From: a virus
Direction: 5' to 3' (one strand)
Length of the DNA: 64,000 nucleotides
Virus record (IMG/VR): IMGVR_UViG_3300045988_183134
Coordinates: 1 to 64,000 of that record
Position numbers and translations under genes: made by a program. This document shows positions 1 through 64,000 of this stretch, in pieces (the first letter of the stretch is position 1; each line of letters opens with the position of its first letter). Under the pieces are notes generated by a model. It was given only the letters and a program-made list of their open reading frames with translations. It was not told the DNA's origin and made no database searches.

Positions 1-28
1 AAGAAAACCATTATTGTCGGCCTATCAT

Positions 29-48
29 CCCACGGTTGAAACCGTGGG
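29..48 (+). other. 7-bp hairpin CCCACGG-TTGAAA-CCGTGGG, possible terminator of an upstream unit
   Basis: perfect inverted repeat read directly; only a weak T-tract follows. Confidence 0.3.
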
Positions 49-140
49 CTTTCCCGGCCTTCATTTTGTAAAGACAAAAAGCGTCTTCTCAGAGCAGGCT
101 GACCAAATGCTGTATCAGGTACGGCGCTTCGGGCAAAAAA

Positions 141-485
141 ATGGCCGTTGCCTACAGCATGACCCAGGATAGCAAGACGTCCGGGGAACAAGCCAAGTGC
201 CTAACGTTATTGGAATCCGCAGAACGTATCTTCTATGACCGACTGGATGACGCGATTCGCTCGGCTTCAATGTTTGATGAAACGGAATACAAGGCTTTCT
301 GTCTGGTCGAAGCGGCACGGCCGTCAGCTACCAGTGCCACTCGATGGATGAGGCGGTCGATATGGTCGCCGCCTTGTACAATGGCAGAAAAACAGAAGCA
401 GCGCAAGCATAACCATTCTGCAAAAATATATGCCGTTCACCTTTTTGGGTGGGCGGCTTTTTATTTTGTGAATACAGCAATCTGA
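141..485 (+). CDS. hypothetical protein, 3' end doubtful
   Basis: 114-aa ORF without clear RBS; its tail runs through the terminator at 432-462 and another frame (281-409) looks more protein-like, so a frameshift is possible. Confidence 0.3.
   Translation: MAVAYSMTQDSKTSGEQAKCLTLLESAERIFYDRLDDAIRSASMFDETEYKAFCLVEAARPSATSATRWMRRSIWSPPCTMAEKQKQRKHNHSAKIYAVHLFGWAAFYFVNTAI
432..462 (+). terminator. intrinsic terminator
   Basis: GCCGTTCACC/GGTGGGCGGC stem with two G.U pairs, followed by TTTTTATTTT. Confidence 0.6.
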
Positions 486-562
486 AGGATAAGCAAGCTG
501 ATTTTACCAGCAGTTTGATATTCTGCGGTATGATTTCCAGCAGTTTGATACTCTGTGGGCAG

Positions 563-590
563 TTGCACAGCCGTGCAAATTGCATACAAT
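563..590 (+). promoter_or_regulatory. dyad-box promoter, family copy
   Basis: TTGCAC agcc GTGCAAA ttgca TACAAT; perfect TTGCAC/GTGCAA dyad. Confidence 0.65.
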
Positions 591-933
591 GGGAATTGGA
601 AAACAAAAAGAGCGATGCAAGGCTGTATTTACAAAAAATCCTGTGAGCGTTTTTTAGTATTCATGAAACGACACGAAATTCAACAAAACGCGAAGAGAAT
701 ACAAGAAAAGACGAATGAAATCCGGCTGAGGCGGATAATACTTGTGCCGAGTAGTTTAAAGTCCGGACAATGGGACAGCTAAAGTGGTAAAATAAAACTA
801 GGAATACCTAAAATCAGATTTAACCGAAAAAACAAAAACCATGAATGAATAATTGGTTGCTAAAAAGTAACCGCTCGCTTTTATACCCAAACCAACAAAT
901 GACCCAAATCTGTTTAGGAAGGATAGGCACAAA

Positions 934-3099
934 ATGGCAAGAAGGAAAACAAACGACTTGGAAAATCAGATGTCGCTCATGGACATGATGGCATCGAAAA
1001 GCCCCGAATATACCGAAGAAGGCCCGGAAGAACTCTTGGACCCCGGCGAGGACATGGAGGACAGTGAAGGGCAGACGGATAAGCCCTTCAAACTCGTGGC
1101 GAACAAGACCACGAAGGCAAAGGCGAGCATCTCCACGCAGGCGTTGAGTGTTGTGAAGGCGGTATATGCTGATACGGTCGAAACGAATTGGGAAGAATTG
1201 TTTGACGGGTTCGACAGACTCTATGCTATCACTTTTTCGTCCGGTATCGAGTTCGTGAATAAGGTCATCAACAAGTTCTCGTATGCGGAAGTCGTGTTCG
1301 GATGCGAGAAAATCATCGCCAACGACATTGCTGCCATCATGTCGGTGCAAATCGACAGCGTGCAGCGGCTCGCTAAGTCTAAGTCGGCAGGAAACCTTGC
1401 GAACCGCCTCGATGACGGGTCCTTGCAGCTGTATGTATCGCGGGACACGAAATCGCACGAGAAAATCTTTATCTTGGAGAGCGCTGACCATAAGCGTGTC
1501 CGAGTCATCACCGGCAGTGCGAATATGTCGGCATCGGCGTTTTGCGGCATTCAGCGAGAGAATATCGTCTGCTTCGATGACGAGGCGGCATTTTCGCATT
1601 ACAAGGTTCTGTTCGAGACCTTCAAGGAGACCTGCTCCGACAATGTCTCCTATAAGGCAGTCGTGAACACCATGAACCAGGAAGATTATCTGAAAGAGAA
1701 CATCAAAGAAGTGCCCGTCTTTCAGTCTATTGAAAAGCAGAAGCTTGTCTTTCTGGAACAGGCACAGCCTGAGGATGAGGTCGAATACGAGATAGCTGCC
1801 GATGTCAAGAAAATGCAGGAACTCGTCAAGCCAATCATGCCTAAGATGCCGGTACAGGCGAATCGTATTGTAGTGGCAGCGGAACCGATGCGCGTTTTCG
1901 GGAAACGATATACCGAGGTGCGGCGTGTGGCAGCTGAGGCAGTTAAGCAGCTCCCGAAATTACATATCGACTATGATGCCGGGACCATGACCTTCAACGA
2001 CGAGAATATCGACCTCAATCCGAATCTCAGCGAGGTGGCAAAGAACATCAAGAGCATCCAGAAGTTCTTCTCAGGCATGGACTACTTTTACGGCGATGTC
2101 GAACAGGCCAAGAAGGACTACTTCAAGTACATGACCTGGTATCTGGCTACTCCGTTCATGGCGTATCTGCGGTATTTCGCATCGAGGAACAACTACGATA
2201 CGAAGCTGTTCCCGATGTACGGCGTTATATACGGCGACTCAAACGGCGGCAAGACGACCTTTATAAAATTTCTTGTCAAACTCATGTGCGGTGAGACCGT
2301 TAAGATGAACACGACGGAGGATTTCACAGCCACAAGAATCGACGGCCTCAAACGAGTTTGTGAGGGACTGCCGCTGAACATCGACGACCTCGCCAAGACC
2401 CAGTTTCAGAACCATTCAGAACGGGTAATCAAGAACGATGAATGGGGTATCTCGGACAGGCTCGTGAACTATCCTGCTGTATCTATCACATCGAATAAAA
2501 TTACCTCGCTGACAAAAGACCTCTCGAAACGTGCTATCATCTGTCGAATTGGTGCTAAAATCGACAACGAGCGCGGTGCCAAGAACTCGAAGCGTGTGAA
2601 TGAGAGTATGTCGGAGCTGACAACCGCGTTCTATGGCGAATATGTCCGCCGAATGCTTGTTTGCATCGATGAGATGACGACGGAAATGCGTGAAAATGCG
2701 AATGGCAAGGAATACTTCCCGGATATCTTCCACGCTTCGTCTAGTGTCATTGCAGATATCTTCGAGGCATGCGGAATCGATTTGCCGGACTATGTGCGTA
2801 TCCTGTACTATAACGACTATATGGGTGATGAGAGCATTGGTCGTGCTGCAATTGAGAAAATCGAACTGGCATGGCAGGCTGACCCGAGCAAGTTCCGGGT
2901 CGATAAGAAGCAGAACAGGCTCATTTACTCCTATCCGCCGGATGGACCGTGGTACGAACTGAAATACATTGCAGATGAGCTGCCGAACTCCCTCGAAGCA
3001 GAGATTTCTGGCGGCAACCAGCTTATCATGAACTACGAGCAGGCACAGGAATTGTTCGGCATCAAGTTTCGGCGCTGGCTGGGCATCTTTAACCTCTAA
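934..3099 (+). CDS. PLD-family (HKD) nuclease domain fused to P-loop NTPase (D5/SF3-helicase-like)
   Basis: 721-aa ORF with GGAAGGA RBS; HEKIFIL..GSANMSASAF matches HxK..GSxN; GDSNGGKTT Walker A. Confidence 0.75.
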   Translation: MARRKTNDLENQMSLMDMMASKSPEYTEEGPEELLDPGEDMEDSEGQTDKPFKLVANKTTKAKASISTQALSVVKAVYADTVETNWEELFDGFDRLYAITFSSGIEFVNKVINKFSYAEVVFGCEKIIANDIAAIMSVQIDSVQRLAKSKSAGNLANRLDDGSLQLYVSRDTKSHEKIFILESADHKRVRVITGSANMSASAFCGIQRENIVCFDDEAAFSHYKVLFETFKETCSDNVSYKAVVNTMNQEDYLKENIKEVPVFQSIEKQKLVFLEQAQPEDEVEYEIAADVKKMQELVKPIMPKMPVQANRIVVAAEPMRVFGKRYTEVRRVAAEAVKQLPKLHIDYDAGTMTFNDENIDLNPNLSEVAKNIKSIQKFFSGMDYFYGDVEQAKKDYFKYMTWYLATPFMAYLRYFASRNNYDTKLFPMYGVIYGDSNGGKTTFIKFLVKLMCGETVKMNTTEDFTATRIDGLKRVCEGLPLNIDDLAKTQFQNHSERVIKNDEWGISDRLVNYPAVSITSNKITSLTKDLSKRAIICRIGAKIDNERGAKNSKRVNESMSELTTAFYGEYVRRMLVCIDEMTTEMRENANGKEYFPDIFHASSSVIADIFEACGIDLPDYVRILYYNDYMGDESIGRAAIEKIELAWQADPSKFRVDKKQNRLIYSYPPDGPWYELKYIADELPNSLEAEISGGNQLIMNYEQAQELFGIKFRRWLGIFNL

Positions 3100-3106
3100 T
3101 ATGCAT

Positions 3107-3139
3107 GGCAGGTTCTTTTCGGAGCCTGCCTTCTTATTT
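3107..3139 (+). terminator. intrinsic terminator
   Basis: GGCAGG..CCTGCC hairpin followed by TTCTTATTT, directly after the stop at 3099. Confidence 0.65.
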
Positions 3140-3150
3140 CGCAAAAATAG

Positions 3151-3178
3151 TTGCCCATTTGTGCGAATTGCAGACAAT
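3151..3178 (+). promoter_or_regulatory. dyad-box promoter, family copy
   Basis: TTGCCC attt GTGCGAA ttgca GACAAT. Confidence 0.6.
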
Positions 3179-3261
3179 CAGAAATAAAGCATAAAGCAAA
3201 GGAGCTGAGTACCATCTCAAAATTTGCAAGCAAAAAGTTGATTGAGCGAAATTGGAATATC

Positions 3262-3729
3262 ATGAAAGACTACGGCAACGGCTATTCCATTGAGGAGCTT
3301 GCCGCAAAATACAGGTTGAGCGTCCGTACATGCTATCGAGCGTTAGACGACGCGAAACAGGAGGCCAGAATTCAGTTGGCGCAGGTAGAGGATGCTAGAA
3401 AGGCCGAAATTCTTGCGGCATACAAGAACAGTGTCCCTCTCAAGGAAATGATTGCGAAATTTAACGTGGCAGAAGGATATTGCAGCATGGTTGCCAACGA
3501 TGCGGGCCTGACTGAAAACCGTAGAAATGAGCGCATCAAAATTAGACAAAGACCGCGCAATGAGAATATCTTTCGAGAATATGAGAGTGGCGTACCGGTG
3601 CAGAAACTATCCGAAAAATATCAGCTCTCGGTTCCTGGTATTTACAAGGTTATCCAGCGAGTGAGAAGGCAAAAGGAGGCGATGAGTCTTGCAATGGATT
3701 GTGAAGCAAACCAAATCGAAAGGATATGA
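3262..3729 (+). CDS. tandem-HTH protein (3 HTH repeats), paralog of 36948-38941
   Basis: the track ORF starts inside the promoter, so the first ATG after it (3262) is used; repeats such as YSIEELAAKYRLSVRTCYRAL and VPVQKLSEKYQLSVPGIYKVI. Confidence 0.6.
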   Translation: MKDYGNGYSIEELAAKYRLSVRTCYRALDDAKQEARIQLAQVEDARKAEILAAYKNSVPLKEMIAKFNVAEGYCSMVANDAGLTENRRNERIKIRQRPRNENIFREYESGVPVQKLSEKYQLSVPGIYKVIQRVRRQKEAMSLAMDCEANQIERI

Positions 3730-4327
3730 GTTCACCTTCGATATCGTGAAAGGCAAGGCCGTTATCGGGCAGGCACACTATATCCCGAAATTGCTACGGC
3801 AGGGTTATGGCATCCGGCTGAATGATTCCAAGTTTCTGCTGCAATACATGCCAGCTGCTGACGCAAGGGCGTACATGCGCGGCATCAACACGAAAGATAT
3901 TCTGAGACACCCTTTTGCTATCCGTGAGAACAACTGCACGGTAGGCGAAATTTCCGTCATCCATACAAAAACCGGATTCCTCCAAGGATACAATTCTATC
4001 GCCATGCAGCTGTATGGCGAGGAATACCAGAGCTACAAAATTGGCTTTGGAAAAGAAGGAGTATGCTGCCCTGTATTCCTTTGCGGACAGCAAATCGCCC
4101 AAATCAATAAGAGCGCGGTGGTCAAGGATAATCTGGATGAATACCTGATTTACGCAGTGAATGAAAAGGCACTGATGCCGTCCGTCATGTTCGCCATTTA
4201 TATTGATGGAATATACTACGCAAACCGAGGCATGTATGTGGATGACGCAACGACTATCAACTGCGAATACAGCTTGAACGAGGAAGTCCTGTCCCACTAC
4301 GACCCGAATTTTGTCAAAGGACTATGA
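3689..4327 (+). CDS. hypothetical protein
   Basis: 212-aa ORF, TTG start 10 nt after AAGGAGG, overlaps the end of the preceding gene. Confidence 0.5.
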   Translation: MQWIVKQTKSKGYEFTFDIVKGKAVIGQAHYIPKLLRQGYGIRLNDSKFLLQYMPAADARAYMRGINTKDILRHPFAIRENNCTVGEISVIHTKTGFLQGYNSIAMQLYGEEYQSYKIGFGKEGVCCPVFLCGQQIAQINKSAVVKDNLDEYLIYAVNEKALMPSVMFAIYIDGIYYANRGMYVDDATTINCEYSLNEEVLSHYDPNFVKGL

Positions 4328-4360
4328 CTCCGATAACTGGTATTCACAGACAATATCATG

Positions 4361-4388
4361 TTGCGAAACTGTGCGAATTGCAGACAAT
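4361..4388 (+). promoter_or_regulatory. dyad-box promoter, family copy
   Basis: TTGCGA aact GTGCGAA ttgca GACAAT. Confidence 0.6.
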
Positions 4389-4427
4389 TAAAAGTGAATG
4401 AATTACAAAAGCTACAGAGGATAAACA

Positions 4428-5027
4428 ATGAGCTATGAACCCATTATCACACCGGGCAGGAATTTCTTTCTTGTCTCGACGGAGTACAAAGAGAGCTGCT
4501 CTGCCTGGTGCCGCAAGCAAATTAGAGCGACACTGAGGACCTGTCAGGGACGAGTCATCATCATTGATGCAACGGGCGAGTACGCGGACTTGGCGCTTGA
4601 ACATGACAGATTGATTCGAGAGAAAATCCCGTCCATCATTTATCGGTATAAGCTGGTGGACGGGAAACCGTATATTGCTCATGTCATTGAAGTTGATACG
4701 GAAGCAAATGAAGCACCGCACCTGATTGTATACGATATCAGCCGGACCATAATCACCAGCTGGAAGGTCGGCGTAGAGGCAATTGATAAAATCCTGCAAT
4801 CCTATGCCGTGATGCAGGACAGTGAAATCGCGTGGCTGTATGTTCCGCTGGACTTATATACCAATGTCAAGCCCGAAAGCGAATCCTGGAACATTTTGGA
4901 ACGAACTATCAAGGGTAATGAAGGCAAGCTCATGACAGTACTGACGACTCGCAAATTCACCATTGGGATGGTCCAGCGCTGTTTACATATGGCAAAAATC
5001 AAAAATAATTTGGAGGATAACAAATGA
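4428..5027 (+). CDS. hypothetical protein
   Basis: 199-aa ORF with GAGGA RBS; stop overlaps the next start (ATGA). Confidence 0.65.
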   Translation: MSYEPIITPGRNFFLVSTEYKESCSAWCRKQIRATLRTCQGRVIIIDATGEYADLALEHDRLIREKIPSIIYRYKLVDGKPYIAHVIEVDTEANEAPHLIVYDISRTIITSWKVGVEAIDKILQSYAVMQDSEIAWLYVPLDLYTNVKPESESWNILERTIKGNEGKLMTVLTTRKFTIGMVQRCLHMAKIKNNLEDNK

Positions 5028-5911
5028 CCAATGAACAGCTGAGAATCGCATTGACGGCGAATGCCGTTACCAAACAAACCCGAAACCATTTTGGATTCAG
5101 TGACCCGTGTGGAAAAACGCTGGAAGAATACAACAAGTCCGCGATGCTGTGCTGCATGACAGCGGCGCAGAGAATGAACACGCCGGGTTTTGAGCGTGTT
5201 TTGGCTGCGCAGATTTTTCCCTGCTTTACCATTGGCTGCTGGAATCAGACGAAGACGGTCTATGATTTTGACTACGAGTTTCAGAAAATGCTGATGGATA
5301 CGGATGACGTGGCAATTCATCAGGATATCCTGCAGCGACTCCCGGTTCGTGATTTCTTTATCCCGGTGTATGACAGCTACGACTACAACGGTATGTTCGT
5401 GCATGTGGAATTCGACGAAAAAGAGAAAACCACAGCTTTCGGTATCGTTCTTGTCGGCCCCACTAAGGGCAGCCACGATGATTTCACGTTCCTGACTCTG
5501 CCTGCCTGGGCCAAGGAAAATCAGAGTTTGACGGAAGCAACCCGGAGTACGAAAGAATATCTGGAAAAGGCAGCAGGACAGCGGCAAGTGAACGGTATCA
5601 GTGTTCCGGCCGTAATGGAAGAAGTGCCTTCGGTCTTTGACGACGGAACGCCTTATGTCCGGCTGGCAATCCTGTGCGCCAACTATCTTGCCAGCAAGAA
5701 CCCTGATGTCCGCTTGGAAACTTCCAAAAAGCGTGACCGCCCGGTATTCGTGTTTCAGGGAAAGGCACAGCGCATCAACATTAAACCGTATACCGTTGGT
5801 GAGAATGCGGCCAAAGAATACAAAAAGAATGGGGAAGGCAAACCCCCCCGCTGGCGGCATTACTGGTGCGGCAATGGCCGGGAACGCCGGGAATGCAAGT
5901 TTATTTACTGA
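5024..5911 (+). CDS. hypothetical protein, His/Trp-motif paralog family (copy 1)
   Basis: 295 aa; shares DFF.P..D..Y.GMFVHVEFD, YL.IA...YLASKN and C-terminal RWRHYWCGNGR with 48408-49484. Confidence 0.7.
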   Translation: MTNEQLRIALTANAVTKQTRNHFGFSDPCGKTLEEYNKSAMLCCMTAAQRMNTPGFERVLAAQIFPCFTIGCWNQTKTVYDFDYEFQKMLMDTDDVAIHQDILQRLPVRDFFIPVYDSYDYNGMFVHVEFDEKEKTTAFGIVLVGPTKGSHDDFTFLTLPAWAKENQSLTEATRSTKEYLEKAAGQRQVNGISVPAVMEEVPSVFDDGTPYVRLAILCANYLASKNPDVRLETSKKRDRPVFVFQGKAQRINIKPYTVGENAAKEYKKNGEGKPPRWRHYWCGNGRERRECKFIY

Positions 5912-5929
5912 TGGCGGTGAGGGTGAATC

Positions 5930-6637
5930 ATGGCTCCCCATACTTATCAGGACCCGATTGGGTTCTATGAATGGTTCGATGACCTTCCTTATGCTATCCA
6001 GGATAGTATTCTGAAACACCTGCCGCATATGGAAGGCGAGGAATGGCTCATTGTCATTATCCTTGCAGCTCTTCTTCTGATGATTCTGGTTTCAGCGTAT
6101 CTGGGCTTTGCAAGACATAATGTCAAAAAAACGAGTGAACGACTCAACGCTTTGAAAGAGCTGAACAACACGACTGAATTCATGCCGGTCGAGGCGCAGT
6201 ACCGCTACTATCTACGTTCTGATACGAAGCTGGAATACGAGGAGTTCTCGCTCCCGAAGTTCTTTCGCCGTGAAGTGAGGGAAAACTTCAAGCTGTACAA
6301 TACCCTGCTTGGCAATGCTCGGGCAAACACGGTATTGTATGAAACATACGGCCGCGAAATCCAGGAACTCCCGGATTGGACAGAATCGGATGACGATTGC
6401 GGGCGGCATATCCCGTGCTTTCTCTACCACAACATCGAGAAAGAGTTGTACGATGAAACTGTCCTGGACTGCCCTGTAACGAGCCCTGAGTTTGTCTGTA
6501 CGAAAAGCTATCTGCCCAAAGATGCCAAAGAGCCGATTGAGACGGAAGAAACCTATACGCTGGAAGAGCTCGAAGAGTACATACGCCGCTTGAAGGTTGC
6601 AGCCGATGTCAAGAAGAACAGCCAGAACGCAGGCTGA
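5930..6637 (+). CDS. single-pass membrane protein, HNH-less paralog of 22184-23020
   Basis: GAGGGTG RBS; TM segment WLIVIILAALLLMILVSAYLGF; collinear similarity to the N-terminal 200 aa of the TM-HNH protein. Confidence 0.65.
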   Translation: MAPHTYQDPIGFYEWFDDLPYAIQDSILKHLPHMEGEEWLIVIILAALLLMILVSAYLGFARHNVKKTSERLNALKELNNTTEFMPVEAQYRYYLRSDTKLEYEEFSLPKFFRREVRENFKLYNTLLGNARANTVLYETYGREIQELPDWTESDDDCGRHIPCFLYHNIEKELYDETVLDCPVTSPEFVCTKSYLPKDAKEPIETEETYTLEELEEYIRRLKVAADVKKNSQNAG

Positions 6638-6777
6638 AAAAAAGTCAGCAGCCATAAGCAAGAGGCAGGGCCCTGTGTTTCATGGTTCCAGAACGTCTTC
6701 CCACCTTAATTTTACCAGTACTTTGATATTTTGTGGCCATTGACAAACGGCGCAAAAGGTGCTTGGGTTAAAAGCCC

Positions 6778-6805
6778 TTGCAAAAAAGTGCAATATCCAT
6801 ATAAT
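6778..6805 (+). promoter_or_regulatory. dyad-box promoter, family copy
   Basis: TTGCAA aaaa GTGCAAT atcca TATAAT. Confidence 0.55.
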
Positions 6806-6832
6806 AAGAAATCCAAAAGGGAGATACACATT

Positions 6833-7441
6833 ATGAGTGAACAGAAAGAAAATGCTCAGCTCGAAGCTTATCGGAAGCTCGTTGAAGATTTCAAGCGCTT
6901 CGTCAGTTCTGAAATTCGGGCAGAAGAGAACAGCTACAGGATTGTGGACATGACTTCCGAAGATGCCGAAATCGATGACCCGAGCGTTCCGGTGACTCAA
7001 CTGGAGGACGAAAAAGCAGAGAAGCTTGCCGGTATTTGCATGGACCTGTCCAATGCCACGCTGTGGCTCTACTACAACCGTGACAAATTTGCAAACGTCG
7101 AGTTTATGCCCCTGACTGATGAAACTCTGAAAGAATACCAGAAGCAGGCTCAGAATGCTCTGAATGAACCGAAGAGCCCTCTGTATCTGAAATCCTGGTA
7201 TCAGCTCATTGAAATGTTGAGTCAGGAATGTATCCCGCAGCGCTACGAGGACGACGGTCAGCGATATACAGACGTCTATGTGAACACCTATATGCTCATG
7301 TACCTGACCATGACCCGACTCAAGAACGGCGGAACCTTTACACGCCTTGCAAACGGGCAGGGAAGCGATGCTGTGAAAATCACGACCATCGCAATGTACT
7401 ACTTCTCCAGCCTTTTGACGGTTCTCTGCACTGAATATTAA
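6833..7441 (+). CDS. hypothetical protein
   Basis: start moved to the ATG after the GGGAGA RBS, downstream of the promoter; 202 aa. Confidence 0.65.
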   Translation: MSEQKENAQLEAYRKLVEDFKRFVSSEIRAEENSYRIVDMTSEDAEIDDPSVPVTQLEDEKAEKLAGICMDLSNATLWLYYNRDKFANVEFMPLTDETLKEYQKQAQNALNEPKSPLYLKSWYQLIEMLSQECIPQRYEDDGQRYTDVYVNTYMLMYLTMTRLKNGGTFTRLANGQGSDAVKITTIAMYYFSSLLTVLCTEY

Positions 7442-7450
7442 GAAATTTTT

Positions 7451-7488
7451 TCCCGTGTGAGCAGCGACGCTCATGCGGGAATTTTTTT
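7451..7488 (+). terminator. intrinsic terminator
   Basis: TCCCGTGTGAGC..GCTCATGCGGGA hairpin followed by ATTTTTTT. Confidence 0.65.
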
Positions 7489-7499
7489 GTAATTTTCTA

Positions 7500-7527
7500 T
7501 TGTCAATCTGTGCGAATTGCGTACAAT
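7500..7527 (+). promoter_or_regulatory. dyad-box promoter, family copy
   Basis: TTGTCA atct GTGCGAA ttgcg TACAAT. Confidence 0.65.
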
Positions 7528-7593
7528 GAAAAATATAAGCCAAAAATATATCTTATCGTTGTCCCGCATGAGTTGATTGTGCGGGACTTTTTT
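7528..7593 (+). terminator. promoter-proximal leader ending in an intrinsic terminator (not homologous to the cassette family)
   Basis: GTCCCGCA..TGCGGGAC hairpin at 7561-7587 followed by TTTTTT, between the promoter and the RBS of 7616. Confidence 0.6.
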
Positions 7594-7615
7594 GTTTGCG
7601 GAAAGGAAATGCACT

Positions 7616-7813
7616 ATGTACGGTTTATCAGAAGAAAGCTTAACGATTGTTGGTGTTATTTTGATTGTGGTTGGTGTCGCTATGATTGGTTGGGGATTTG
7701 AATGGAATCAGGACATTACCAATGATAAACGGGTCGGAACCGTTGTCAGAGACATTGGCGTTATGGTTTTGGCAACCGGCATTATATTTGTGATGCAGCG
7801 GGCAATGAACTAA
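7616..7813 (+). CDS. small membrane protein (2 predicted TM segments)
   Basis: ATG after GGAAAGGAAA; IVGVILIVVGVAMIGWGF and VGVMVLATGIIFV hydrophobic stretches. Confidence 0.55.
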   Translation: MYGLSEESLTIVGVILIVVGVAMIGWGFEWNQDITNDKRVGTVVRDIGVMVLATGIIFVMQRAMN

Positions 7814-7827
7814 ATTGAGAAAAAGTA

Positions 7828-7859
7828 AGGCAGGCTCATTTCGGGCCTGCTTGTTTTTT
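7828..7859 (+). terminator. intrinsic terminator
   Basis: AAGGCAGGC..GCCTGCTT hairpin followed by GTTTTTT; same stem type as the cassette terminators. Confidence 0.65.
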
Positions 7860-7868
7860 GGGTGAAAT

Positions 7869-10064
7869 ATGATTACAACAAAGAAGATTGACCCACGGCC
7901 ATATCAGCAGAAAGCTGCTGCGGCGATTCATAGAGAGTGGGATGCCGGGAATAAGAAAACGCTGGTTGTGATGCCGACCGGAACCGGCAAAACTATTGTG
8001 TTTGCAAGCATCGTGAACGACCAGGTGGCAAAGGGTGAACACGTTTTGATTCTTGCGCACCGGGAAGAGCTTTTACAGCAGGCAAGCGACAAGCTCAAGA
8101 TGGTGACGGGGCTAGAGACCGCGTTAGAGAAAGCGCAAAGCTCGGCGCTCGATTCCGATAAGATGGTCGTGGTTGCCAGTGTTCAGACTCTCTCTAAGCA
8201 GAATCGGTTAATGAAGTATCCGCGTGATTATTTCGGGACTATCATCATTGATGAAGCGCATCACACGGCAGCCAAAACTTACAAGGGAATTCTCGAGCAT
8301 TTCATCGATGCCAAAGTGTTGGGCGTGACCGCAACACCCGACCGAAGCGACATGAAATCCCTATCTGATATCTTTGATAGTCTTGCATTTGAATATAAGC
8401 TCCCGGATGCAATTCGGGAAGGATATCTCTGCAAAATTAACACGAAGACAATTCCGGTCGAGGTAGACATCAGCAAGGTTCATATCAATGCCGGTGATTT
8501 CAGTGCTCAGGACCTCGGCAATGTTCTTGACCTGTATCTGGACACGATTGCGGATGCCATTGTGCGAGAATGCCAGAACCGAAAGACTGTCATCTTTACG
8601 CCTCTGGTACGAATCAGCAAAAGACTGTGTAATATCCTCAATAAGCGAAACTTCAAGACCGCAGAAGTCAACGGCGCGTCTGCGGACCGGAAGGACGTTC
8701 TGAAAGGGTTTGACAATGGCGAGTACAAGGCGCTGACGAACGCGATGCTCCTGACGGAAGGCTGGGATTGCCCGACCGTTGACTGTATCATCTGCTTGCG
8801 TCCTACCAAGAGCCGTAGCCTGTATGCGCAGATTGTGGGACGCGGAACACGCCTATGTGAAGGGAAAAAGAATCTTCTCGTGCTGGATTTCCTGTGGCTG
8901 ACAAAGAAACATAGTCTTTGCCATCCTGCTGATATTTTCTGTGAAGACCCGGAAGTGGCACAAAAGACCACCGATATGCTGGCGGATGCGGCACTCACCG
9001 GTTCGAATAGCCAGGAGAATTTCGGGAGTCCCGAATTGGGGCTGATTGAGGCAATCGAGGAAGCACAGACTGAGCTGGACGAGGAAAAGCGGAAAGCACT
9101 GTGTGAACTCGAAAAGCAGGATACGATTCAGCGCAAGCTCAAGGCACAGCGTCAAAAGCCGAGAGGATTGGTTGACCCGCTGCAGTACATTTTCAGCATC
9201 GAAGCGCCGGAACTCAACGATTATCAGCCGATGTTTGAGAGTGAGAGGCAGGAGCCTTCCGATGACATCATCGATAGTATTTCGTGCTACGGCGTAAAAG
9301 GGGATGCCATCAAATCTCAGGGCCTTGCCGCTGCAATTCTCAAACGACTCATTGCTCGCAGAGCCAGCGGAATGGCTACCCCGAAACAGATTCGGTGTCT
9401 TGAAAGTTTTGGGTTCGTCCATGTTGGGCGCTGGACATTGCGCTATGCAAGCAGCTTTTTGGACATCATCAGTTCTCATGACTGGAAACTTCCGAATGGG
9501 TTCGACGCATCCACGCTGGACCCGGAAAAGAATACGGCAGAAGACCTCGCCAAGCTGTATCCAGACTACAAGGAAGATGAGACGAAGAAAGCACCGCGTG
9601 GGGATGCTTTCATCTGCTGCTACTACGATGCAAGCTACAATTTGGCTCGCAAGAAGGTCTGCAACAGTGAAAAAGAAATGTTGAATCTGTATTATTCACT
9701 GTTCAATACTTGCGAAGCAAAGTACTTCTATTATACGAAGGAAGCTGATGCCTGGATGGCAGAAAAGCAGAATCTAATTGCCAGAAAGACTGGAACACCG
9801 ATTCCTGCCGCACAGCCGACTCAGGCAACACCCGCAGTACCTCCTCCCTTTGTCCCGACAGCTCCCGCTAAGAGCCACGAATATTATTGCTGCCTTGCCC
9901 GATGGGATGGGTCCTACATTGGCTATGAGATTTACAAGAGTGAGCAGGCAGCTCAGAATGCCCGAAAGCAGATTGCCCGGCGCGGTGAGACGGCAGTGTA
10001 TGCCACAGTAGAGGAAGCCGAAGCGTGGGTCGAACAACAGAAGGCGGCAAGAACCAGGAGGTAA
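7869..10064 (+). CDS. SF2 DEAD/DEAH-box (ResIII-type) helicase with a C-terminal extension
   Basis: MPTGTGKT Walker A, IIIDEAHH motif II, GVTATPDR motif III, VGRGTR motif VI; 731 aa. Confidence 0.9.
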   Translation: MITTKKIDPRPYQQKAAAAIHREWDAGNKKTLVVMPTGTGKTIVFASIVNDQVAKGEHVLILAHREELLQQASDKLKMVTGLETALEKAQSSALDSDKMVVVASVQTLSKQNRLMKYPRDYFGTIIIDEAHHTAAKTYKGILEHFIDAKVLGVTATPDRSDMKSLSDIFDSLAFEYKLPDAIREGYLCKINTKTIPVEVDISKVHINAGDFSAQDLGNVLDLYLDTIADAIVRECQNRKTVIFTPLVRISKRLCNILNKRNFKTAEVNGASADRKDVLKGFDNGEYKALTNAMLLTEGWDCPTVDCIICLRPTKSRSLYAQIVGRGTRLCEGKKNLLVLDFLWLTKKHSLCHPADIFCEDPEVAQKTTDMLADAALTGSNSQENFGSPELGLIEAIEEAQTELDEEKRKALCELEKQDTIQRKLKAQRQKPRGLVDPLQYIFSIEAPELNDYQPMFESERQEPSDDIIDSISCYGVKGDAIKSQGLAAAILKRLIARRASGMATPKQIRCLESFGFVHVGRWTLRYASSFLDIISSHDWKLPNGFDASTLDPEKNTAEDLAKLYPDYKEDETKKAPRGDAFICCYYDASYNLARKKVCNSEKEMLNLYYSLFNTCEAKYFYYTKEADAWMAEKQNLIARKTGTPIPAAQPTQATPAVPPPFVPTAPAKSHEYYCCLARWDGSYIGYEIYKSEQAAQNARKQIARRGETAVYATVEEAEAWVEQQKAARTRR

Positions 10065-10068
10065 TCAT

Positions 10069-10623
10069 ATGCGTACAGACAAAACAGCAAGCCACATTTG
10101 CTACGAGCTTGACCACGATGTGCAGGAATATGCGAAACGGCTTTTAGCCAAAAAAATGCTGCACGCGGTACGGCAGGACAATACTGCTTCATTGCCTGAC
10201 GAAATGGCAAAAAAACTCTCCGAAACGGCAGTATTTCTGACCGAACGCCTCGCGCTTTTGTATGAACTGAATTCCGGATTCCGAGGCATCCGATTCAGCA
10301 CTTTCGGAGAACAACCTGCTGTTTACACTACCATGGTCCAGCACAATGCTCCGCTGTACGATGAGCTGATGCTTGGACGGGCCTATAACCTTGCCAACTA
10401 CCTTACTGCTGATAATGAGGATATCAAAGAATCTGCTTTGATGAAGCACAAGGTTTTGGCAGCAATTTATAGTGCCGCTGCATACATGAAAGGGCAGACT
10501 CCGGAGCAGGGAAAAATCTCGATTCAGAACCAGCTGTTTGTGTCTACGGCTGTTGAGCTGTTTGATGGTCTTTTGAGTGCAGCGGAAGAGAAAAAGAACG
10601 GCAGCGATAAAAGTGCCGCCTGA
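10069..10623 (+). CDS. hypothetical protein
   Basis: 184-aa ORF with AGGAGG RBS. Confidence 0.65.
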   Translation: MRTDKTASHICYELDHDVQEYAKRLLAKKMLHAVRQDNTASLPDEMAKKLSETAVFLTERLALLYELNSGFRGIRFSTFGEQPAVYTTMVQHNAPLYDELMLGRAYNLANYLTADNEDIKESALMKHKVLAAIYSAAAYMKGQTPEQGKISIQNQLFVSTAVELFDGLLSAAEEKKNGSDKSAA

Positions 10624-10645
10624 GTTAGAAATTAGGAGAATTTGC

Positions 10646-11098
10646 ATGATTCGAGTTAAGAAAGAGAACCACCGTAGTTGGTTCATGAGCAACTATTATC
10701 CTTGCGAATTTGTGATGAATGGGATTCGCTACAAGAACGCTGAAGCAGCGTTTCAGAGTCACAAGGTCCCACTGGAAGAGCGCAGACAGTTTGCGGACAT
10801 GCCACCGGCTTCTGCCAAGCGCTTTGGCCGCAATGTAGCTATCCCCGCAAACTGGGACAAAACTCGGGACGATGTAATGCGCCGCGTGGTGATGGCTAAA
10901 TTCGAACAGAATGAAGACCTCAAGCAGCGTCTCCTCGAAACGGGTACGCAGCCCATCGAGGAAGATACCACCAGCTGGCATGACAATTACTGGGGCGACT
11001 GCCATTGCCCGAAATGCCAGAACATCCCAGGTCAAAACCGGCTTGGAACTATTCTGATGGAAACGAGGGATAAATTGAAAAAGCAAGCTGGCAAATAA
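10646..11098 (+). CDS. NADAR (YbiA/DUF1768) family ADP-ribose-processing protein
   Basis: ATG after AGGAG; SNYYPCEF..YKNAEAAFQ..and E.TSWHDNYWGDC..GQNRLG.ILM motifs typical of NADAR. Confidence 0.8.
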   Translation: MIRVKKENHRSWFMSNYYPCEFVMNGIRYKNAEAAFQSHKVPLEERRQFADMPPASAKRFGRNVAIPANWDKTRDDVMRRVVMAKFEQNEDLKQRLLETGTQPIEEDTTSWHDNYWGDCHCPKCQNIPGQNRLGTILMETRDKLKKQAGK

Positions 11099-11210
11099 TA
11101 CTTGCAATGGCTTGCGAGTCCCATATAATTAGAAACGTAATCAAAAAGAACTATCTTTTGCGAGGACTCCGTTGCCGACGGCGTTCTCGTTTTCTTTTGT
11201 TCAAACGCAA

Positions 11211-11251
11211 AAGGCTGCCGCCCAGTAATGGGTAGCAGCCTTATTTTTTTT
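11211..11251. terminator. bidirectional terminator between convergent genes
   Basis: AAGGCTGC..GCAGCCTT hairpin flanked by an A-run and a T-run. Confidence 0.65.
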
Positions 11252-11302
11252 GTTTGTATCAACCGATAGGGCAGCAAATCATCTTGCCGCATTCAGAATG
11301 AT

Positions 11303-13189
11303 TCATTGCACGATTTCGCCCAGGTCATTTGCGTATTTCGGGTCACACATCATGAAGTAGTTGACGGGGCCGTACTCCAGACCGAGCTCCTGCGCGTATG
11401 CCTTGATAGTTTCCAGAACGTCCTCTTTCTTGAGGCCAAACTTGGAATGCAGACGGGCAAACTCTTTGTCAGAGACAGAAACGCAAGAGCAATTTTCTGC
11501 ATCGGTTTCTTTGCTGCCCAGCATCCCGTCAAAGATGTCCTGCCCTGCACAGAGAATCGTCTCATTGTTCATCGCATAGGCGATAACGGAAGCCTTACAG
11601 TCAAAGTCGCTGTCTTCCACAAGGAAATCCTCAGGGCGGCCGTGACGTTCAACAACGTTTTCATAGATGTCCCGGAGTTCGATAGGAGCAGAAGGAGCGG
11701 TCAGCGCTGCTTTATGAAGGCGCATGAATTCCACAAACTTTTCATCCGAGAGGGTATCGGTATAAAAGCCGATGCCGGAAACGCGAACCTTCACTTCGCT
11801 GGCAAAGTAATCGTCAATTTTGGAGACGATTTTCTGCTGAACCCGCTTGTACGCTTCCTGAACATTGGAAGCCGTGTAAAATACCGGGAACTTCATGATG
11901 TCGATTCCCTCCGGCAGACTCGCGTCATAGGCCGCATCAATGCCGCCTCGCAGCGCCGGAACCGCGTCATGCAGCTCTTTCACAGAAGAAATGTATCCGG
12001 TAATGTACAGCTCATCGTTTTTGCTGTAATGCCCGATAAGTCCTACATAGAGAGTCTGCATCAGCATCCGCTTGAAGCTGAACCAACAAAGACGAATGGG
12101 TAGAATGACATTAGCAGCCGTACCTTCCGCACGATAGGTGCCGGGGGCAGAGACCTTTTCCAGCAGAATCTGGTCGTTCTTGTCACCGTATTTTTCCTTG
12201 AAAAGAGCTTGAAGAATTTCAGTGGACGAAAGAGGAGTGGACATTGGAATCGTTTCATTCAGAAAAGAGAGGAATGCATCCACGTTGTCTTTCTGCCATG
12301 CGTCATCAGACATGCTTGCACGCTGCATAGAGAGCTTGTCTTTCCCGTCGTCAGGCAAGGGCTTATACCCACAGGCGATACGAAGCTCGTTCTCCGTGAC
12401 AGCATCCGTTGCGCTTGCAATTTTCTTGATGGTATTCTCGGTCGGCTGAGCTTTCGCGTTGCCGTTCGCAAGGTTACTGATATATCCACGAGTCAGCCCC
12501 GCTTGAAACGCAAACTTGCCCTGTGTGCGGGTTCCAATGGCTTTTTTGACCAGCGATGCCAGCCTTTGAAAGTCGGGCTCTTTGGGAAAGGTGGCCTCCG
12601 TATCCTTATTGCTGTTCTTTTCAAGTACCGACTTGTCCCAACCGGTGACAAGAGAATACCCAATATCCTTCAAGGATTGATAGGCAACCCCGTTCTGGTC
12701 AAGAGCCGGGGAGTAAATACCGCTGTTATCTTCCAGCTGCTCTACTGCCTCACGCATCATCCTTGCTTCGTTCATCAGGATGACGTCCGGGGCTTCAAGC
12801 CGGGCAAGACTCTTGTACCGATTATTGAGGCGCTCGACTCGTGCGGCCAATGCAGTGATGTTGGCAACTTGGTCTTCCGTTGCATGGGCAGAGATATCTG
12901 CACCAAGTTCAAAATGGTTCAGTGCAGGAATATCCACGCCTTTGCTCTTGGCGAATTCCACAATGGCTTCCGCGCCATAGAAACGCTTCTCATGGGCTGC
13001 GACAACTTTCGTTATCGTGTCGGCCGAGTTGTCCAGCTCAAGCACTTCACCTTTTCCGGCATCCTCGACATAACACCTGGCGTTGGTGAGAAAGCCTTTC
13101 AAAAAATCAGCATCCACATCCAGCTTCTTAGCGATGTCGGGCAGCTGCTTATAGAAAATCACGCGCGTGGCGAGGTTAACAGAAATCAT
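11303..13189 (-). CDS. large protein with a central XRE-type HTH
   Basis: 628 aa, AAAGGAG RBS; HTH KFAFQAGLTRGYISNLANG; one of three minus-strand genes, divergent from the operator region. Confidence 0.8.
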   Translation of the reverse strand: MISVNLATRVIFYKQLPDIAKKLDVDADFLKGFLTNARCYVEDAGKGEVLELDNSADTITKVVAAHEKRFYGAEAIVEFAKSKGVDIPALNHFELGADISAHATEDQVANITALAARVERLNNRYKSLARLEAPDVILMNEARMMREAVEQLEDNSGIYSPALDQNGVAYQSLKDIGYSLVTGWDKSVLEKNSNKDTEATFPKEPDFQRLASLVKKAIGTRTQGKFAFQAGLTRGYISNLANGNAKAQPTENTIKKIASATDAVTENELRIACGYKPLPDDGKDKLSMQRASMSDDAWQKDNVDAFLSFLNETIPMSTPLSSTEILQALFKEKYGDKNDQILLEKVSAPGTYRAEGTAANVILPIRLCWFSFKRMLMQTLYVGLIGHYSKNDELYITGYISSVKELHDAVPALRGGIDAAYDASLPEGIDIMKFPVFYTASNVQEAYKRVQQKIVSKIDDYFASEVKVRVSGIGFYTDTLSDEKFVEFMRLHKAALTAPSAPIELRDIYENVVERHGRPEDFLVEDSDFDCKASVIAYAMNNETILCAGQDIFDGMLGSKETDAENCSCVSVSDKEFARLHSKFGLKKEDVLETIKAYAQELGLEYGPVNYFMMCDPKYANDLGEIVQ

Positions 13190-13201
13190 GGTGTACTCCT
13201 T

Positions 13202-13323
13202 TCAAATATGTCATTTGCTGTATAATAATGTCATCTTCTGTAATTATAATAGCACATCTCGTACTAAAAAGCAAGCATGAATTTACAATAAATGACAATA
13301 AAATACACAAGATGACATATTTG
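13202..13323. promoter_or_regulatory. divergent control region: two ~39-bp inverted repeats carrying four A(A/G)ATGACAT operator-like sites
   Basis: ATGTCAT at 13208 and 13228, ATGACA(A/T) at 13292 and 13312, 20-bp spacing in each pair; minus-strand TTGCTT-17-TATTAT lies between them. Confidence 0.6.
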
Positions 13324-13426
13324 GGCAAAGCGGTTGATTTCCGAGCCTTTGCTACCCCATGACGGAACGTGCCCTGTGCGTCTTGTCTATGCCACAGTTT
13401 TGTCACGGCTTTGCCATATTTTTGCC

Positions 13427-13454
13427 TTGTGCATCCGTGCGAATTGAATATGAT
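13427..13454 (+). promoter_or_regulatory. dyad-box promoter, family copy
   Basis: TTGTGC atcc GTGCGAA ttgaa TATGAT. Confidence 0.55.
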
Positions 13455-13513
13455 GGGAAATATAAAATAAATAAGTGTAAGCCGCAGAGGATAGGTTTCT
13501 GCGGCTTCTTTTT
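13455..13513 (+). terminator. promoter-proximal leader ending in an intrinsic terminator
   Basis: AAGCCGCAG..CTGCGGCTT hairpin at 13479-13507 followed by CTTTTT. Confidence 0.6.
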
Positions 13514-13528
13514 GTGTTTTCTAAATTT

Positions 13529-13708
13529 CATCCGGAACTGTGCGACAACTGGAACCGTAAGCTCAACACCCGCATCGACCCGATGCAGGTAACAGCTTCC
13601 GGCACAAAGGCTGTTTACTGGGTCTGCACCAAGTGCGGGCGCAAATGAAAAGCATCCATCAACGACAGGGTACAGGGGAAAGCAGAATGCCCTACTCTGA
13701 AGTGCCAC
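13529..13708 (+). pseudogene. remnant of a DUF4379-type zinc-ribbon repeat, paralog of 13950-15818
   Basis: HPELCDNWN..YWVCTKCGRK*KASIND..ECP aligns to HPELLKEWD..HWICSKCGHKWEAPING..TCP; no start codon; TGA sits where the paralog has Trp. Confidence 0.6.
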
Positions 13709-13749
13709 TATATATATTCTCTCATTTCATTAAATAAAAGCTATCATAA

Positions 13750-13789
13750 ACGCACGCATGCATTCAAAAAATGTGTGCGTGCGTTTTTT
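13750..13789 (+). terminator. intrinsic terminator
   Basis: ACGCACGCA..TGCGTGCGT hairpin followed by TTTTTT. Confidence 0.65.
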
Positions 13790-13895
13790 GTGCGTTTCCG
13801 CACATTTAACGCTCATTTTTTTGTGGGGACCAGCCCGTGACATAATAGATTCAGACGGAAGAAATAAACAGCCTTATTCAAATAAGTAAAAAGGC

Positions 13896-13930
13896 ATCCT
13901 ATGCAGAGAGATTCTGCATAGGATTTTTTA
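13896..13930 (+). terminator. hairpin plus T-tract directly upstream of 13950
   Basis: ATCCTATGCAGA..TCTGCATAGGAT followed by TTTTTTA. Confidence 0.55.
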
Positions 13931-13949
13931 TTAAAGAGGGAAATTCAAT

Positions 13950-15818
13950 ATGGCAGCGAAAATAAATAGAACAGGCAAAACATACGGAGATTTAACAGTT
14001 CTCGAAACTATCCCCGGCTCTAATTCAAAAGCAGATACCTATTTGGTGAAATGTAACTGCTGCGGAAACACAATGATAATTGGTATCGATGCGCTCTTGA
14101 AAGGGTTAAAGTGTAAAGACTGCCGAGGTAAAGACCGTAAACGTACATACCAGGATTTGGTTGGCGAAGAACACAACGGTATCAAAGTTATTTCTTTGGC
14201 AGAAGATGCGATTGGAAGCACGGGGCATAGAAACATTCGTTATAACTGTATGTGTAGCTGCGGAAAAGAGTTTGTTGCTTATCGCTCTTCTTTGCTGCGG
14301 GGAAAAGTGAAGTCTTGCGGTTGTTGCAAACACATTACCGAAGCTTCGAAAATGCTGGTAGATAATGCAGAAGCTATGCAAGACTATGACTTTGCAAAAA
14401 ATAAGGACGTAGATGTCAGTATGCTGACACAAGGAAGCAATATTGTTGTATGGTGGAAATGCTCTGCTTGTGGCACGGAATGGCAGGCAAGCGTATATCA
14501 TTACATCCAGCGTATCAAGAGTTGCCCGATATGCAGCACTATCGATAAAGGACAGACCTCGTTCCAAGAACAAGCAGTAGCGTATTATGCAAAAAAGTAT
14601 TTTTCAGAGGCTGTTATTGGAAACAAGAAAGTTATTGGAAAAGAGCTGGACATTTACATCCCCTCCATTCGCACTGCAGTAGAATACGATGGTGTTCGAT
14701 ACCATTCTGATGAGAAAAGAGTGAAAAATGACGAAGAAAAGTCCGAAAAATGCAAGCAGAATGGAATTCGGATAATTCGTATTCGCGAGCATGGGCTTCA
14801 GGAAATTCGTAATAGCGAGAATATCATCAGAGAAAACAATAGAGGGCACGCAACGCTCGACGCAGCAATTCGCCAATGCTTAGAGATGCTTGGTGTTTCT
14901 GAACCTAACATTGATACACAAAAGGATTCAAAAGACATCTATCATCAATACAAAGATTACAAAGCTGAACGAAGTATGGGCGGACGGCATCCGGAACTCC
15001 TGAAAGAATGGGACTACGAACTGAATGTAGGCATTGACCCGATGATGGTGTCATCATCTAGCTCAGAAATGGTTCATTGGATTTGCTCTAAGTGCGGGCA
15101 TAAATGGGAAGCACCCATCAATGGCAGAGCAAAAGAAAACGCAACATGTCCTGTTTGTACAACAGGCAAAAGAAGACGGAACGAAAAGAACAACCTTGCT
15201 ACAGAACATCCTGAAATTGTTGCTGAATGGGATTACGAAAAAAACAAGAATTTGAAGCCCGAATATTTCTCATCCGGGTCTGCAGAAAAATGCTGGTGGA
15301 AATGCAAAAACGGTCATTCCTACAAGATGATAATAGCCGATAGAGTATACGGGCATGACTGCCCTCAATGCTATAAACAAAAACACTTCAAGAGTGTGAT
15401 TTGCGTTGAAACAAAAGAGAGATTTTCTACAGCAAAAGAGGCTTCTCTTAAATACGGGATTAGCGGCGGTTCGCCTATCTTGAACTGCTGCAACAAGCTA
15501 CGTACAGTTGCCGGAGGATATCATTGGTTATTTGCCAATGAATACGAAAGCATGACAGAAGAGGAAGCAGATGCCTTTTTGAAAGCAAATCCATCACGCG
15601 ATAAGTTCGTCAAAAAAGGAAGAACTTACGATTTAGCTAATATGCACTTTGGTAAGCTAAAGGTCATTGAGAGAGCAGGAAGCCAAAACGGTCATGCTCG
15701 ATGGAAATGTCAATGTGATTGCGGAAACGAATGCTTTGCGATAACCCAAAGTCTTGTAGAAAACAAGAAAACATCATGCGGTCATTGTAATACGGAAAAT
15801 ACATCCAGTGCTGAGTAA
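13950..15818 (+). CDS. multi-zinc-ribbon protein with Vsr/DUF559-like PD-(D/E)xK core and NUMOD1-like HTH (homing-endonuclease-like mosaic)
   Basis: repeated W.C..CG..W......R....CP.C ribbons; ELDIYIP..AVEYDG..YH..IRIIRIRE core; GISGGSPILNCC..AGGYHW motif. Confidence 0.7.
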   Translation: MAAKINRTGKTYGDLTVLETIPGSNSKADTYLVKCNCCGNTMIIGIDALLKGLKCKDCRGKDRKRTYQDLVGEEHNGIKVISLAEDAIGSTGHRNIRYNCMCSCGKEFVAYRSSLLRGKVKSCGCCKHITEASKMLVDNAEAMQDYDFAKNKDVDVSMLTQGSNIVVWWKCSACGTEWQASVYHYIQRIKSCPICSTIDKGQTSFQEQAVAYYAKKYFSEAVIGNKKVIGKELDIYIPSIRTAVEYDGVRYHSDEKRVKNDEEKSEKCKQNGIRIIRIREHGLQEIRNSENIIRENNRGHATLDAAIRQCLEMLGVSEPNIDTQKDSKDIYHQYKDYKAERSMGGRHPELLKEWDYELNVGIDPMMVSSSSSEMVHWICSKCGHKWEAPINGRAKENATCPVCTTGKRRRNEKNNLATEHPEIVAEWDYEKNKNLKPEYFSSGSAEKCWWKCKNGHSYKMIIADRVYGHDCPQCYKQKHFKSVICVETKERFSTAKEASLKYGISGGSPILNCCNKLRTVAGGYHWLFANEYESMTEEEADAFLKANPSRDKFVKKGRTYDLANMHFGKLKVIERAGSQNGHARWKCQCDCGNECFAITQSLVENKKTSCGHCNTENTSSAE

Positions 15819-15852
15819 TTCGGTGCTGGATTTTTTATTGGGAGATATAGAC

Positions 15853-16905
15853 ATGGCAAAGAACGATAATTTGCATAAGGCGAAGGATGCGAAGAATGAT
15901 GAGTTCTACACCAGAATTGAGGATGTCGCTGAAGAACTGCGGCACTACAAGAAGCATTTCGCAGGCAAGGTTGTATTCTGCAACTGTGACGACCCCACTT
16001 GGTCTGCTTTCTGGCGGTACTTTCACCTGAACTTTGCAGAACTTGGCTTAAAGAAGCTGATTTCCACGCACTATGACCGTACCGAACCAACCTACAAGAT
16101 GGAGTACGAGGGCGGGAATGATAATGATGTGGAAGTCGGTGTAAAAACCCCGCTGGAAGGCAACGGCGATTTCCGGAGCAAGGAATGTCTCGACTTGCTG
16201 GATGAGTGTGATATTGTGGTAACCAATGAGCCGTTCAGCTTATTTCGCGAGTATGTTGGTACACTGATGCAGCACGGCAAAAAGTTCCTGATTATCGGGA
16301 ATAAGAACGCCATTACATACAAAGAGTTTTTTCCACTTCTGAAAGAAAACAAAGTGTGGATTGGCTATAGCTCACCTTCCGAGTTTGATACCCCAAATGG
16401 AATGACCAAGAAAATCAACGGTCTAACAAGATGGTTCACCAACCTCGACATCCAGAAGCGCCACGAGAAACTGATTCTTTGGCAGCGGTACTATGATAAT
16501 GACGGAAATCCTATGCCGGATGCGAAGGAGAGGTATCCGCATTACGATAACTATGATGCTATCAATGTGGGCAAGGTTGCTGATATTCCAATTGATTATC
16601 AAGGTGTAATGGGTGTGCCGATTACGTTCTTGGATAAGTATAATCCTGAACAATTTGAGATTGTTGGACTGTTAAATTCAAGCAGCGAATCATTAGCAGG
16701 TATTAAGGAACTCAGAATTTATGATGAATTCAAAGAAGTAAAACAAGACGGCTCATTTACAAAAGCAACTGGAAAAAAGACGAGAGGAAATCCCGTAATA
16801 AATGGAAAAGCTAAAAGCGGAAATTACTATATAAATCCAAATACTGGAGAATGTGTACATTCTACTTATGCACGCATTCTTATTCACAAAAAGGAAAATG
16901 AATGA
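15853..16905 (+). CDS. EcoRI-methylase-family N6-adenine DNA methyltransferase
   Basis: ATG after GGGAGAT; N-terminal DEFYT box and VVTNEPFSLFREY (NPPF-like catalytic motif). Confidence 0.75.
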   Translation: MAKNDNLHKAKDAKNDEFYTRIEDVAEELRHYKKHFAGKVVFCNCDDPTWSAFWRYFHLNFAELGLKKLISTHYDRTEPTYKMEYEGGNDNDVEVGVKTPLEGNGDFRSKECLDLLDECDIVVTNEPFSLFREYVGTLMQHGKKFLIIGNKNAITYKEFFPLLKENKVWIGYSSPSEFDTPNGMTKKINGLTRWFTNLDIQKRHEKLILWQRYYDNDGNPMPDAKERYPHYDNYDAINVGKVADIPIDYQGVMGVPITFLDKYNPEQFEIVGLLNSSSESLAGIKELRIYDEFKEVKQDGSFTKATGKKTRGNPVINGKAKSGNYYINPNTGECVHSTYARILIHKKENE

Positions 16906-17663
16906 TGGCAGAATATGATGTATTTATTTCCCACGCCAACGCTGATAAAGAACAATTTGTTGAAGAATTGTATAAATCTTTTCAAAAACTTGGAATTAAG
17001 ATTTTTTACGATTCTGATTCAATTGAGTGGGGCGACGATTGGGCATGCAAAATTCAGGATGGATTGGCAAAATGTCGTTACGGCGTTATTGTTATCTCAA
17101 ACAATTTTTATGATAGAGAGTGGACTGAAAAGGAATTAAAATCTCTATTGGTACGTCAAAACGATAATGGTGAAAATGTAATTTTGCCGATTTTATATAA
17201 CACTAACATTGATGAACTCAAGAAACACTGCAAAAGAGGATGTTATAAAGATTTAGCAAAAATTCAATTTATCAATAAGGAAGAGGTCGATGTTAAAGAC
17301 ATCACAATCCTTCTTGCCCGTAAACTACTCAAAGACAGCCGCATTGCAAATTCAACGGTACAAAAGTCCAAAGACAATAAAGCTATGTTTGACAATTTTT
17401 TTGAAAAAAACAATAGTATTGATTTTTATAGATGGCTTGACAGTTTGATTAAAAGCAATAACCAATGGAGCGATGGTTACCCTAATGACTTTATTGGCTG
17501 GCATCTCTTTAAGTATAATGGTAAATCAATTGCATTGATACAGGAGCAAGAGGACGAAAGTAATCCTTATGATAATTATATCAATTGTCAATATCGTATC
17601 AATCCGATATATTATAGCGATTTCTGTAAATACTTTGAAACTTATATTCGTCCACAGATGTAA
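16902..17663 (+). CDS. TIR-domain protein with an uncharacterised C-terminal domain
   Basis: YDVFISHANADKE..GIKIFYDS..W..I..GL..C.YGVIVIS..F..REW.EKEL; start overlaps the methylase stop (ATGA). Confidence 0.8.
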   Translation: MMAEYDVFISHANADKEQFVEELYKSFQKLGIKIFYDSDSIEWGDDWACKIQDGLAKCRYGVIVISNNFYDREWTEKELKSLLVRQNDNGENVILPILYNTNIDELKKHCKRGCYKDLAKIQFINKEEVDVKDITILLARKLLKDSRIANSTVQKSKDNKAMFDNFFEKNNSIDFYRWLDSLIKSNNQWSDGYPNDFIGWHLFKYNGKSIALIQEQEDESNPYDNYINCQYRINPIYYSDFCKYFETYIRPQM

Positions 17664-17677
17664 AGGAGACTACACCT

Positions 17678-18814
17678 ATGAAAATCACAGAAACCAAAAT
17701 CAAGGTATCTGACCTTGTCGAGAACTACAAGGACAATGGTGATGGCGGAGTCTTTGGTTACAATGACCGCCTTACGATTCGCCCGTCCTTCCAGCGTGAG
17801 TTCATTTACGGGGAGAAGCAGCGTGCAGCCGTCATCGATTCCGTGATGAACGGATTTCCGCTGAACGTCATGTACTGGTCTAAGACCGGTTCGGATTCCT
17901 ACGAGGTTCTCGATGGTCAGCAGCGGACAATTTCCATTGCGCAGTATGTCAACAAAGACTACCCCGTCAAAATCAACGGCAATGACAAGTTCTTCCAAAA
18001 CTTGACCAACGAGGAAAAGCAGACAATTTTGGACTATGAATTGACGGTCTACATCTGCGAAGGCACCGAATCCGAGAAATTGGAATGGTTCAAGCGCATC
18101 AATATCGCTGGTGAAGTTCTGACTCCGCAGGAATTGCTGAACGCTACCTATACGGGACCGTGGCTGGCAGATGCAAAGAACTATTTCTCGAAGCGCAACT
18201 GTGTTGCTGCGAAAATGGCCGACGGATACCTGAAAGGCAACCCAATTCGGCAGGAGTTGCTGGAAAAGGCACTGGCGTGGATTGCTGACCGTGATGGTCT
18301 GGCATCCGGGCAGATGTATATGGCGGTTCACCAGCATGACGAGGACGCCAATGACCTCTGGCTTTACTTCCAGTCGGTAATCAACTGGGCTAAAATGCTG
18401 TTCCCGACGAAGCGGAAGGGGATTACTGATGCACAGGCATGGGGACTGCTTTACAACAAGTACCATTCAAGGCAGTACAACAGCAACGCTCTGGAAGCAG
18501 ACATCAAGCAGCTCGTGATGGACGATGATGTGACGAAAAAAGCAGGCATCGTTCCGTACATCCTGTCTGACCGTATATGGCGTGACGAGAAGCACCTGTC
18601 TCTGCGTGCGTTTACTGAATCCCAGAAACTCCGCGCCTATGAGCGGCAGGGTCATAAGTGCCCGCTGTGCGTTGCGAATGGCATCAACACTGAGTATGCC
18701 TTTGAGGACATGGAAGGCGACCACATCATTCCTTGGAGCAAGGGCGGACATACCACTGATGACAATCTGCAGATGCTGTGCAAGAAGTGTAATGCGGCGA
18801 AGTCGGATATGTAA
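17678..18814 (+). CDS. DUF262 (GmrS/ParB-like) domain fused to HNH endonuclease
   Basis: AAAGGAG RBS; FQREF..VLDGQQR N-terminal motifs; C-terminal CPLC..GDHIIPWSKGG..N.Q.LCK.CN..K His-Me finger. Confidence 0.8.
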   Translation: MKITETKIKVSDLVENYKDNGDGGVFGYNDRLTIRPSFQREFIYGEKQRAAVIDSVMNGFPLNVMYWSKTGSDSYEVLDGQQRTISIAQYVNKDYPVKINGNDKFFQNLTNEEKQTILDYELTVYICEGTESEKLEWFKRINIAGEVLTPQELLNATYTGPWLADAKNYFSKRNCVAAKMADGYLKGNPIRQELLEKALAWIADRDGLASGQMYMAVHQHDEDANDLWLYFQSVINWAKMLFPTKRKGITDAQAWGLLYNKYHSRQYNSNALEADIKQLVMDDDVTKKAGIVPYILSDRIWRDEKHLSLRAFTESQKLRAYERQGHKCPLCVANGINTEYAFEDMEGDHIIPWSKGGHTTDDNLQMLCKKCNAAKSDM

Positions 18815-18900
18815 TGGTGGGAGCATATCATGAAAAAATATCGCTATTTCATGTTCGGTATGTTCACCGGCACAGATGGGAATACAAATGTCGCATTTTT

Positions 18901-19305
18901 TCAAAAATCCAATTTATAATCCCCTGTAAGAATCCCATCAACCTCCATTGTTGCGTTCGGGTCTGCTCGAAACCCAGCTTTATGACAAAAGACTTCCATT
19001 TCACGAGTTAGTACAGATTGCATAACGATACGATGCACACCATAGTCTTCGCAAATTTCTTTCAACGCATCGAGCAACAGAGACATTGTACCATGACGCT
19101 TTATAGAAAACCTAACACGTGAAATAACCAAAGCAAAATTACAAAGAAATGAAACCCTAAGTTCATTTTCACCGTCATCAGAAGTAATCCAGACTGTGCG
19201 CATACTATTAGATACGTTGCAAATACAACCTTGCTTATCCTCGATGATATTCACAAGCCGTTGCGTTTGTTCCTTCGTAAGCTCAAGCATACCGGGCAAT
19301 GCCAT
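18901..19305 (-). CDS. GNAT-like acetyltransferase
   Basis: 134 aa, GGAGGA RBS; R.HGTMSLLLDAL..A...G...I core resembles GNAT motif A; convergent with the island operon. Confidence 0.55.
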   Translation of the reverse strand: MALPGMLELTKEQTQRLVNIIEDKQGCICNVSNSMRTVWITSDDGENELRVSFLCNFALVISRVRFSIKRHGTMSLLLDALKEICEDYGVHRIVMQSVLTREMEVFCHKAGFRADPNATMEVDGILTGDYKLDF

Positions 19306-19449
19306 AAAGATTCCTCCGACAGTTATGTAGTATCATTTCATACATATATTATACATGTATTCTATACCGTTGGCCAAGCTGCTAGGTCGTTATTTTACAA
19401 AAAAATTCAAAAACAGGAGCCGTTCATACCACAGGAAAGCCTGCGGGTT

Positions 19450-19797
19450 TTCTAGCTCCCAATTATAACATTGGTGCCCGGTATTTCATCCGCGAGGTAA
19501 CAAAACCCATGTCAAAGAAGGCATGGTCTCAGTGTAAGGCTAAAGTTCCTGACATTGAGCGTAGAACCCAATGCACATTGTACTCCCTTAAACAGTTGCA
19601 TTCACTGTTGAGCCCCCCCGTGGCGACTCAACAACCCAGGCCCATCTGTTGGGATTACACTGTGTTGCGAGAACTTTGCGGGAGACTAACCCCTATGTGG
19701 CGACCAATGCCGTCAGGCATTGTTAGCTAAGTTCGGGTCGTATCTCTACCTTCGGGTTACGCAGAGACTTACCGTGGGGTTACAACCCACGGAGAAG
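19450..19797 (+). ncRNA. ORF-free, GC-rich, hairpin-dense region; candidate structured RNA of unknown class
   Basis: UUCG-loop hairpin ACC-TTCG-GGT, CCGTGGG-GTTACAA-CCCACGG, ATGCC-GTCA-GGCAT; repeated GTGGCGAC; no credible ORF. Confidence 0.35.
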
Positions 19798-19836
19798 CCC
19801 CAACTATAGCCGAAAGGTTTAGGTGGGGAGGTCCAC
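19798..19836 (+). repeat. conserved GNRA-capped 5' UTR hairpin, copy A
   Basis: CCCCaaCTATAGCCGAAAGGTTTAGGTGGGGAGGTCCAC; 34/39 identical to 62319-62357, including a G.U to G-C change. Confidence 0.7.
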
Positions 19837-19870
19837 GATGAAGCATACAAAATTAGCGAGGTAGAAGTTA

Positions 19871-20260
19871 ATGTTTAATACTAAGAAAACCGTCCGCCAG
19901 GACATTCACGAAAACGAAGTAGCTTACTCCGGCACTGTGACTGCCGTCACCCACATGACCATCGTGGTCTTCATCCCGGCACTCGATGTCGAGGTGGATG
20001 TCAAGCGTAACCCCGATGCATCCGTCCAGAACGGTTCTGTCCCCGAAGTAGGGGATATTGCTACTGTGCAAGTAGTGCTTGAAGACGGCGATTATAACGC
20101 TACCGCTGCCACGTTCGTGCCACAGCAGGACATCAAGGAAGACATTCCCGTCACCGATGACGACTTCTTTGATGACGATTTGGATGATGAAAAAGCAGAG
20201 GAGTATGACTGGTACAACGAGCCACCTGCAGAAGATTTTGGCAATTGGGACATTGACTGA
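19871..20260 (+). CDS. acidic hypothetical protein
   Basis: GAGGTA RBS; 129 aa with D/E-rich tail DDDFFDDDLDDEKAEEYDW. Confidence 0.65.
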   Translation: MFNTKKTVRQDIHENEVAYSGTVTAVTHMTIVVFIPALDVEVDVKRNPDASVQNGSVPEVGDIATVQVVLEDGDYNATAATFVPQQDIKEDIPVTDDDFFDDDLDDEKAEEYDWYNEPPAEDFGNWDID

Positions 20261-20276
20261 ATTATTGAGATTGGCC

Positions 20277-20304
20277 TTGAGTAATTCACGAAGCGTGGTA
20301 TAAT
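20277..20304 (+). promoter_or_regulatory. dyad-box promoter, degenerate copy
   Basis: TTGAGT aatt CACGAAG cgtgg TATAAT. Confidence 0.4.
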
Positions 20305-20379
20305 AAGACTATCACAAAAGGTTTAAGCCTCCCATCGTAATCAGTAGCATGCTGACTGCGGTGGGAGGTTGTTTGTTTT
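20305..20379 (+). terminator. promoter-proximal leader ending in an intrinsic terminator
   Basis: AAGCCTCCCA..TGGGAGGTT long hairpin at 20325-20370 followed by GTTTGTTTT. Confidence 0.55.
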
Positions 20380-20393
20380 AAGGAGGATTCTGT

Positions 20394-20750
20394 ATGAAAA
20401 GCGAAAATGACGACAAGAAAATTGTGGCACAGCACATTTATACTTATTACCATAATAAGCGAAAAAAAGCTATTATGAGAAACGAAAACATGACAGTGAC
20501 TACTAAGGACGCGGAAGAATGGTTTTCCAAGATTGGTGGCAAGGAATCTATTACAATATTGAAAAAGGCACTAGAACTCGCAAATGGTCAAGATAGTGTT
20601 CCTATAGCGATTGATAACAACTCTGAATTGCGAATGCTTTTTTATGACGGGAAATGGATACAAAGACCGAGAAAACAACGCAAACCAAAAAGAAGCGACA
20701 AGAAAAGCACGCCTACGTTTCGAAGACTTGAAAAATCGTGGCTATTTTAA
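20394..20750 (+). CDS. hypothetical protein, probably frame-disrupted at a T6 run
   Basis: AAGGAGG RBS; after CTTTTTTA (about 20636-20643) the sequence turns basic and low-complexity while the +1 frame stays protein-like. Confidence 0.45.
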   Translation: MKSENDDKKIVAQHIYTYYHNKRKKAIMRNENMTVTTKDAEEWFSKIGGKESITILKKALELANGQDSVPIAIDNNSELRMLFYDGKWIQRPRKQRKPKRSDKKSTPTFRRLEKSWLF

Positions 20751-20844
20751 TGGTAGTTGTAACAATTTTTGGGTAACACTATACGGCAAAGAATACGTCC
20801 TTTCCGCAACAAACAAGAGCACAGGGAACCTAGAAAATGGTTGA
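20644..20844 (+). CDS. +1-frame continuation or separate small ORF
   Basis: ATG at 20644 without RBS; sequence GNGYKDRENN..GYFNGSCNNFWVTLYGKEYVLSA. Confidence 0.3.
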   Translation: MTGNGYKDRENNANQKEATRKARLRFEDLKNRGYFNGSCNNFWVTLYGKEYVLSATNKSTGNLENG

Positions 20845-20900
20845 TATTGGAGACCAATAGTGAACCGGGCTTTGTTTGCGTACTAACACTTTAAATGGAA

Positions 20901-20929
20901 TTGCTAAAATCATCACAGCATGGTATAAT
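20901..20929 (+). promoter_or_regulatory. sigma-A-type promoter without the dyad box
   Basis: TTGCTA-18-TATAAT with TG extended -10. Confidence 0.5.
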
Positions 20930-21021
20930 ATACTCAATATAAAGACTATAACATCATTCCACACACCATCAAGCAGAATACCAATAACCAAAACCAATCA
21001 CATAACGAAAGGAACCATACC

Positions 21022-21486
21022 ATGTCCACCCTCAAAAACGGCGAGTTCGGCATCGACTTGGACAAGGAGAAAATTCTCTGGACTGACCGAAAACGCCACA
21101 CCATCTTTTCTCTGCCCCTGTCCTTCACGAAGTACACTTTGACCGAGACCAAACTCATCATCCAGCGTGGCTGCTTTAACCTGCGCGAGGATGAAATTCA
21201 ACTGTACCGCGTCCGGGACATCGCATTCAAGCAGAACTTCTATGAGCGTCTGTGCCGTGTCGGCAGCATCCATCTCTGCTCCACGGATGCCATGACACCG
21301 GAAATCGATATCCGTCGTATCAAGAACCCGCGTGATGTCAAGGAAGTGCTTTCTAAGACCATCGAGGCTTGCCGGAAAGCGAACGGTATCCGTACTTCGG
21401 AAATCATCGGGGACCATGGTCACTTCCCAGAGCCTGCCCCGCATGGTATGCCGCCTGAACCTTGCCACGAACATCCCCATGACTAA
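21022..21486 (+). CDS. bacterial PH (bPH_2/YdbT-like) domain protein
   Basis: GAAAGGAA RBS; LTETKLIIQRG.F...EDEI.LYRV.DI...Q.F.ERL..VG.I pattern. Confidence 0.7.
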   Translation: MSTLKNGEFGIDLDKEKILWTDRKRHTIFSLPLSFTKYTLTETKLIIQRGCFNLREDEIQLYRVRDIAFKQNFYERLCRVGSIHLCSTDAMTPEIDIRRIKNPRDVKEVLSKTIEACRKANGIRTSEIIGDHGHFPEPAPHGMPPEPCHEHPHD

Positions 21487-21492
21487 TACCAG

Positions 21493-21529
21493 CCCGTACA
21501 GATTCAGTTCTGTGCGGGTTTCTTTTTTT
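21493..21529 (+). terminator. intrinsic terminator
   Basis: CCCGTACAG..CTGTGCGGG hairpin followed by TTTCTTTTTTT. Confidence 0.7.
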
Positions 21530-21644
21530 GTTTGCAAAAGAAATTTAAAATCCAGTCTGGTCGGATTCATGAGGTATAACGGTTGACCGATTATGCGAAC
21601 CTCATACAAGTCAACTACCCAACCTGAAGGAGGGGTGTACTAAG

Positions 21645-21764
21645 ATTGGCCTTGAATACAAGCAGGTTAGCAGCTTCTCCGACCACATGCAGCGGATGAC
21701 TGTTGAGGAGTTTGGTGAGCGCCTGAAGGAACGGTGGAAGGCTCTAACGAGAAACCTGAAATAG
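21645..21764 (+). CDS. small ORF with unclear start
   Basis: frame is open from 21573; AAGGAGGGG at 21627 but only an ATT/ATG(21687) in frame; a strong terminator follows. Confidence 0.25.
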   Translation: MGLEYKQVSSFSDHMQRMTVEEFGERLKERWKALTRNLK

Positions 21765-21783
21765 AATGCTCAGTATAAGAAAT

Positions 21784-21822
21784 GACCTGCCTGCCACAAG
21801 CGGGTGGGTCTTTTTCTTTTTT
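21784..21822 (+). terminator. intrinsic terminator
   Basis: GACCTGCC..GGGTGGGTC hairpin (G.U pairs) followed by TTTTTCTTTTTT. Confidence 0.65.
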
Positions 21823-21889
21823 GTGCAGGCAGCGGCCTAAAGAAGAGGGAAACAACCCAAATGGAATGCCTATTCCAGAACGTCTTAAA

Positions 21890-21917
21890 TTGACTCGTGG
21901 TGCGATTCGCATAGAAT
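21890..21917 (+). promoter_or_regulatory. dyad-box promoter, family copy
   Basis: TTGACT cgtg GTGCGAT tcgca TAGAAT. Confidence 0.55.
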
Positions 21918-21942
21918 GAAAAGAAATGAAACAGAAAGCGAG

Positions 21943-22152
21943 ATGAGTATAATGTTTGCAATGTGTCGAGATGGCTCAACCGTTCATGCCTTTGGAAACG
22001 CCATCAGTGTCAGCGGCCGGGGCATGAGTGAAACCTATATTTTGTGCGGGAACATGCTCACCGGCCCTCATGGGTTCAGGTCAAGGAACTGCAGGAGCAT
22101 CGACGAGGCGTTTTGCCTGGTGTGCGGTGTACACGGCGGAAAAAAATGGTAA
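21943..22152 (+). CDS. small Cys-rich hypothetical protein
   Basis: the track start (21916) lies inside the -10 box, so the next in-frame ATG is used; weak RBS. Confidence 0.4.
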   Translation: MSIMFAMCRDGSTVHAFGNAISVSGRGMSETYILCGNMLTGPHGFRSRNCRSIDEAFCLVCGVHGGKKW

Positions 22153-22183
22153 AGCAGTAAATAGCAGAAAGGATAGAAGAAAG

Positions 22184-23020
22184 ATGTTTCATTACAATAG
22201 CTTGATATGGTGGATGGAAATGGGAATTATTATACTTCTTCCTGTTACAATCTTTTTGCTTTATCTGTGCTATTTAGAGAAGCTCGTTGCGCGTTCCAGT
22301 AACCGATATTTGGCATATCAACAGCTTGTTAATAAATACGAATTCAATCAGGTAACTGACGTTATCAAATATAATATATCTGTGGACACAAAAGCCAAAT
22401 ATGACCGCTTCAATTTTGATAAGCGCGTTTATACGATGGTTTCGTCAAGGCGAGACAGGTTAGAAGAATTTTTGGCAAAAGTGGGTGAGAACAGAAAGTT
22501 GTATAAAGCATTTATGCGCGAATACAATAAGCTTCCTGCGTATAGCGGTGAGGATAAAGGAAATACCGAAAAGCAGCCAATACTTTATAAAACCGTTGAG
22601 AAGATGATGTTGAAAAGGGCAGAAAATGAGTGGCCGATTCCCACGACAGATATAATTCTTGCGTGTACAAAAACCTACACATCACCTCATGGCCGAAATT
22701 GCTACACAGACACAATGACATATACCATGGATGAAATCGAGTCATATATTCGTCAGTCATATGCAGAAGAAGAGAAAAAGACAAGCAAAGAATATCAGCG
22801 GCAACTCTTAACTCTTTCTTTGAGATATGACATTATGAAGCGCGATGGATTTCGATGCGTACTTTGTGGGAGAACATCAAAAGATGGCATTGCTTTGCAT
22901 GTTGACCACATTTTACCTGTATCAAAAGGCGGGCAAACCATACCATCAAATCTTCGCACTCTCTGCGACGTCTGCAATTTGGGCAAAAGTGATAAATATG
23001 ACAATGATGGATTAAACTGA
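22184..23020 (+). CDS. membrane-anchored HNH endonuclease
   Basis: N-terminal TM GIIILLPVTIFLLYLCYL; C-terminal RDGFRCVLCG..HVDHILPVSKGG..N.RTLC..CN.GK. Confidence 0.8.
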   Translation: MFHYNSLIWWMEMGIIILLPVTIFLLYLCYLEKLVARSSNRYLAYQQLVNKYEFNQVTDVIKYNISVDTKAKYDRFNFDKRVYTMVSSRRDRLEEFLAKVGENRKLYKAFMREYNKLPAYSGEDKGNTEKQPILYKTVEKMMLKRAENEWPIPTTDIILACTKTYTSPHGRNCYTDTMTYTMDEIESYIRQSYAEEEKKTSKEYQRQLLTLSLRYDIMKRDGFRCVLCGRTSKDGIALHVDHILPVSKGGQTIPSNLRTLCDVCNLGKSDKYDNDGLN

Positions 23021-23157
23021 AATCCTTGATTTGTGTTGTTTTTGGGGTGTGTTAAGGTCTTGATTTGTGTAGGATTTTACCCTTTCATAGGTCTTGATTT
23101 GTGTTAAGTCCTGAGACAAATACAAGAAATCGCGAACCCGATATAAGAAATTTTGTA

Positions 23158-23185
23158 TTGCTACAGCGTGCGAATTGCATACAAT
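23158..23185 (+). promoter_or_regulatory. dyad-box promoter, family copy
   Basis: TTGCTA cagc GTGCGAA ttgca TACAAT; a second degenerate box (TCGCGAAcccgaTATAAG) lies at 23130-23147. Confidence 0.65.
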
Positions 23186-23233
23186 AAAAGATGTCGAAAG
23201 ATAAACCACAACACACAAAAAGGAGATTTTAAC

Positions 23234-23434
23234 ATGAGCACTAGCATTCTGAAACTTGAAGCCACTGTAATCCGTCCCAAAGATTTTGACGAACTCGACG
23301 GCCTCGCCGCTTCCATCAGCTTCCCTGTCGAATACGATGATGAAGCAATTGGTGAGGCCCTGGGCGACCAGGACCTGATGGCCTATGTCGTCGGAGAGCT
23401 GCACGACCTCGTTGTCCGTATGCGTCCCGAATAG
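23234..23434 (+). CDS. small acidic protein ending at a TAG with an open in-frame extension
   Basis: AAGGAG RBS; 66 aa; 39 further sense codons run to the TAA at 23552-23554. Confidence 0.6.
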   Translation: MSTSILKLEATVIRPKDFDELDGLAASISFPVEYDDEAIGEALGDQDLMAYVVGELHDLVVRMRPE

Positions 23435-23678
23435 CTGGATAACGAGGATACCAGCCTGACCATCAAGGCATTCCTGGACGACGCCGAGTGCCAGACGTTT
23501 AAGGGCCTTGTTGCAATGAAAGAGGGCAGCTACACCTTCGACCTTGAAGGCTAAACACAACAGTGCAAAAGCAAACCCTGCTCGCAGCAAAATGCGGGTA
23601 GGACTTTTTTGTTTGCGTAGCTGCATCCTTTTGCCCGCAGAAACCGTAGGTGCCAGGATGCGTAGCTGCCGACATGGC

Positions 23679-23706
23679 TTGACCTGATGTGCGAGGCTCG
23701 TACAAT
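23679..23706 (+). promoter_or_regulatory. dyad-box promoter driving a stand-alone RNA cassette
   Basis: TTGACC tgat GTGCGAG gctcg TACAAT. Confidence 0.6.
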
Positions 23707-23794
23707 CAGATTTGTACGACAGATATCAAACACAAAATAGGGTTTACATTGAGCTGCTCAGTGGCCTTATGGCTGTTGGGTAGCTTTTTCTTTT
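23707..23794 (+). ncRNA. structured RNA cassette, family member (stand-alone)
   Basis: TTGTACGACAGATATCA box, TTTACATTG box, 14-bp stem GCTGCTCAGTGGCC/GGCTGTTGGGTAGC with five G.U pairs, then TTTTTCTTTT. Confidence 0.6.
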
Positions 23795-23812
23795 GTGCGA
23801 GTTGCGTACAAT
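23795..23812 (+). promoter_or_regulatory. dyad-box promoter copy lacking a -35 hexamer
   Basis: GTGCGAG ttgcg TACAAT immediately after the preceding T-tract. Confidence 0.5.
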
Positions 23813-23836
23813 AAAAACCAAGCGGAGGAAACGACG

Positions 23837-24244
23837 ATGAAAAAATTTATTGGAATTGTTTTAGTGTTGTGCTGCCTGGCTCTACCTTTGGCTGGCTGTG
23901 AGGACGCAATCAGCACTGTGACAAGTACCACAATGTCTGAACTCGAAGATATTCCGAGTCAGATATTGTCTACACCAGAAAGTGCTGAGACAGTACCGGA
24001 ATACAATTACATTCATTTTCGCTACGACAATATTTGGACCGTATCCGCTCTCGTAAGCTACGAAATCGTGGACAACGGGCAAAACATCAAGTTTGAAATC
24101 AACGATAGCCGTTATCGTGATAAAGTCTTTTATACCAGCATGTCCAATGTCGAGCTCGTATACCGCGACGATAGCGTTGATTATCGCACGGACTATGCTG
24201 TTTATCCTGGTAACACCTCGAAGTTTGACAGGAAGGGAAAATGA
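23837..24244 (+). CDS. lipoprotein
   Basis: GGAGGAAA RBS; signal peptide MKKFIGIVLVLCCLALPLAGC with an LAGC lipobox. Confidence 0.7.
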   Translation: MKKFIGIVLVLCCLALPLAGCEDAISTVTSTTMSELEDIPSQILSTPESAETVPEYNYIHFRYDNIWTVSALVSYEIVDNGQNIKFEINDSRYRDKVFYTSMSNVELVYRDDSVDYRTDYAVYPGNTSKFDRKGK

Positions 24245-24245
24245 C

Positions 24246-24716
24246 ATGAGTATTAAATTTATCGACGGCAATATTTTTTCACGACTTTCTGCGAGTAAGC
24301 CAACTTACATTTGCCAGCAAGTAAATTGCAAAGGCGTGATGGGAGCTGGACTTGCCATGCAAATTTGCATCCAATGGCCGGTGGTATATCAGCGCTATCT
24401 GGAGTTTTGCTATGGAAACAACGGCAACAAGCTCGGTACTTACCAGGAGGTTCTGGTAGAACCGAAACTGTATGTCGTGAATCTGTTCGGGCAAAATGGT
24501 TATGGCCGTGGTGAAAGGCAGACGAATTATGCTGCATTGGCGACTGCGCTGTTCTCGTTTTTTAGAGACTGCGCTCAAAAGAATCAGGACGTAACTATCC
24601 GGCTGCCATATGGCTTAGGCTGTGGCCTTGCCGGAGGCGATTGGAACACGGTTCTGGACATCATCAGCGATGCGGCTAAAGCCTGGAATGTAAATGTCGA
24701 GATTTGGAAGCTGTAA
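24246..24716 (+). CDS. Macro-domain (ADP-ribose binding/hydrolase) protein
   Basis: I.QQVNC.GVMGAGLA and LPYGLGCGLAGGDW motifs; start 2 nt after the previous stop. Confidence 0.85.
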   Translation: MSIKFIDGNIFSRLSASKPTYICQQVNCKGVMGAGLAMQICIQWPVVYQRYLEFCYGNNGNKLGTYQEVLVEPKLYVVNLFGQNGYGRGERQTNYAALATALFSFFRDCAQKNQDVTIRLPYGLGCGLAGGDWNTVLDIISDAAKAWNVNVEIWKL

Positions 24717-24774
24717 ATTGCTGGTGGGCGTTCTTTTTTGCCCAGAAGCAAGATGAAACATAGTAAAATAAAGC

Positions 24775-24802
24775 TTGCACATCTGTGCGAATCAGATATA
24801 AT
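24775..24802 (+). promoter_or_regulatory. dyad-box promoter, family copy
   Basis: TTGCAC atct GTGCGAA tcaga TATAAT. Confidence 0.65.
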
Positions 24803-24888
24803 AACCCTAATAAGATAAGAATTGTGCCCTGGCGGCTTCTGAATTGGATGCTGCCGGGGCATTTTTGTTTGTTAAGGAGAATTTGGCT

Positions 24889-27609
24889 ATGACACTGAAC
24901 GACTTGTCAAGCGAACAGCAGGAATTCGTACATTTGGCATTGTCGGGCAAAAACGTATTATGTGATGCCTGCATTGGCAGCGGAAAAACATCGACCATCA
25001 ACGTGCTCTGTGATGCGTACCCTCCAGAACGGCGTATCCTGTACTTGACCTATAACCGATTACTCAAACTTGACGCCAAAGACAAAATCAAAAATCATAA
25101 TGTCTTGGTTCAGAACTATCATGGATTTGCAAGCCTGCTGCTGAACAAAAAGGGAATCCGGAATTGCGGGCAGGGTGAACAGCTCGCCATGGTATTGGAA
25201 AAGAAAATTCCGATTCCGCCAATTGATACTCTTATCATTGACGAGTACCAGGATATCAATGACGAGATTGCAGAACTACTCAAATATATCCGCTCTCAGA
25301 ATCCCGGTCTACAAATCGTCGCTGTGGGCGATATGAAGCAGAAAATCTACGATGATACAGCGTTGGATGTCTGGACATTCATGCAGGATTTCCTCGGCCG
25401 CCATGAACAAGTGATTTTCACGAAGTGTTTCCGTATTTCCCATGACTTGGCAGAACGGCTTGGCAATATCTGGGGTAAGACCATCAACGGCGTAAATAGC
25501 TCCTGTATCGTGGAACAGATGTCGGTCGATGAAGTGACAGAGTTCATGAATAAGCAGAACCCAAAAAATGTCCTTTGCCTGGGTGCTCGAATTGGAGCCA
25601 TGACGAAGGTGCTCAATGACTTAGAGAATCGACCGGGGAACCTCTATGACAAGCATCATGTCTATGCAAGTATCGCAGACAATGATGGGAATAAGGCAGT
25701 AGCACCCTCCTCGGATGTTGGTATCTTCACAACTTTTGACGGCAGCAAAGGTATGGAGCGGCCTATCTGCGTTGTGTTTGATTTCACGGAAGAATACTGG
25801 TCGTCTCGTACAAGCAAACCGATGGCACGATATGAGATTCTTCGAAATTTGTTTTGTGTCGCAGCAAGCCGTGGAAAGCAACGAATCATTTTCGTAAACT
25901 CAGACCATCCGTTGAGCGATAAATCTCTGATGACCCCAACTGAAACTCTTCGCGGATTTCCGCATCCGTTCGCATTCTCTGAGATGTTTGACCATAAATT
26001 CATCGAGGATGTAGATGCCTGCTATAAGCTGTTGGAAGTCGCACCGATTGAACGTAATGATACCACGACCATTGATATCCAGACGGCAGATGCAATGATT
26101 GATTTGTCTCCCTGCATCAGCATCTACATGCAGGCAGGATTCTTTAATTCCTACGATATAGATGACGCACTTGCGTATTACATGGACCTGCATAAAGACA
26201 TGCAGTATTTGAAAATCAAGAAAGGCGCAACGGTCGAGGATAAGGTTCTGCTGCTCACGGCGCTTGAAACGAATCAGTGCCGGTATGTAAAACAGGTCAA
26301 GCCTCCTTTTGTGAGCGCAAAAGCCAAAATGTCGCTCAGTATGCGGCTTGGCACCGTGTTCACTCCCGATGAGTATGTTCAGGCACGCGGAGATATCGAC
26401 ATCCATACTAATGACCATAAAGTGATTTATGCCTCGGGCCTTGCGGATGTCGTAAAGAACAACACCGTCTACTGCATCAAGTTCATCAGCAGTCTGGCAC
26501 ACAAGCATTTTCTGCAGTGTGCGTGTTCTATGATTACGCTGGGGCTTCCATATGGCGTTGTCTGGAACGTGAAAAGTAACCTGATGTACAGCGTAAAAAT
26601 CAAGGATAAGGACGCTCTGATTGACGCAATCCTCAAGTGCATCACGAAACGAGCTTACAACGGCGCGGATTATTACACCTGCCGAAAAGGCTTTGTACAG
26701 GATACGGCATCGATTATCGACCGCTGGACTGACGACGGATATGCGGAAGAGCCCACCACTATCACTTCCGGAGATGGTATTGCCATCATCAAGCAAGGAA
26801 GCCGTTATTTCGTGATGGATGGAGCACGCCGAAACACTCTGAACGATAATTTTGGGCTTGGTTTTGCCGATGTGAAAGACGCTTGTCTTGCTTATGCGAA
26901 GAGTTGCGAACTTCAAAAAAACGTGGACCATGATTCTCCTTATTCCGAAGTCGAGTTCTGGCTCGACCAGAACAAGGCGTTTGAGGAATACATGACTCAG
27001 GTAAGCCATGAAATCGAGCAGCACGAAGAAGGACCGTATGCAAAATACAAGTCTTTCGCTACGCCTGCTGTCCGAAAGATGCTGGCGGAAAAGGGACTGA
27101 CCATCACGTTCCCGGAAAAAGTCCTCATCAAGGTTTGGAAGATGCGCCGCGCCGAAGATGCCATGTATCAGAAAATCGAAGAAGCAAAGAAGCAGAACAG
27201 CCCCAACGTACCTCTTGATGAGGCGTTCTTTGACTCTGAACTGGTGGATTCCGTTGAGGGAAGCATCGAAAGCGCCAAGGCAAAATCCAAGCCCAAAAAG
27301 GAATCCGCATTACCGTTTTCCAAGTACGGCGCAGATGAGAAGAAGAGCTATCGTGTCGTGAAAAGCGATGAACTCTCAAAGCCCAACCAGCCCCGTTATG
27401 TTGTGGTCGAGGCCGCAACTGATAAGGTCTTGGACAACGCTAACGGATACGGATACCTCTCCTATCAGGCTGCCTGGAAAGGGTATTCGTACAAGAGCAA
27501 GCATCATCTGGATGGGGCAAAGAAGCCTATGAGCAAGAGCGCAAAAGAACGGGCTAAGAAAAAGGCAGCTTTCTTCTCGACCGATTCGGAACAGCTCAGT
27601 TTCGGCTGA
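24889..27609 (+). CDS. UvrD/Rep-like SF1 helicase with a long C-terminal extension
   Basis: AAGGAG RBS; CIGSGKTS Walker A, IIDEYQD, VGDMKQKIY, FDGSKGMERP, VAASRGKQRI motifs. Confidence 0.85.
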   Translation: MTLNDLSSEQQEFVHLALSGKNVLCDACIGSGKTSTINVLCDAYPPERRILYLTYNRLLKLDAKDKIKNHNVLVQNYHGFASLLLNKKGIRNCGQGEQLAMVLEKKIPIPPIDTLIIDEYQDINDEIAELLKYIRSQNPGLQIVAVGDMKQKIYDDTALDVWTFMQDFLGRHEQVIFTKCFRISHDLAERLGNIWGKTINGVNSSCIVEQMSVDEVTEFMNKQNPKNVLCLGARIGAMTKVLNDLENRPGNLYDKHHVYASIADNDGNKAVAPSSDVGIFTTFDGSKGMERPICVVFDFTEEYWSSRTSKPMARYEILRNLFCVAASRGKQRIIFVNSDHPLSDKSLMTPTETLRGFPHPFAFSEMFDHKFIEDVDACYKLLEVAPIERNDTTTIDIQTADAMIDLSPCISIYMQAGFFNSYDIDDALAYYMDLHKDMQYLKIKKGATVEDKVLLLTALETNQCRYVKQVKPPFVSAKAKMSLSMRLGTVFTPDEYVQARGDIDIHTNDHKVIYASGLADVVKNNTVYCIKFISSLAHKHFLQCACSMITLGLPYGVVWNVKSNLMYSVKIKDKDALIDAILKCITKRAYNGADYYTCRKGFVQDTASIIDRWTDDGYAEEPTTITSGDGIAIIKQGSRYFVMDGARRNTLNDNFGLGFADVKDACLAYAKSCELQKNVDHDSPYSEVEFWLDQNKAFEEYMTQVSHEIEQHEEGPYAKYKSFATPAVRKMLAEKGLTITFPEKVLIKVWKMRRAEDAMYQKIEEAKKQNSPNVPLDEAFFDSELVDSVEGSIESAKAKSKPKKESALPFSKYGADEKKSYRVVKSDELSKPNQPRYVVVEAATDKVLDNANGYGYLSYQAAWKGYSYKSKHHLDGAKKPMSKSAKERAKKKAAFFSTDSEQLSFG

Positions 27610-27827
27610 TTCAGACGACAGAGCTAGGACTCATAACCTCAGCGGCAGGGATACCTTATCGCCGCTGGTGAGAGGAGGTGTTATGCACAGACTCAGAACG
27701 CTGCGCATTGTTTCGATGCAGCTACGCCAACTCGACCAACACGAATATAATCACAAATCAGGGAATTTTTCTGAATATCAATAACAAATATCAAACACAC
27801 GCCTACTTGGGCAGAAAGGAATCACAA

Positions 27828-28694
27828 ATGGGACGCTATAATTTCAATCAGAGAACGCGGGATGGCTACGAAATCTCGCCCGAACAGGCAGCAAAATGGC
27901 TTGAGAGGAATGATAACAATCGGAACGTGAACGTCGCCAAAGTCAAAAAGATGGCGAAGGACATGAGAGAAGGACATTGGGATACTACGCATCAGGGTAT
28001 TGCCATCGCCTCCGATGGCACGCTGGTTGACGGACAGCATCGGCTGCTCGCTATCGTCGAGTCCGGTGTGACCGTGCGTATGAACGTGACCTTTAATGCC
28101 GCCAAGTCTCAGCACATCGATTCCGGAAACATCCGCTCCATGGCGAACCGTGTGCAGATGTCCGAGTACGATATGAGCTGGACGAACAATACGATTCTCT
28201 CCGCAGCAAACCTCATCGGCCGCGTGTTCGCAGGCTCGAACCTCAGTCACGAGGAAGCTTTGAGCGAATGGCTGATGAAATACCGCACGCAAATCGAATC
28301 CGCCACCAAGTGCATCAAGAAGGCTACGCTGCCGGGACTCAATTCCGCAGGTACAACAGCGGCCATCATTGTGGCTGCCATGAACGATGTTCCCGCTATT
28401 TATATCGAGAAGTTCATGGACGTGTTCTATTCGGGGTTCACCAACAATGAAGCCGAACATTATGCTATCGCGCTGCGGGACGAACTGCTGCGCGAAAACC
28501 GTGTCAAGCGCGGCACACAGTATGCAAGGTTTGCCTTTTTCCGTACTGCAAACCGACTGAACCAGTATTATAAGACTGCCACCGGGCAGCGCGTTGCTAA
28601 GCGCGTCAATAACGGTGACTTCCCATACAATGTCTACGATGCCAACGGCGGTATCGTAAAGCCCGAAACCAAGAAGACCAAGAAAGCTGGGTAA
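27828..28694 (+). CDS. ParB/sulfiredoxin-like nuclease domain protein
   Basis: GAAAGGAA RBS; NR.V....V..MA.DM..G.W......I....DG.LVDGQHRL. Confidence 0.75.
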   Translation: MGRYNFNQRTRDGYEISPEQAAKWLERNDNNRNVNVAKVKKMAKDMREGHWDTTHQGIAIASDGTLVDGQHRLLAIVESGVTVRMNVTFNAAKSQHIDSGNIRSMANRVQMSEYDMSWTNNTILSAANLIGRVFAGSNLSHEEALSEWLMKYRTQIESATKCIKKATLPGLNSAGTTAAIIVAAMNDVPAIYIEKFMDVFYSGFTNNEAEHYAIALRDELLRENRVKRGTQYARFAFFRTANRLNQYYKTATGQRVAKRVNNGDFPYNVYDANGGIVKPETKKTKKAG

Positions 28695-28802
28695 TGCCAT
28701 CAACTTGAGTCTTTGTGGCTGTATGGATGTTGCAAAACTAAGATATAGCCCCAAAAATTCCGTTAAATCGCATAAAAGATTGTTGCAAGGAGGACGAAAA
28801 CT

Positions 28803-29078
28803 ATGAATGAATTCAAAGCAAGGAGCACGCTGGGAAGCGAGGCTGTCCCGGTTTTCGACGATGACGGTGAGCTCACGGAATGGCTGCACCGGGACAACTA
28901 TACTGTCGAGGAATTGGAACTGATGAACTTTGTCGGCGATGAAAAGCCCGTCATCAAAAAGGACGGCGTGAAAATCATCCGGGATGGCACGGTCATTCGG
29001 AGGACCAACACTGAAACAAGAAAAACTGAATTTCTATTCATCCCGCGCATTGTCACCAGCGAACAGAAAACGGTGTGA
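28803..29078 (+). CDS. hypothetical protein
   Basis: 91-aa ORF with AAGGAGG RBS. Confidence 0.6.
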   Translation: MNEFKARSTLGSEAVPVFDDDGELTEWLHRDNYTVEELELMNFVGDEKPVIKKDGVKIIRDGTVIRRTNTETRKTEFLFIPRIVTSEQKTV

Positions 29079-29368
29079 GGTGCAACGTGTTAAAAATTTA
29101 TGGGTCCAGTGACGACCTTGTCTGCCTGGATAATTCCAACTATGGGGTCGATGAAATTGGTTGCTTCGATGTCAAGGGAGTCCGGCTGTTCTTGGATGAT
29201 GACACGATTTTGGTAGTGCGCTATACGAACGGTATCTGGCGCATTGAAATTAAACGCAAGGGTACGGCACCATATCAGCATGAGGTCTGTGCGGGCAATG
29301 ATGAGGCCGATTACAGCGATATCTTTTGTACGGAATCCGACGTTATTGCGCACGAAATCATTCGATGA
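29075..29368 (+). CDS. hypothetical protein
   Basis: GTG start overlapping the previous stop; alternative GTG at 29087 after GAGGTG. Confidence 0.55.
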   Translation: MRCNVLKIYGSSDDLVCLDNSNYGVDEIGCFDVKGVRLFLDDDTILVVRYTNGIWRIEIKRKGTAPYQHEVCAGNDEADYSDIFCTESDVIAHEIIR

Positions 29369-29382
29369 GGATTGGAGCAGCC

Positions 29383-30048
29383 ATGGCAAAAACTCTTCTG
29401 ACTCAAAAAATCGAATCAGCGCTAAAGGTTTGGCATCCTGCCAACTATGGTGGATACCGGGTTGATTCGTTCCGTCAAGGCTTCGACGCTCTGGAAGTAC
29501 CTGTCGAGTGTGGCTCGATAAAATCCGGCCTTGTTGACTTCGTTCGGGTTCAAGAGTGCTTCACATCAGAAACAAAATGTGGGACCTGCAAACTCTCAAT
29601 GTACAGGGATGAGGACAGAGACTTAGTTATGCCGTCCGTCCGGCAGTGGACGCAGGAAGTATCATGCCCTAAAGATATCGCCAACTGGAGTTTTCGTAAT
29701 GAACCGTGTACGGAACGGTTCTGCAGGCTATATAAGACGAAACATACATACACCATCGACACCGTCATCACCTGCGTGGAAATTAAGGTTTCCGTGAGTG
29801 ACTTTCACTCTGACCATGGCCACAACTTTGTGGGGCACTGTAACTACTATGCGATGCCGTTAGCGCTATACAAGAAGGTCAAAGATGAGATTCCTGATGG
29901 TATAGGAGTTCTGCTATATTACAACGGCGAAAATACCTGCGGGATTCGCAAGAAAATCGAATGCAAGCCCCGCCAACTCTCGGAGAAAACCCAGAAATGG
30001 CTCATCATGTCAGTTGCTAAGCGACTGACAAAAATGAGCAAAGCATAA
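29383..30048 (+). CDS. PD-(D/E)xK-like nuclease (MmcB-like)
   Basis: GGAG RBS; GLVDFV ... ITCVEIKVS arrangement resembles D..ExK; Cys-rich insert. Confidence 0.55.
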   Translation: MAKTLLTQKIESALKVWHPANYGGYRVDSFRQGFDALEVPVECGSIKSGLVDFVRVQECFTSETKCGTCKLSMYRDEDRDLVMPSVRQWTQEVSCPKDIANWSFRNEPCTERFCRLYKTKHTYTIDTVITCVEIKVSVSDFHSDHGHNFVGHCNYYAMPLALYKKVKDEIPDGIGVLLYYNGENTCGIRKKIECKPRQLSEKTQKWLIMSVAKRLTKMSKA

Positions 30049-30084
30049 ACAATGAGAGATATTAAGAATTGGGATATATCGGCC

Positions 30085-30102
30085 GTGACAAGTCGGTATA
30101 AA
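30085..30102 (+). promoter_or_regulatory. dyad-box promoter, degenerate copy
   Basis: GTGACAA gtcgg TATAAA upstream of two small membrane-protein genes. Confidence 0.4.
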
Positions 30103-30161
30103 ATGTTTTATAATTGCCCTTGCGGTGACATTTTTGCATCCGCAGCATAAAGGAGAACGAA

Positions 30162-30278
30162 ATGAAAAGGCTTTTGAAAATTATCATTTTTGCCATCCTG
30201 GCCGGACTTAGTATTTTCTGGTATACAGAAAGCCGGAAGCGCCAGGCCATGATTCCGCTCGAATTTCGAGGCGAGTGA
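30162..30278 (+). CDS. 38-aa membrane peptide (not in the ORF track)
   Basis: AAAGGAG RBS 6 nt upstream; MKRLLKIIIFAILAGLSIFWY.. Confidence 0.4.
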   Translation: MKRLLKIIIFAILAGLSIFWYTESRKRQAMIPLEFRGE

Positions 30279-30279
30279 A

Positions 30280-30492
30280 ATGCGAAAAGACATCAAAATT
30301 GTGCTGGAAAGCATCTGGTATCTAATTCTGCCGGTGTTTATTTTTGTACTTAACATTAGATATTGGCATGGGTATCTAGCGAATCCTGGCTGGTCCTTGA
30401 CCCATCCGTCATATGTTGTTCTTGGATTTGTCTTGAGCGCTGCGTTGTGCTTTGAGATTGTATATATCGACATCAAGTTTGGGGAAAAATAG
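30280..30492 (+). CDS. small membrane protein
   Basis: 70 aa with two hydrophobic segments; starts 1 nt after the previous stop. Confidence 0.5.
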   Translation: MRKDIKIVLESIWYLILPVFIFVLNIRYWHGYLANPGWSLTHPSYVVLGFVLSAALCFEIVYIDIKFGEK

Positions 30493-30495
30493 CGC

Positions 30496-30523
30496 TTGCC
30501 AAAATATACGAACGCCGTACAAT
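30496..30523 (+). promoter_or_regulatory. dyad-box promoter, family copy
   Basis: TTGCCA aaat ATACGAA cgccg TACAAT. Confidence 0.55.
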
Positions 30524-30616
30524 GTAAAGTGTGAACAGATACTAAGCAATCAGTAGGATTCACAATCTGTATTTTAAGCGGACTTATCCCATAGCGGGGT
30601 AGGTCCGCTTTTTTTG
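30524..30616 (+). ncRNA. structured RNA cassette, family member
   Basis: GTGAACAGATACTA box, TGTGAA/TTCACA helix, ATTCACAATCTG box, terminator AAGCGGACTT..AGGTCCGCTT followed by T7. Confidence 0.6.
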
Positions 30617-30634
30617 TTGAAAGGAGAAGAATTC

Positions 30635-31795
30635 ATGAAAATCAAAAACAAGCTTTTACGGAGTACAGCGGCAATCATCGCTGCGCTCTTTGCACTCAGC
30701 TTCACCGGCTGCGGTCAGAATCCGATAATATCGGAAAGTCCATCCAGTATCGGGGTCGTCTCAGAAAGCACTGTGAGCAGTGACCAGACGGCTGGCGGTT
30801 CGGTGGACGGCAGCTTTACCATTCATTTTATAGACGTAGGGCAGGCGGATTCCGCTCTTGTTACCTGCGACGGCCACTCAATGCTCATTGATGGCGGCAA
30901 TGTCGATGATTCTAACCTCTTATATTCTGTTATGCAGCGTGAAACCGATGGGCACCTGGATTATGTCGTTGGGACTCACGCGCACGAAGACCACATCGGC
31001 GGCTTGTCCGGTGCTTTTGAGGCCGTCACTGCGAACATGACTCTATGCCCTGTGACAGAATACGACAGCAAAGCATTTCGGGACTTTGCAAGCTACGCGG
31101 AGCAAAAAGGCGGAGGCATCACGATACCGGATGTGGGTGAAACCTACACTCTGGGGGAAGCGGAATTCACGATAGTTGGTGTTAATTCTGTTCCCAATGA
31201 CACGAACAATACTTCGATTGTTTTGCGTATTGTCTATGGAGACACCTCGTTCCTCTTTACCGGAGATGCGGAACAGGAAGCGGAAAACGTGATACTTGCA
31301 TCGGGACAAGACATTCAGTCAACAGTTCTGAAAGTAGGGCATCATGGCTCAAGTACATCTACCTCAGAGGCTTTTCTGGATGCGGTAAATCCAACATATG
31401 CTGTGATTTCTTGTGGCACAGGGAACAGTTACGGTCATCCACATCAGGAAACACTCGACAAGTTGCAAAACAAAGGTGTCGAGGTTTATCGCACAGACCT
31501 GCTGGGTGATATTTACTGCACCTCGGATGGCAAAGAGGTAAGTTTCACTTCCGGTGAATATCATGATGAAAATCGGATTGAAGCCGGTAGTGCTGCAGAT
31601 TCCAAGGATGAACAGGACAAAGCTTCACTTGTCATAGACGAGACATACGTTCTGAACACGAGCACTATGAAGTTTCACAAACCCGATTGCTCTGCAGTCG
31701 AATCGATGAGTCAAAAGAATCGAATCGACTATATGGGGCCCCGCGATGAGCTCATCCAGGAAGGGTATTCGGCGTGTGGGATTTGCAAACCATAA
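30635..31795 (+). CDS. MBL-fold (ComEC/Rec2 C-terminal-like) hydrolase lipoprotein with a Cys-rich tail
   Basis: lipobox LSFTGC; HFIDVGQADS, DGG, GTHAHEDHIGG, TGD, VGHHGS motifs; C-terminal HKPDC..C.IC. Confidence 0.85.
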   Translation: MKIKNKLLRSTAAIIAALFALSFTGCGQNPIISESPSSIGVVSESTVSSDQTAGGSVDGSFTIHFIDVGQADSALVTCDGHSMLIDGGNVDDSNLLYSVMQRETDGHLDYVVGTHAHEDHIGGLSGAFEAVTANMTLCPVTEYDSKAFRDFASYAEQKGGGITIPDVGETYTLGEAEFTIVGVNSVPNDTNNTSIVLRIVYGDTSFLFTGDAEQEAENVILASGQDIQSTVLKVGHHGSSTSTSEAFLDAVNPTYAVISCGTGNSYGHPHQETLDKLQNKGVEVYRTDLLGDIYCTSDGKEVSFTSGEYHDENRIEAGSAADSKDEQDKASLVIDETYVLNTSTMKFHKPDCSAVESMSQKNRIDYMGPRDELIQEGYSACGICKP

Positions 31796-31813
31796 AAATT
31801 GCACCTGATTTAC

Positions 31814-31841
31814 TCGACAAGCTGTGCGAACCGACTACAAT
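31814..31841 (+). promoter_or_regulatory. dyad-box promoter, family copy
   Basis: TCGACA agct GTGCGAA ccgac TACAAT. Confidence 0.6.
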
Positions 31842-31952
31842 AAAAATTGTACGATAGATAACATTCCATATCGAAAGGGTTTTATGCCTTTCGTACATTC
31901 ACAATTTCGCTTAAAGGGCGGACTTCCTGTTTTTAGGGAGCCCGCCCTTTTT
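31842..31952 (+). ncRNA. structured RNA cassette, family member
   Basis: TTGTACGATAGATAACA box, GTACGA/TCGTAC helix, ATTCACAATTTCG box, terminator GGGCGGACTTCC..GGGAGCCCGCCC followed by T5. Confidence 0.65.
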
Positions 31953-31978
31953 GTATGAACAAGAAGGAGCGTAATGCA

Positions 31979-32719
31979 ATGTTCAAAATTCACGATGACA
32001 AAGTCTATTTCGTCGCCGAAACCCCCGATATCAACAAAGTTATCGAAATCTTCCTACCTAAGGATGACCGCGGCACCATTATGGATTCACACGAAATCCG
32101 TGTGGACCTGTGCCGTGCCGTCATTCACATGGAGAAGAAGGGTGTCCGTGTCTTGAAGGTCCGCAACATTGAGGATACCAACAAGGCAAGCATCGACATC
32201 TGGCACATGCCGGAATATCAGGAGGCTGCAGAGTCTCCCGTAAGCGATGTGGTCAATGCCTGCATTGAGTCCTGCTTTGATTCCGGTGCAATGTTCAATC
32301 TGCCATGCAAAGCCAACCGCAAAACCCATGAAGTTTTTGCTGTCGAATGCTGCGCAAGCCCCGATGATGATGACTCGTTCAGTTATGCAGAAGTGAAAAT
32401 CAACGGCAAGGATTATCCTATCAATTTTATTGACGATATTCTTCTCGAAAACAATGTTGATGATGCGCTGGATGAGTTTTATAGAATTCAGCAGACAGGC
32501 GAGTATTGGCAGCCTGATGGCAACAAAACGCTGGATGATGCCATTCACGAATGTCGTTGGGCTATCCTGAAGGATGCCATCCAGAAGCGCGGACATGAGG
32601 CTGTTGCTGATTTTGTCGGGACCGACATTTCCAGCGATACTTACGACCGCGTGATGGATGAAACCGAAGCCCAAATGCCGGACGAAGAGTTCGAGCGCTT
32701 CTGGGAAAAGTACATCTAA
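31979..32719 (+). CDS. hypothetical protein
   Basis: ATG 9 nt after AAGGAG (the track start at 31955 abuts the terminator); 246 aa. Confidence 0.65.
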   Translation: MFKIHDDKVYFVAETPDINKVIEIFLPKDDRGTIMDSHEIRVDLCRAVIHMEKKGVRVLKVRNIEDTNKASIDIWHMPEYQEAAESPVSDVVNACIESCFDSGAMFNLPCKANRKTHEVFAVECCASPDDDDSFSYAEVKINGKDYPINFIDDILLENNVDDALDEFYRIQQTGEYWQPDGNKTLDDAIHECRWAILKDAIQKRGHEAVADFVGTDISSDTYDRVMDETEAQMPDEEFERFWEKYI

Positions 32720-32754
32720 GAAACATCTCACACACAGAAAGGGAGCATATTACT

Positions 32755-33081
32755 ATGGCTATTTTCAATACCAACGAATTTCTCCACAAAACCTTCAGCA
32801 AGACCATCTTTGGTACTGCTGCACTTCGTCCGGAAGCAGTTTGTGCAGACGGCTTCACCCTGTCGATTCAGGCAAGCGGCATGCACTACTGCATACCGAA
32901 CGAAGACCTGTCGGACGGCAATTACTCTAAGGTCGAACTCAGCTACTTGTCTGAGGAGGTCGAAGAGTTTCTGCCGTTTGCTGAAGACGACGAGGCACCG
33001 CTGGCTACGGTCTACGGGTATGTGCCCGTAGAAACCGTAGAAGCGGTTCTGGCCAAGCATGGCGGCATCGTCAACGTTTAG
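32755..33081 (+). CDS. hypothetical protein
   Basis: 108-aa ORF with AAGGGAG RBS. Confidence 0.65.
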   Translation: MAIFNTNEFLHKTFSKTIFGTAALRPEAVCADGFTLSIQASGMHYCIPNEDLSDGNYSKVELSYLSEEVEEFLPFAEDDEAPLATVYGYVPVETVEAVLAKHGGIVNV

Positions 33082-33096
33082 GAAGGAGGAATACCA

Positions 33097-33426
33097 ATGC
33101 TAAAGACTTTCACTATCGTCGCCAATGAGGTCATTGGCTTATCCGCAACGGAATGCACACTGATTCAGTTTAGCTACAATCCGGAGCAAATCCGTGACCC
33201 CGAAACGGTCCTGCGCAGTGCTGTCATGGACTATCTCAAGACGGATGAAGGCAAACGACAGCTGGAAATCAACTGTGGTTGCTGGAACTGGGGCGATGTC
33301 GATGACATTCCCGGCTCGTTCTTCTTGAACTATGGTCTGACTAAAATCGCTCCGCCGGATGTGAATGTTGTCGTCGACCGCAACGAGAACTTCATGGACG
33401 ACTACGAGGATTGCGAGGAAGAATAA
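33097..33426 (+). CDS. hypothetical acidic protein
   Basis: 109-aa ORF with GGAAGGAGG RBS. Confidence 0.65.
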   Translation: MLKTFTIVANEVIGLSATECTLIQFSYNPEQIRDPETVLRSAVMDYLKTDEGKRQLEINCGCWNWGDVDDIPGSFFLNYGLTKIAPPDVNVVVDRNENFMDDYEDCEEE

Positions 33427-33444
33427 CAGAAAGGGCATGGAAAA

Positions 33445-34185
33445 ATGCGTATTTATAGCGCAAACAACGTATTCATAGAAGTTACGCGCCGGTGCAATAT
33501 GTGCTGTGCGCACTGCCTGCGCGGAGATGCCGAAAGCATCGATATTCAGGAGAAGTACATCGATGCTTTTCTCGACAGCTTTGAGAAGGGAGCTTATATC
33601 AGCTCTCTTACCTTTACCGGTGGGGAAATCTCTCTGAATATACCGGCAATTCGATACACCTTGAAAGCTGTCAAAGAGCGCGGTATCGCCGTTGGAAGCT
33701 TTTACATGGTCACTAACGGAAAAGCTGTCGATAAGATGGCTGACCTTGCTATGGCGAGTCTGGAGTGGTGGGCCTACTGCGATGAAAAAGATGACTATAT
33801 GTGCGGTCTTTGCATCAGCAGTGATAACTTCCACGAAGTAATCCCATATGAAAGTAAAAGTATCCTTAGTGGCTTGAAATATAACCGTAACGATAAGGTA
33901 ACGGACTTTCATCTGGCTTATTTACTGAACGAAGGGCGTGCTAAGAATCTCGATTCGAATATCTATAAGAAGCGTGAACCTCATGTAGACAAGCTCGAAT
34001 ACGAATTCAACAAAACCGGCGATATCGACTTTTACAGCGGCGAGCTGTACTTGAACGCCATCGGTGATGTCGTTTCCGGCTGCGATTGGTCCTACAAGTC
34101 GCAGAAGAAATATCGTTTTGGTAATGTAATGAACAAAAACTGGCTGGAGAACATTTCCAACAGCGAGTTGTACATTGCAAGCTAA
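33445..34185 (+). CDS. small radical SAM enzyme with a truncated SPASM/twitch-like tail
   Basis: CNMCCAHC fits CX3CX2C; FTGGE SAM motif; C-terminal GDVVSGCDWSY..FGNV. Confidence 0.8.
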   Translation: MRIYSANNVFIEVTRRCNMCCAHCLRGDAESIDIQEKYIDAFLDSFEKGAYISSLTFTGGEISLNIPAIRYTLKAVKERGIAVGSFYMVTNGKAVDKMADLAMASLEWWAYCDEKDDYMCGLCISSDNFHEVIPYESKSILSGLKYNRNDKVTDFHLAYLLNEGRAKNLDSNIYKKREPHVDKLEYEFNKTGDIDFYSGELYLNAIGDVVSGCDWSYKSQKKYRFGNVMNKNWLENISNSELYIAS

Positions 34186-34255
34186 ACCATATCACTTATA
34201 CATTGCCACTGTTTTCCTACAGAAACGGTGGCTTTTTTAGAAAAGGAGACCACAA

Positions 34256-35689
34256 ATGACTGAAACAAAAGACATGTTTGAACAAATCAGCGCCATCTTA
34301 ACCGATAAGAAAGATAAGCCGTTTTCCTATGAGGAGCTTGCAGCAATGCTCAAAACTGACCCTGATGCCCTCAAAACCTTTGATGAGGTCTATAAGACAC
34401 AGGTTCTTGAAAGCGGAGAGCTGCATGAAAATATGCTCCAGTGGGATACAGCTACAGTCAAAGCAATTCTCGACAAAAAGGTCTACTTCCCACCGGAACT
34501 CAATTCGCTCATTGACCGCATCGTCACAGAACTGGTGCTTGAAACGCGTCTGTACATCTACAACGCGGAACGCGGTGGCTATTATGTGACATACTCTGCC
34601 AACCGCGACTTTATGACAGAGGTTACAAACGAGGAGTTGAAACGCTACCCCGAAGAACTCCGTCCGCAGCTCACCGGAAAGTTGATGAAGATTGACATTT
34701 CTGAGCCGTCGTACAAGGAACTGCTTCAAAACTACGCAGGCTACAAGAATGCAAAGAACGACAGCACAAAAATGTTCTACTACAACATGTTCCGTCAAGG
34801 TCTTGACATCCTCGACCTTGATGACTTCACTTATCAGATGCTTGAGATGAACCCCAACTCTATGGGCTTCTGGTTTCCTCCTCTGGTAGAGGGATTGTAC
34901 GGCAGCGCATTTTTCAAGGTTCCGGACACAAAAATTCTTCGCGTACCTATCACCATGCTGCAGCTTACCCGCCTTGGTTTCGAGACGTTGAATCCCGTTA
35001 CAAAGGAAATCGTGAACCGTTATTGCCAGAAAGTCTTCCATCTTGATGGATACGAAGACTATTTTATCAAAACGGGCACGTATTCTTCCAAATACGAATT
35101 CCGCAACGCTCATATCCATAACCCGAAGGAAATCAATGAGATGGGCGAGTATTTCTTGTTTTTGAATCATCTGACATGCTCGATGGCATCCCCTCTGAAC
35201 AATCGCTGCTTCTACGGCGCGAACACCACGAACGAGTGGGTCGTCAGAGAATACATCAAGGACAAAGAAAATAACCCCACCATCTACAACGGTTTGCCGC
35301 TGCACACTGAATATCGCGTGTTTGTGAATTTTGATACAAAGGAAATCCTTGGCGCAAGTCCTTATTGGCGCAGCGATGTTATGAAGAACGAATTCAAAAA
35401 AGTCAGCAGCCCACAGGAACGCCATGATTATGTTGTCTACAAGATGCATGAAGACATTCTGAACCAGCGTTACCACGAAAGCGTTCAAACTGTTCTGGCT
35501 GAGCTGAAGAAGGTTATTCCTCGCATTGAGTTGACAGGGCAGTGGAGCGTCGATGTAATGCGCAACGGCAATGATTACTACATCATTGATATGGCTCTTG
35601 CTGAGAATTCCGCTCTGAATGACTGCGTACCGAAAAATCTGCTTCGCGCTTATCCTCAGCAGTGGCTGCCGGGTGAATCGAACAGCTGA
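34256..35689 (+). CDS. ATP-grasp-fold protein (phage R2K-like) with an N-terminal extension
   Basis: AAGGAG RBS; FIKTGTYSSKYEF, VVREYI, EYRVFV, WSVDVM..G.DYYIIDMA..ENS pattern. Confidence 0.65.
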   Translation: MTETKDMFEQISAILTDKKDKPFSYEELAAMLKTDPDALKTFDEVYKTQVLESGELHENMLQWDTATVKAILDKKVYFPPELNSLIDRIVTELVLETRLYIYNAERGGYYVTYSANRDFMTEVTNEELKRYPEELRPQLTGKLMKIDISEPSYKELLQNYAGYKNAKNDSTKMFYYNMFRQGLDILDLDDFTYQMLEMNPNSMGFWFPPLVEGLYGSAFFKVPDTKILRVPITMLQLTRLGFETLNPVTKEIVNRYCQKVFHLDGYEDYFIKTGTYSSKYEFRNAHIHNPKEINEMGEYFLFLNHLTCSMASPLNNRCFYGANTTNEWVVREYIKDKENNPTIYNGLPLHTEYRVFVNFDTKEILGASPYWRSDVMKNEFKKVSSPQERHDYVVYKMHEDILNQRYHESVQTVLAELKKVIPRIELTGQWSVDVMRNGNDYYIIDMALAENSALNDCVPKNLLRAYPQQWLPGESNS

Positions 35690-35810
35690 TACTCCTAGAA
35701 CGAAACTTTGATTCGGGTTCTTTCAGCAAAAAGCGTAGGAACCAAAATCATACGAAATGATTGTGTTGACACATAAAAACAAGTATAATATATGCAAGGA
35801 AGTGATAATA

Positions 35811-36263
35811 ATGGTTCTGTATCATGGCAGCGATGTAATAGTCCGCAACCCTGAGGTCAGAAAAACAAGGTACGCCAAAGATTTTTCATGGGGATTCTAT
35901 TGCACTAGCAACTACGAACAAGCCGCTCGCTGGTCAAAAAAAGGCAGGTCTCGTGGTATTGTCAACGTGTTTGAATATACAGAATCTCCCATGCTAAATA
36001 TTAAGAAATTCCCCGAAATGAGTGATGAGTGGCTTGATTTTATTGCTATATGTCGCTCGGGCAAACATCATGACTATGATATTGTGGAAGGACCCATGGC
36101 GGATGACACCATTTGGAACTACGTCAACGACTTTCTAAGCGGTGATATTAGCCGTGAAGCTTTTTGGGCGTTGGCAAAATTCAAGCATCCCACGCATCAA
36201 ATCAGCTTTCACACGGAAGTCGCTTTGAAATGTCTCTCTTTTAAGGAGGCGATTGAAGTATGA
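35811..36263 (+). CDS. DUF3990-like protein (ADP-ribosyltransferase-fold candidate)
   Basis: LYHGS..V..P.......DFSWGFY.T....A..W .. DIVEGPMADD pattern recalled for DUF3990. Confidence 0.65.
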   Translation: MVLYHGSDVIVRNPEVRKTRYAKDFSWGFYCTSNYEQAARWSKKGRSRGIVNVFEYTESPMLNIKKFPEMSDEWLDFIAICRSGKHHDYDIVEGPMADDTIWNYVNDFLSGDISREAFWALAKFKHPTHQISFHTEVALKCLSFKEAIEV

Positions 36264-36709
36264 CTGAAACTGCAACCTACAGCAAAAACGATGTCTTTTA
36301 TACCTGCAGCCTGATTGAATATATCGGCCGCGTTACGAGGAATCATCGCAAGGATGTGGTTTCTGCTCTTGGCACAAACGGAGTCAAGGCAATTCTCGAC
36401 TCAGCGGATGTGTTTCACTGCCAGAGCTTTGAGCAATCTGCCGATGAAATTTGTGAGCTTTTTCCTGTGCCGGAAGGAACGTATGATACGGTGTCTAACT
36501 GCCACTACAAGGTTCCATCTTATACAGATATCGGAAAAGTGTACCAGCGCATCATCTTTGACTGTACTAGCACTCCTGGTGTCCAGGATGTAATTGATGT
36601 ATTTTCCTCGTTCATTAGCGATGACATCTCAGATTTTAATACTGCAACTTACTATTGTAATCCGAGCTATTTGTACCACTCATACAAGGCCGGAAAACTA
36701 CTGGATTGA
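36260..36709 (+). CDS. hypothetical protein, translationally coupled partner (DUF3791-like?)
   Basis: ATGA start/stop overlap with 35811-36263; 149 aa. Confidence 0.55.
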   Translation: MTETATYSKNDVFYTCSLIEYIGRVTRNHRKDVVSALGTNGVKAILDSADVFHCQSFEQSADEICELFPVPEGTYDTVSNCHYKVPSYTDIGKVYQRIIFDCTSTPGVQDVIDVFSSFISDDISDFNTATYYCNPSYLYHSYKAGKLLD

Positions 36710-36730
36710 TTTTCAAAAGCAATAGCAATC

Positions 36731-36770
36731 AAGACCACTGCCCCAAAAAGGGTGGTGGTCTTATTTTTTT
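36731..36770 (+). terminator. intrinsic terminator
   Basis: AAGACCAC..GTGGTCTT hairpin followed by ATTTTTTT. Confidence 0.7.
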
Positions 36771-36807
36771 GCACAATACTTACCATAAATTACCAGAAAG
36801 AAAAACA

Positions 36808-36835
36808 TTGTGCATCTGTGCGAATTGCATATAAT
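36808..36835 (+). promoter_or_regulatory. dyad-box promoter, family copy
   Basis: TTGTGC atct GTGCGAA ttgca TATAAT. Confidence 0.65.
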
Positions 36836-36947
36836 ACAAAATATAGAACGAAAGGCATCAAAAAACATCGTTGGTCGGGCAAAATCCGACCGAAAGGCTA
36901 GGGCGGGCTCAGTTTTGAACCTGCTCTTTCTTTTTATCGGAGGCTTT

Positions 36948-37475
36948 ATGTCAAACAAAGAAGAACGCATGAACCGCAATAAAAGCATCATCGAAGATTA
37001 CAAAAATAGAAAGCCGATTTTAGAAATCGCGAGGGAATATAATCTTTCAGAAACGATGTGCTACAAGATTCTAAAAGGTACGCAGGAGCCGCCTCGTTAT
37101 TTTGAAAAAAAGAGGAAGAGACTTACCACTCGAAATGAGCAAATTGTTAAACAGTATAAAGGCGGTATGACGGCCAGAGAATTGGGCAAGATGTACGGCA
37201 TTTCCATGCAGCGTATTTATGCAATCTTGCATTCGAGCGGAGAGTACGAAAGCCAAAAATACAATCATATTGAAACGGCTCTCAAAAAAGAGAAAAAGAT
37301 GCGGAACCAAACTTTTCTTGATGCTTACAAGAAAAATCCTCGAAAATCGATTATCGAGTTGAGCAGGGAGGTAAATATCAGCCCTTCACTAGGTTACCTT
37401 ATCCTTCATCAAAATGGGATTTACCAGTATAACGTAAAAGCCAGAGCTAAGGAGAATAGCGAAAATGCCGATTAA
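36948..37475 (+). CDS. tandem-HTH protein (3 repeats)
   Basis: GGAGG RBS; repeats ILEIAREYNLSETMCYKIL, ARELGKMYGISMQRIYAIL, IIELSREVNISPSLGYLIL. Confidence 0.7.
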   Translation: MSNKEERMNRNKSIIEDYKNRKPILEIAREYNLSETMCYKILKGTQEPPRYFEKKRKRLTTRNEQIVKQYKGGMTARELGKMYGISMQRIYAILHSSGEYESQKYNHIETALKKEKKMRNQTFLDAYKKNPRKSIIELSREVNISPSLGYLILHQNGIYQYNVKARAKENSENAD

Positions 37476-37983
37476 CAAGATTACCCACGTGTGTCTAACT
37501 CATGACAAAGTCAGGGCACGAAATGAAAAGATGCTGGAGGATGCCAAGAACGGTATGTCCCAGGAACAGCTGGCCGAAAAGTATCAAATCTGTGTTTCTA
37601 CTGTCCGATATAGTCTGAAGGACTTTTACGAAGAACAGGCCCGGCAGAGAAAAGCAAAGAAGAAAGCCTGGCAAACCCAGATGATTCATGAATATGAGAT
37701 GGGCGCAAAATCTCCGGAGCTTCAGGAAAAATACGGCATCAGTGGAACGCTCTTTTATCGGATTCTTCATGCGCACGGAAAGAATGGCCGACAAATCCAC
37801 AGCCAAAACCGTATCGAGACCGGCAAGAAAAGAAACGCCGAGATGGTCAGGAAATACAAGAACGGCGTTTCTGTCAAAGAGCTTGCGGAAGAATACGGGC
37901 TCAAAAAGGGAAGCGTATATCGCGCCATGAAGCGGTATAGTCCAGGCCCAGGGGAAAGTAAAAGTTGTCAAAGTGAGGAATAA
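37465..37983 (+). CDS. tandem-HTH protein (3 repeats)
   Basis: AAGGAG RBS; repeats QEQLAEKYQICVSTVRYSL, SPELQEKYGISGTLFYRIL, VKELAEEYGLKKGSVYRAM. Confidence 0.7.
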   Translation: MPINKITHVCLTHDKVRARNEKMLEDAKNGMSQEQLAEKYQICVSTVRYSLKDFYEEQARQRKAKKKAWQTQMIHEYEMGAKSPELQEKYGISGTLFYRILHAHGKNGRQIHSQNRIETGKKRNAEMVRKYKNGVSVKELAEEYGLKKGSVYRAMKRYSPGPGESKSCQSEE

Positions 37984-37987
37984 TTGC

Positions 37988-38941
37988 ATGGCTGCATCAA
38001 AGAAAGATGTTGCGAAGCAGCAGGTCAAAGAAGACCGCGAAAAGGTTCGGGAAATGTATCTTTCTGGCAAAACTGTCAAGGAAATCGCCAAGGAAACGTA
38101 TTTTTCAAGCTCTTATTGCTATGCCATGGTGAGAGACCTAGCAAAAGAAAAGAATCTTGCAAAGAAAGCAAAAAGAGCACCTCTCAACGAAGCTATGATT
38201 CAAGATGCGAAAGCCGGGATGACGGTTGCTGAAATCGCAAAGAAGCATGGCGTGACTTATCAGCAGTGCTACTATACTGTTTCTGAATACGCTCAAGCTA
38301 CGATTAAGAAGAACAAGAAAAAGCAGTCTGCTGCCACGAAAGTTCGCAATGCGGCTATGTTGGAAGATGCGAAAGCCGGAATGACTGATAAGGAAATCGC
38401 CAAAAAATACTTTTTGTCTCGAAGCAGTGTCCGTACCGTCCTTGCAGGGCATTTACATACAAATTCCAAAAAGTTGGATGAAAGGCGCAAGGCGATTCTT
38501 GCGGATTATGAGGCAGGAACGTCCTCAAAAGACATCTGTGAGAAATACGGTATTTCAAAATCCACTCTTTACAAGGACATGCGCCAAGTTGAAAAAACCT
38601 GTCAGGAATACTATCACAAGGCGCTGAAAGACAAGACCAATCAAAGGAATTCCGATATTCGAAGCAAAATCGAAAGAGGGGTCTCGGTCAGCACTATTGC
38701 CAAGGAATACGGAATCTCTAAAACGGCGATTTATGAAACGTTTCATCAGGAAAATGTCAGAGCTGGAATTTTACAGAAACGCGGCCGTCCGCGAAAAAAC
38801 ACGGAACGTAATGCACTGATTGCTAAACGCCACAGGGAAGGCGAGAAGGTGCAGGCGCTTGCCACTGAATATAATCTCTCTGTTTCGACGGTAAACACTA
38901 TTTGCAGTAGAAACAAAAATCAGAATATAACCTCATATTAA
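37988..38941 (+). CDS. tandem-HTH protein (6 repeats)
   Basis: GAGGAA RBS; six units of about 50 aa, e.g. VKEIAKETYFSSSYCYAMV and VSTIAKEYGISKTAIYETF. Confidence 0.7.
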   Translation: MAASKKDVAKQQVKEDREKVREMYLSGKTVKEIAKETYFSSSYCYAMVRDLAKEKNLAKKAKRAPLNEAMIQDAKAGMTVAEIAKKHGVTYQQCYYTVSEYAQATIKKNKKKQSAATKVRNAAMLEDAKAGMTDKEIAKKYFLSRSSVRTVLAGHLHTNSKKLDERRKAILADYEAGTSSKDICEKYGISKSTLYKDMRQVEKTCQEYYHKALKDKTNQRNSDIRSKIERGVSVSTIAKEYGISKTAIYETFHQENVRAGILQKRGRPRKNTERNALIAKRHREGEKVQALATEYNLSVSTVNTICSRNKNQNITSY

Positions 38942-38942
38942 C

Positions 38943-38973
38943 AGGCTGCCATTTGGCGGCCTATTTCTTTTTT
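38943..38973 (+). terminator. intrinsic terminator directly upstream of the next RBS
   Basis: AGGCTGCC-ATTT-GGCGGCCT followed by ATTTCTTTTTT. Confidence 0.6.
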
Positions 38974-38986
38974 AGGAGGAAATGAA

Positions 38987-39901
38987 ATGACAGACGACGT
39001 ACGTAATTTAATTCGATTTGTGGTGGATGGCGATATTCGTAACGCGCAGACTCAGTGCCGAATCATGCTTGAAAAGAATGTACCCGAAAAGGACGCCAGG
39101 TTCAAAGAAAACGAACTCAGAAAGTTGAATCTTCTGAAACCGGAACTGATTCAGCTGCCCGCCAACCTGGAAAACCTCTTGATTGCGGAGGATGCCACGA
39201 ATTTCCCTGAGAGCCGGTTCCTGCTCCGCGAGGAGGAAGAAACAGTCATCAACAAGCTCTTGGCCACCAGAAAAGCAGCTTTAGCCATCAAGGAGCTTGG
39301 CATCCACTATACTTGCTCTTTGCTTTTGACGGGCCTTCCTGGTGTTGGTAAGACTGAATTGGCCCGCTACATTGCACACAAGGCAAATTTACCGTTTGTT
39401 TTCCTGAAATTTTCTGGCCTTGTCAATTCTGCTCTTGGCCGGACACAGCAGAACATCGGCAGAGTGTTCGATTACGCAAAGCGCACGCCCTGCGTTCTTT
39501 GTGTTGATGAAATTGATGCTATCGGAATGTGCCGTGGCGGCCGTGATGACGTCGCTGAAATGAGCCGCGTCACCATCGCATTGATGCAGGAACTTGACCG
39601 GCTCCCGAATGACGTCATTCTCATTGGCACTACAAACCGCGTCGATAACCTTGACGAAGCCCTCATTCGCCGATTCACTTTCAAACACCGCGTCAAGCCT
39701 TTAGGCGACGATGACATGAAAGAACTGTGCAAAAAGTTCCTTGCTTCGGCAGACTATCCCTTCACGGAATCCGAACTCGACGAACTCTGCCATTCGCTGC
39801 GTGAACAGCGGACGGCCAGCGCCGTTGTCAATGCCTGTACAGAACGTATCGTTGCACATATCGTATCGCAGCTGCCTGAAAATTCGACAGATGCCGTGTA
39901 A
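38987..39901 (+). CDS. classical AAA+ ATPase
   Basis: GLPGVGKTELA Walker A, VLCVDEIDA Walker B, GTTNR sensor-1, EALIRRF arginine-finger region. Confidence 0.85.
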   Translation: MTDDVRNLIRFVVDGDIRNAQTQCRIMLEKNVPEKDARFKENELRKLNLLKPELIQLPANLENLLIAEDATNFPESRFLLREEEETVINKLLATRKAALAIKELGIHYTCSLLLTGLPGVGKTELARYIAHKANLPFVFLKFSGLVNSALGRTQQNIGRVFDYAKRTPCVLCVDEIDAIGMCRGGRDDVAEMSRVTIALMQELDRLPNDVILIGTTNRVDNLDEALIRRFTFKHRVKPLGDDDMKELCKKFLASADYPFTESELDELCHSLREQRTASAVVNACTERIVAHIVSQLPENSTDAV

Positions 39902-39905
39902 AAGT

Positions 39906-40604
39906 ATGATAGCCTGGGAAGAAAGCCCTCGTCAGTTTAAGATGTCAAAGCAACTCGATGAGGGAAAATTCGGAGAAGACTTGGCTCGCAAATTCCTTAA
40001 CGACCCGATTATCAAAGTGAATCATGGCATTAGCCATTACGATGACGTGACTCAGGATAAATCATATCAAGACAAAGATACCGATTTCATTGTCTGGAAG
40101 AAGAATGGTAAGACCTTTGGCCTGGAAGCGAAAGTGGACAGTCACAATACCGGAAATTTCTACCTGGAAACCTCGGTAGACTACTTCTCCATGGTGCCTG
40201 ACGCTCTGTACGAACAACGGGTGGCGCGGCGGTATCGGGATGGCATCGACCCTTTATGGCACACCCCGGGCTGGGTATACAGGAGTGGTGCGGACCAGAT
40301 TCTCTATTATTTCAGAACCACGCAGCTGCTTTACATTTTCTCCCGCGTTGATGTCTGGTTCTATGCTGAAAAGCTGATGCGCGGTGGAATCCATCTCGAC
40401 CCCGGAATCAGAAAGCCAAAAATGTATTCTGCCGAAAATATAAGTGAACGCAATGGTTCCACTCTCTTCTTTGCCAACGGCTTATGCGTGAACGCCGAGC
40501 AGACATACAAGGCTTTAGGAGCTCAAAAAAGAGTCATCAAATACCAGGTTGAAAACCCTGATTCAGACGTTCCAACGTTCAGCTTTTGCCCTTTCAAATT
40601 ATGA
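39906..40604 (+). CDS. PD-(D/E)xK-like nuclease candidate
   Basis: DKDTDFIVW...FGLEAKVD resembles D..ExK; start uncertain (39906 or 39942, no clear RBS). Confidence 0.5.
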   Translation: MIAWEESPRQFKMSKQLDEGKFGEDLARKFLNDPIIKVNHGISHYDDVTQDKSYQDKDTDFIVWKKNGKTFGLEAKVDSHNTGNFYLETSVDYFSMVPDALYEQRVARRYRDGIDPLWHTPGWVYRSGADQILYYFRTTQLLYIFSRVDVWFYAEKLMRGGIHLDPGIRKPKMYSAENISERNGSTLFFANGLCVNAEQTYKALGAQKRVIKYQVENPDSDVPTFSFCPFKL

Positions 40605-40684
40605 ATTTTTCGCTAACAATCGTCAAGAAATCACATTTCAGTTTATCGGAAGAGTATAATTGTAGTAGAAAGAGAGAAAAAAGC

Positions 40685-40894
40685 ATGAACCAAATCAACG
40701 TTGTCACGATTGGGAAACTCATTGAAGCGCATCGTGAAGGTGACGAGCAGAAGTTCAAAACTTACGTCGATTTTATTGTAAAAGCCTACGAAGAGCAGGA
40801 GAACGGCCGTGCCGCACGAATCATCCGAAGCAGCTATACGGGTGACTACGGTGAGCAGGGGAAAGTTGTTCTGGATGAAGCAAACGGACTCTGA
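40685..40894 (+). CDS. hypothetical protein
   Basis: 69-aa ORF from the ATG at 40685. Confidence 0.5.
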   Translation: MNQINVVTIGKLIEAHREGDEQKFKTYVDFIVKAYEEQENGRAARIIRSSYTGDYGEQGKVVLDEANGL

Positions 40895-41030
40895 GGAAGA
40901 GGCCCTGCAACAGCTGCAAAAGCACGCAGCAAACTATGCACAACGTATCACGATATATAAGATAGACGGTAGAACCGTGAAACGGGAAGTTGCCGAATAC
41001 GACCAGTGGGAAAAGAAGTGGATGAGTTAA
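40875..41030 (+). CDS. small hypothetical protein
   Basis: 51 aa, overlaps the previous gene end, GGGGAAAG upstream. Confidence 0.4.
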   Translation: MKQTDSEEEALQQLQKHAANYAQRITIYKIDGRTVKREVAEYDQWEKKWMS

Positions 41031-41032
41031 TC

Positions 41033-41509
41033 ATGAAGCACAAAATCTCGGAAACCGGCGCTCGGATGCTTAAATATCAAGAGCAGCTTGCCCGCGAATA
41101 CAAATACAAGCCTATTCCGCGTACCTTTTTCAAGGATGTGCGAGCAGAGTTCAAAGAAGCTCTGCCAGAATGGTGCAACGTATCCGGTGGTACGACCAAA
41201 CTCGAAACCAGTAACGGCACAGTCATTACCAGCGGGTACAACCGTATCGTGATTGGCGACTACGGCGCATTCGTTGAGTTTTCGCGTGCCCAAGCAAATG
41301 CACGTCATTTGAAAATCAAAGAGGGGCAGAGCTATCGTATCGAAGACCCGCGCTATGCTGAGCACGTCAAGTATCTTTGGCTCACGGCGGACGATGACTC
41401 AGACGTGAAAGTATACGACCAAAAGCGCTCGGTTGAGTACGCTGACTACAAGCCGGGGATGCTGTATGTCAGCGTGTACGAGGTGTTTCCGGCAGAAGAA
41501 GGTCACTGA
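41033..41509 (+). CDS. hypothetical protein
   Basis: 158-aa ORF from the ATG at 41033. Confidence 0.6.
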   Translation: MKHKISETGARMLKYQEQLAREYKYKPIPRTFFKDVRAEFKEALPEWCNVSGGTTKLETSNGTVITSGYNRIVIGDYGAFVEFSRAQANARHLKIKEGQSYRIEDPRYAEHVKYLWLTADDDSDVKVYDQKRSVEYADYKPGMLYVSVYEVFPAEEGH

Positions 41510-41657
41510 AAAGAAAGCCGAACCACGGGACGAATGGGGACAGGGTGATTCCATTGCCGACCTGTACGCGAAAAGTGGCGCTGTGGTTTCCATGGTAGGT
41601 TCGGCTAAAGATTTGCTGACTTCCCTGCAATCTGCCGGAACCACAAGACATTTGTGA
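41466..41657 (+). CDS. +1-frame overlapping small ORF
   Basis: 63 aa, GGGGA 8 nt upstream; the tail EWGQGDSIADLYAKSGAVVSMVGSAKDLL looks protein-like. Confidence 0.35.
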   Translation: MSACTRCFRQKKVTEKKAEPRDEWGQGDSIADLYAKSGAVVSMVGSAKDLLTSLQSAGTTRHL

Positions 41658-41736
41658 TGCGCTTGCCTCAACCACAAGATATAGTGGTATCTTAATGTTT
41701 GTTTACAATTTAGACACTATATATTGTGTCTTTTCA

Positions 41737-41765
41737 TTGACCGGATACCACATATATGGTATAAT
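41737..41765 (+). promoter_or_regulatory. strong sigma-A consensus promoter of the tRNA array
   Basis: TTGACC-17 nt-TATAAT with TGn extended -10; no GTGCGAA box. Confidence 0.7.
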
Positions 41766-42011
41766 ACAATTGTTCTCAGGAAGAGGAACGGCTCCTGAGA
41801 CATCAAGGTTTTCCTTTCCCCAATCTTGGTCGCATGGCTTCATTTGAGCTGACACAGGTGAAGCGTGAAAATCATCCGTTTCATAGTAATATCCTTCCTT
41901 TCTTTGGCGTGGGTAACTCCGCGCCAGCCGTCCAAGTAAACAGCCTCCACGCGGCGGACGGTGGACAACAGATGTTTCCGTGTTCCGGGCATCTGGCTAA
42001 TGTTTGTATTT
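41766..42011 (+). ncRNA. structured leader of the tRNA operon
   Basis: hairpins CTCAGGA..TCCTGAG, GCTTCA..TGAAGC and CCGTCC..GGACGG; no ORF. Confidence 0.35.
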
Positions 42012-42087
42012 GCTGGTTTAGCTCAGCTGGTAGAGCAACTGATTTGTAATCAGTCGGTCATCGGTTCAAGTCCGATTTCCAGCTCCA
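42012..42087 (+). tRNA. tRNA-Thr(TGT)
   Basis: hand-folded cloverleaf, loop TTTGTAA, CCA encoded; U.U mismatches at 6-67 and 7-66. Confidence 0.75.
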
Positions 42088-42560
42088 GACGCTATCCGTT
42101 GGATGTATCGAAATCACATGATACGATGCTATACACAACATCTGGCGGACAGCATGCCACCCATTAAGGCGGCCTCCTCGTGGCGGGTGGCGGACAGCGG
42201 CTCTTGCGGCTGCTGACGAATGTCTTAGAAGCATGCAAACGTACGAGCATCCCCGTCAAGTCGGGGCGCATCCAGACGCGACACAGCCGTAAAGGCGAGA
42301 TTGCTGCACGGCAACTGGTAAGTTTCGCCGCAGTCTCACACACAGCCCAACGACAACCGTTAACCCGATTTGACAGGGAATCAACGACAGGGCTCAAAAT
42401 TTGAAGTTGACCAACACCCAAGCGCTTTCTTGGATTCTCGCGTATCGTCAACGATGAGGTTCGCAAGATTGTCAGGTGGTGTGAAGATGACATCCGGGGA
42501 TGACGACCTACTAAACGGATGTCATGGCGGGGCTAAGTGAGGGTTCACCCGCAATCTTAT
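42088..42560 (+). ncRNA. 473-nt ORF-free structured spacer; candidate large ncRNA
   Basis: 10-bp stem ATGACATCCG..CGGATGTCAT, CCCCG-TCAAGT-CGGGG, several GNRA-type loops; only short, unsupported ORF-track entries (42164-42493 on the - strand, 42180-42404 on +). Confidence 0.35.
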
Positions 42561-42635
42561 GCAGGTATCGTATAACGGCTAATACTCCGCCCCTCCAAGG
42601 CGGAGACGCGGGTTCGACCCCCGCTACTTGCTCCA
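42561..42635 (+). tRNA. tRNA-Gly(TCC) with C33
   Basis: perfect CCGCC/GGCGG anticodon stem, loop CCTCCAA; D-arm TCGTATAACGGCTAATAC resembles Gly-UCC; discriminator U; CCA encoded. Confidence 0.75.
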
Positions 42636-42907
42636 CACGTCGCAGTCACCGTACGCCACGACGTTAAACTTGGTGAGCATGGTCCACTTGTGGTCCGCTG
42701 TCCGAATGTCGATGAGACAGCCTCAAAAATAATAGACAAACAGGTGCTGTGCCTGAAAGTATTCGAAAGTCCCGGTGTTAGTCGCGAATAAGACCGGAAA
42801 ACGGTGAATAGGGTACAATACAGAATCTATCGGCGTGGCTGCCGAATGGTGCTGGATGCGAGTTGGCTTCTCGCTCAAGGGGTGACCAGCATAAAACACC
42901 CTATCGT
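42636..42907 (+). ncRNA. 272-nt ORF-free spacer
   Basis: no credible ORF; GC-rich inverted repeats. Confidence 0.25.
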
Positions 42908-42983
42908 GCTCGATTAGCTCAGTTGGTAGAGCAGCGCATTCGTAACGCGCAGGTCGGCAGTTCGAACCTGCCATCAAGCCCCA
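42908..42983 (+). tRNA. tRNA-Thr(CGT)
   Basis: cloverleaf, loop TTCGTAA, anticodon arm GCGCATTCGTAACGCGC; one C.A acceptor mismatch; CCA encoded. Confidence 0.8.
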
Positions 42984-43021
42984 TTACCCAATGAAGCGAC
43001 AATAGAAAGGAGATGAAACTT

Positions 43022-43405
43022 ATGGAACAGGCAATTATCAATGTTGAAGGTACGACTACCATTGAAACCGCTGCAGCGGCAAAAAAGCTGATTGAAATGT
43101 TTGGCAATCAGAACGTCCGCGCCATCGCTGTCAACCGTGTAAACGACAAGAGCGACGAGGTCATTGTTGAACTCGATTTCGTTCCCGGTTTGGCACCGCA
43201 TCTGCACGGCTTCACGCTTCAGGTTAATGGCTTGACCTGTGGTTATGCTGGTACTGGTCCTTCCAATCTGTATGAAGTCCTGCAGGCGGCTGGCGTGAGT
43301 GAAGCTCAGGTAGCACGCGAGGACATCACTCAGAAGAGCACAAAAACCATTCCTCTGCGCCTGGAACGCGCCGTGACTCAGTACGGCGACTTCCAGTTTG
43401 CGTAA
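43022..43405 (+). CDS. hypothetical protein embedded in the tRNA array
   Basis: ATG 10 nt after GGAG (the track start at 43013 is too close to the RBS); 127 aa. Confidence 0.6.
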   Translation: MEQAIINVEGTTTIETAAAAKKLIEMFGNQNVRAIAVNRVNDKSDEVIVELDFVPGLAPHLHGFTLQVNGLTCGYAGTGPSNLYEVLQAAGVSEAQVAREDITQKSTKTIPLRLERAVTQYGDFQFA

Positions 43406-43435
43406 CGCTATTTGGCGGGCTTGACCCGCCATCAT

Positions 43436-43511
43436 GGAGGGATAGCTTAGCTGGATAAAGCACCTGCCGCAAAGCAGGGTATCGATGGTTCGAGGCCATC
43501 TCCCTTCTCCA
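43436..43511 (+). tRNA. tRNA-Cys(GCA)-like with a 6-nt anticodon loop
   Basis: good acceptor, D and T arms; CCTGC/GCAGG stem encloses CGCAAA (no U33); CCA encoded. Confidence 0.55.
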
Positions 43512-43870
43512 TCCAGACACCCTTTCGCTTCCTTTCGCCAAAGGTATCTGGGGTATTGTACTGCATTGCGTGTAGTACGGCCAATCAGGCGCGGAACTCC
43601 GAAACCATACCACGAAGAATTTTATCCTCTCCGCGCAGCATGGACATGCGATTTTACGGGGATAAATTCAAACCGAAATTGTGTCGAGTGGCGAAGACGG
43701 TTGCGACACTGGCGAAGCACATATCTGCTTCGTCAACCATCCATGAGAAAGCCTCCACGTGGCAGATGGTGGGCAACGCAGCAAAGCTGCGGCTGATTTC
43801 TTTCAAACCGGTATCTGAATAAATGCAGATAAATAGACGAAAAAATCAAAAAAGCAAAGGAGTACACAGC
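43512..43870 (+). ncRNA. 359-nt ORF-poor spacer
   Basis: no RBS-supported ORF between the tRNA and 43871. Confidence 0.25.
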
Positions 43871-45004
43871 ATGAGTAATCAGAAAATCATCAAAGCAATC
43901 GCAGGGATTGCAGCAGCCGGTATGATGGCAACTTGTCTGCCTGTCGCAGCATTCGCAGCCACCGGCGACACCTATCATTTCTCTTTCAGCAACGGTTCTT
44001 CCCAGGACCTGGCTCCGGGCGGCTCTATGACGTTCCCGGCAAGCCAGTATGACTACGGTTACTGGATTACCCTGCAGGGCCACGGCGGCTACACCTACAA
44101 CTACTATCCCGGCGACACTCTGCCGTACGATGCAGTTGACCAGTGGTTCACCGCTGACGGCATCACTTCCTGCTATGCGGCCGAAGGTAATCCGCGTTCC
44201 ATCACCATCAACTATCAGATTGACGGCAACACTGTGCTGACCGAAACTGACACCGCCACTTTCCCCGGCAGCGTTGATGGTCAGAGCGTTGAAGCCTGGA
44301 CCACGGATTCCGGTGATACTTACACCGCATCCAGCAAGAGCCTGAACCATGACCGCCTGTTCTACTACCTGGGCGACGACATCCACGACAATGTCCTGAC
44401 CCTGAAAGCCACTTCTGCATCCACTCCCGATGACGGCAAGGATGACAACAAGGGCGATGACAAGGGCGATGTCACCAACCCCGACGATAAGGGCGACAAC
44501 AAGGGCGACAATACCGGCGACAGCGGCACCACCACTCCCGATGACAAGGGCGACGTAGTGGCCCCCGATAAGGACAACACCGGTAAGGACAACACTTCTA
44601 CCGGCTCCAACAAGGGCAACGGTACTACCACCACTACTCCGACCGCTCCTCGCAAGAACGTTGAAGTCTCTGAGCACGGTGAAATTGCCGCCGCTATTGC
44701 CAATGGCACCTGGGGCAATGAGTACACCGTCTGCACCAGCTGTGGCTATCACAACTGGACCCGCAAGGGTAACGTTTACGTCTGTGACCATTGTGGTCAT
44801 GAAGTTCTGACTGTTAAGGGCGCTGATGGCGTCAAGGGCTATGCTGGCACTCTGGCTGGCAACGAGCCCCAGTACGCTTCTACCTCTGAAGCTCAGGCTG
44901 CTGCTGAAAAGCGTGAAGCCGCTTATGCCGCTTCCATCGCTGCTTTGCAGGCACAGGTTGCCGCTCGTGAAGCTGCTTATGCTGCTTCCCTGGGCATCCA
45001 CTAA
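43871..45004 (+). CDS. secreted GC-rich protein with (D/N)KGD repeats and a C-terminal Cys4 motif
   Basis: AAAGGAG RBS; signal peptide ..ATCLPVAAFAATG; DDKGDNKGDNTGD repeats; CTSCG..VCDHCGH; the antisense ORF 43733-45001 is a shadow. Confidence 0.8.
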   Translation: MSNQKIIKAIAGIAAAGMMATCLPVAAFAATGDTYHFSFSNGSSQDLAPGGSMTFPASQYDYGYWITLQGHGGYTYNYYPGDTLPYDAVDQWFTADGITSCYAAEGNPRSITINYQIDGNTVLTETDTATFPGSVDGQSVEAWTTDSGDTYTASSKSLNHDRLFYYLGDDIHDNVLTLKATSASTPDDGKDDNKGDDKGDVTNPDDKGDNKGDNTGDSGTTTPDDKGDVVAPDKDNTGKDNTSTGSNKGNGTTTTTPTAPRKNVEVSEHGEIAAAIANGTWGNEYTVCTSCGYHNWTRKGNVYVCDHCGHEVLTVKGADGVKGYAGTLAGNEPQYASTSEAQAAAEKREAAYAASIAALQAQVAAREAAYAASLGIH

Positions 45005-45041
45005 TTTGCCATCCTCTAACTAACGGTAATCGATAGTTATT

Positions 45042-45115
45042 CGAGGATTCGCCAAACGGTAAGGCATCAGGCTTTGACCCTGACAACGGTTGTTCGACTC
45101 GACCATTCTCGGCCA
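45042..45115 (+). tRNA. tRNA-Gln(TTG)
   Basis: cloverleaf, loop CTTTGAC, D-arm GCCAAACGGTAAGGC; CCA encoded. Confidence 0.8.
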
Positions 45116-45195
45116 ACGCTCACTTTCATGCGCATCGGAAGTGAGATTCCTCAAAGCTGTGTTCCCATAAGCAAGGCACGGAAGATGCGCGACAA

Positions 45196-45271
45196 GTGCT
45201 CGTAACTCAATCGGTAGAGTACCCGACTTTTAATCGGGGTGTTCGGGATTCGATTTCCCGCGAGCGCACCA
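45196..45271 (+). tRNA. tRNA-Lys(TTT)
   Basis: cloverleaf, loop CTTTTAA; CCA encoded. Confidence 0.85.
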
Positions 45272-45302
45272 TGCCCGGCAGAGCATTATCTGCCACTTTT
45301 GT

Positions 45303-45378
45303 GGGTGTATAGCTCAGTAGGCAGAGCGGCGGACCGTTAATCCGTTTGTCGCAGGTTCAAATCCTGCTACGCCCGCCA
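45303..45378 (+). tRNA. tRNA-Asn(GTT) with C33
   Basis: cloverleaf, loop CCGTTAA; CCA encoded. Confidence 0.8.
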
Positions 45379-45381
45379 TAA

Positions 45382-45459
45382 GCTCCTCTGGTGAAATTGG
45401 CAGACACAGTGCGCTCAAACCGCACCGTTTTGAGGGTTCGAATCCCTCGGGGAGTACCA
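45382..45459 (+). tRNA. tRNA with CAA (Leu) anticodon and Leu-type D-arm but no long variable arm
   Basis: perfect GTGCG/CGCAC stem, loop CTCAAAC; D-arm TGGTGAAATTGGCAGACAC; 6-nt variable region; A73; CCA encoded. Confidence 0.6.
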
Positions 45460-45488
45460 TGTCCGGCAGTACAACAACTGCCATTTAT

Positions 45489-45564
45489 GGGTTGTTAGCT
45501 CAGCTGGTAGAGCAACGGACCGTTAATCCGTGGGCCGCAGGTTCAAACCCTGTACAACCCGCCA
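45489..45564 (+). tRNA. tRNA-Asn(GTT) with C33, second copy
   Basis: cloverleaf, loop CCGTTAA; CCA encoded. Confidence 0.8.
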
Positions 45565-45567
45565 TAT

Positions 45568-45642
45568 GCTCCAGTGGCGAAACTGGCAAACGCGGCGGCT
45601 TTATGTCCCGTTTTACTCTGGGTTCGACTCCCAGCTGGAGTA
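45568..45642 (+). tRNA. tRNA with TAT (Ile, AUA) anticodon on the same Leu-like scaffold
   Basis: loop TTTATGT, stem has a C.C at 31-39; D-arm TGGCGAAACTGGCAAACGC; A73; no encoded CCA. Confidence 0.5.
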
Positions 45643-45649
45643 TCTATAT

Positions 45650-45725
45650 AGGGGTGTAGCTCAAGTGGTAGAGCAGCGGTCTCCAAAACCGCTTGTTGCA
45701 TGTTCGAGTCGTGTTACCCCTGCCA
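45650..45725 (+). tRNA. tRNA-Trp(CCA)
   Basis: AGGGG 5' end, loop CTCCAAA; CCA encoded. Confidence 0.85.
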
Positions 45726-45735
45726 CAATAAGAAA

Positions 45736-45764
45736 AGCCGTCCTCACATAAGAGGCGGCTTTTT
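45736..45764 (+). terminator. intrinsic terminator after the first tRNA block
   Basis: AGCCGTCCTC..GAGGCGGCT hairpin followed by TTTTT. Confidence 0.65.
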
Positions 45765-45807
45765 GTTTTGGAGAGTATACAGACCAAAAAACTAAACCAC
45801 AAGTTGA

Positions 45808-45835
45808 TTGCAGATGTGCAAAAACATGGTATAAT
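45808..45835 (+). promoter_or_regulatory. promoter related to the dyad-box family (shifted box)
   Basis: TTGCAG at GTGCAAA aacatgg TATAAT. Confidence 0.45.
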
Positions 45836-45869
45836 AATATCAGAACGAAACGAAAGGAGATACCCCAAA

Positions 45870-46010
45870 ATGCTGTGCAACACTGTTAATGTCATGTCGT
45901 ATGAGTATAGTTACGAATATTCTGAGTTCATGTCCTTTGAACGCAGTTTTATTTCTCATACTCCTCGACAGGCAAAAACAGACCATGTACAGATGCGGTG
46001 CGTCTTCTAA
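45870..46010 (+). CDS. 46-aa hypothetical peptide
   Basis: AAAGGAG RBS 8 nt upstream of the ATG at 45870. Confidence 0.4.
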   Translation: MLCNTVNVMSYEYSYEYSEFMSFERSFISHTPRQAKTDHVQMRCVF

Positions 46011-46028
46011 GCGATAACTGCATGTCAT

Positions 46029-46064
46029 AGCTGCTTGTCGAGATTTCGGCAGGCAGCTTTTTTG
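46029..46064 (+). terminator. intrinsic terminator
   Basis: AGCTGC..GCAGCT hairpin followed by TTTTTT. Confidence 0.6.
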
Positions 46065-46095
46065 TTGCCTGCAATACAGAAAGGCAGCAAGAAAA

Positions 46096-46317
46096 ATGAA
46101 CGTTCCTACTATTGATATCCAGCAGACAGGTGCCAATATCAAGGCCCTGCGAAAGGCAGCAGGCATCAAGGTGAAGGATGTGGCAGACATGCTCGGTGTA
46201 TCTCCGCAGGCGGTTGCTAAATGGCAAGCCGGAACAGCGCTTCCCACCATCGATAACCTTGTGATATTAGCAGCAATGCTCGATACGAAAATTGATGACA
46301 TCCTTGTCATCGCATAA
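46096..46317 (+). CDS. XRE/Cro-type HTH regulator
   Basis: 73 aa; IKALRKAAGIKVKDVADMLGVSPQAVAKWQAG..P.....ILA.ML. Confidence 0.8.
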   Translation: MNVPTIDIQQTGANIKALRKAAGIKVKDVADMLGVSPQAVAKWQAGTALPTIDNLVILAAMLDTKIDDILVIA

Positions 46318-46346
46318 ACCCTCGCCGCAGGATTGCGGCTATATAT

Positions 46347-46426
46347 GGCCCGTTGGACGAATTGGTAGAGTTGCCGCCCTTTCACGGCGGAGGTTATTGT
46401 GGGTTCGAAACCCACACGGGTCACCA
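46347..46426 (+). tRNA. tRNA-Glu(TTC), atypical D-arm and 8-nt variable loop
   Basis: acceptor GGCCCGT/ACGGGTC-A and arm CCGCCCTTTCACGGCGG match bacterial tRNA-Glu; CCA encoded. Confidence 0.7.
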
Positions 46427-46427
46427 T

Positions 46428-46503
46428 GCTTCTGTAGCTCAACAGGTAGAGCAGTGGTCTGAAGAGCCACGTGCAGCTGGTTCGAATCCAGCCGGAAGCA
46501 CCA
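46428..46503 (+). tRNA. tRNA-Phe(GAA)
   Basis: cloverleaf, loop CTGAAGA; CCA encoded. Confidence 0.85.
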
Positions 46504-46527
46504 TCGAGGTTTTATACCTCATTCTAT

Positions 46528-46612
46528 GTGTCGGTATGCAAGTGGTTAAAGCAAACGGTCTGTAAAACCGCTCCGTTACGGTTCACTGGTTCGAATCCAG
46601 TCCGACACACCA
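46528..46612 (+). tRNA. tRNA-Tyr(GTA), class II
   Basis: loop CTGTAAA, variable arm CCG-TTA-CGG; CCA encoded. Confidence 0.85.
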
Positions 46613-46615
46613 TAA

Positions 46616-46689
46616 GGCCCCTTCGACAAGTTGGTCTAAGTCGCCAGCCTCTCAAGCTGGAGTCGGCAGTTCGAGTCTGCCAGGGGTCA
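46616..46689 (+). tRNA. tRNA-Glu(CTC)
   Basis: perfect CCAGC/GCTGG stem, loop CTCTCAA; Glu-like acceptor GGCCCCT/AGGGGTC-A; no encoded CCA. Confidence 0.7.
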
Positions 46690-46725
46690 TACAAGCACCT
46701 ATGTTATGTCAAAAAGGTGCATTAT

Positions 46726-46815
46726 GCAGAGGTCGCCTAACGGTAGGGCAGCAGCTTGCTAAGCTGCCGTCGCGGAAATCGCGGCATGTGAGTTCGAATC
46801 TCACCCTCTGCGCCA
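46726..46815 (+). tRNA. tRNA-Ser(GCT), class II
   Basis: loop TTGCTAA, long variable arm CGCGG-AAAT-CGCGG, G73; CCA encoded. Confidence 0.8.
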
Positions 46816-46818
46816 TCT

Positions 46819-46906
46819 GCTTGCTTGTTCGAGTGGTTGATGAAATCGGTCCAGAAAACCGACGATGGGAGACTGTCCGAAGGTTCGAATCCTTCAGCAA
46901 GCGCCA
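46819..46906 (+). tRNA. class II Ser-like tRNA with loop CCAGAAA (anticodon AGA, C33)
   Basis: perfect acceptor GCTTGCT/AGCAAGC, TCGGT/ACCGA stem, long variable arm, G73; CCA encoded. Confidence 0.55.
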
Positions 46907-47265
46907 CTGCCCTCATTCTGTGCGGTATCCGTGCAGGTGAGGGCTTTTTCTTTTGCTTTTCGCTTCGAATTTCGGACTCGAATGGCGTTAATGGTCGGAT
47001 ATTCTTGATTATACATGCCTTTGCTGTATGGCAAATAGCTCCAAACAGTATTGGTTTTTACACCCAATTCTTCTGCAATTTCAGGAACTGACATACCGTT
47101 CGCACGCAGCTTCCCGATTTTTTCTGATGTTTCATCTGACCATGCCCCGGCTGTAATCAGTATTTTGCGCACTTTCTGCAATGAGATGCCTGCACGTTTG
47201 GCAATGGTTCTTCTAGGTATACCTTGCTCATGGAGCCGGAGAACCGTCTGCATTGTCGCGTCCAT
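46894..47265 (-). CDS. tandem-HTH protein (2 repeats), minus strand
   Basis: IPRRTIAKRAGISLQKVRKIL and SVPEIAEELGVKTNTVWSYL; the C-terminal tail runs through the terminator and 13 nt of the tRNA. Confidence 0.65.
   Translation of the reverse strand: MDATMQTVLRLHEQGIPRRTIAKRAGISLQKVRKILITAGAWSDETSEKIGKLRANGMSVPEIAEELGVKTNTVWSYLPYSKGMYNQEYPTINAIRVRNSKRKAKEKALTCTDTAQNEGSGAC
46909..46949. terminator. terminator at the end of the tRNA array, shared with the convergent gene
   Basis: GCCCTCA..TGAGGGC hairpin followed by TTTTT. Confidence 0.65.
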
Positions 47266-47430
47266 TTGTCAGTACCTCGCCGTTATCGATTTTTGTATTG
47301 CCCTAATTGTTGTACTTTAATCATACAGCAAAGCAACAAAATTGTCCAGGAAGCAAAAGTGCCTTCATTTGCCACTGATTCATCTATTGCAAAAGAATGT
47401 GTATAAACTGTTACCATTTAACGCTTTCCG

Positions 47431-47459
47431 TTGTGAGAAATTGCGAATCGCGGTATAAT
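47431..47459 (+). promoter_or_regulatory. dyad-box promoter, family copy (17-nt spacer)
   Basis: TTGTGA gaaa TTGCGAA tcgcgg TATAAT. Confidence 0.55.
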
Positions 47460-47491
47460 TAAAGTGTAGAAAATGAAAGGATTTTTGCCGT

Positions 47492-48163
47492 ATGTACATT
47501 GATTTCACGAGCAAGCAGTACTCTTTCATCCTGCACGCTCTTGCCATCATGATAACGTTTTATAGCAACGATTTTTCCTCTATCTGCAAAGAGGTTGGAG
47601 AGGCTTATGGAGCAAGCGAGGCAGACATTGCAAGTGCTTGCGCTACTCTGACGGCTATCAACGTAACGGCTCCTGTTAAAAGCTATTCCGACAAGTGCAG
47701 CGAAATACTGGAAGATATGCTGCATCATGCACGGGAACTGCCGGAAAAGGATGCTCCGTATAAATACAGTATCGGCTTAGATACTCCTTCCTGGAAAGTC
47801 GTTGCCAATGCGTTGGATACATACTCTCGCATTCTAATGGGTCAATTTGGTGTCATTTATGAAGCCCTCGATATTTCTGGTAACGATGAACAGCACTTTC
47901 AGGCGTATCATGATGCACGCTGGAACGGAACAGGCGTCATCGAAGCCCGTGACCTTCTAATTCCGCAGCTCAAAAGGATGGGAATTGGCTGGAACGGAAA
48001 CTTCGGTATTTCCAACGCAGGGCTTGCCTACAACAGCAAGCTGGCATACGAGATTCTTAAAACCATTCGATATACGACAGAGAAACGAGATAGCTCCGTT
48101 CTGAAAGTGACAAACGAGCCGCTGCCGCATGTCGAGGGCTCTTTCCAAATCAAAGCACTGTGA
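47492..48163 (+). CDS. hypothetical protein
   Basis: 223-aa ORF with GAAAGGA RBS. Confidence 0.65.
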   Translation: MYIDFTSKQYSFILHALAIMITFYSNDFSSICKEVGEAYGASEADIASACATLTAINVTAPVKSYSDKCSEILEDMLHHARELPEKDAPYKYSIGLDTPSWKVVANALDTYSRILMGQFGVIYEALDISGNDEQHFQAYHDARWNGTGVIEARDLLIPQLKRMGIGWNGNFGISNAGLAYNSKLAYEILKTIRYTTEKRDSSVLKVTNEPLPHVEGSFQIKAL

Positions 48164-48185
48164 ACAAGATTGGAGGTTTTCCAGG

Positions 48186-48398
48186 GTGGGCGACCACATT
48201 ATTTCTTTTCTCGACATCTGCGCCATGCGCGGTCAGCTGGTTTTGGCAAAAGCACCGTCCATCCCGGCTATCAATAACAAAACTGTGTATTGTACCGGCG
48301 CTCACAAACACGGAGAGGACCGCTGCATCGTTCTTGACGGTGAGAAGTACAGCCAGATTCTCTTTGTTGACGGAACAATAAAATTATGCTGGCAGTGA
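48186..48398 (+). CDS. small Cys-containing hypothetical protein
   Basis: GTG 9 nt after GGAGG; competes with the alternative-frame ORF 48160-48381. Confidence 0.45.
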   Translation: MGDHIISFLDICAMRGQLVLAKAPSIPAINNKTVYCTGAHKHGEDRCIVLDGEKYSQILFVDGTIKLCWQ

Positions 48399-48407
48399 GG
48401 TGGCATT

Positions 48408-49484
48408 GTGGATAATATCATTGTGAACAGTGCTCTCTGGTATGCCGAGCAGAGCAGTCAATTTCTTGCGAATTCTGGGGCCAACAAGCTGCTGGATAAA
48501 GGCTATGACTACTATGTAAGTGAATTTATTCCGCTTGGGCACCGCCTTATCCAAAATGGTCAAATTGCTGCCAATGCGATGGATGGAGAGCTTGCCGCAC
48601 AGTTCTCGATGGCATACGTTGCAAACTATTGGCGTGCAGCAAAAACCGTATATAATTTTGCGCCGGAGTTTCTCAGAACATTGGCTGAGACTGAGGACGC
48701 ACCTATTTATTCTGACATTATGATGCGGTTGCCATACAGAGATTTTGTCATGAATCTGCCCACTGGCTCTCATCATGATGCGATGTTCGTACACATTGAA
48801 TTCGATGCTTCCCACGGGCCAAATGATGTGGATACGCTCTTCCTGATTGTTCCTTTTAAGGCGAACCCGAATGTCGATAACATCGAACTTTGCCAGTGCA
48901 TGCAGTGGTGTCTCAACGGCAAAAAGCTGATTGAATCTTATCGGCGCAACAATGATGCTCGCGAGCAGGCATTTCAGAACGGAACTGATTCTGCAACTGT
49001 CAATGACGCCACGGTTTCAAACGTACCAGGTGCCGTTCTCAGCGAGGAAGAGCTGCAAAAGCAGCGAGAATTCAACGCCGGTATTGAGCCGTATCTTCGT
49101 ATCGCGGTCTCTGCCGCTTATTATCTTGCATCAAAAAACGCAGAAATCAAAGAGGTAAAAATCCCGAAAGAGAAGCGGCCCGTCCTTGTTTCCAAACCCG
49201 GTGCTACTCCTAAAAAAGTAAATGTCAAAACTTACAATGTGGGCTTTGTAATCGGCAAGAGCTTTGAAATGCAGCTGGTTTCCGGTGCAGAATATCAGAA
49301 ATCCACAGCAACTGGCACAGGCCGTACGGTCAGACCACATGTCCGCCGTGCTCATTGGCACCACTACTGGGTTGGAGAAGGTCGAACTCGCTTAGAAGTC
49401 CGCTGGATTGAGCCAACTTTTGTGCTGCCGGAAGGGAAACGTGAGATAAAAATTGCAACAGTAAGACGCGTCATGGGCACTTAA
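48408..49484 (+). CDS. hypothetical protein, His/Trp-motif paralog family (copy 2)
   Basis: GTG after GAGGTGG; RPHVRRAHWHHYWVGEGRTRLEVRWIEP near the C-terminus. Confidence 0.7.
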   Translation: MDNIIVNSALWYAEQSSQFLANSGANKLLDKGYDYYVSEFIPLGHRLIQNGQIAANAMDGELAAQFSMAYVANYWRAAKTVYNFAPEFLRTLAETEDAPIYSDIMMRLPYRDFVMNLPTGSHHDAMFVHIEFDASHGPNDVDTLFLIVPFKANPNVDNIELCQCMQWCLNGKKLIESYRRNNDAREQAFQNGTDSATVNDATVSNVPGAVLSEEELQKQREFNAGIEPYLRIAVSAAYYLASKNAEIKEVKIPKEKRPVLVSKPGATPKKVNVKTYNVGFVIGKSFEMQLVSGAEYQKSTATGTGRTVRPHVRRAHWHHYWVGEGRTRLEVRWIEPTFVLPEGKREIKIATVRRVMGT

Positions 49485-49495
49485 AGGAGATTCAT

Positions 49496-50032
49496 ATGAA
49501 AGCAAACTACAAAGTAATCGCAAACAAGCAGAAAATTCTTGAAAAAGAAATTGAAAATTTCGAGCCAACATCAACAATGTCAGTGCTTCTGATGCGCTAC
49601 AGCATCATACAAGGGCTACTCCAGGTTAAACTGAACGAAAAAGACGCGAATGGTAGCCCTAACATCAGCCCTTCCGATATGGCATACGATATGACTACAT
49701 TTTTTAGCGATGCCGTCAATACTGCGGCCGATGATTTCACAGATGATGATGACGACCGCACAATAAAATTTGATGGCACCGTTGATGAATTCCGGCAAGA
49801 ACTGGCTAATCGGGTTCTGATAACACTCAGCCTGGCGTTTGAACATGAATTCATAAATTTTACAGAACAAACCGGGATTACCCGCGCCCAGTATGAGATT
49901 CTTGCCGCTGAATACATCGCCCACGCTGAAGATGATGGCAGCAAAGTATCCGAAATGTTCAAAGGTGACGATTCTGAAAAAACCAAGCCCAAAGGTTGGA
50001 CCAGCGCCACACCACAAAACAGACGAAGCTAA
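49496..50032 (+). CDS. acidic hypothetical protein
   Basis: AAAGGAG RBS; 178 aa including DDFTDDDDDR. Confidence 0.65.
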   Translation: MKANYKVIANKQKILEKEIENFEPTSTMSVLLMRYSIIQGLLQVKLNEKDANGSPNISPSDMAYDMTTFFSDAVNTAADDFTDDDDDRTIKFDGTVDEFRQELANRVLITLSLAFEHEFINFTEQTGITRAQYEILAAEYIAHAEDDGSKVSEMFKGDDSEKTKPKGWTSATPQNRRS

Positions 50033-50041
50033 AAAAGCCAC

Positions 50042-50069
50042 TTGCACGAATGTGCGAACCGCCTAAAAT
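50042..50069 (+). promoter_or_regulatory. dyad-box promoter, family copy
   Basis: TTGCAC gaat GTGCGAA ccgcc TAAAAT. Confidence 0.6.
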
Positions 50070-50170
50070 AATAATTGCATAACAGATACCATCACTTACC
50101 TCCTAACTGAACATTAACAATCTGTCATGCTTGTAAGCAGACTCTCTTTTGAGGGCCTGCTTCTTTTTTT
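50070..50170 (+). ncRNA. structured RNA cassette, family member
   Basis: GCATAACAGATACCA box pairing with ATCTGTCATGC, ATTAACAATCTG box, terminator AAGCAGACTCTC..GAGGGCCTGCTT followed by T7. Confidence 0.6.
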
Positions 50171-50216
50171 GTATGTATTGATTAGAAACAAAATTATTTT
50201 AGAAAGGATGAATACC

Positions 50217-50456
50217 ATGACGAATACCAAAAACAGCTTCACCAGGTTCGCAGCTGCCGCAAAAGATTGCTTCTATGTGAACTCTTTTCGAGCAGACTTA
50301 GTTCAGTGCGACAGGGCCTTGAAAATGGACGGTGAAATGCGCGTCGAAGCGGAATGCTGGATGAACATTTTGGATGCCCTGGACGATAACGACATCAAGA
50401 TGTATGTCGATAACGAATACCGTCCCGGACTTTTGAACCCGTTCCATAAATGGTAA
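50217..50456 (+). CDS. hypothetical protein
   Basis: second ATG, 9 nt after AGAAAGG; 79 aa. Confidence 0.55.
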   Translation: MTNTKNSFTRFAAAAKDCFYVNSFRADLVQCDRALKMDGEMRVEAECWMNILDALDDNDIKMYVDNEYRPGLLNPFHKW

Positions 50457-50496
50457 CGTTCCCAAAAAAACAAATGAATCACAACCCATTACTCAT

Positions 50497-50532
50497 GCGG
50501 TAGGGCAGCATTGCTGTTCTGCCGCTATTTTT
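50497..50532 (+). terminator. intrinsic terminator
   Basis: GCGGTAGGGCAGC..GCTGTTCTGCCGC stem (three G.U pairs) followed by TATTTTT. Confidence 0.65.
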
Positions 50533-50538
50533 GTTTTT

Positions 50539-50793
50539 GATGTCGGTTACGTTATCGGGAAAAGCTTTGAGCAGCAAATGCGTTCTGCTAATGCAACCTG
50601 TGCCGAAAGCTTTTCCCATTGTGGCAGCAGTCACAGCGTTCGCCCTTATGTGCGCCGCGCTCACTGGCATCATTACTGGGTCGGGGAAGGCCGCACAAGA
50701 CTCGGAGTCCGTTGGATTGAACCGGCCTTGGTTCTTACCAACAGCAAAAACGAAGCCGATGCGGCTATTGTAAGAAACGTGAAAGGAGCATGA
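50539..50793 (+). pseudogene. 3' remnant of a third His/Trp-motif paralog
   Basis: DVGYVIGKSFEQQ..VRPYVRRAHWHHYWVGEGRTRLGVRWIEP aligns to the last ~85 aa of 48408-49484; begins right after a terminator with no RBS. Confidence 0.65.
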
Positions 50794-50795
50794 CA

Positions 50796-51278
50796 ATGCT
50801 TAATCCAAATATCAATAATGCTCTCGAAACCAATTCAAGCAAAGCGGTGCTTCTCAGCATCAAAAAGCAATGGCTTGAAAAGATTCTGAGCGGAGAAAAG
50901 ACCATTGAGGTCCGAAAAACCATGCCGTGGGAAATCAGCTATCCTTTTGTGGTGTTTTGCTACGAGACAAAAGCTGATGGTGGTGCCGGAAAAGTAACTG
51001 CTGCATTTGTTTGCCGAGACATCGATACGCTCGACTGTCTGCGTGAACTCCCGGCATATGCTATTGGCACAAAAGTAACCGAAAAGACCGCTCGATTCGT
51101 CAAGGATAGCTGCCTTACCGCAAACGAGCTGATTGCATACGGCAATAAGTCTGGCACTCTATATGGTTGGAACGTCTCTGACATCCAATCTATGGATATG
51201 TCACTGCGAGAGCTTGGCGTTAAGCGAGCACCACAGTCCTGGATGTATCTGCAAGTTCCCAACGACAAGACGTTCTGA
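50796..51278 (+). CDS. ASCH (PUA-like) domain protein
   Basis: LLSIKKQWLEKILSGEKTIEVRK typical N-terminal ASCH strand pair; alternative start at 50790. Confidence 0.7.
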   Translation: MLNPNINNALETNSSKAVLLSIKKQWLEKILSGEKTIEVRKTMPWEISYPFVVFCYETKADGGAGKVTAAFVCRDIDTLDCLRELPAYAIGTKVTEKTARFVKDSCLTANELIAYGNKSGTLYGWNVSDIQSMDMSLRELGVKRAPQSWMYLQVPNDKTF

Positions 51279-51324
51279 ACGATGCCTGTTGGGGCTGGCT
51301 GCATGTGCGGACCAAGCAAAACAT

Positions 51325-51392
51325 CTACTGCACGATAGAATAAATCGTGCAAACAAAGCAGACTCTCAATTCTTGAGGGCCTGCTATTTTTT
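51325..51392 (+). ncRNA. structured RNA cassette, short family member without a convincing own promoter
   Basis: GCACGATAGAATAAATCGTGC hairpin, terminator AAGCAGACTCTC..GAGGGCCTGCT followed by ATTTTTT; the upstream GTGCGGA box has a poor -10. Confidence 0.5.
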
Positions 51393-51411
51393 ATTTCAGG
51401 AGGAAATAACC

Positions 51412-51951
51412 GTGATTCTTTATCATATCATGGCAGACACCGGATGCCTGCCGGACGATGTCATTCCACAGATACCTACGAATCGGATGAAAGGGGAGGA
51501 CCAGGAAATCCCAAGAATTTGTCTTGGGCATACCCTTGACGACTGCCTGACCAGCATCGGCATTGCGCATTTTGTCTCAAAATTCCTGCTCGCTGAGCTG
51601 CGTCAGAACAAAAAATACTCCAAGGACATGCCGTTACCGTTCATTGTCCGAATGTACAACATCAAGGACGAAGACCCGAATCTCTTGACCGAGGAAGAAA
51701 CACAGAAATATGTGGCGGATTCTGTCGTGACCAGTGAATGCTGGCTCACAAGATACGAGAAACCCGTCAAAATCCAGAAACTTTGGCTTGTGGGCGGCGA
51801 AGTGGTGCTTTGGCCCTATATCGTTGACGGCGTTGTATACAATTACCCAATCGTCCGTAACTCAATTTGGGCAGACAGCAAAACCTTGCCGGACCCGGAA
51901 TTTCAGAATCAAATCATGGATATCACTCAGAAATGGCTTAACGAAGCCTGA
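51412..51951 (+). CDS. hypothetical protein
   Basis: GTG 7 nt after AGGAGGAAA, downstream of the cassette terminator; 179 aa. Confidence 0.6.
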   Translation: MILYHIMADTGCLPDDVIPQIPTNRMKGEDQEIPRICLGHTLDDCLTSIGIAHFVSKFLLAELRQNKKYSKDMPLPFIVRMYNIKDEDPNLLTEEETQKYVADSVVTSECWLTRYEKPVKIQKLWLVGGEVVLWPYIVDGVVYNYPIVRNSIWADSKTLPDPEFQNQIMDITQKWLNEA

Positions 51952-51973
51952 AAAAGAAGCACATCAAAAGCTC

Positions 51974-52001
51974 TTGCACATCCTTGCGAATTCCATAGTA
52001 T
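51974..52001 (+). promoter_or_regulatory. dyad-box promoter, family copy
   Basis: TTGCAC atcc TTGCGAA ttcca TAGTAT. Confidence 0.55.
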
Positions 52002-52110
52002 TAAAGTTGTACGACAGATAACATCTACTTGGCACGCCGCGTGCTCGTACAATTCATAATTCTGTTCTCATTCAAGGCAGACTCATCTTCATGATGGGCC
52101 TGCCTTTTTT
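52002..52110 (+). ncRNA. structured RNA cassette, family member
   Basis: TTGTACGACAGATAACA box, GTACG/CGTAC helix around GCACG-CCG-CGTGC, ATTCATAATTCTG box, terminator AAGGCAGACTC..GGGCCTGCCTT followed by T6. Confidence 0.65.
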
Positions 52111-52202
52111 GTTTACAGAAAAAGGAGGAATTAAAAACAAACCACAAATCTCAAATCACAATCTTCCGCTACAAGGAAAAGACACAAAAAAGGAGTCACA
52201 AA

Positions 52203-53030
52203 ATGAAAGTCGAAAAGAATAATAACAGCATTTTTCGGAACAAGCATGTCCTGGTTGTCGTCGCGGTGATGTGTATTTTTACCATCATCGCCTGCATGGG
52301 TTTTATGCTTTCTGTTCCTGCACACGCAGAGGAAAACATAGCTCCCAAAACCGAACCTATCGCTTTTTCCACTCCCATTGAAACGGTGAATGAGCTCGAT
52401 AAAGCGTTCCCGATAACGGAAACTTCCGAAGAAGCACAGGAGGAAATTACAACTGCTGAGGTCGAATCTTCCGATGCTGCAGAACCGGAACCACGGATTG
52501 AGACCGCAGAAGCAGCCATCGAAGAAGCCAAACCGAAACCCGAGACAATCCCAGATAATCTCAACGACAATGAGCTTGAAATCTACACAGCTCTGCGGTC
52601 CGCTGGCCTTTCCAAGGCCGGTACTGCCGCAGTGATGGGCTGCATGTCGATGGAGAGTGGTCTTAACGCTTCAGCCGAAAACCCTTCGGATGGCGGCTAT
52701 GGACTCCTGCAATGGACTTATAGCCGAAAGACAGACCTTTTCAACTGGTGTTATGGCAATGGCTATGACACCAACACCGTTACGGGACAGGTGATGTTCT
52801 TCGTGTATGAGCTCAATAGCACATACAGCAAGGCCGCCAAATACTCATATCCGGTGTACGAAACTCTTACTACAAGCGACAGCCTGGAAGATTGCCTTTC
52901 GATGTTCTTCTCCCATATGGAAGCAGGAACCAACGTGATAATCTCTTCCCGCAAAGTCTATGCAGGAGGGCTGACCACGTTAGACCTGTACCGCAAACGC
53001 TTAACTGCCGCTTACAAATACTTCATTTGA
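52203..53030 (+). CDS. phage tail-lysozyme-like peptidoglycan hydrolase with an N-terminal signal anchor
   Basis: AAGGAG RBS; TM VLVVVAVMCIFTIIACMGFML; GCMSMESGLNASAEN..GGYGLLQWT matches the tail-lysozyme signature as I recall it. Confidence 0.7.
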   Translation: MKVEKNNNSIFRNKHVLVVVAVMCIFTIIACMGFMLSVPAHAEENIAPKTEPIAFSTPIETVNELDKAFPITETSEEAQEEITTAEVESSDAAEPEPRIETAEAAIEEAKPKPETIPDNLNDNELEIYTALRSAGLSKAGTAAVMGCMSMESGLNASAENPSDGGYGLLQWTYSRKTDLFNWCYGNGYDTNTVTGQVMFFVYELNSTYSKAAKYSYPVYETLTTSDSLEDCLSMFFSHMEAGTNVIISSRKVYAGGLTTLDLYRKRLTAAYKYFI

Positions 53031-53047
53031 ATTAGGAGGAAATCACA

Positions 53048-53383
53048 ATGAAAACAACCGTTTATCTGTCCCGAAAACTCTTGAACCAGTTAAAGGTAAA
53101 AGAAACCGAAAGCAAAGACCTTATGCTAACCCATAACCTACACAACATCATCATCAACGGTAAGCGTGTTGGCTGCTCAGGCCACATTCAGAACGTTCTC
53201 AACAATAAGTGCGTTTACGTCAGCACCGAAAAGAGTTGCTATCAGCCCTTGTCTGACAAGAACCTGGTTCGCTATGCCGCCAGTATGAAAGATTACTCCT
53301 CTGTATCGCTCGGTGCAAAAGGACGTAATCAGTTCGTGACCAATGATGAGTTGGTTGGAAAAATCATTGATATGCTCCGATAA
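53048..53383 (+). CDS. hypothetical protein
   Basis: 111-aa ORF with AGGAGGAAA RBS. Confidence 0.6.
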   Translation: MKTTVYLSRKLLNQLKVKETESKDLMLTHNLHNIIINGKRVGCSGHIQNVLNNKCVYVSTEKSCYQPLSDKNLVRYAASMKDYSSVSLGAKGRNQFVTNDELVGKIIDMLR

Positions 53384-53410
53384 GGGCATAAACAGAAAGA
53401 GAAAAAGCTC

Positions 53411-53581
53411 ATGAAAACCGGCATCAAGAGTCAGATAGTAATAGTATCTGCTGTGGCAGCTGTTCTGCTCATTGTTATGAGTGGCTGTGCAATTGCGGAG
53501 AGCATTACCTTTGAGAAGGTTGCTGTTCTCGCTGCAAGCGTACTTGCCTTGAACAAATGCTGCGGCATCCTGTTAAACTAA
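53411..53581 (+). CDS. 56-aa membrane or lipoprotein-like peptide (not in the ORF track)
   Basis: hydrophobic IVIVSAVAAVLLIVMSGC followed by a second hydrophobic stretch; weak RBS. Confidence 0.35.
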   Translation: MKTGIKSQIVIVSAVAAVLLIVMSGCAIAESITFEKVAVLAASVLALNKCCGILLN

Positions 53582-53593
53582 GGAGAAAAAATC

Positions 53594-54178
53594 ATGAAGA
53601 ATAAATACAAAGTTGTTGCCTTAGTTCCTTTGGAGTTCTCTGTTGAGGGAAGCTCCGATTCCAAAGAGGCAATCGAATCCATCAAAAACATTTTCGAAGC
53701 GTGTCGGGATGATAAAGACTACGCGGACATCGTTTTTGATGGTATCGAAGAGTCACTTCGTCACAACAGTATCGAGTACAAAGTTGAAGCCGTCCAGCAT
53801 GAACCTGAGGTGAAGGTAAATTCCGATATCCGTTCTGTTGCCTTCGATATCTGCGACTTCTTCGAGAACTATCTCGACGAAAACGGTATTTGCATCGTTT
53901 GCGATGATGCAGATGAGGAGCGGGAACGGAAAGACAATGAAAGCGGCGCGATGCTGTACGGCATGGAATATTGGCATCTCGTTGAGGATGTCGAGTTCTG
54001 GCTGAGTCACATGAGTGCGCAGGGAAAGCCGGTCATTACTTCTAAAATTTTGAAGGCGTTCGACGAACTTCTCGTATCCAAAAACCTCGGTAACTCCGTG
54101 CCAAGCGGCGATAATCGCTATCAACTGCACTCAAAGATTCTGAGTTGCTTGCGTTCTCGTGAGGAGGGGTTGGAATGA
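53594..54178 (+). CDS. acidic hypothetical protein
   Basis: 194-aa ORF with AAGGAG RBS. Confidence 0.65.
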   Translation: MKNKYKVVALVPLEFSVEGSSDSKEAIESIKNIFEACRDDKDYADIVFDGIEESLRHNSIEYKVEAVQHEPEVKVNSDIRSVAFDICDFFENYLDENGICIVCDDADEERERKDNESGAMLYGMEYWHLVEDVEFWLSHMSAQGKPVITSKILKAFDELLVSKNLGNSVPSGDNRYQLHSKILSCLRSREEGLE

Positions 54179-54705
54179 GCGCGAAAGGCTGGAACAGTCT
54201 GAAACCTATTACGACCCCTGACCAGATGTCCGCACCAATTCATTGGAACCCAATGAACGAGGATTGGAAAATGCGGCTTACCAAAAGCCAGATTTACAAC
54301 ACCTCTTCTGGTTTCGATACTCAAACGCTCGATGCTATGAAGAAGCTGCATGACAAAATCCTCACATTTGGCGGGGATGAAGTCTGCATGACGGAATTTG
54401 ACGAAGACGCCCCAAAAATCCTCAAACGCGGCCAATTCTTTTATGGCAGCAGCTATATGAGGAAAGGCCAGGATTGCCAGTGCCATTACAATTCTGCACG
54501 GCTTTGGTATAAAAACAAAGACCGGTGCTTTATTGCAACGGGCTATGCTCTTTCCGAAGACGGGCTCTGGCGCTGTCATTCCTGGGTCGTTCAGCCAATG
54601 GCACGCACCGTTCGCGTGTGGGAAACCACCGTCAAGCGTGTTGCCTATTTTGGCGTGGTTTTGACCAGCGAGGAATGCGAAGACTTTGTCGAGAACAACA
54701 CATAA
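54175..54705 (+). CDS. hypothetical protein
   Basis: 176 aa, ATGA start/stop overlap. Confidence 0.6.
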   Translation: MSAKGWNSLKPITTPDQMSAPIHWNPMNEDWKMRLTKSQIYNTSSGFDTQTLDAMKKLHDKILTFGGDEVCMTEFDEDAPKILKRGQFFYGSSYMRKGQDCQCHYNSARLWYKNKDRCFIATGYALSEDGLWRCHSWVVQPMARTVRVWETTVKRVAYFGVVLTSEECEDFVENNT

Positions 54706-54726
54706 CAATTGGGGAGGTTACCCAAC

Positions 54727-55728
54727 ATGGGTGAACAACTACATTTCAGTATGGATGGTGAGTTCCTCACCGCCATTGCACGTGACTGGTTCTGGAAGAT
54801 GGACAAGCCGTATAAAAAGTGTGAGGAGCTGCTGCTCTCCTGCATGATGGGTGGCAACGAGGAAGAAAAAAGGCATGTTTGCCAGGACATTATCGAAGGC
54901 CGGAAAAAACTTGTTGGTGTCAATGAGTTTGAACTTGTCGATGACAATGTTCATGTTCGTCCCCTCGGGCAGAAGGTTGAGGAGCTTCAACACAAGATGC
55001 TGGTCAATCAAATTCGTGAGGATATGATTGCACATCCGCTCAATTATGTTGACCGCTTTGCTATGACTGATAGCTATGAAACGCTCTGCACCAATGCAAA
55101 ACATCATTATATCGATTGCAGCTATGACGGTATCAAGTGCTTCCTCTATGGGAAAACGGGTTATTCTGATGCATTCAACAACGGTGCATGGCTTTTTACC
55201 CACCCAGACCTTGTTGCAGAATTCAATGGCGAACCGCTTCCTGAGCAGGAATCCAACCCGGAATTCTACAAAACCGATTTTTGGACCAAGCTTGCCTCTT
55301 GGATTGAAGCAAACATGAAAGGCACATCCGTTGAACGCCGTCAGCGACTGTACAACAGCTATATCAGTGATAGACCCATTCAGCATCAGCTGACCGAATA
55401 TGGTCTGATTGCTCCCGATGGCACCTGGTATGCCTGCGAGTTTGGCGAGCACGCTGCCCTGGCTGGCCGCATCATCATGCGCAATCGAGAAGCGTTTGGT
55501 CTTTCTGACCATGAAGTTCTCAATATGGCGTATGACTGGAGCGGCAAGGGTCTCGATTTCCTATATAAACGCGGTTGGATTGCCATTCGTAATCCTTCGA
55601 TGGGCAATACATTCCTCGATATGGATGAGACCAAAACCGCAACAAAAGCTCAAGTAAATACCATTTTTGACTATATTTCTAAATTCAACCGCTATGACAT
55701 GAATATTTCTAAAGTTATGGTTGACTAA
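54727..55728 (+). CDS. hypothetical protein
   Basis: ATG after GGGGAGG; 333 aa. Confidence 0.65.
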   Translation: MGEQLHFSMDGEFLTAIARDWFWKMDKPYKKCEELLLSCMMGGNEEEKRHVCQDIIEGRKKLVGVNEFELVDDNVHVRPLGQKVEELQHKMLVNQIREDMIAHPLNYVDRFAMTDSYETLCTNAKHHYIDCSYDGIKCFLYGKTGYSDAFNNGAWLFTHPDLVAEFNGEPLPEQESNPEFYKTDFWTKLASWIEANMKGTSVERRQRLYNSYISDRPIQHQLTEYGLIAPDGTWYACEFGEHAALAGRIIMRNREAFGLSDHEVLNMAYDWSGKGLDFLYKRGWIAIRNPSMGNTFLDMDETKTATKAQVNTIFDYISKFNRYDMNISKVMVD

Positions 55729-55743
55729 GAAGGAGATTTTATT

Positions 55744-56319
55744 ATGACTTCCAATATGACTATGACCGCTATTTCCATCTGTAATTTTCTGAAACTCATC
55801 GTGAAAAGCACGGTTGAGCATTACACCGAGGATTTCAAGCTGGACATAAAGATTTTTAAGCGCTATGCAAAAGAAGCGCAGGAAACTGGAAAGCCCGTAT
55901 CGATGCTCTGGTTCTGCCGCTCTTGTGGAACGTATCTCTGCCCTGAGGAAGATGCGTACAAGAAAGATACTCCCATGTTCATCACGTTCAAATACTATGA
56001 TGAGCAGGAAGAGGAAGAAGCCCGGACCATTAAGGCTTTTCTGGTCACTGTGACAGGGATGGAAGGACAAAAGCCAGTTGGCTATATCACTCCCATCAAC
56101 TATGCGGATGAATGTGACCGCATTCGCCGTTACGCAGTACCTGCCGAAAAGGTCGAGCTTGTCTATGATAAAGGTTCCCTTGTCCAGAACAATGGCAACT
56201 ATACGATTCTGAAGCATCCCAAGCTTGGTACACTTCAGAAAACGAAATTCTTGGCCGATGACCCTGACGCGCTTGATTATGCGCTGCATATGGCTCGCAA
56301 TGAGAGAAAGGCAGGGTAA
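55744..56319 (+). CDS. hypothetical protein
   Basis: 191-aa ORF with GAAGGAG RBS. Confidence 0.65.
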   Translation: MTSNMTMTAISICNFLKLIVKSTVEHYTEDFKLDIKIFKRYAKEAQETGKPVSMLWFCRSCGTYLCPEEDAYKKDTPMFITFKYYDEQEEEEARTIKAFLVTVTGMEGQKPVGYITPINYADECDRIRRYAVPAEKVELVYDKGSLVQNNGNYTILKHPKLGTLQKTKFLADDPDALDYALHMARNERKAG

Positions 56320-56324
56320 CAGCC

Positions 56325-56600
56325 ATGAAAACGATGGTTACATTGACTCACGAAGAAGCCCAAAGCTATTTGGCGTACGCTCTGATTTGCGAAACGATGG
56401 AAGGAGCCTTTTGGAATTCCGGACGCCGTCGCAGACTATACAGCAAGACGTTTACCGAAGCCGAACAGAGGCAGATTCCCCGCATCAAAGCCATTGCTCA
56501 CAAATGGTGTTTGGTTACTGGTGTTCCTGAAAAGGTACGCATGAGATACAGCACCTATTTGCTGTGGCAGAAACTCGCGATGTTCTGCGCTGAAATTTAA
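56325..56600 (+). CDS. hypothetical protein
   Basis: 91-aa ORF followed by the terminator at 56610. Confidence 0.55.
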   Translation: MKTMVTLTHEEAQSYLAYALICETMEGAFWNSGRRRRLYSKTFTEAEQRQIPRIKAIAHKWCLVTGVPEKVRMRYSTYLLWQKLAMFCAEI

Positions 56601-56609
56601 TTTTTCATT

Positions 56610-56638
56610 ACCGCTGCCCATTTGGGTGGCGGTTTTTT
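56610..56638 (+). terminator. intrinsic terminator
   Basis: ACCGCTGCCCA-TT-TGGGTGGCGGT followed by TTTTT. Confidence 0.7.
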
Positions 56639-56639
56639 G

Positions 56640-56667
56640 TTGCGGATTTATGCGAACGGCCTATAAT
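56640..56667 (+). promoter_or_regulatory. dyad-box promoter, family copy
   Basis: TTGCGG attt ATGCGAA cggcc TATAAT. Confidence 0.55.
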
Positions 56668-56770
56668 CAAAAATGTACGATAGATAACAGATATCGAAAA
56701 GGCATCCTGCCCTTCGCACACTTAACAATGCGCTTTAGGCGAACTTCCCATTTGGGCGGTTCGCCTTTTT
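56668..56770 (+). ncRNA. structured RNA cassette, family member
   Basis: ATGTACGATAGATAACA box, GAAAAGGCA/TGCCCTTC hairpin, CTTAACAATGCG box, terminator AGGCGAACTTCCC..GGGCGGTTCGCCT followed by T5. Confidence 0.65.
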
Positions 56771-56802
56771 GCGTATAATATAAAAGAAAGGACGTAATCC
56801 AA

Positions 56803-57042
56803 ATGAATGAGTACGAAGCAACAATACAAATCAACCCAACCGACGATATCAAGTTCATACTTGAGGAGTCCGGCTGCTATGAGTCTGAAATTGAAATGAT
56901 GAAGGCCGGTGGCACCTATGATGCGTTTGTCAAGCGTGTCTATGATGCCATCGACTGGTCTCATCTGTTTGAGCGTATTGCTCAGATGGAAAACGAAGCC
57001 ATCACGACAGCTATCGACAAATTGTCTGATAGCATAATTTGA
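56803..57042 (+). CDS. hypothetical protein
   Basis: 79-aa ORF with GAAAGGA RBS. Confidence 0.6.
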   Translation: MNEYEATIQINPTDDIKFILEESGCYESEIEMMKAGGTYDAFVKRVYDAIDWSHLFERIAQMENEAITTAIDKLSDSII

Positions 57043-57061
57043 TTGTTAGGAGGTAAATACT

Positions 57062-57634
57062 ATGTACATTCTCATTAAAAACCAGGAAGGCGAAAGCATG
57101 AACTTGCTTTCCCAGAATACCGATTTCAACGCTCTACTGACAGCCATGAAAACTGACATTGAGGCAGAGTACGAAAAGGCAACAGGTTATGCGATTGACC
57201 TTGACGAGGATTCCGGCAGCGATTATGAAGTCGGTATCAACGTTGAGGACAGTGCAGCAGACGGTTTCTGCCTTGCGTCCGGGTATATGTACGGCGCAGA
57301 CAGCAACTTTGACTGGGGCATTTTCAAAGTAAAGTCTCAGAAAAACAATGTCGCAGCGAAACCCTACATTAGCTTGGATATGAACAAGTTCTTTCGGCAG
57401 AAAATGCTGCTGATTGACCTCTCGGCAAAAGTAAAGGACCTCGGCTATGACCATCTGGCCGATGAGCTTTGGGGCGCAATCGGTGTCTTCGACGCTGTAC
57501 AGGATTCAGCTGAAGGAGACGGTGTTTTCACTGCTCCGGAAGCGGATGAAGAAACCGGTCTGTTCCTTGACGATTTTTATAACGACGTTCTGGAAAAGAT
57601 TCTGAACGCCGACAAGAAAAAGGAGGAAAAGTAA
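57062..57634 (+). CDS. acidic hypothetical protein
   Basis: 190-aa ORF with AGGAGG RBS. Confidence 0.65.
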   Translation: MYILIKNQEGESMNLLSQNTDFNALLTAMKTDIEAEYEKATGYAIDLDEDSGSDYEVGINVEDSAADGFCLASGYMYGADSNFDWGIFKVKSQKNNVAAKPYISLDMNKFFRQKMLLIDLSAKVKDLGYDHLADELWGAIGVFDAVQDSAEGDGVFTAPEADEETGLFLDDFYNDVLEKILNADKKKEEK

Positions 57635-57637
57635 GCC

Positions 57638-58123
57638 ATGAGACTCTACATCCAAGGCGAACACGGTAAGCTCCTAACTTTCACCCCGGAAGAAATCAAG
57701 GAAAAGCTCGGTATTCCATTCGATATCGCTGCTCTTGGCATCGAGGTAGATGATGGCGACACCACCATCAGGGCTCAGTCATACCCCAAATGGGATTATC
57801 AGAACGGGAACCCGCCCATTGACCTCTGTGTCAATGAAATGCAGGTTGGCTCACTGGCTATTCCGACGCCCAACATTCCGGCTCCCGTCATTTATCTTTA
57901 TGATGAACAGGGGCAGGATGAATTGGATTGGTTTGCATGTACCAGCTTTGCACCCCGTGCATCTGGTGACGAAAGTTCTCACGTCGTCTTCTGTGACATG
58001 AGTTTTGGCAATGCGTTTGCTACCACAGACGTTTTTGTGAATCCGCGCAAGGGAATTCCTTTCGTGCAGTGTTCCACTGAGAATCAACTTTCTGATTTCA
58101 GGAAAGCTGATTCCCATGAATAA
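57638..58123 (+). CDS. hypothetical protein
   Basis: 161-aa ORF with AAGGAGGAAA RBS. Confidence 0.65.
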   Translation: MRLYIQGEHGKLLTFTPEEIKEKLGIPFDIAALGIEVDDGDTTIRAQSYPKWDYQNGNPPIDLCVNEMQVGSLAIPTPNIPAPVIYLYDEQGQDELDWFACTSFAPRASGDESSHVVFCDMSFGNAFATTDVFVNPRKGIPFVQCSTENQLSDFRKADSHE

Positions 58124-58141
58124 TATCTGACTCGTATCTTT

Positions 58142-58173
58142 GCGGTCGTTCCTTTTGGAGCGACCGCTTTTTT
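58142..58173 (+). terminator. intrinsic terminator
   Basis: GCGGTCG..CGACCGC hairpin followed by TTTTTT. Confidence 0.75.
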
Positions 58174-58187
58174 GTTTTTTAGTTTTG

Positions 58188-58215
58188 TTGCACAAATGTG
58201 CGACTCTCTTAAAAT
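58188..58215 (+). promoter_or_regulatory. dyad-box promoter, family copy
   Basis: TTGCAC aaat GTGCGAC tctct TAAAAT. Confidence 0.6.
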
Positions 58216-58236
58216 AGAAATTAGGGAGGTGCTGTT

Positions 58237-58533
58237 TTGAAAATTCAGAGAATCGTGCCTGCAACTGCTCATTCTATGAAGGATGCTTTGCCACTTGGCA
58301 CTATCCTGACGGTGAAAAATGTTGCAGACCAGAAATATATTGTAGTGGGTTACGATACCAGTGCTGTTCCACACAACTACTACGCGGTTCCCTGGCCGCA
58401 GGGGTACATGGGCGAAGAAAACATGTACCTGGTAGGATTTGATGATATTGCGAAAGTTCTGTGTCGCGGCGGAATCAATGAGGAATCCAGAGTTTTCTTG
58501 CAGGCACTGGATGATGTGTTGAACGGGAGGTGA
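58237..58533 (+). CDS. hypothetical protein
   Basis: TTG start after GGGAGG; 98 aa. Confidence 0.55.
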   Translation: MKIQRIVPATAHSMKDALPLGTILTVKNVADQKYIVVGYDTSAVPHNYYAVPWPQGYMGEENMYLVGFDDIAKVLCRGGINEESRVFLQALDDVLNGR

Positions 58534-58537
58534 CACG

Positions 58538-58753
58538 GTGACGGTAAAAGAGCTGAAGCATATGCTTGAGAACGCGGACGACAATGCTATCGTCGTTGTG
58601 CGAAATAACTGGGCTCCGGCGGAATTCCTGAATACCTCTGCTCGGAAGATGGTGCTTGTGAAAGCAAATGGCAAGCTCATGACGCCGAAACGGGCCGAGG
58701 CGAGCGGGTATATCTGCGAAGGCCCTGCTATGTCGGCAATTTTATTCGATTGA
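58538..58753 (+). CDS. hypothetical protein
   Basis: GTG start after GGGAGGTG; 71 aa. Confidence 0.5.
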   Translation: MTVKELKHMLENADDNAIVVVRNNWAPAEFLNTSARKMVLVKANGKLMTPKRAEASGYICEGPAMSAILFD

Positions 58754-58766
58754 GGTGAGAAAAATC

Positions 58767-59096
58767 ATGCCCGATAAAAAAGTGGCCACGCAGGCATCTG
58801 ATGGACCCTGGGAACGCGAAACCATCATCACATTCAATGATGCAGAGAAGAAAGCATCCTACTACACCTGCAACAAAGCTCGTATGGAACAGCTAAAAGA
58901 GCTTGCCAAAGAATACCCTGATGCTGTTAAAATCACGCGGGATGAGGACTGGTGTATGGAGGCAGATATGCCCAAGAAATGGGTCAAAATCAAGCCGCCT
59001 CGCAAGCTGACCGAAGAGCAATATGCGGAACTGGTCAGACGCGGCAAAGAACTTGCAGAGCGGCAGCGACAGGCAAAGAACTTAGTGAAGGAATAA
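58767..59096 (+). CDS. hypothetical protein
   Basis: ATG after GAGGTGAG; 109 aa. Confidence 0.6.
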   Translation: MPDKKVATQASDGPWERETIITFNDAEKKASYYTCNKARMEQLKELAKEYPDAVKITRDEDWCMEADMPKKWVKIKPPRKLTEEQYAELVRRGKELAERQRQAKNLVKE

Positions 59097-59130
59097 TCCG
59101 GCTTCATATGCCGGAAGAGGAGGATATAAA

Positions 59131-59748
59131 ATGTATAATTCTTACAGCGCATTGAATCTTTTGGGCGGTATGCTCTACACGGTGATTCTTTTGGTAGTGG
59201 CGTATTTTGTGCTCAAAATCGTCGCCAATTGGAAAATTTTTGAGAAGGCCGGGCAGCCTGGCTGGGCATCCATCGTCCCGTTCTACAGCAACTACATCGA
59301 ATTCAACATTTACTGGGGGAACGGCTGGTTGTTTCTGATTCCGGTCGTGCTGAGCCTTTTGTCTGGCATCCCGCTGCTCGGCAATCTGTTCCTGGTTGTT
59401 GCTCTCATCATCGGTGCTATTACCAACTACAAGAAAGCTGTTGCGTTCGGTGAAGGTATTGGTTTCACGATTGGTCTTTGCCTTCTGAATCCGGTGTTCA
59501 ACATGATTCTTGCTTTCGGCCATTATGAGTATCACGGTATCCCGCAGGATGGCTATTCCTATTCTCAGCTCAAGACCAAATATGAGGAAAAGAAAGCCGA
59601 ACAGCAGAACAACCCCAGTACTGTTCAGTACCAGGCCCCCGAAACTCCCAAAGAGCCGAGCCAAAATGTTCAGTATCAGACTCCGAATGCTCCTGCTGAA
59701 GTCAAGACCCAGCCGACTCAGCAAAATCAAAATCAGGACAATGGCTGA
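59131..59748 (+). CDS. DUF5684-like multi-pass membrane protein
   Basis: AGGAGG RBS; WKIFEKAGQPGWASIVPFY motif plus 3-4 TM segments; Q/P-rich tail. Confidence 0.65.
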   Translation: MYNSYSALNLLGGMLYTVILLVVAYFVLKIVANWKIFEKAGQPGWASIVPFYSNYIEFNIYWGNGWLFLIPVVLSLLSGIPLLGNLFLVVALIIGAITNYKKAVAFGEGIGFTIGLCLLNPVFNMILAFGHYEYHGIPQDGYSYSQLKTKYEEKKAEQQNNPSTVQYQAPETPKEPSQNVQYQTPNAPAEVKTQPTQQNQNQDNG

Positions 59749-59941
59749 TATTATTTGGGTCGTTGTGTTTCTCTGCGTTCTCATCGCGTCCTGCTTTGGA
59801 ATGTACTATTTCCAGGGTGAGAACAAACAAAAATTTGTGTTTTGCTTTTTGCTGGTAGCATTATCTTTTGGAGTTCTTGCGTTTCGACTCCTGGATATTG
59901 CCTACACAATGATAAACGCAGCTGTCAAAGCCGCACAATGA
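59741..59941 (+). CDS. small membrane protein
   Basis: 66 aa, ATG overlaps the previous stop; two TM segments. Confidence 0.5.
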   Translation: MADIIWVVVFLCVLIASCFGMYYFQGENKQKFVFCFLLVALSFGVLAFRLLDIAYTMINAAVKAAQ

Positions 59942-59943
59942 CC

Positions 59944-60004
59944 TTTTTGCAATTCTCAAACTGTTTTTTTGGCAGACCTTCCAACCGAGGGCCTGCCCTT
60001 TTTA
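59944..60004 (+). ncRNA. partial cassette (3' half only) acting as an inter-gene terminator
   Basis: AATTCTCAAACTG box, then GGCAGACCTTCC..GAGGGCCTGCC followed by CTTTTTA; no promoter or 5' box. Confidence 0.5.
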
Positions 60005-60025
60005 TTGTTGCCAGGAGGAAAATCT

Positions 60026-60907
60026 ATGAAAATCCGATTCTATACAACCAACAAGGAAGCTATTGTATTCGACCTTGAGGATATTTTGAAGCAGCTCAAC
60101 ATTGAAGAGCAGGTAGCCACTGTCGGTCTTGTCATTGAAAAAGACGAGGCCGAGGTTGAGGCAATCGCTCAGACAATACAAGACGATTATCCGAACATGT
60201 ATCTCCAGGCAAAAGAATACGGACGGAATCTGACCTTGGCTTGTGCGGAGCTTCCGAACCCTACTAACCCAGATATTGTAACCTACCTCTATGCGGGCGA
60301 TGATGCTACGGAAACTGACAGTTGGATTGCGAAAGTGAACAACACAATTCGTGCGCAAGGGGATAACAGTGAACGGCTCATCCATATTGACTCGAATCTC
60401 GCTGCCGTGGTAGAAGCAAACGAAACGGAACAAGGATACTATGCTTCCACCGTGTCGCAGCATGACAAGGCCACAAACGAAATGCTGAGTTTTCGACAGA
60501 TTGCAGAGTCGTTGGAAGCTGTTGGGGATAACTACAAGTACCAGAGCGCAAGCAACATTCTGACTGCAAGAACCAAAGCAGAGCGGAACTATATTGTCCG
60601 GCTTATCAAGATGTATTGCGACGATACTAAATACCTTGCTGGTTCTATGCCGCAAAGTGAGAACCCGTTCTGTGTCCAGAACGTTGACGCTCTGAACCAG
60701 CGCGATGCGCAGTGGTCCGAAATCAAAGAGTATCTTGCACAGGACGAGAATCGCAACAAGCTGGATGTGATTCTTGGCTTCGTGCCGGATGAGGAGAGCG
60801 ACAAGACTCTAATTCTGCGCAGCATTGAAGAAAAAGGGAAGGCCATGTCTGATTCTGAAATCGAAAAAGCATATAATTTGCTGTTTGGTGACTGTAGCAA
60901 TGGATGA
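60026..60907 (+). CDS. hypothetical protein
   Basis: ATG after AGGAGGAAA; 293 aa. Confidence 0.65.
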   Translation: MKIRFYTTNKEAIVFDLEDILKQLNIEEQVATVGLVIEKDEAEVEAIAQTIQDDYPNMYLQAKEYGRNLTLACAELPNPTNPDIVTYLYAGDDATETDSWIAKVNNTIRAQGDNSERLIHIDSNLAAVVEANETEQGYYASTVSQHDKATNEMLSFRQIAESLEAVGDNYKYQSASNILTARTKAERNYIVRLIKMYCDDTKYLAGSMPQSENPFCVQNVDALNQRDAQWSEIKEYLAQDENRNKLDVILGFVPDEESDKTLILRSIEEKGKAMSDSEIEKAYNLLFGDCSNG

Positions 60908-60913
60908 ATAATC

Positions 60914-60941
60914 TTGCGCTTTCGTGCGAGACCCGTATAAT
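60914..60941 (+). promoter_or_regulatory. dyad-box promoter, family copy
   Basis: TTGCGC tttc GTGCGAG acccg TATAAT. Confidence 0.6.
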
Positions 60942-61043
60942 TTAGCTTGTACGATAGATACCATCTACTAAGCACACTGTGTGCTCGTACAATTCACACT
61001 TCGCTTTAAGGCGGACTTCCCACACCGGGAGGTTCGCCTTTTT
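60942..61043 (+). ncRNA. structured RNA cassette, family member
   Basis: TTGTACGATAGATACCA box, AGCACAC/GTGTGCT hairpin closed by GTACG/CGTAC, ATTCACACTTCG box, terminator AAGGCGGACTTCCC..GGGAGGTTCGCCTT followed by T5. Confidence 0.65.
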
Positions 61044-61067
61044 GCGTACAAAAAAAGGAGTGTTATA

Positions 61068-61472
61068 ATGGGTAGTATATGGACGGCTCTTGGCAACCGA
61101 CTTGAAACCGCTTGGAAGAGACCTACTAAGCCCAACTCTAAACGCCCGAAAGACGGTGAAATCATCGACGAAGAGAAATCGGTGCGCTGGAACAGGGAAG
61201 AGGTCGTTCGCCGACAGAAAGCCTGGGATGCGGAATGCTCTCGGCTGAAGAAGGCGCAGAATGCAGAAATCGAACACATCTCGGAAGCTATCGAACTTCA
61301 AATTCAGGAAGACATCAAAGCCAAAACGAAACGCAGCATTTCCAAAAAGGCTGCAACCATCCTCTGGCAAAAAGCCTACGACCGTGGCCACGCCTATGGT
61401 TTCGCTGACATCTACTGTGCCATCGAGGACTACGAGGAGCTGGTTGTTGCCGTACTCACAAACGCTCGTTGA
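61068..61472 (+). CDS. hypothetical protein
   Basis: ATG after AAAGGAG, downstream of the cassette; 134 aa. Confidence 0.6.
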   Translation: MGSIWTALGNRLETAWKRPTKPNSKRPKDGEIIDEEKSVRWNREEVVRRQKAWDAECSRLKKAQNAEIEHISEAIELQIQEDIKAKTKRSISKKAATILWQKAYDRGHAYGFADIYCAIEDYEELVVAVLTNAR

Positions 61473-61488
61473 AAGAAAGGAAAATACC

Positions 61489-62298
61489 ATGAAGCTGAAT
61501 GAATACCTCGCTAAAAATGCCGTCAAGCTGATGATTAAGGGCTCTGGAGAAAAGAATCCTACGCGCCAGACCAATGACCTCGGCATGTACGATTATGTTG
61601 AGAACCTTGAAAGCGTCCTCGGCAAAATGGTCTGGATTTGCGATTATCGCGCAAATGCGGACCCGACCAAAAAGCCGATTCGTAACATCAAACCTACCCC
61701 GGTTGTTGTAACGGACGCAAAAGAAACGAGCAAAACCATCTATTATTCTCCGGTCTATTTTCGGCCGGTAAATCGGGGTAAGATTTCTTCAACCGTCATT
61801 GCCCCATTGGACAACACCGGGTATCGCTGCTGCTCCGGCACTTCCGTCAACATCTTCTACACGAAAGAAGAGTGCGTGAAGTGCTATCGGGAGCAGGTTC
61901 GACAGGCAGACGAGATTTATGAGAAAGAGAAGGCTCGCATCATCAAAGAGTTCGACGCTCGCATGCAGATTCTCAATGATTCTCTCACGCCGTTCAACGA
62001 TGTCCCGCAGAGCGATTACACCGTTGTTGCAAAAATGGATGTTACGAACGATTCTCTCGGATACAATGAGAAAAATCGGCATTTTTATCTCGAGACGACC
62101 CGAACCATGATTCCGACTCGCTATACCATCGAAATGCTCAAGATGCAGGCACTGATTGGCCTGGTGGATGAACTCCGTGCAAACACCACCTGGCAAAAGG
62201 GCGTTCCTTTCCGTATCCTTATCAGAACAACAGTTTTCGTGGATGGTATTGAAGATGTCAGCCAGGCCACAACGGAATCTCAAACCATTACCCTTTGA
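61489..62298 (+). CDS. hypothetical protein
   Basis: ATG after AAAGGAAAA; 269 aa. Confidence 0.65.
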   Translation: MKLNEYLAKNAVKLMIKGSGEKNPTRQTNDLGMYDYVENLESVLGKMVWICDYRANADPTKKPIRNIKPTPVVVTDAKETSKTIYYSPVYFRPVNRGKISSTVIAPLDNTGYRCCSGTSVNIFYTKEECVKCYREQVRQADEIYEKEKARIIKEFDARMQILNDSLTPFNDVPQSDYTVVAKMDVTNDSLGYNEKNRHFYLETTRTMIPTRYTIEMLKMQALIGLVDELRANTTWQKGVPFRILIRTTVFVDGIEDVSQATTESQTITL

Positions 62299-62318
62299 TG
62301 AACTATGAAGAGCGCACG

Positions 62319-62357
62319 CCCCGTCTATAGCCGTAAGGCTTAGGTGGGGAGGTTCAC
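62319..62357 (+). repeat. conserved GNRA-capped 5' UTR hairpin, copy B
   Basis: CCCCgtCTATAGCCGTAAGGCTTAGGTGGGGAGGTTCAC; twin of 19798-19836, same distance to a GAGGTA RBS. Confidence 0.7.
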
Positions 62358-62393
62358 AAAAAACAAAACAATACATATGTGAGGTAAAATGTT

Positions 62394-64000
62394 ATGTCTA
62401 ACAACATGTCTATTTCTTCCATCAAGGAACATTATAATAATCTCTGCACCAAAGCCAAAGAATGGAGTGCCGCCTACTATGAGCAGGATGCTCCGGTTGT
62501 AACGGATGAGGAATACGATTCCGTGATGCACGAGATTCGTGATATCGAAGCGGCACATCCTGAGTTCGTGACCGCTGACAGTCCTACGCAGGTTGTTGGC
62601 GGCAAGCGTGTTCTCGGTATTCCGGTTGAACACCGTGTACCGATGCTTTCTCTGCTTGATGTGTTTTCCGATGATGAGGTCCGCAGCTTTGTGGATTCGG
62701 TGAAAGCTGAATACTCCGATGTGACCTTCTCTGTGGAGCGCAAAATCGACGGTCTGAGCTTGTCTCTTGTCTACGAACGTTCTGACGATGGTCTTGCCTA
62801 TCTGACCCAGGCTTCGACGCGCGGTGACGGCCATGTCGGTGAGGATGTGACCGCCAATGTCGCAGCCCTCACTTGCCTGCCTCGCAGCATCGAGCTGCCC
62901 AAGGGTATCGGCAAAATCGAACTCCGTGGCGAGTGCTATATGTCGGAAAAGGACTTTGAAGCAGCCAATGCAAAGCAGGCGGAAGCAGGGAAGAAGCTCT
63001 TTGCGAATCCCCGCAACTGCGCTGCTGGCTCTCTGCGTCAGGCTGACCCGTCTATTGCACGGGAACGCAATCTGCAGGTGTTCGTTTTCAATGTTCAGAG
63101 CGTCAACAATGGTGATGCAGCACAGTTCAGCCCGTATCATTGTGACCAGCTGAACTATCTGCGTGACATCTGCGGTTTTAAGACCACCTATTACGCTCAT
63201 TGCAATGACATTGATAGCATCTTGGCAGCCATTCACGACATTGAGGAAAAACGCTATGATATCGATTACCCGATTGACGGCGCAGTCATCAAAGTCGATG
63301 AACTGAGCATTCGCCAGAATATGGGCGAGCGCACCAAAGCCCCGAAATGGGCTATTGCATACAAGTATCCCGCAGAGGAAAAGGGAACTGTCTTGCGCAA
63401 CATCCAGCTGCAGACGGGTCGTACCGGCCGCGTTACTCCTGTTGCTGTCTTTGACCCTATCCAGCTTGCCGGAACCCGTGTGGAGCGTGCAACGCTCAAC
63501 AACGCCAACTTCATCAAGACTTTGGATATCCGTATCGGTGACACGATTGTCCTGCACAAATCCGGTGACATCATCCCGAAAATCACGATGGTGGAGCTGG
63601 AAAAGCGTCCTGCAGACGCTGTACCTTATGACATGGCAAAACAGGTCTGCCCCGTTTGCGGTGCGCCTATCGCGCCCGTCAATGGTTCTGTGGACCTGTA
63701 CTGCACGAACGACACCTGCCCTGCAAAGACCGTGAATCGTGTCATTCACTTTGCCTCGAAACCCTGCATGGACATCAAGGGACTTGGTCCTCAGATGATT
63801 CAGGACTTGGTTGACAGCCGGTTCATTGAGAACCCCGTTGACCTGTACTGGCTCTATGAGGAGGAAGGTGAACTGACCAACATGTATGGCGCGAAGATTG
63901 CCAAGAAGGTTCTTGCTGCCATCGAAAAGTCCAAGGAGCAGAATGCCGACCGCGTCCTCAAGGGCCTTGGCTACCGTCTCATCGGCGGTCATGTTGCTCG
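62394..64000 (+). CDS. ligA: NAD-dependent DNA ligase, 3'-partial at the window edge
   Basis: GAGGTA RBS; YY..D.P.V.D.EYD..M..I; adenylation motif ERKIDGLS; frame open to the window end, so absent from the ORF track. Confidence 0.9.
   Translation, partial: MSNNMSISSIKEHYNNLCTKAKEWSAAYYEQDAPVVTDEEYDSVMHEIRDIEAAHPEFVTADSPTQVVGGKRVLGIPVEHRVPMLSLLDVFSDDEVRSFVDSVKAEYSDVTFSVERKIDGLSLSLVYERSDDGLAYLTQASTRGDGHVGEDVTANVAALTCLPRSIELPKGIGKIELRGECYMSEKDFEAANAKQAEAGKKLFANPRNCAAGSLRQADPSIARERNLQVFVFNVQSVNNGDAAQFSPYHCDQLNYLRDICGFKTTYYAHCNDIDSILAAIHDIEEKRYDIDYPIDGAVIKVDELSIRQNMGERTKAPKWAIAYKYPAEEKGTVLRNIQLQTGRTGRVTPVAVFDPIQLAGTRVERATLNNANFIKTLDIRIGDTIVLHKSGDIIPKITMVELEKRPADAVPYDMAKQVCPVCGAPIAPVNGSVDLYCTNDTCPAKTVNRVIHFASKPCMDIKGLGPQMIQDLVDSRFIENPVDLYWLYEEEGELTNMYGAKIAKKVLAAIEKSKEQNADRVLKGLGYRLIGGHVA

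What the first reader, a model, noticed from the sequence alone, without database searches (positions are those of the whole stretch)
42012..46906. 17-tRNA array in which five members break the U33 rule of the anticodon loop
By hand folding, Gly-UCC (42561-42635, loop CCUCCAA) carries C33. So do both Asn-GUU copies (45303-45378 and 45489-45564, loop CCGUUAA) and a Ser-like class II tRNA (46819-46906, loop CCAGAAA). A Cys-like tRNA (43436-43511) has a 6-nt loop CGCAAA with position 33 missing. The flanking anticodon stems are perfect, so this is not a folding ambiguity. U33 is nearly universal. Anticodon nucleases read loop nucleotides: PrrC acts on Lys, colicin E5-type enzymes act on Asn/Tyr/His/Asp, and several defence effectors also target tRNAs. 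Altered loops in phage tRNAs have been proposed as an escape route from such enzymes. These tRNAs may be nuclease-resistant replacements or decoys.
Basis: partly seen in the sequence, partly recalled or inferred. Interest (0 to 1): 0.75.

Follow-up and report, generated by a model that had tools for sequence, protein, structure and literature searches.

The report
Phage tRNA array lacking universal U33
A gut-phage cluster of 17 transfer-RNA genes has five apparently working members that lack the almost universal uridine next to the anticodon; this change is fixed in about 70 related phages and may hide these tRNAs from host enzymes, but that role is untested.

Summary
ARAGORN and the Rfam tRNA model find all 17 tRNAs. 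Both give C33 in Gly-UCC, both Asn-GUU copies and Ser-AGA, and a 6-nt loop (U33 deleted) in a Cys-type tRNA. No alternative fold restores U33.

- **Origin.** The window comes from an uncultured phage family, probably of human-gut Bacillota. In 80 relatives found through a flanking protein, the odd loops are fixed: Gly 62/62, Ser-AGA 73/73, Cys 60/61, array Asn 120/120.
- **More events.** One sub-lineage has gained a further C33 in Ser-GCU (9/73).
- **Function.** C33 tRNA-Asn occurs on at least five unrelated phage backbones and keeps the cloverleaf through compensatory changes, so these are not pseudogenes. One phage species carries U33 and C33 alleles of an otherwise identical tRNA-Asn.
- **Baseline.** In 801 control phage tRNAs, C33 is 1.6%. 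Four of 17 gives p = 1.4e-4.

The nuclease-escape reading is plausible but unproven. C33 would remove the UGU motif that TGT needs, and possibly block t6A. Near-neutral tolerance of C33 remains a serious rival. I rate this a new variant of a known kind, of moderate to high interest.

The parts
41737..41765 (+). Sigma-70-type promoter-like site (TTGACC, 17 nt, TATAAT, with TG extended -10) upstream of the tRNA region
   Evidence: 11 of 12 matches, the best site in 41000-47600. This is a consensus match only.
41927..42007 (+). HDV-like (theta-type) self-cleaving ribozyme that ends 4 nt before tRNA-Thr(UGU)
   Evidence: RF02682, 47.9 bits, above the gathering score of 44
42012..42087 (+). tRNA-Thr(UGU). 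Loop UUUGUAA with U33. Two U-U mismatches at the base of the acceptor stem.
42156..42227 (+). Second HDV-like ribozyme candidate, below threshold
   Evidence: RF02682, 34.1 bits (gathering score 44), E = 0.0014
42561..42635 (+). tRNA-Gly(UCC) with C33. Loop CCUCCAA at 42592-42598, C33 at 42593. U73, CCA encoded.
   Evidence: (56.0 bits). The same loop is in 62/62 relatives and in all 71 backbone matches.
42908..42983 (+). tRNA-Thr(CGU). U33. A31-C39 mismatch at the loop-closing pair.
43436..43511 (+). Cys-type tRNA (GCA, U73, CCA) with a 6-nt anticodon loop CGCAAA at 43468-43473. Position 33 is deleted.
   Evidence: ARAGORN labels it '?(Cys|Leu)'; 46.4 bits, CM gap at position 33. 60/61 relatives and 71/71 backbone matches carry the same loop.
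43736..43803 (+). Third HDV-like ribozyme candidate, just below threshold
   Evidence: RF02682, 40.7 bits (gathering score 44)
45042..45115 (+). tRNA-Gln(UUG), U33
45196..45271 (+). tRNA-Lys(UUU). Canonical loop CUUUUAA. A53-U61 in place of G53-C61.
45303..45378 (+). tRNA-Asn(GUU) copy 1 with C33. Loop CCGUUAA at 45334-45340, C33 at 45335. G73, CCA.
   Evidence: (68.5 bits, the best tRNA in the window)
45382..45459 (+). tRNA-Leu(CAA) with a Leu-type D arm but no long variable arm (78 nt). U33, A73.
45489..45564 (+). tRNA-Asn(GUU) copy 2 with C33. Loop at 45520-45526, C33 at 45521.
   Evidence: (67.1 bits). It sits 186 nt from copy 1, the same spacing as in the relatives.
45567..45644 (+). Leu-type body with anticodon UAU. 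Most relatives have UAA here. No encoded CCA.
45650..45725 (+). tRNA-Trp(CCA), U33
45732..45769 (+). Intrinsic-terminator-like hairpin plus U-run after tRNA-Trp
   Evidence: -21.2 kcal/mol hairpin followed by UUUUUGUUUU
46347..46426 (+). tRNA-Glu(UUC), 80 nt, enlarged variable loop, U33
46428..46503 (+). tRNA-Phe(GAA), U33
46528..46612 (+). tRNA-Tyr(GUA), class II. Loop CUGUAAA, so U33-G34-U35 is intact.
46616..46689 (+). tRNA-Glu(CUC), U33
46726..46815 (+). tRNA-Ser(GCU). U33 in this window, C33 in a diverged sub-lineage (9 of 73 relatives).
46819..46906 (+). tRNA-Ser(AGA), class II, with C33 and A34. Loop CCAGAAA at 46851-46857, C33 at 46852. G73, CCA.
   Evidence: (47.6 bits). 73/73 relatives have the same loop, and there is a compensatory D-stem change.
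46909..46954 (+). Intrinsic-terminator-like hairpin plus U-run that closes the array
   Evidence: -26.1 kcal/mol hairpin followed by a U-run

Best explanation
**What is shown.** These are real, expressed-looking, structurally maintained tRNA genes of an uncultured phage family, probably infecting human-gut Bacillota. U33-to-C changes (Gly-UCC, Asn-GUU x2, Ser-AGA) and a U33 deletion (Cys) are fixed in that family and keep arising within it.

**What is inferred.**
- C33 is the one substitution at position 33 that still permits decoding. This follows from established knowledge: eukaryotic initiator tRNAs carry C33, and U33C variants remain active.
- In this phage-host system it is retained because it changes how host proteins that read the anticodon loop see the tRNA.
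- For tRNA-Asn the concrete consequence is loss of the U33-G34-U35 motif required by tRNA-guanine transglycosylase, so no queuosine at position 34. t6A37 may also be lost.
- More generally, a changed or missing nucleotide at the 32|33 or 33|34 junction, and an altered U-turn, could spare the phage copy from an anticodon-loop nuclease or modifying toxin that disables the host copy.
- The phage would then keep translating AAY, GGR, UCN and UGY codons with its own 'stealth' tRNAs.

The enzyme being avoided is unknown.
For: 1. The structure is intact. All five have full cloverleaves, U8, T54-T55-C56, A58, the expected discriminators and encoded CCA. CM scores are 46-68 bits. U8 is kept in 17/17 but U33 in only 12/17, so the departure is specific to position 33 and not general decay.
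2. Expression signals are present: a promoter-like site at 41737 (11/12 matches) and terminators at 45732 and 46909.
3. The loops are fixed without reversion in relatives sampled through a flanking protein, which is unbiased with respect to the tRNAs: Gly 62/62, Ser-AGA 73/73, Cys 60/61, array Asn 120/120. That protein ranges from 82 to 100% identity across them.
4. U-to-C changes continue in the same family. Ser-GCU is C33 in 9/73 copies, together with a compensatory anticodon-stem change. Thr-UGU is C33 in 1/61. No C-to-U change was seen.
5. Purifying selection acts on structure. Seventeen distinct C33 tRNA-Asn sequences on at least five backbones are 97.5% paired, 14 of 21 pairs show double changes, and 0 of 500 shuffles reach this. 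Ser-AGA has a compensatory U11-A24 to C11-G24 change.
6. C33 is derived in phages. One 'Gln+Asn' phage species has an otherwise identical tRNA-Asn with U33 (diverse haplotypes) or C33 (one tight haplotype).
7. It is not a common cellular trait. Of the first 120 genome matches to the C33 Asn 15-mer, only one lay in a tRNA, and that was in a phage-like tRNA cluster. In viral contigs, 85 of 90 matches lay in tRNAs.
8. Literature:
   - TGT needs UGU (Nakanishi 1994, cited in PMC1635277).
   - E. coli TsaBCDE did not modify a U33C tRNA (PMC8887486).
   - Some tRNases cut at 32|33 (CdiA-CT EC536, PMC11724271).
   - Phage tRNAs with anticodon-arm changes do bypass tRNA-cleaving defences (PMC10264068, PMC12409363).
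9. Genes resembling anti-defence genes surround the array: NADAR, a DUF3990/ART-like protein and an AcrVA2-like protein.
Against: - No nuclease, host or cleavage data exist for this system.
- The two anticodon nucleases for which U33C was tested (colicin E5, gamma-toxin) are indifferent to it.
- The TsaBD-tRNA structure shows no base-specific contact with U33.
- Avoiding Q34 cannot be general, because tRNA-Tyr in the same array keeps UGU.
- The four affected isoacceptors share no obvious feature. C33 in control phages is spread over many isoacceptors at about 1.6%, which looks like low-level tolerance and not targeted selection.
- The family is shallow (mostly 87-100% identity), so fixation is weak evidence for selection.
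- The window was chosen for its oddity.
- A 6-nt loop is likely to decode poorly.
Confidence: 0.4

Rival explanations
1. Near-neutral tolerance. Phage tRNAs are auxiliary and under relaxed constraint. U33-to-C is the mildest change at this site, so it drifts to fixation now and then. This family simply accumulated several such changes and gains no benefit from them.
For: - C33 occurs at about 1.6% across many isoacceptors in unrelated phages, always more often than G33 or A33 (13 against 3 and 2), with no clustering by locus (p = 0.29).
- U33 and C33 segregate as a polymorphism within one phage species.
- Within the family, position 33 varies at about the average per-site rate.
- The array carries many other oddities: Leu tRNAs without a variable arm, stem mismatches and an A53-U61 pair.
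- Tested nucleases ignore U33C.
- The window was selected for its oddity.
Against: - Five hits in 17 genes has p of about 1e-4 against the phage baseline.
- All changes within the family run U to C, with none back among roughly 310 C33 gene copies.
- The two Asn paralogues diverged by about 22%, with compensation in the stems, and both kept C33.
- U8 and the T-loop are fully conserved in the same genes.
Confidence: 0.3
2. The host lineage itself uses C33 (or tolerates it through its ribosome or enzymes), and the phage tRNAs merely mirror host tRNAs.
For: The host is unidentified. Repeated U-to-C changes in one family would fit a host-specific tolerance.
Against: - The capped genome scan found no cellular tRNA-Asn with C33 among 120 matches.
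- In the related 'Gln+Asn' phage, the diverse and apparently ancestral allele is U33.
- Twelve of the 17 tRNAs in the same array keep U33.
Confidence: 0.08
3. Some of these molecules, above all the 6-nt-loop Cys-type tRNA, do not decode. They act as decoys or inhibitors that bind a host tRNA-directed enzyme, or they have another non-translational role.
For: - A 6-nt loop lacks the normal anticodon presentation. It is nonetheless invariant in 71/71 copies.
- Authors of the PARIS work raised the idea that overexpressed phage tRNAs might inhibit AriB.
Against: - Identity elements for aminoacylation are retained (U73 plus GCA; G73; CCA).
- The Asn genes are the best-scoring tRNAs in the window.
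- The Cys and Gly genes show too little diversity to test for constraint.
Confidence: 0.08
4. The genomic C33 is converted to U33 in the RNA by C-to-U editing, so the mature tRNAs are canonical.
For: Editing would turn CCUCCAA and CCGUUAA into the exact bacterial consensus loops. All four affected loops share a C32-C33 context.
Against: - No cytidine-deaminase-like domain was found in about 70 window ORFs scanned with Pfam.
- To my knowledge no enzyme that edits C33 is known.
- Editing cannot explain the deleted U33 in the Cys-type tRNA or the A34 in Ser.
Confidence: 0.04

Closest known systems
Phage tRNAs proposed or shown to escape tRNA-cleaving defences: mycobacteriophage C1 tRNAs (van den Berg 2023, PMC10264068); T5 tRNA-Lys, Thr and Asn against PARIS AriB (PMC12409363); T5 tRNA-Tyr against retron Eco7 (PMC11555353)
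   Same: These are phage-encoded arrays that duplicate host isoacceptors and differ from the bacterial consensus in the anticodon arm. The isoacceptors overlap: Thr-UGU, Lys-UUU and Asn-GUU are all present here. The neighbourhood contains genes resembling anti-defence genes.
   Different: The described escape changes lie at positions 32, 37, 38, 39 or 41, or in the cleavage motif. None involves the near-invariant U33 or a shortened loop. Here no host, nuclease or resistance has been demonstrated.
Cytoplasmic initiator tRNA-Met of multicellular eukaryotes (C33)
   Same: It is a natural, functional tRNA with C33. C33 changes recognition by a loop-modifying enzyme: yeast KEOPS and E. coli TsaBCDE reject C33 substrates (PMC8887486).
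   Different: It is an initiator, not an elongator, it is eukaryotic, and only a single tRNA species is affected. Here four bacterial-type elongator isoacceptors in a virus carry C33.
Theta (HDV-like) ribozyme-associated tRNAs of gut phages (Kienbeck 2024, PMC10879173)
   Same: It is a gut Caudoviricetes-type tRNA region with RF02682-type ribozymes next to tRNAs.
   Different: The described ribozymes act on tRNA 3' trailers and are linked to suppressor tRNAs and recoding. Here the only above-threshold copy lies 4 nt upstream of a tRNA, no suppressor tRNA is present, and ORFs read through in the standard code.
Frameshift-suppressor or recoding tRNAs with altered loop size, for example the 8-nt loop of yeast mitochondrial tRNA-Thr1 (PMC4267643)
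   Same: The Cys-type tRNA has a non-7-nt anticodon loop in an otherwise normal body.
   Different: Its loop is shorter (6 nt), not longer. No programmed frameshift or recoded gene was found here.

Membership tests
tRNA genes (Rfam RF00005) | Cloverleaf that scores above the family gathering threshold | tested here: met
   All 17 score 46.4-68.5 bits against a gathering score of 29. ARAGORN calls all 17.
tRNA genes (Rfam RF00005) | 7-nt anticodon loop with U33 | tested here: not met
   Four genes have C33 and one has a 6-nt loop with position 33 absent. Twelve genes meet the feature.
tRNA genes (Rfam RF00005) | Conserved U8, T-loop T54-T55-C56 and A58, discriminator and 3' CCA appropriate to the isoacceptor | tested here: met
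   U8 and TTC...A are present in 17/17. G73 is present for Asn and Ser, U73 for Gly and Cys. CCA is encoded in all five odd genes.
Functional (selected) tRNA as opposed to a pseudogene | Stems maintained by compensatory substitutions among homologues | tested here: met
   C33 Asn: 14 of 21 pairs show double changes, 97.5% paired, 0 of 500 shuffles reach this. Ser-AGA and Ser-GCU show compensatory changes. Gly and Cys have too little diversity to judge.
Anticodon-nuclease-resistant phage tRNAs (van den Berg 2023; PARIS and retron bypass) | Encoded by a phage | tested here: met
   Syntenic arrays occur in at least 70 IMG/VR viral contigs. PHROG hits and a tail lysozyme are present. The nearest GenBank relatives are faecal 'Bacteriophage sp.' records and Bacillota phages.
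Anticodon-nuclease-resistant phage tRNAs (van den Berg 2023; PARIS and retron bypass) | Differs from the host's cognate tRNA at the nuclease recognition or cleavage site | tested here: inconclusive
   The host is unknown. The loops differ from the bacterial consensus (CUGUUAA, CUUCCAA, CUGCAAA) only at position 33. A U33 allele of the same Asn gene exists in a related phage.
Anticodon-nuclease-resistant phage tRNAs (van den Berg 2023; PARIS and retron bypass) | The host carries a tRNase that targets that isoacceptor, and the phage tRNA resists it | not testable with these tools
   No host genome or biochemistry is available. The literature shows that colicin E5 and gamma-toxin are NOT blocked by U33C.
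Theta-ribozyme-associated recoding tRNAs (Kienbeck 2024) | Theta or HDV-like ribozyme directly adjacent to a tRNA | tested here: met
   An RF02682 match at 41927-42007 (47.9 bits, above 44) ends 4 nt before tRNA-Thr, but on its 5' side. Two further copies fall below threshold.
Theta-ribozyme-associated recoding tRNAs (Kienbeck 2024) | Suppressor tRNA and stop-codon reassignment | tested here: not met
   None of the 17 is a suppressor tRNA. Long ORFs are intact in code 11 and all three stop codons are used.

The most novel reading that the evidence does not exclude
U33-to-C (or loss of U33) is a recurrent, adaptive 'stealth' change in phage elongator tRNAs. It exploits the fact that the ribosome tolerates C33 while host anticodon-loop readers do not. 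Those readers include tRNA-guanine transglycosylase, the t6A machinery and still-unidentified anticodon nucleases or tRNA-modifying toxins of gut Bacillota. The phage's Asn, Gly, Ser and Cys tRNAs would then stay unmodified and uncleaved while the host's are disabled. The roughly 1.6% of phage tRNAs with C33 would be the footprint of this arms race.
Probability: 0.3. Interest if true: 0.8.

Novelty: new variant of a known kind. Interest (0 to 1): 0.6.

Why it matters
U33 is one of the most conserved nucleotides in biology and is usually treated as required for the anticodon U-turn. Here a natural virus family keeps four C33 elongator tRNAs and one tRNA lacking position 33. A related phage species carries U33 and C33 alleles of the same gene. 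Together these give a ready-made system to ask two questions. What does U33 actually do in vivo? And do phages change it to escape host enzymes that read the anticodon loop?

If the change is adaptive, it adds a new and easily searchable signature to the emerging picture of tRNA-centred phage-host conflict. It would also point to an unknown tRNA-targeting defence in gut Bacillota. If it is neutral, it shows that the constraint on U33 is far weaker for auxiliary tRNAs than textbooks imply. It also matters for annotation, because ARAGORN labels the Cys-type gene 'tRNA-???'.

Tried and rejected
1. **Alternative registers or folds that would restore U33 or a 7-nt loop.** None pairs. ARAGORN, Infernal and RNAfold agree.
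2. **Assembly or sequencing artefact.** Rejected, because identical loops occur in about 70 independent contigs.
3. **Pseudogenes.** Rejected for Asn and Ser through covariation. This remains untestable for Gly and Cys.
4. **Cellular trait.** A genome-contig scan for the C33 Asn 15-mer returned 120 rows (capped). Nearly all were chance matches outside tRNAs, which fits about 1,100 expected by chance for a 15-mer in 596 Gb. Only L136 held a tRNA.
5. **Denominator for U33 Asn in viral contigs.** I used those loci as a control set instead.
6. **Phage-encoded deaminase, RNA ligase, tRNA-modifying enzyme or anticodon nuclease in the window.** Pfam and PHROG scans of about 70 ORFs found none.
7. **Close cultured relatives.** None of the 50,697 GenBank phage records holds this array. 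Protein hits are distant.
8. **Shared flanking genes among the independent C33-Asn phage lineages.** None was found.
9. **t6A avoidance as a general rule.** C33 in control phages is not enriched in ANN decoders, and the TsaBD structure argues against base-specific reading of U33.
10. **Q34 avoidance as a general rule.** Rejected, because tRNA-Tyr keeps UGU.
11. **tRNA-Glu(UUC).** I first read it as a Leu-derived body. Comparison with tRNA-Glu(CUC) shows an ordinary Glu-type D arm.

Full report
**1. The observation**

The Rfam tRNA covariance model matches all 17 at 46.4-68.5 bits against a gathering score of 29.

The CM alignments and the ARAGORN bracket strings agree on the anticodon arms:

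| tRNA | Loop | Position 33 |
|---|---|---|
| Gly-UCC | CCUCCAA | C33 at 42593 |
| Asn-GUU copy 1 | CCGUUAA | C33 at 45335 |
| Asn-GUU copy 2 | CCGUUAA | C33 at 45521 |
| Ser-AGA | CCAGAAA | C33 at 46852, with A34 |
| Cys-type | CGCAAA (43468-43473) | deleted; the CM places the gap exactly at 33 |

Shifting the register never yields a paired stem. The other 12 tRNAs have U33. All 17 have U8 and a TTC...A T-loop. The five odd genes carry the expected discriminators (G73 for Asn and Ser, U73 for Gly and Cys) and an encoded CCA.

**2. Is it more than chance?**

I built a control from 120 unrelated viral loci, fetched because they hold a canonical tRNA-Asn arm. ARAGORN finds 852 tRNAs there, 801 of them distinct: U33 97.7%, C33 1.6% (13), G33 0.4%, A33 0.3%, and five odd-sized loops.

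Position 33 is still the most conserved loop position in phage tRNAs. C33 is not vanishingly rare, though, and it is by far the commonest exception. Non-canonical tRNAs are not clustered by locus in the control (p = 0.29).

Against this baseline, 4 C33 in 17 has p = 1.4e-4 and 5 non-canonical in 17 has p = 9e-5. The window was flagged because it looked odd, so these values overstate the surprise.

**3. What the window is**

- A promoter-like site (TTGACC, 17 nt, TGnTATAAT; 11/12 matches) lies at 41737-41765. Strong terminator hairpins follow tRNA-Trp (45732-45769) and the last tRNA (46909-46954).
- ORFs read through in the standard code.
- Pfam and PHROG hits include Mor-like activators, a AAA ATPase, a tail lysozyme, HNH and GmrSD nucleases, an EcoRI-type methylase, a TIR protein, NADAR, a DUF3990/ART-like protein and an AcrVA2-like protein.
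- No deaminase, RNA ligase, tRNA-modifying enzyme or recognisable anticodon nuclease was found (same calls, plus 53 and 54).
- No GenBank phage holds the array. The nearest protein relatives are uncultured 'Bacteriophage sp.' records from human faeces and phages of Bacillota.
- Three HDV-like (theta-type) ribozyme matches lie in the leader and spacers. One is above threshold.

**4. Relatives**

An exact scan of IMG/VR for the C33 Asn arm (CGGACCGTTAATCCG) gave 90 stretches. Of these, 85 lie in tRNAs and 73 belong to one family. That family shares this syntenic array, where * marks a loop without a normal U33:

Thr, Gly*, Thr, Cys*, Ser-UGA, Gln, Lys, Asn*, Leu, Asn*, Leu, Trp, Glu, Phe, Tyr, Glu, Ser-GCU, Ser-AGA*

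Scans for the Gly and Cys backbones that leave the loop unspecified found 70 stretches each. Every copy carried the odd loop.

An unbiased sample came from a flanking protein (47492-48163), which fetched 80 loci at 82-100% identity:

| tRNA | Odd loop present |
|---|---|
| Gly (C33) | 62/62 |
| Ser-AGA (C33) | 73/73 |
| Cys (6-nt loop) | 60/61 |
| Asn in the array (C33) | 120/120 |

Two extra, inserted Asn genes have U33.

The most diverged sub-lineage has gained a further C33 in Ser-GCU (9/73), together with a compensatory anticodon-stem change. One contig has C33 in Thr-UGU. No C-to-U reversion was seen. Something about this phage-host system makes C33 acceptable or favoured, again and again.

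**5. Beyond the family**

C33 tRNA-Asn also occurs on unrelated backbones:
- a 'Met Cys Met Asn* Leu Gln' phage group (11 loci, two of which also carry a U33 Asn)
- L073
- L081
- a phage-like cluster in a gammaproteobacterial MAG (L136)

None of the viral lineages shares detectable proteins with the window in the flanks; L136 was not included in that comparison.

Seventeen distinct C33 Asn sequences keep the cloverleaf. They are 97.5% paired, 14 of 21 pairs show changes on both sides, and 0 of 500 shuffles reach this. The anticodon arm was fixed by the search, but the other three helices were not. These are functional tRNAs, not pseudogenes.

In a 'Gln+Asn' phage species whose flanks are 94-98% identical, the same tRNA-Asn exists with U33 (six loci, diverse haplotypes) or C33 (five loci, one tight haplotype). 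C33 is therefore a recent derived allele there.

In cellular genomes, the first 120 matches to the 15-mer were chance hits, apart from L136. About 1,100 chance hits are expected in 596 Gb.

A caveat: five or so C33 lineages among what must be thousands of phage tRNA-Asn lineages fits the general 1-2% rate. It does not by itself show selection specific to Asn.

**6. Mechanism**

*Shown.* The genes are real and structurally maintained, C33 is derived, and it is fixed and recurring in this family.

*Established knowledge.*
- C33 is the mildest substitution at this site. Eukaryotic initiator tRNAs carry it.
- TGT needs U33-G34-U35 (Nakanishi 1994, cited in PMC1635277), so the phage Asn tRNAs should stay G34.
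- E. coli TsaBCDE failed to place t6A on a U33C tRNA (PMC8887486). However, the TsaBD-tRNA structure shows no base-specific contact with U33 (PMC13276492).
- Some tRNases cut at the bonds flanking position 33. CdiA-CT EC536 cuts at 32|33 (PMC11724271). PrrC cuts at 33|34, from my own knowledge.
- Phage tRNAs with anticodon-arm changes bypass PARIS and retron defences, and this has been generalised as a hypothesis (PMC10264068).

*Inferred.* C33, or the loss of U33, makes these tRNAs poor substrates for a host enzyme that reads the anticodon loop, while they still decode.

*Against.*
- Colicin E5 cleaves a U33C minihelix as well as wild type, and gamma-toxin is unaffected by U33C.
- tRNA-Tyr in the same array keeps UGU.
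- The affected isoacceptors share no obvious feature.
- The family is shallow.
- A cultured phage analysed in this way (Sf14) differs from its host only at loop positions 32, 37 and 38 (PMC12482277). A change at position 33 is thus a departure from the described pattern.

*Confidences.*

| Reading | Confidence |
|---|---|
| Adaptive 'stealth' | about 0.4 |
| Near-neutral tolerance | about 0.3 |
| Host mirroring | 0.08 |
| Decoy or non-decoding role (mainly the 6-nt-loop tRNA) | 0.08 |
| C-to-U editing | 0.04 |

**7. Comparison with known systems, and novelty**

The array works like, and may be a member of, the class of phage tRNAs that replace host tRNAs under attack. The defining features of that class (a host nuclease and demonstrated resistance) cannot be tested here. 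I found no description of C33 elongator tRNAs, or of 6-nt anticodon loops, in phages in the searchable literature.

I rate it a new variant of a known kind. The interest is moderate to high because it concerns one of the most invariant nucleotides known, and because natural U33/C33 allele pairs make the question directly testable.

Noticed in passing
window 41927-42007, 42156-42227, 43736-43803 (+): There are three HDV-like (theta-type, RF02682) ribozyme matches in the leader and spacers of the tRNA operon, scoring 47.9, 34.1 and 40.7 bits against a gathering score of 44. The best one ends 4 nt upstream of tRNA-Thr(UGU), not downstream of a tRNA as described for theta ribozymes. The array has no suppressor tRNA.
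   Followed up: partly
window 45382-45459 and 45567-45644; control loci L211-L330: Both Leu-type tRNAs have a Leu-like D arm and A73 but lack the long variable arm (78 nt). In the control set, 30 of 63 phage tRNA-Leu genes are also short (74-80 nt). Class-I-like Leu tRNAs therefore seem common in phages.
   Followed up: partly
window 45567-45644: This Leu-type body has anticodon UAU (Ile AUA codon) here and in 7 relatives. About 52 relatives have UAA at the same site, a single A36-to-U change. It also lacks an encoded CCA. If LeuRS ignores the anticodon, as it does in E. coli, this tRNA could read AUA as Leu. It could equally be a dead allele.
   Followed up: partly
window 45038-45041, compared with L010, L018, L050 and L056: Relatives carry an extra segment of about 1.35 kb here that contains a canonical tRNA-Ser(UGA). 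A related JGI contig also has an HD_4-domain gene in this interval. The window lacks the segment, which leaves the C33/A34 Ser-AGA as its only UCN reader.
   Followed up: partly
L005, L011, L026, L029, L063 against L259, L270, L293, L304, L308, L328: A separate 'Gln+Asn' phage species (flanks 94-98% identical) carries an otherwise identical tRNA-Asn with either C33 or U33. The C33 copies form one tight haplotype. This is a natural allele pair suited to experiments.
   Followed up: yes
L449-L457 (diverged sub-lineage of the family); L037; L457: Additional U33-to-C events occur within the family. Ser-GCU has loop UCGCUAA in 9 loci, together with a compensatory 28/40 stem change. Thr-UGU has CCUGUAA in one contig. 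An inserted Met-CAU has CCCAUAC.
   Followed up: partly
window 934-3099, 10577-11098, 15808-18814, 35757-36263, 48408-49484: The window holds a dense set of defence and anti-defence-like genes: a PLD-family nuclease, NADAR, an EcoRI-type adenine methylase, a TIR-domain protein, a GmrSD-HNH nuclease, a DUF3990/ART-like protein and an AcrVA2-like protein (the last from precomputed Pfam on the JGI homologue).
   Followed up: no
window 43871-45004 (+): A 377-aa ORF sits inside the tRNA array. It appears to have an N-terminal signal-like segment, a Gly/Asp/Lys-rich repeat region and a Cys-rich C-terminal part. It has no Pfam hit and is about 99% conserved in 41 relatives.
   Followed up: no
window 36810-38941 (+): Three consecutive paralogous ORFs are built from repeated Mor/HTH-type DNA-binding modules (late transcriptional activator PHROGs). 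They lie just upstream of a AAA ATPase and the tRNA region.
   Followed up: no
window 42012-42087, 42908-42983, 45196-45271: Other non-canonical details occur in U33-bearing tRNAs. Thr-UGU has two U-U mismatches at the acceptor base. Thr-CGU has an A31-C39 mismatch. Lys-UUU has A53-U61 in place of G53-C61.
   Followed up: no
control loci L212, L310, L327, L234, L300: C33 recurs in unrelated phages as 'CC NNN AA' loops: Ile-GAU in 3 of 24, Glu-UUC, Glu-CUC, Gly-UCC, Lys-UUU and Ala-UGC. L327 carries three non-U33 tRNAs.
   Followed up: partly
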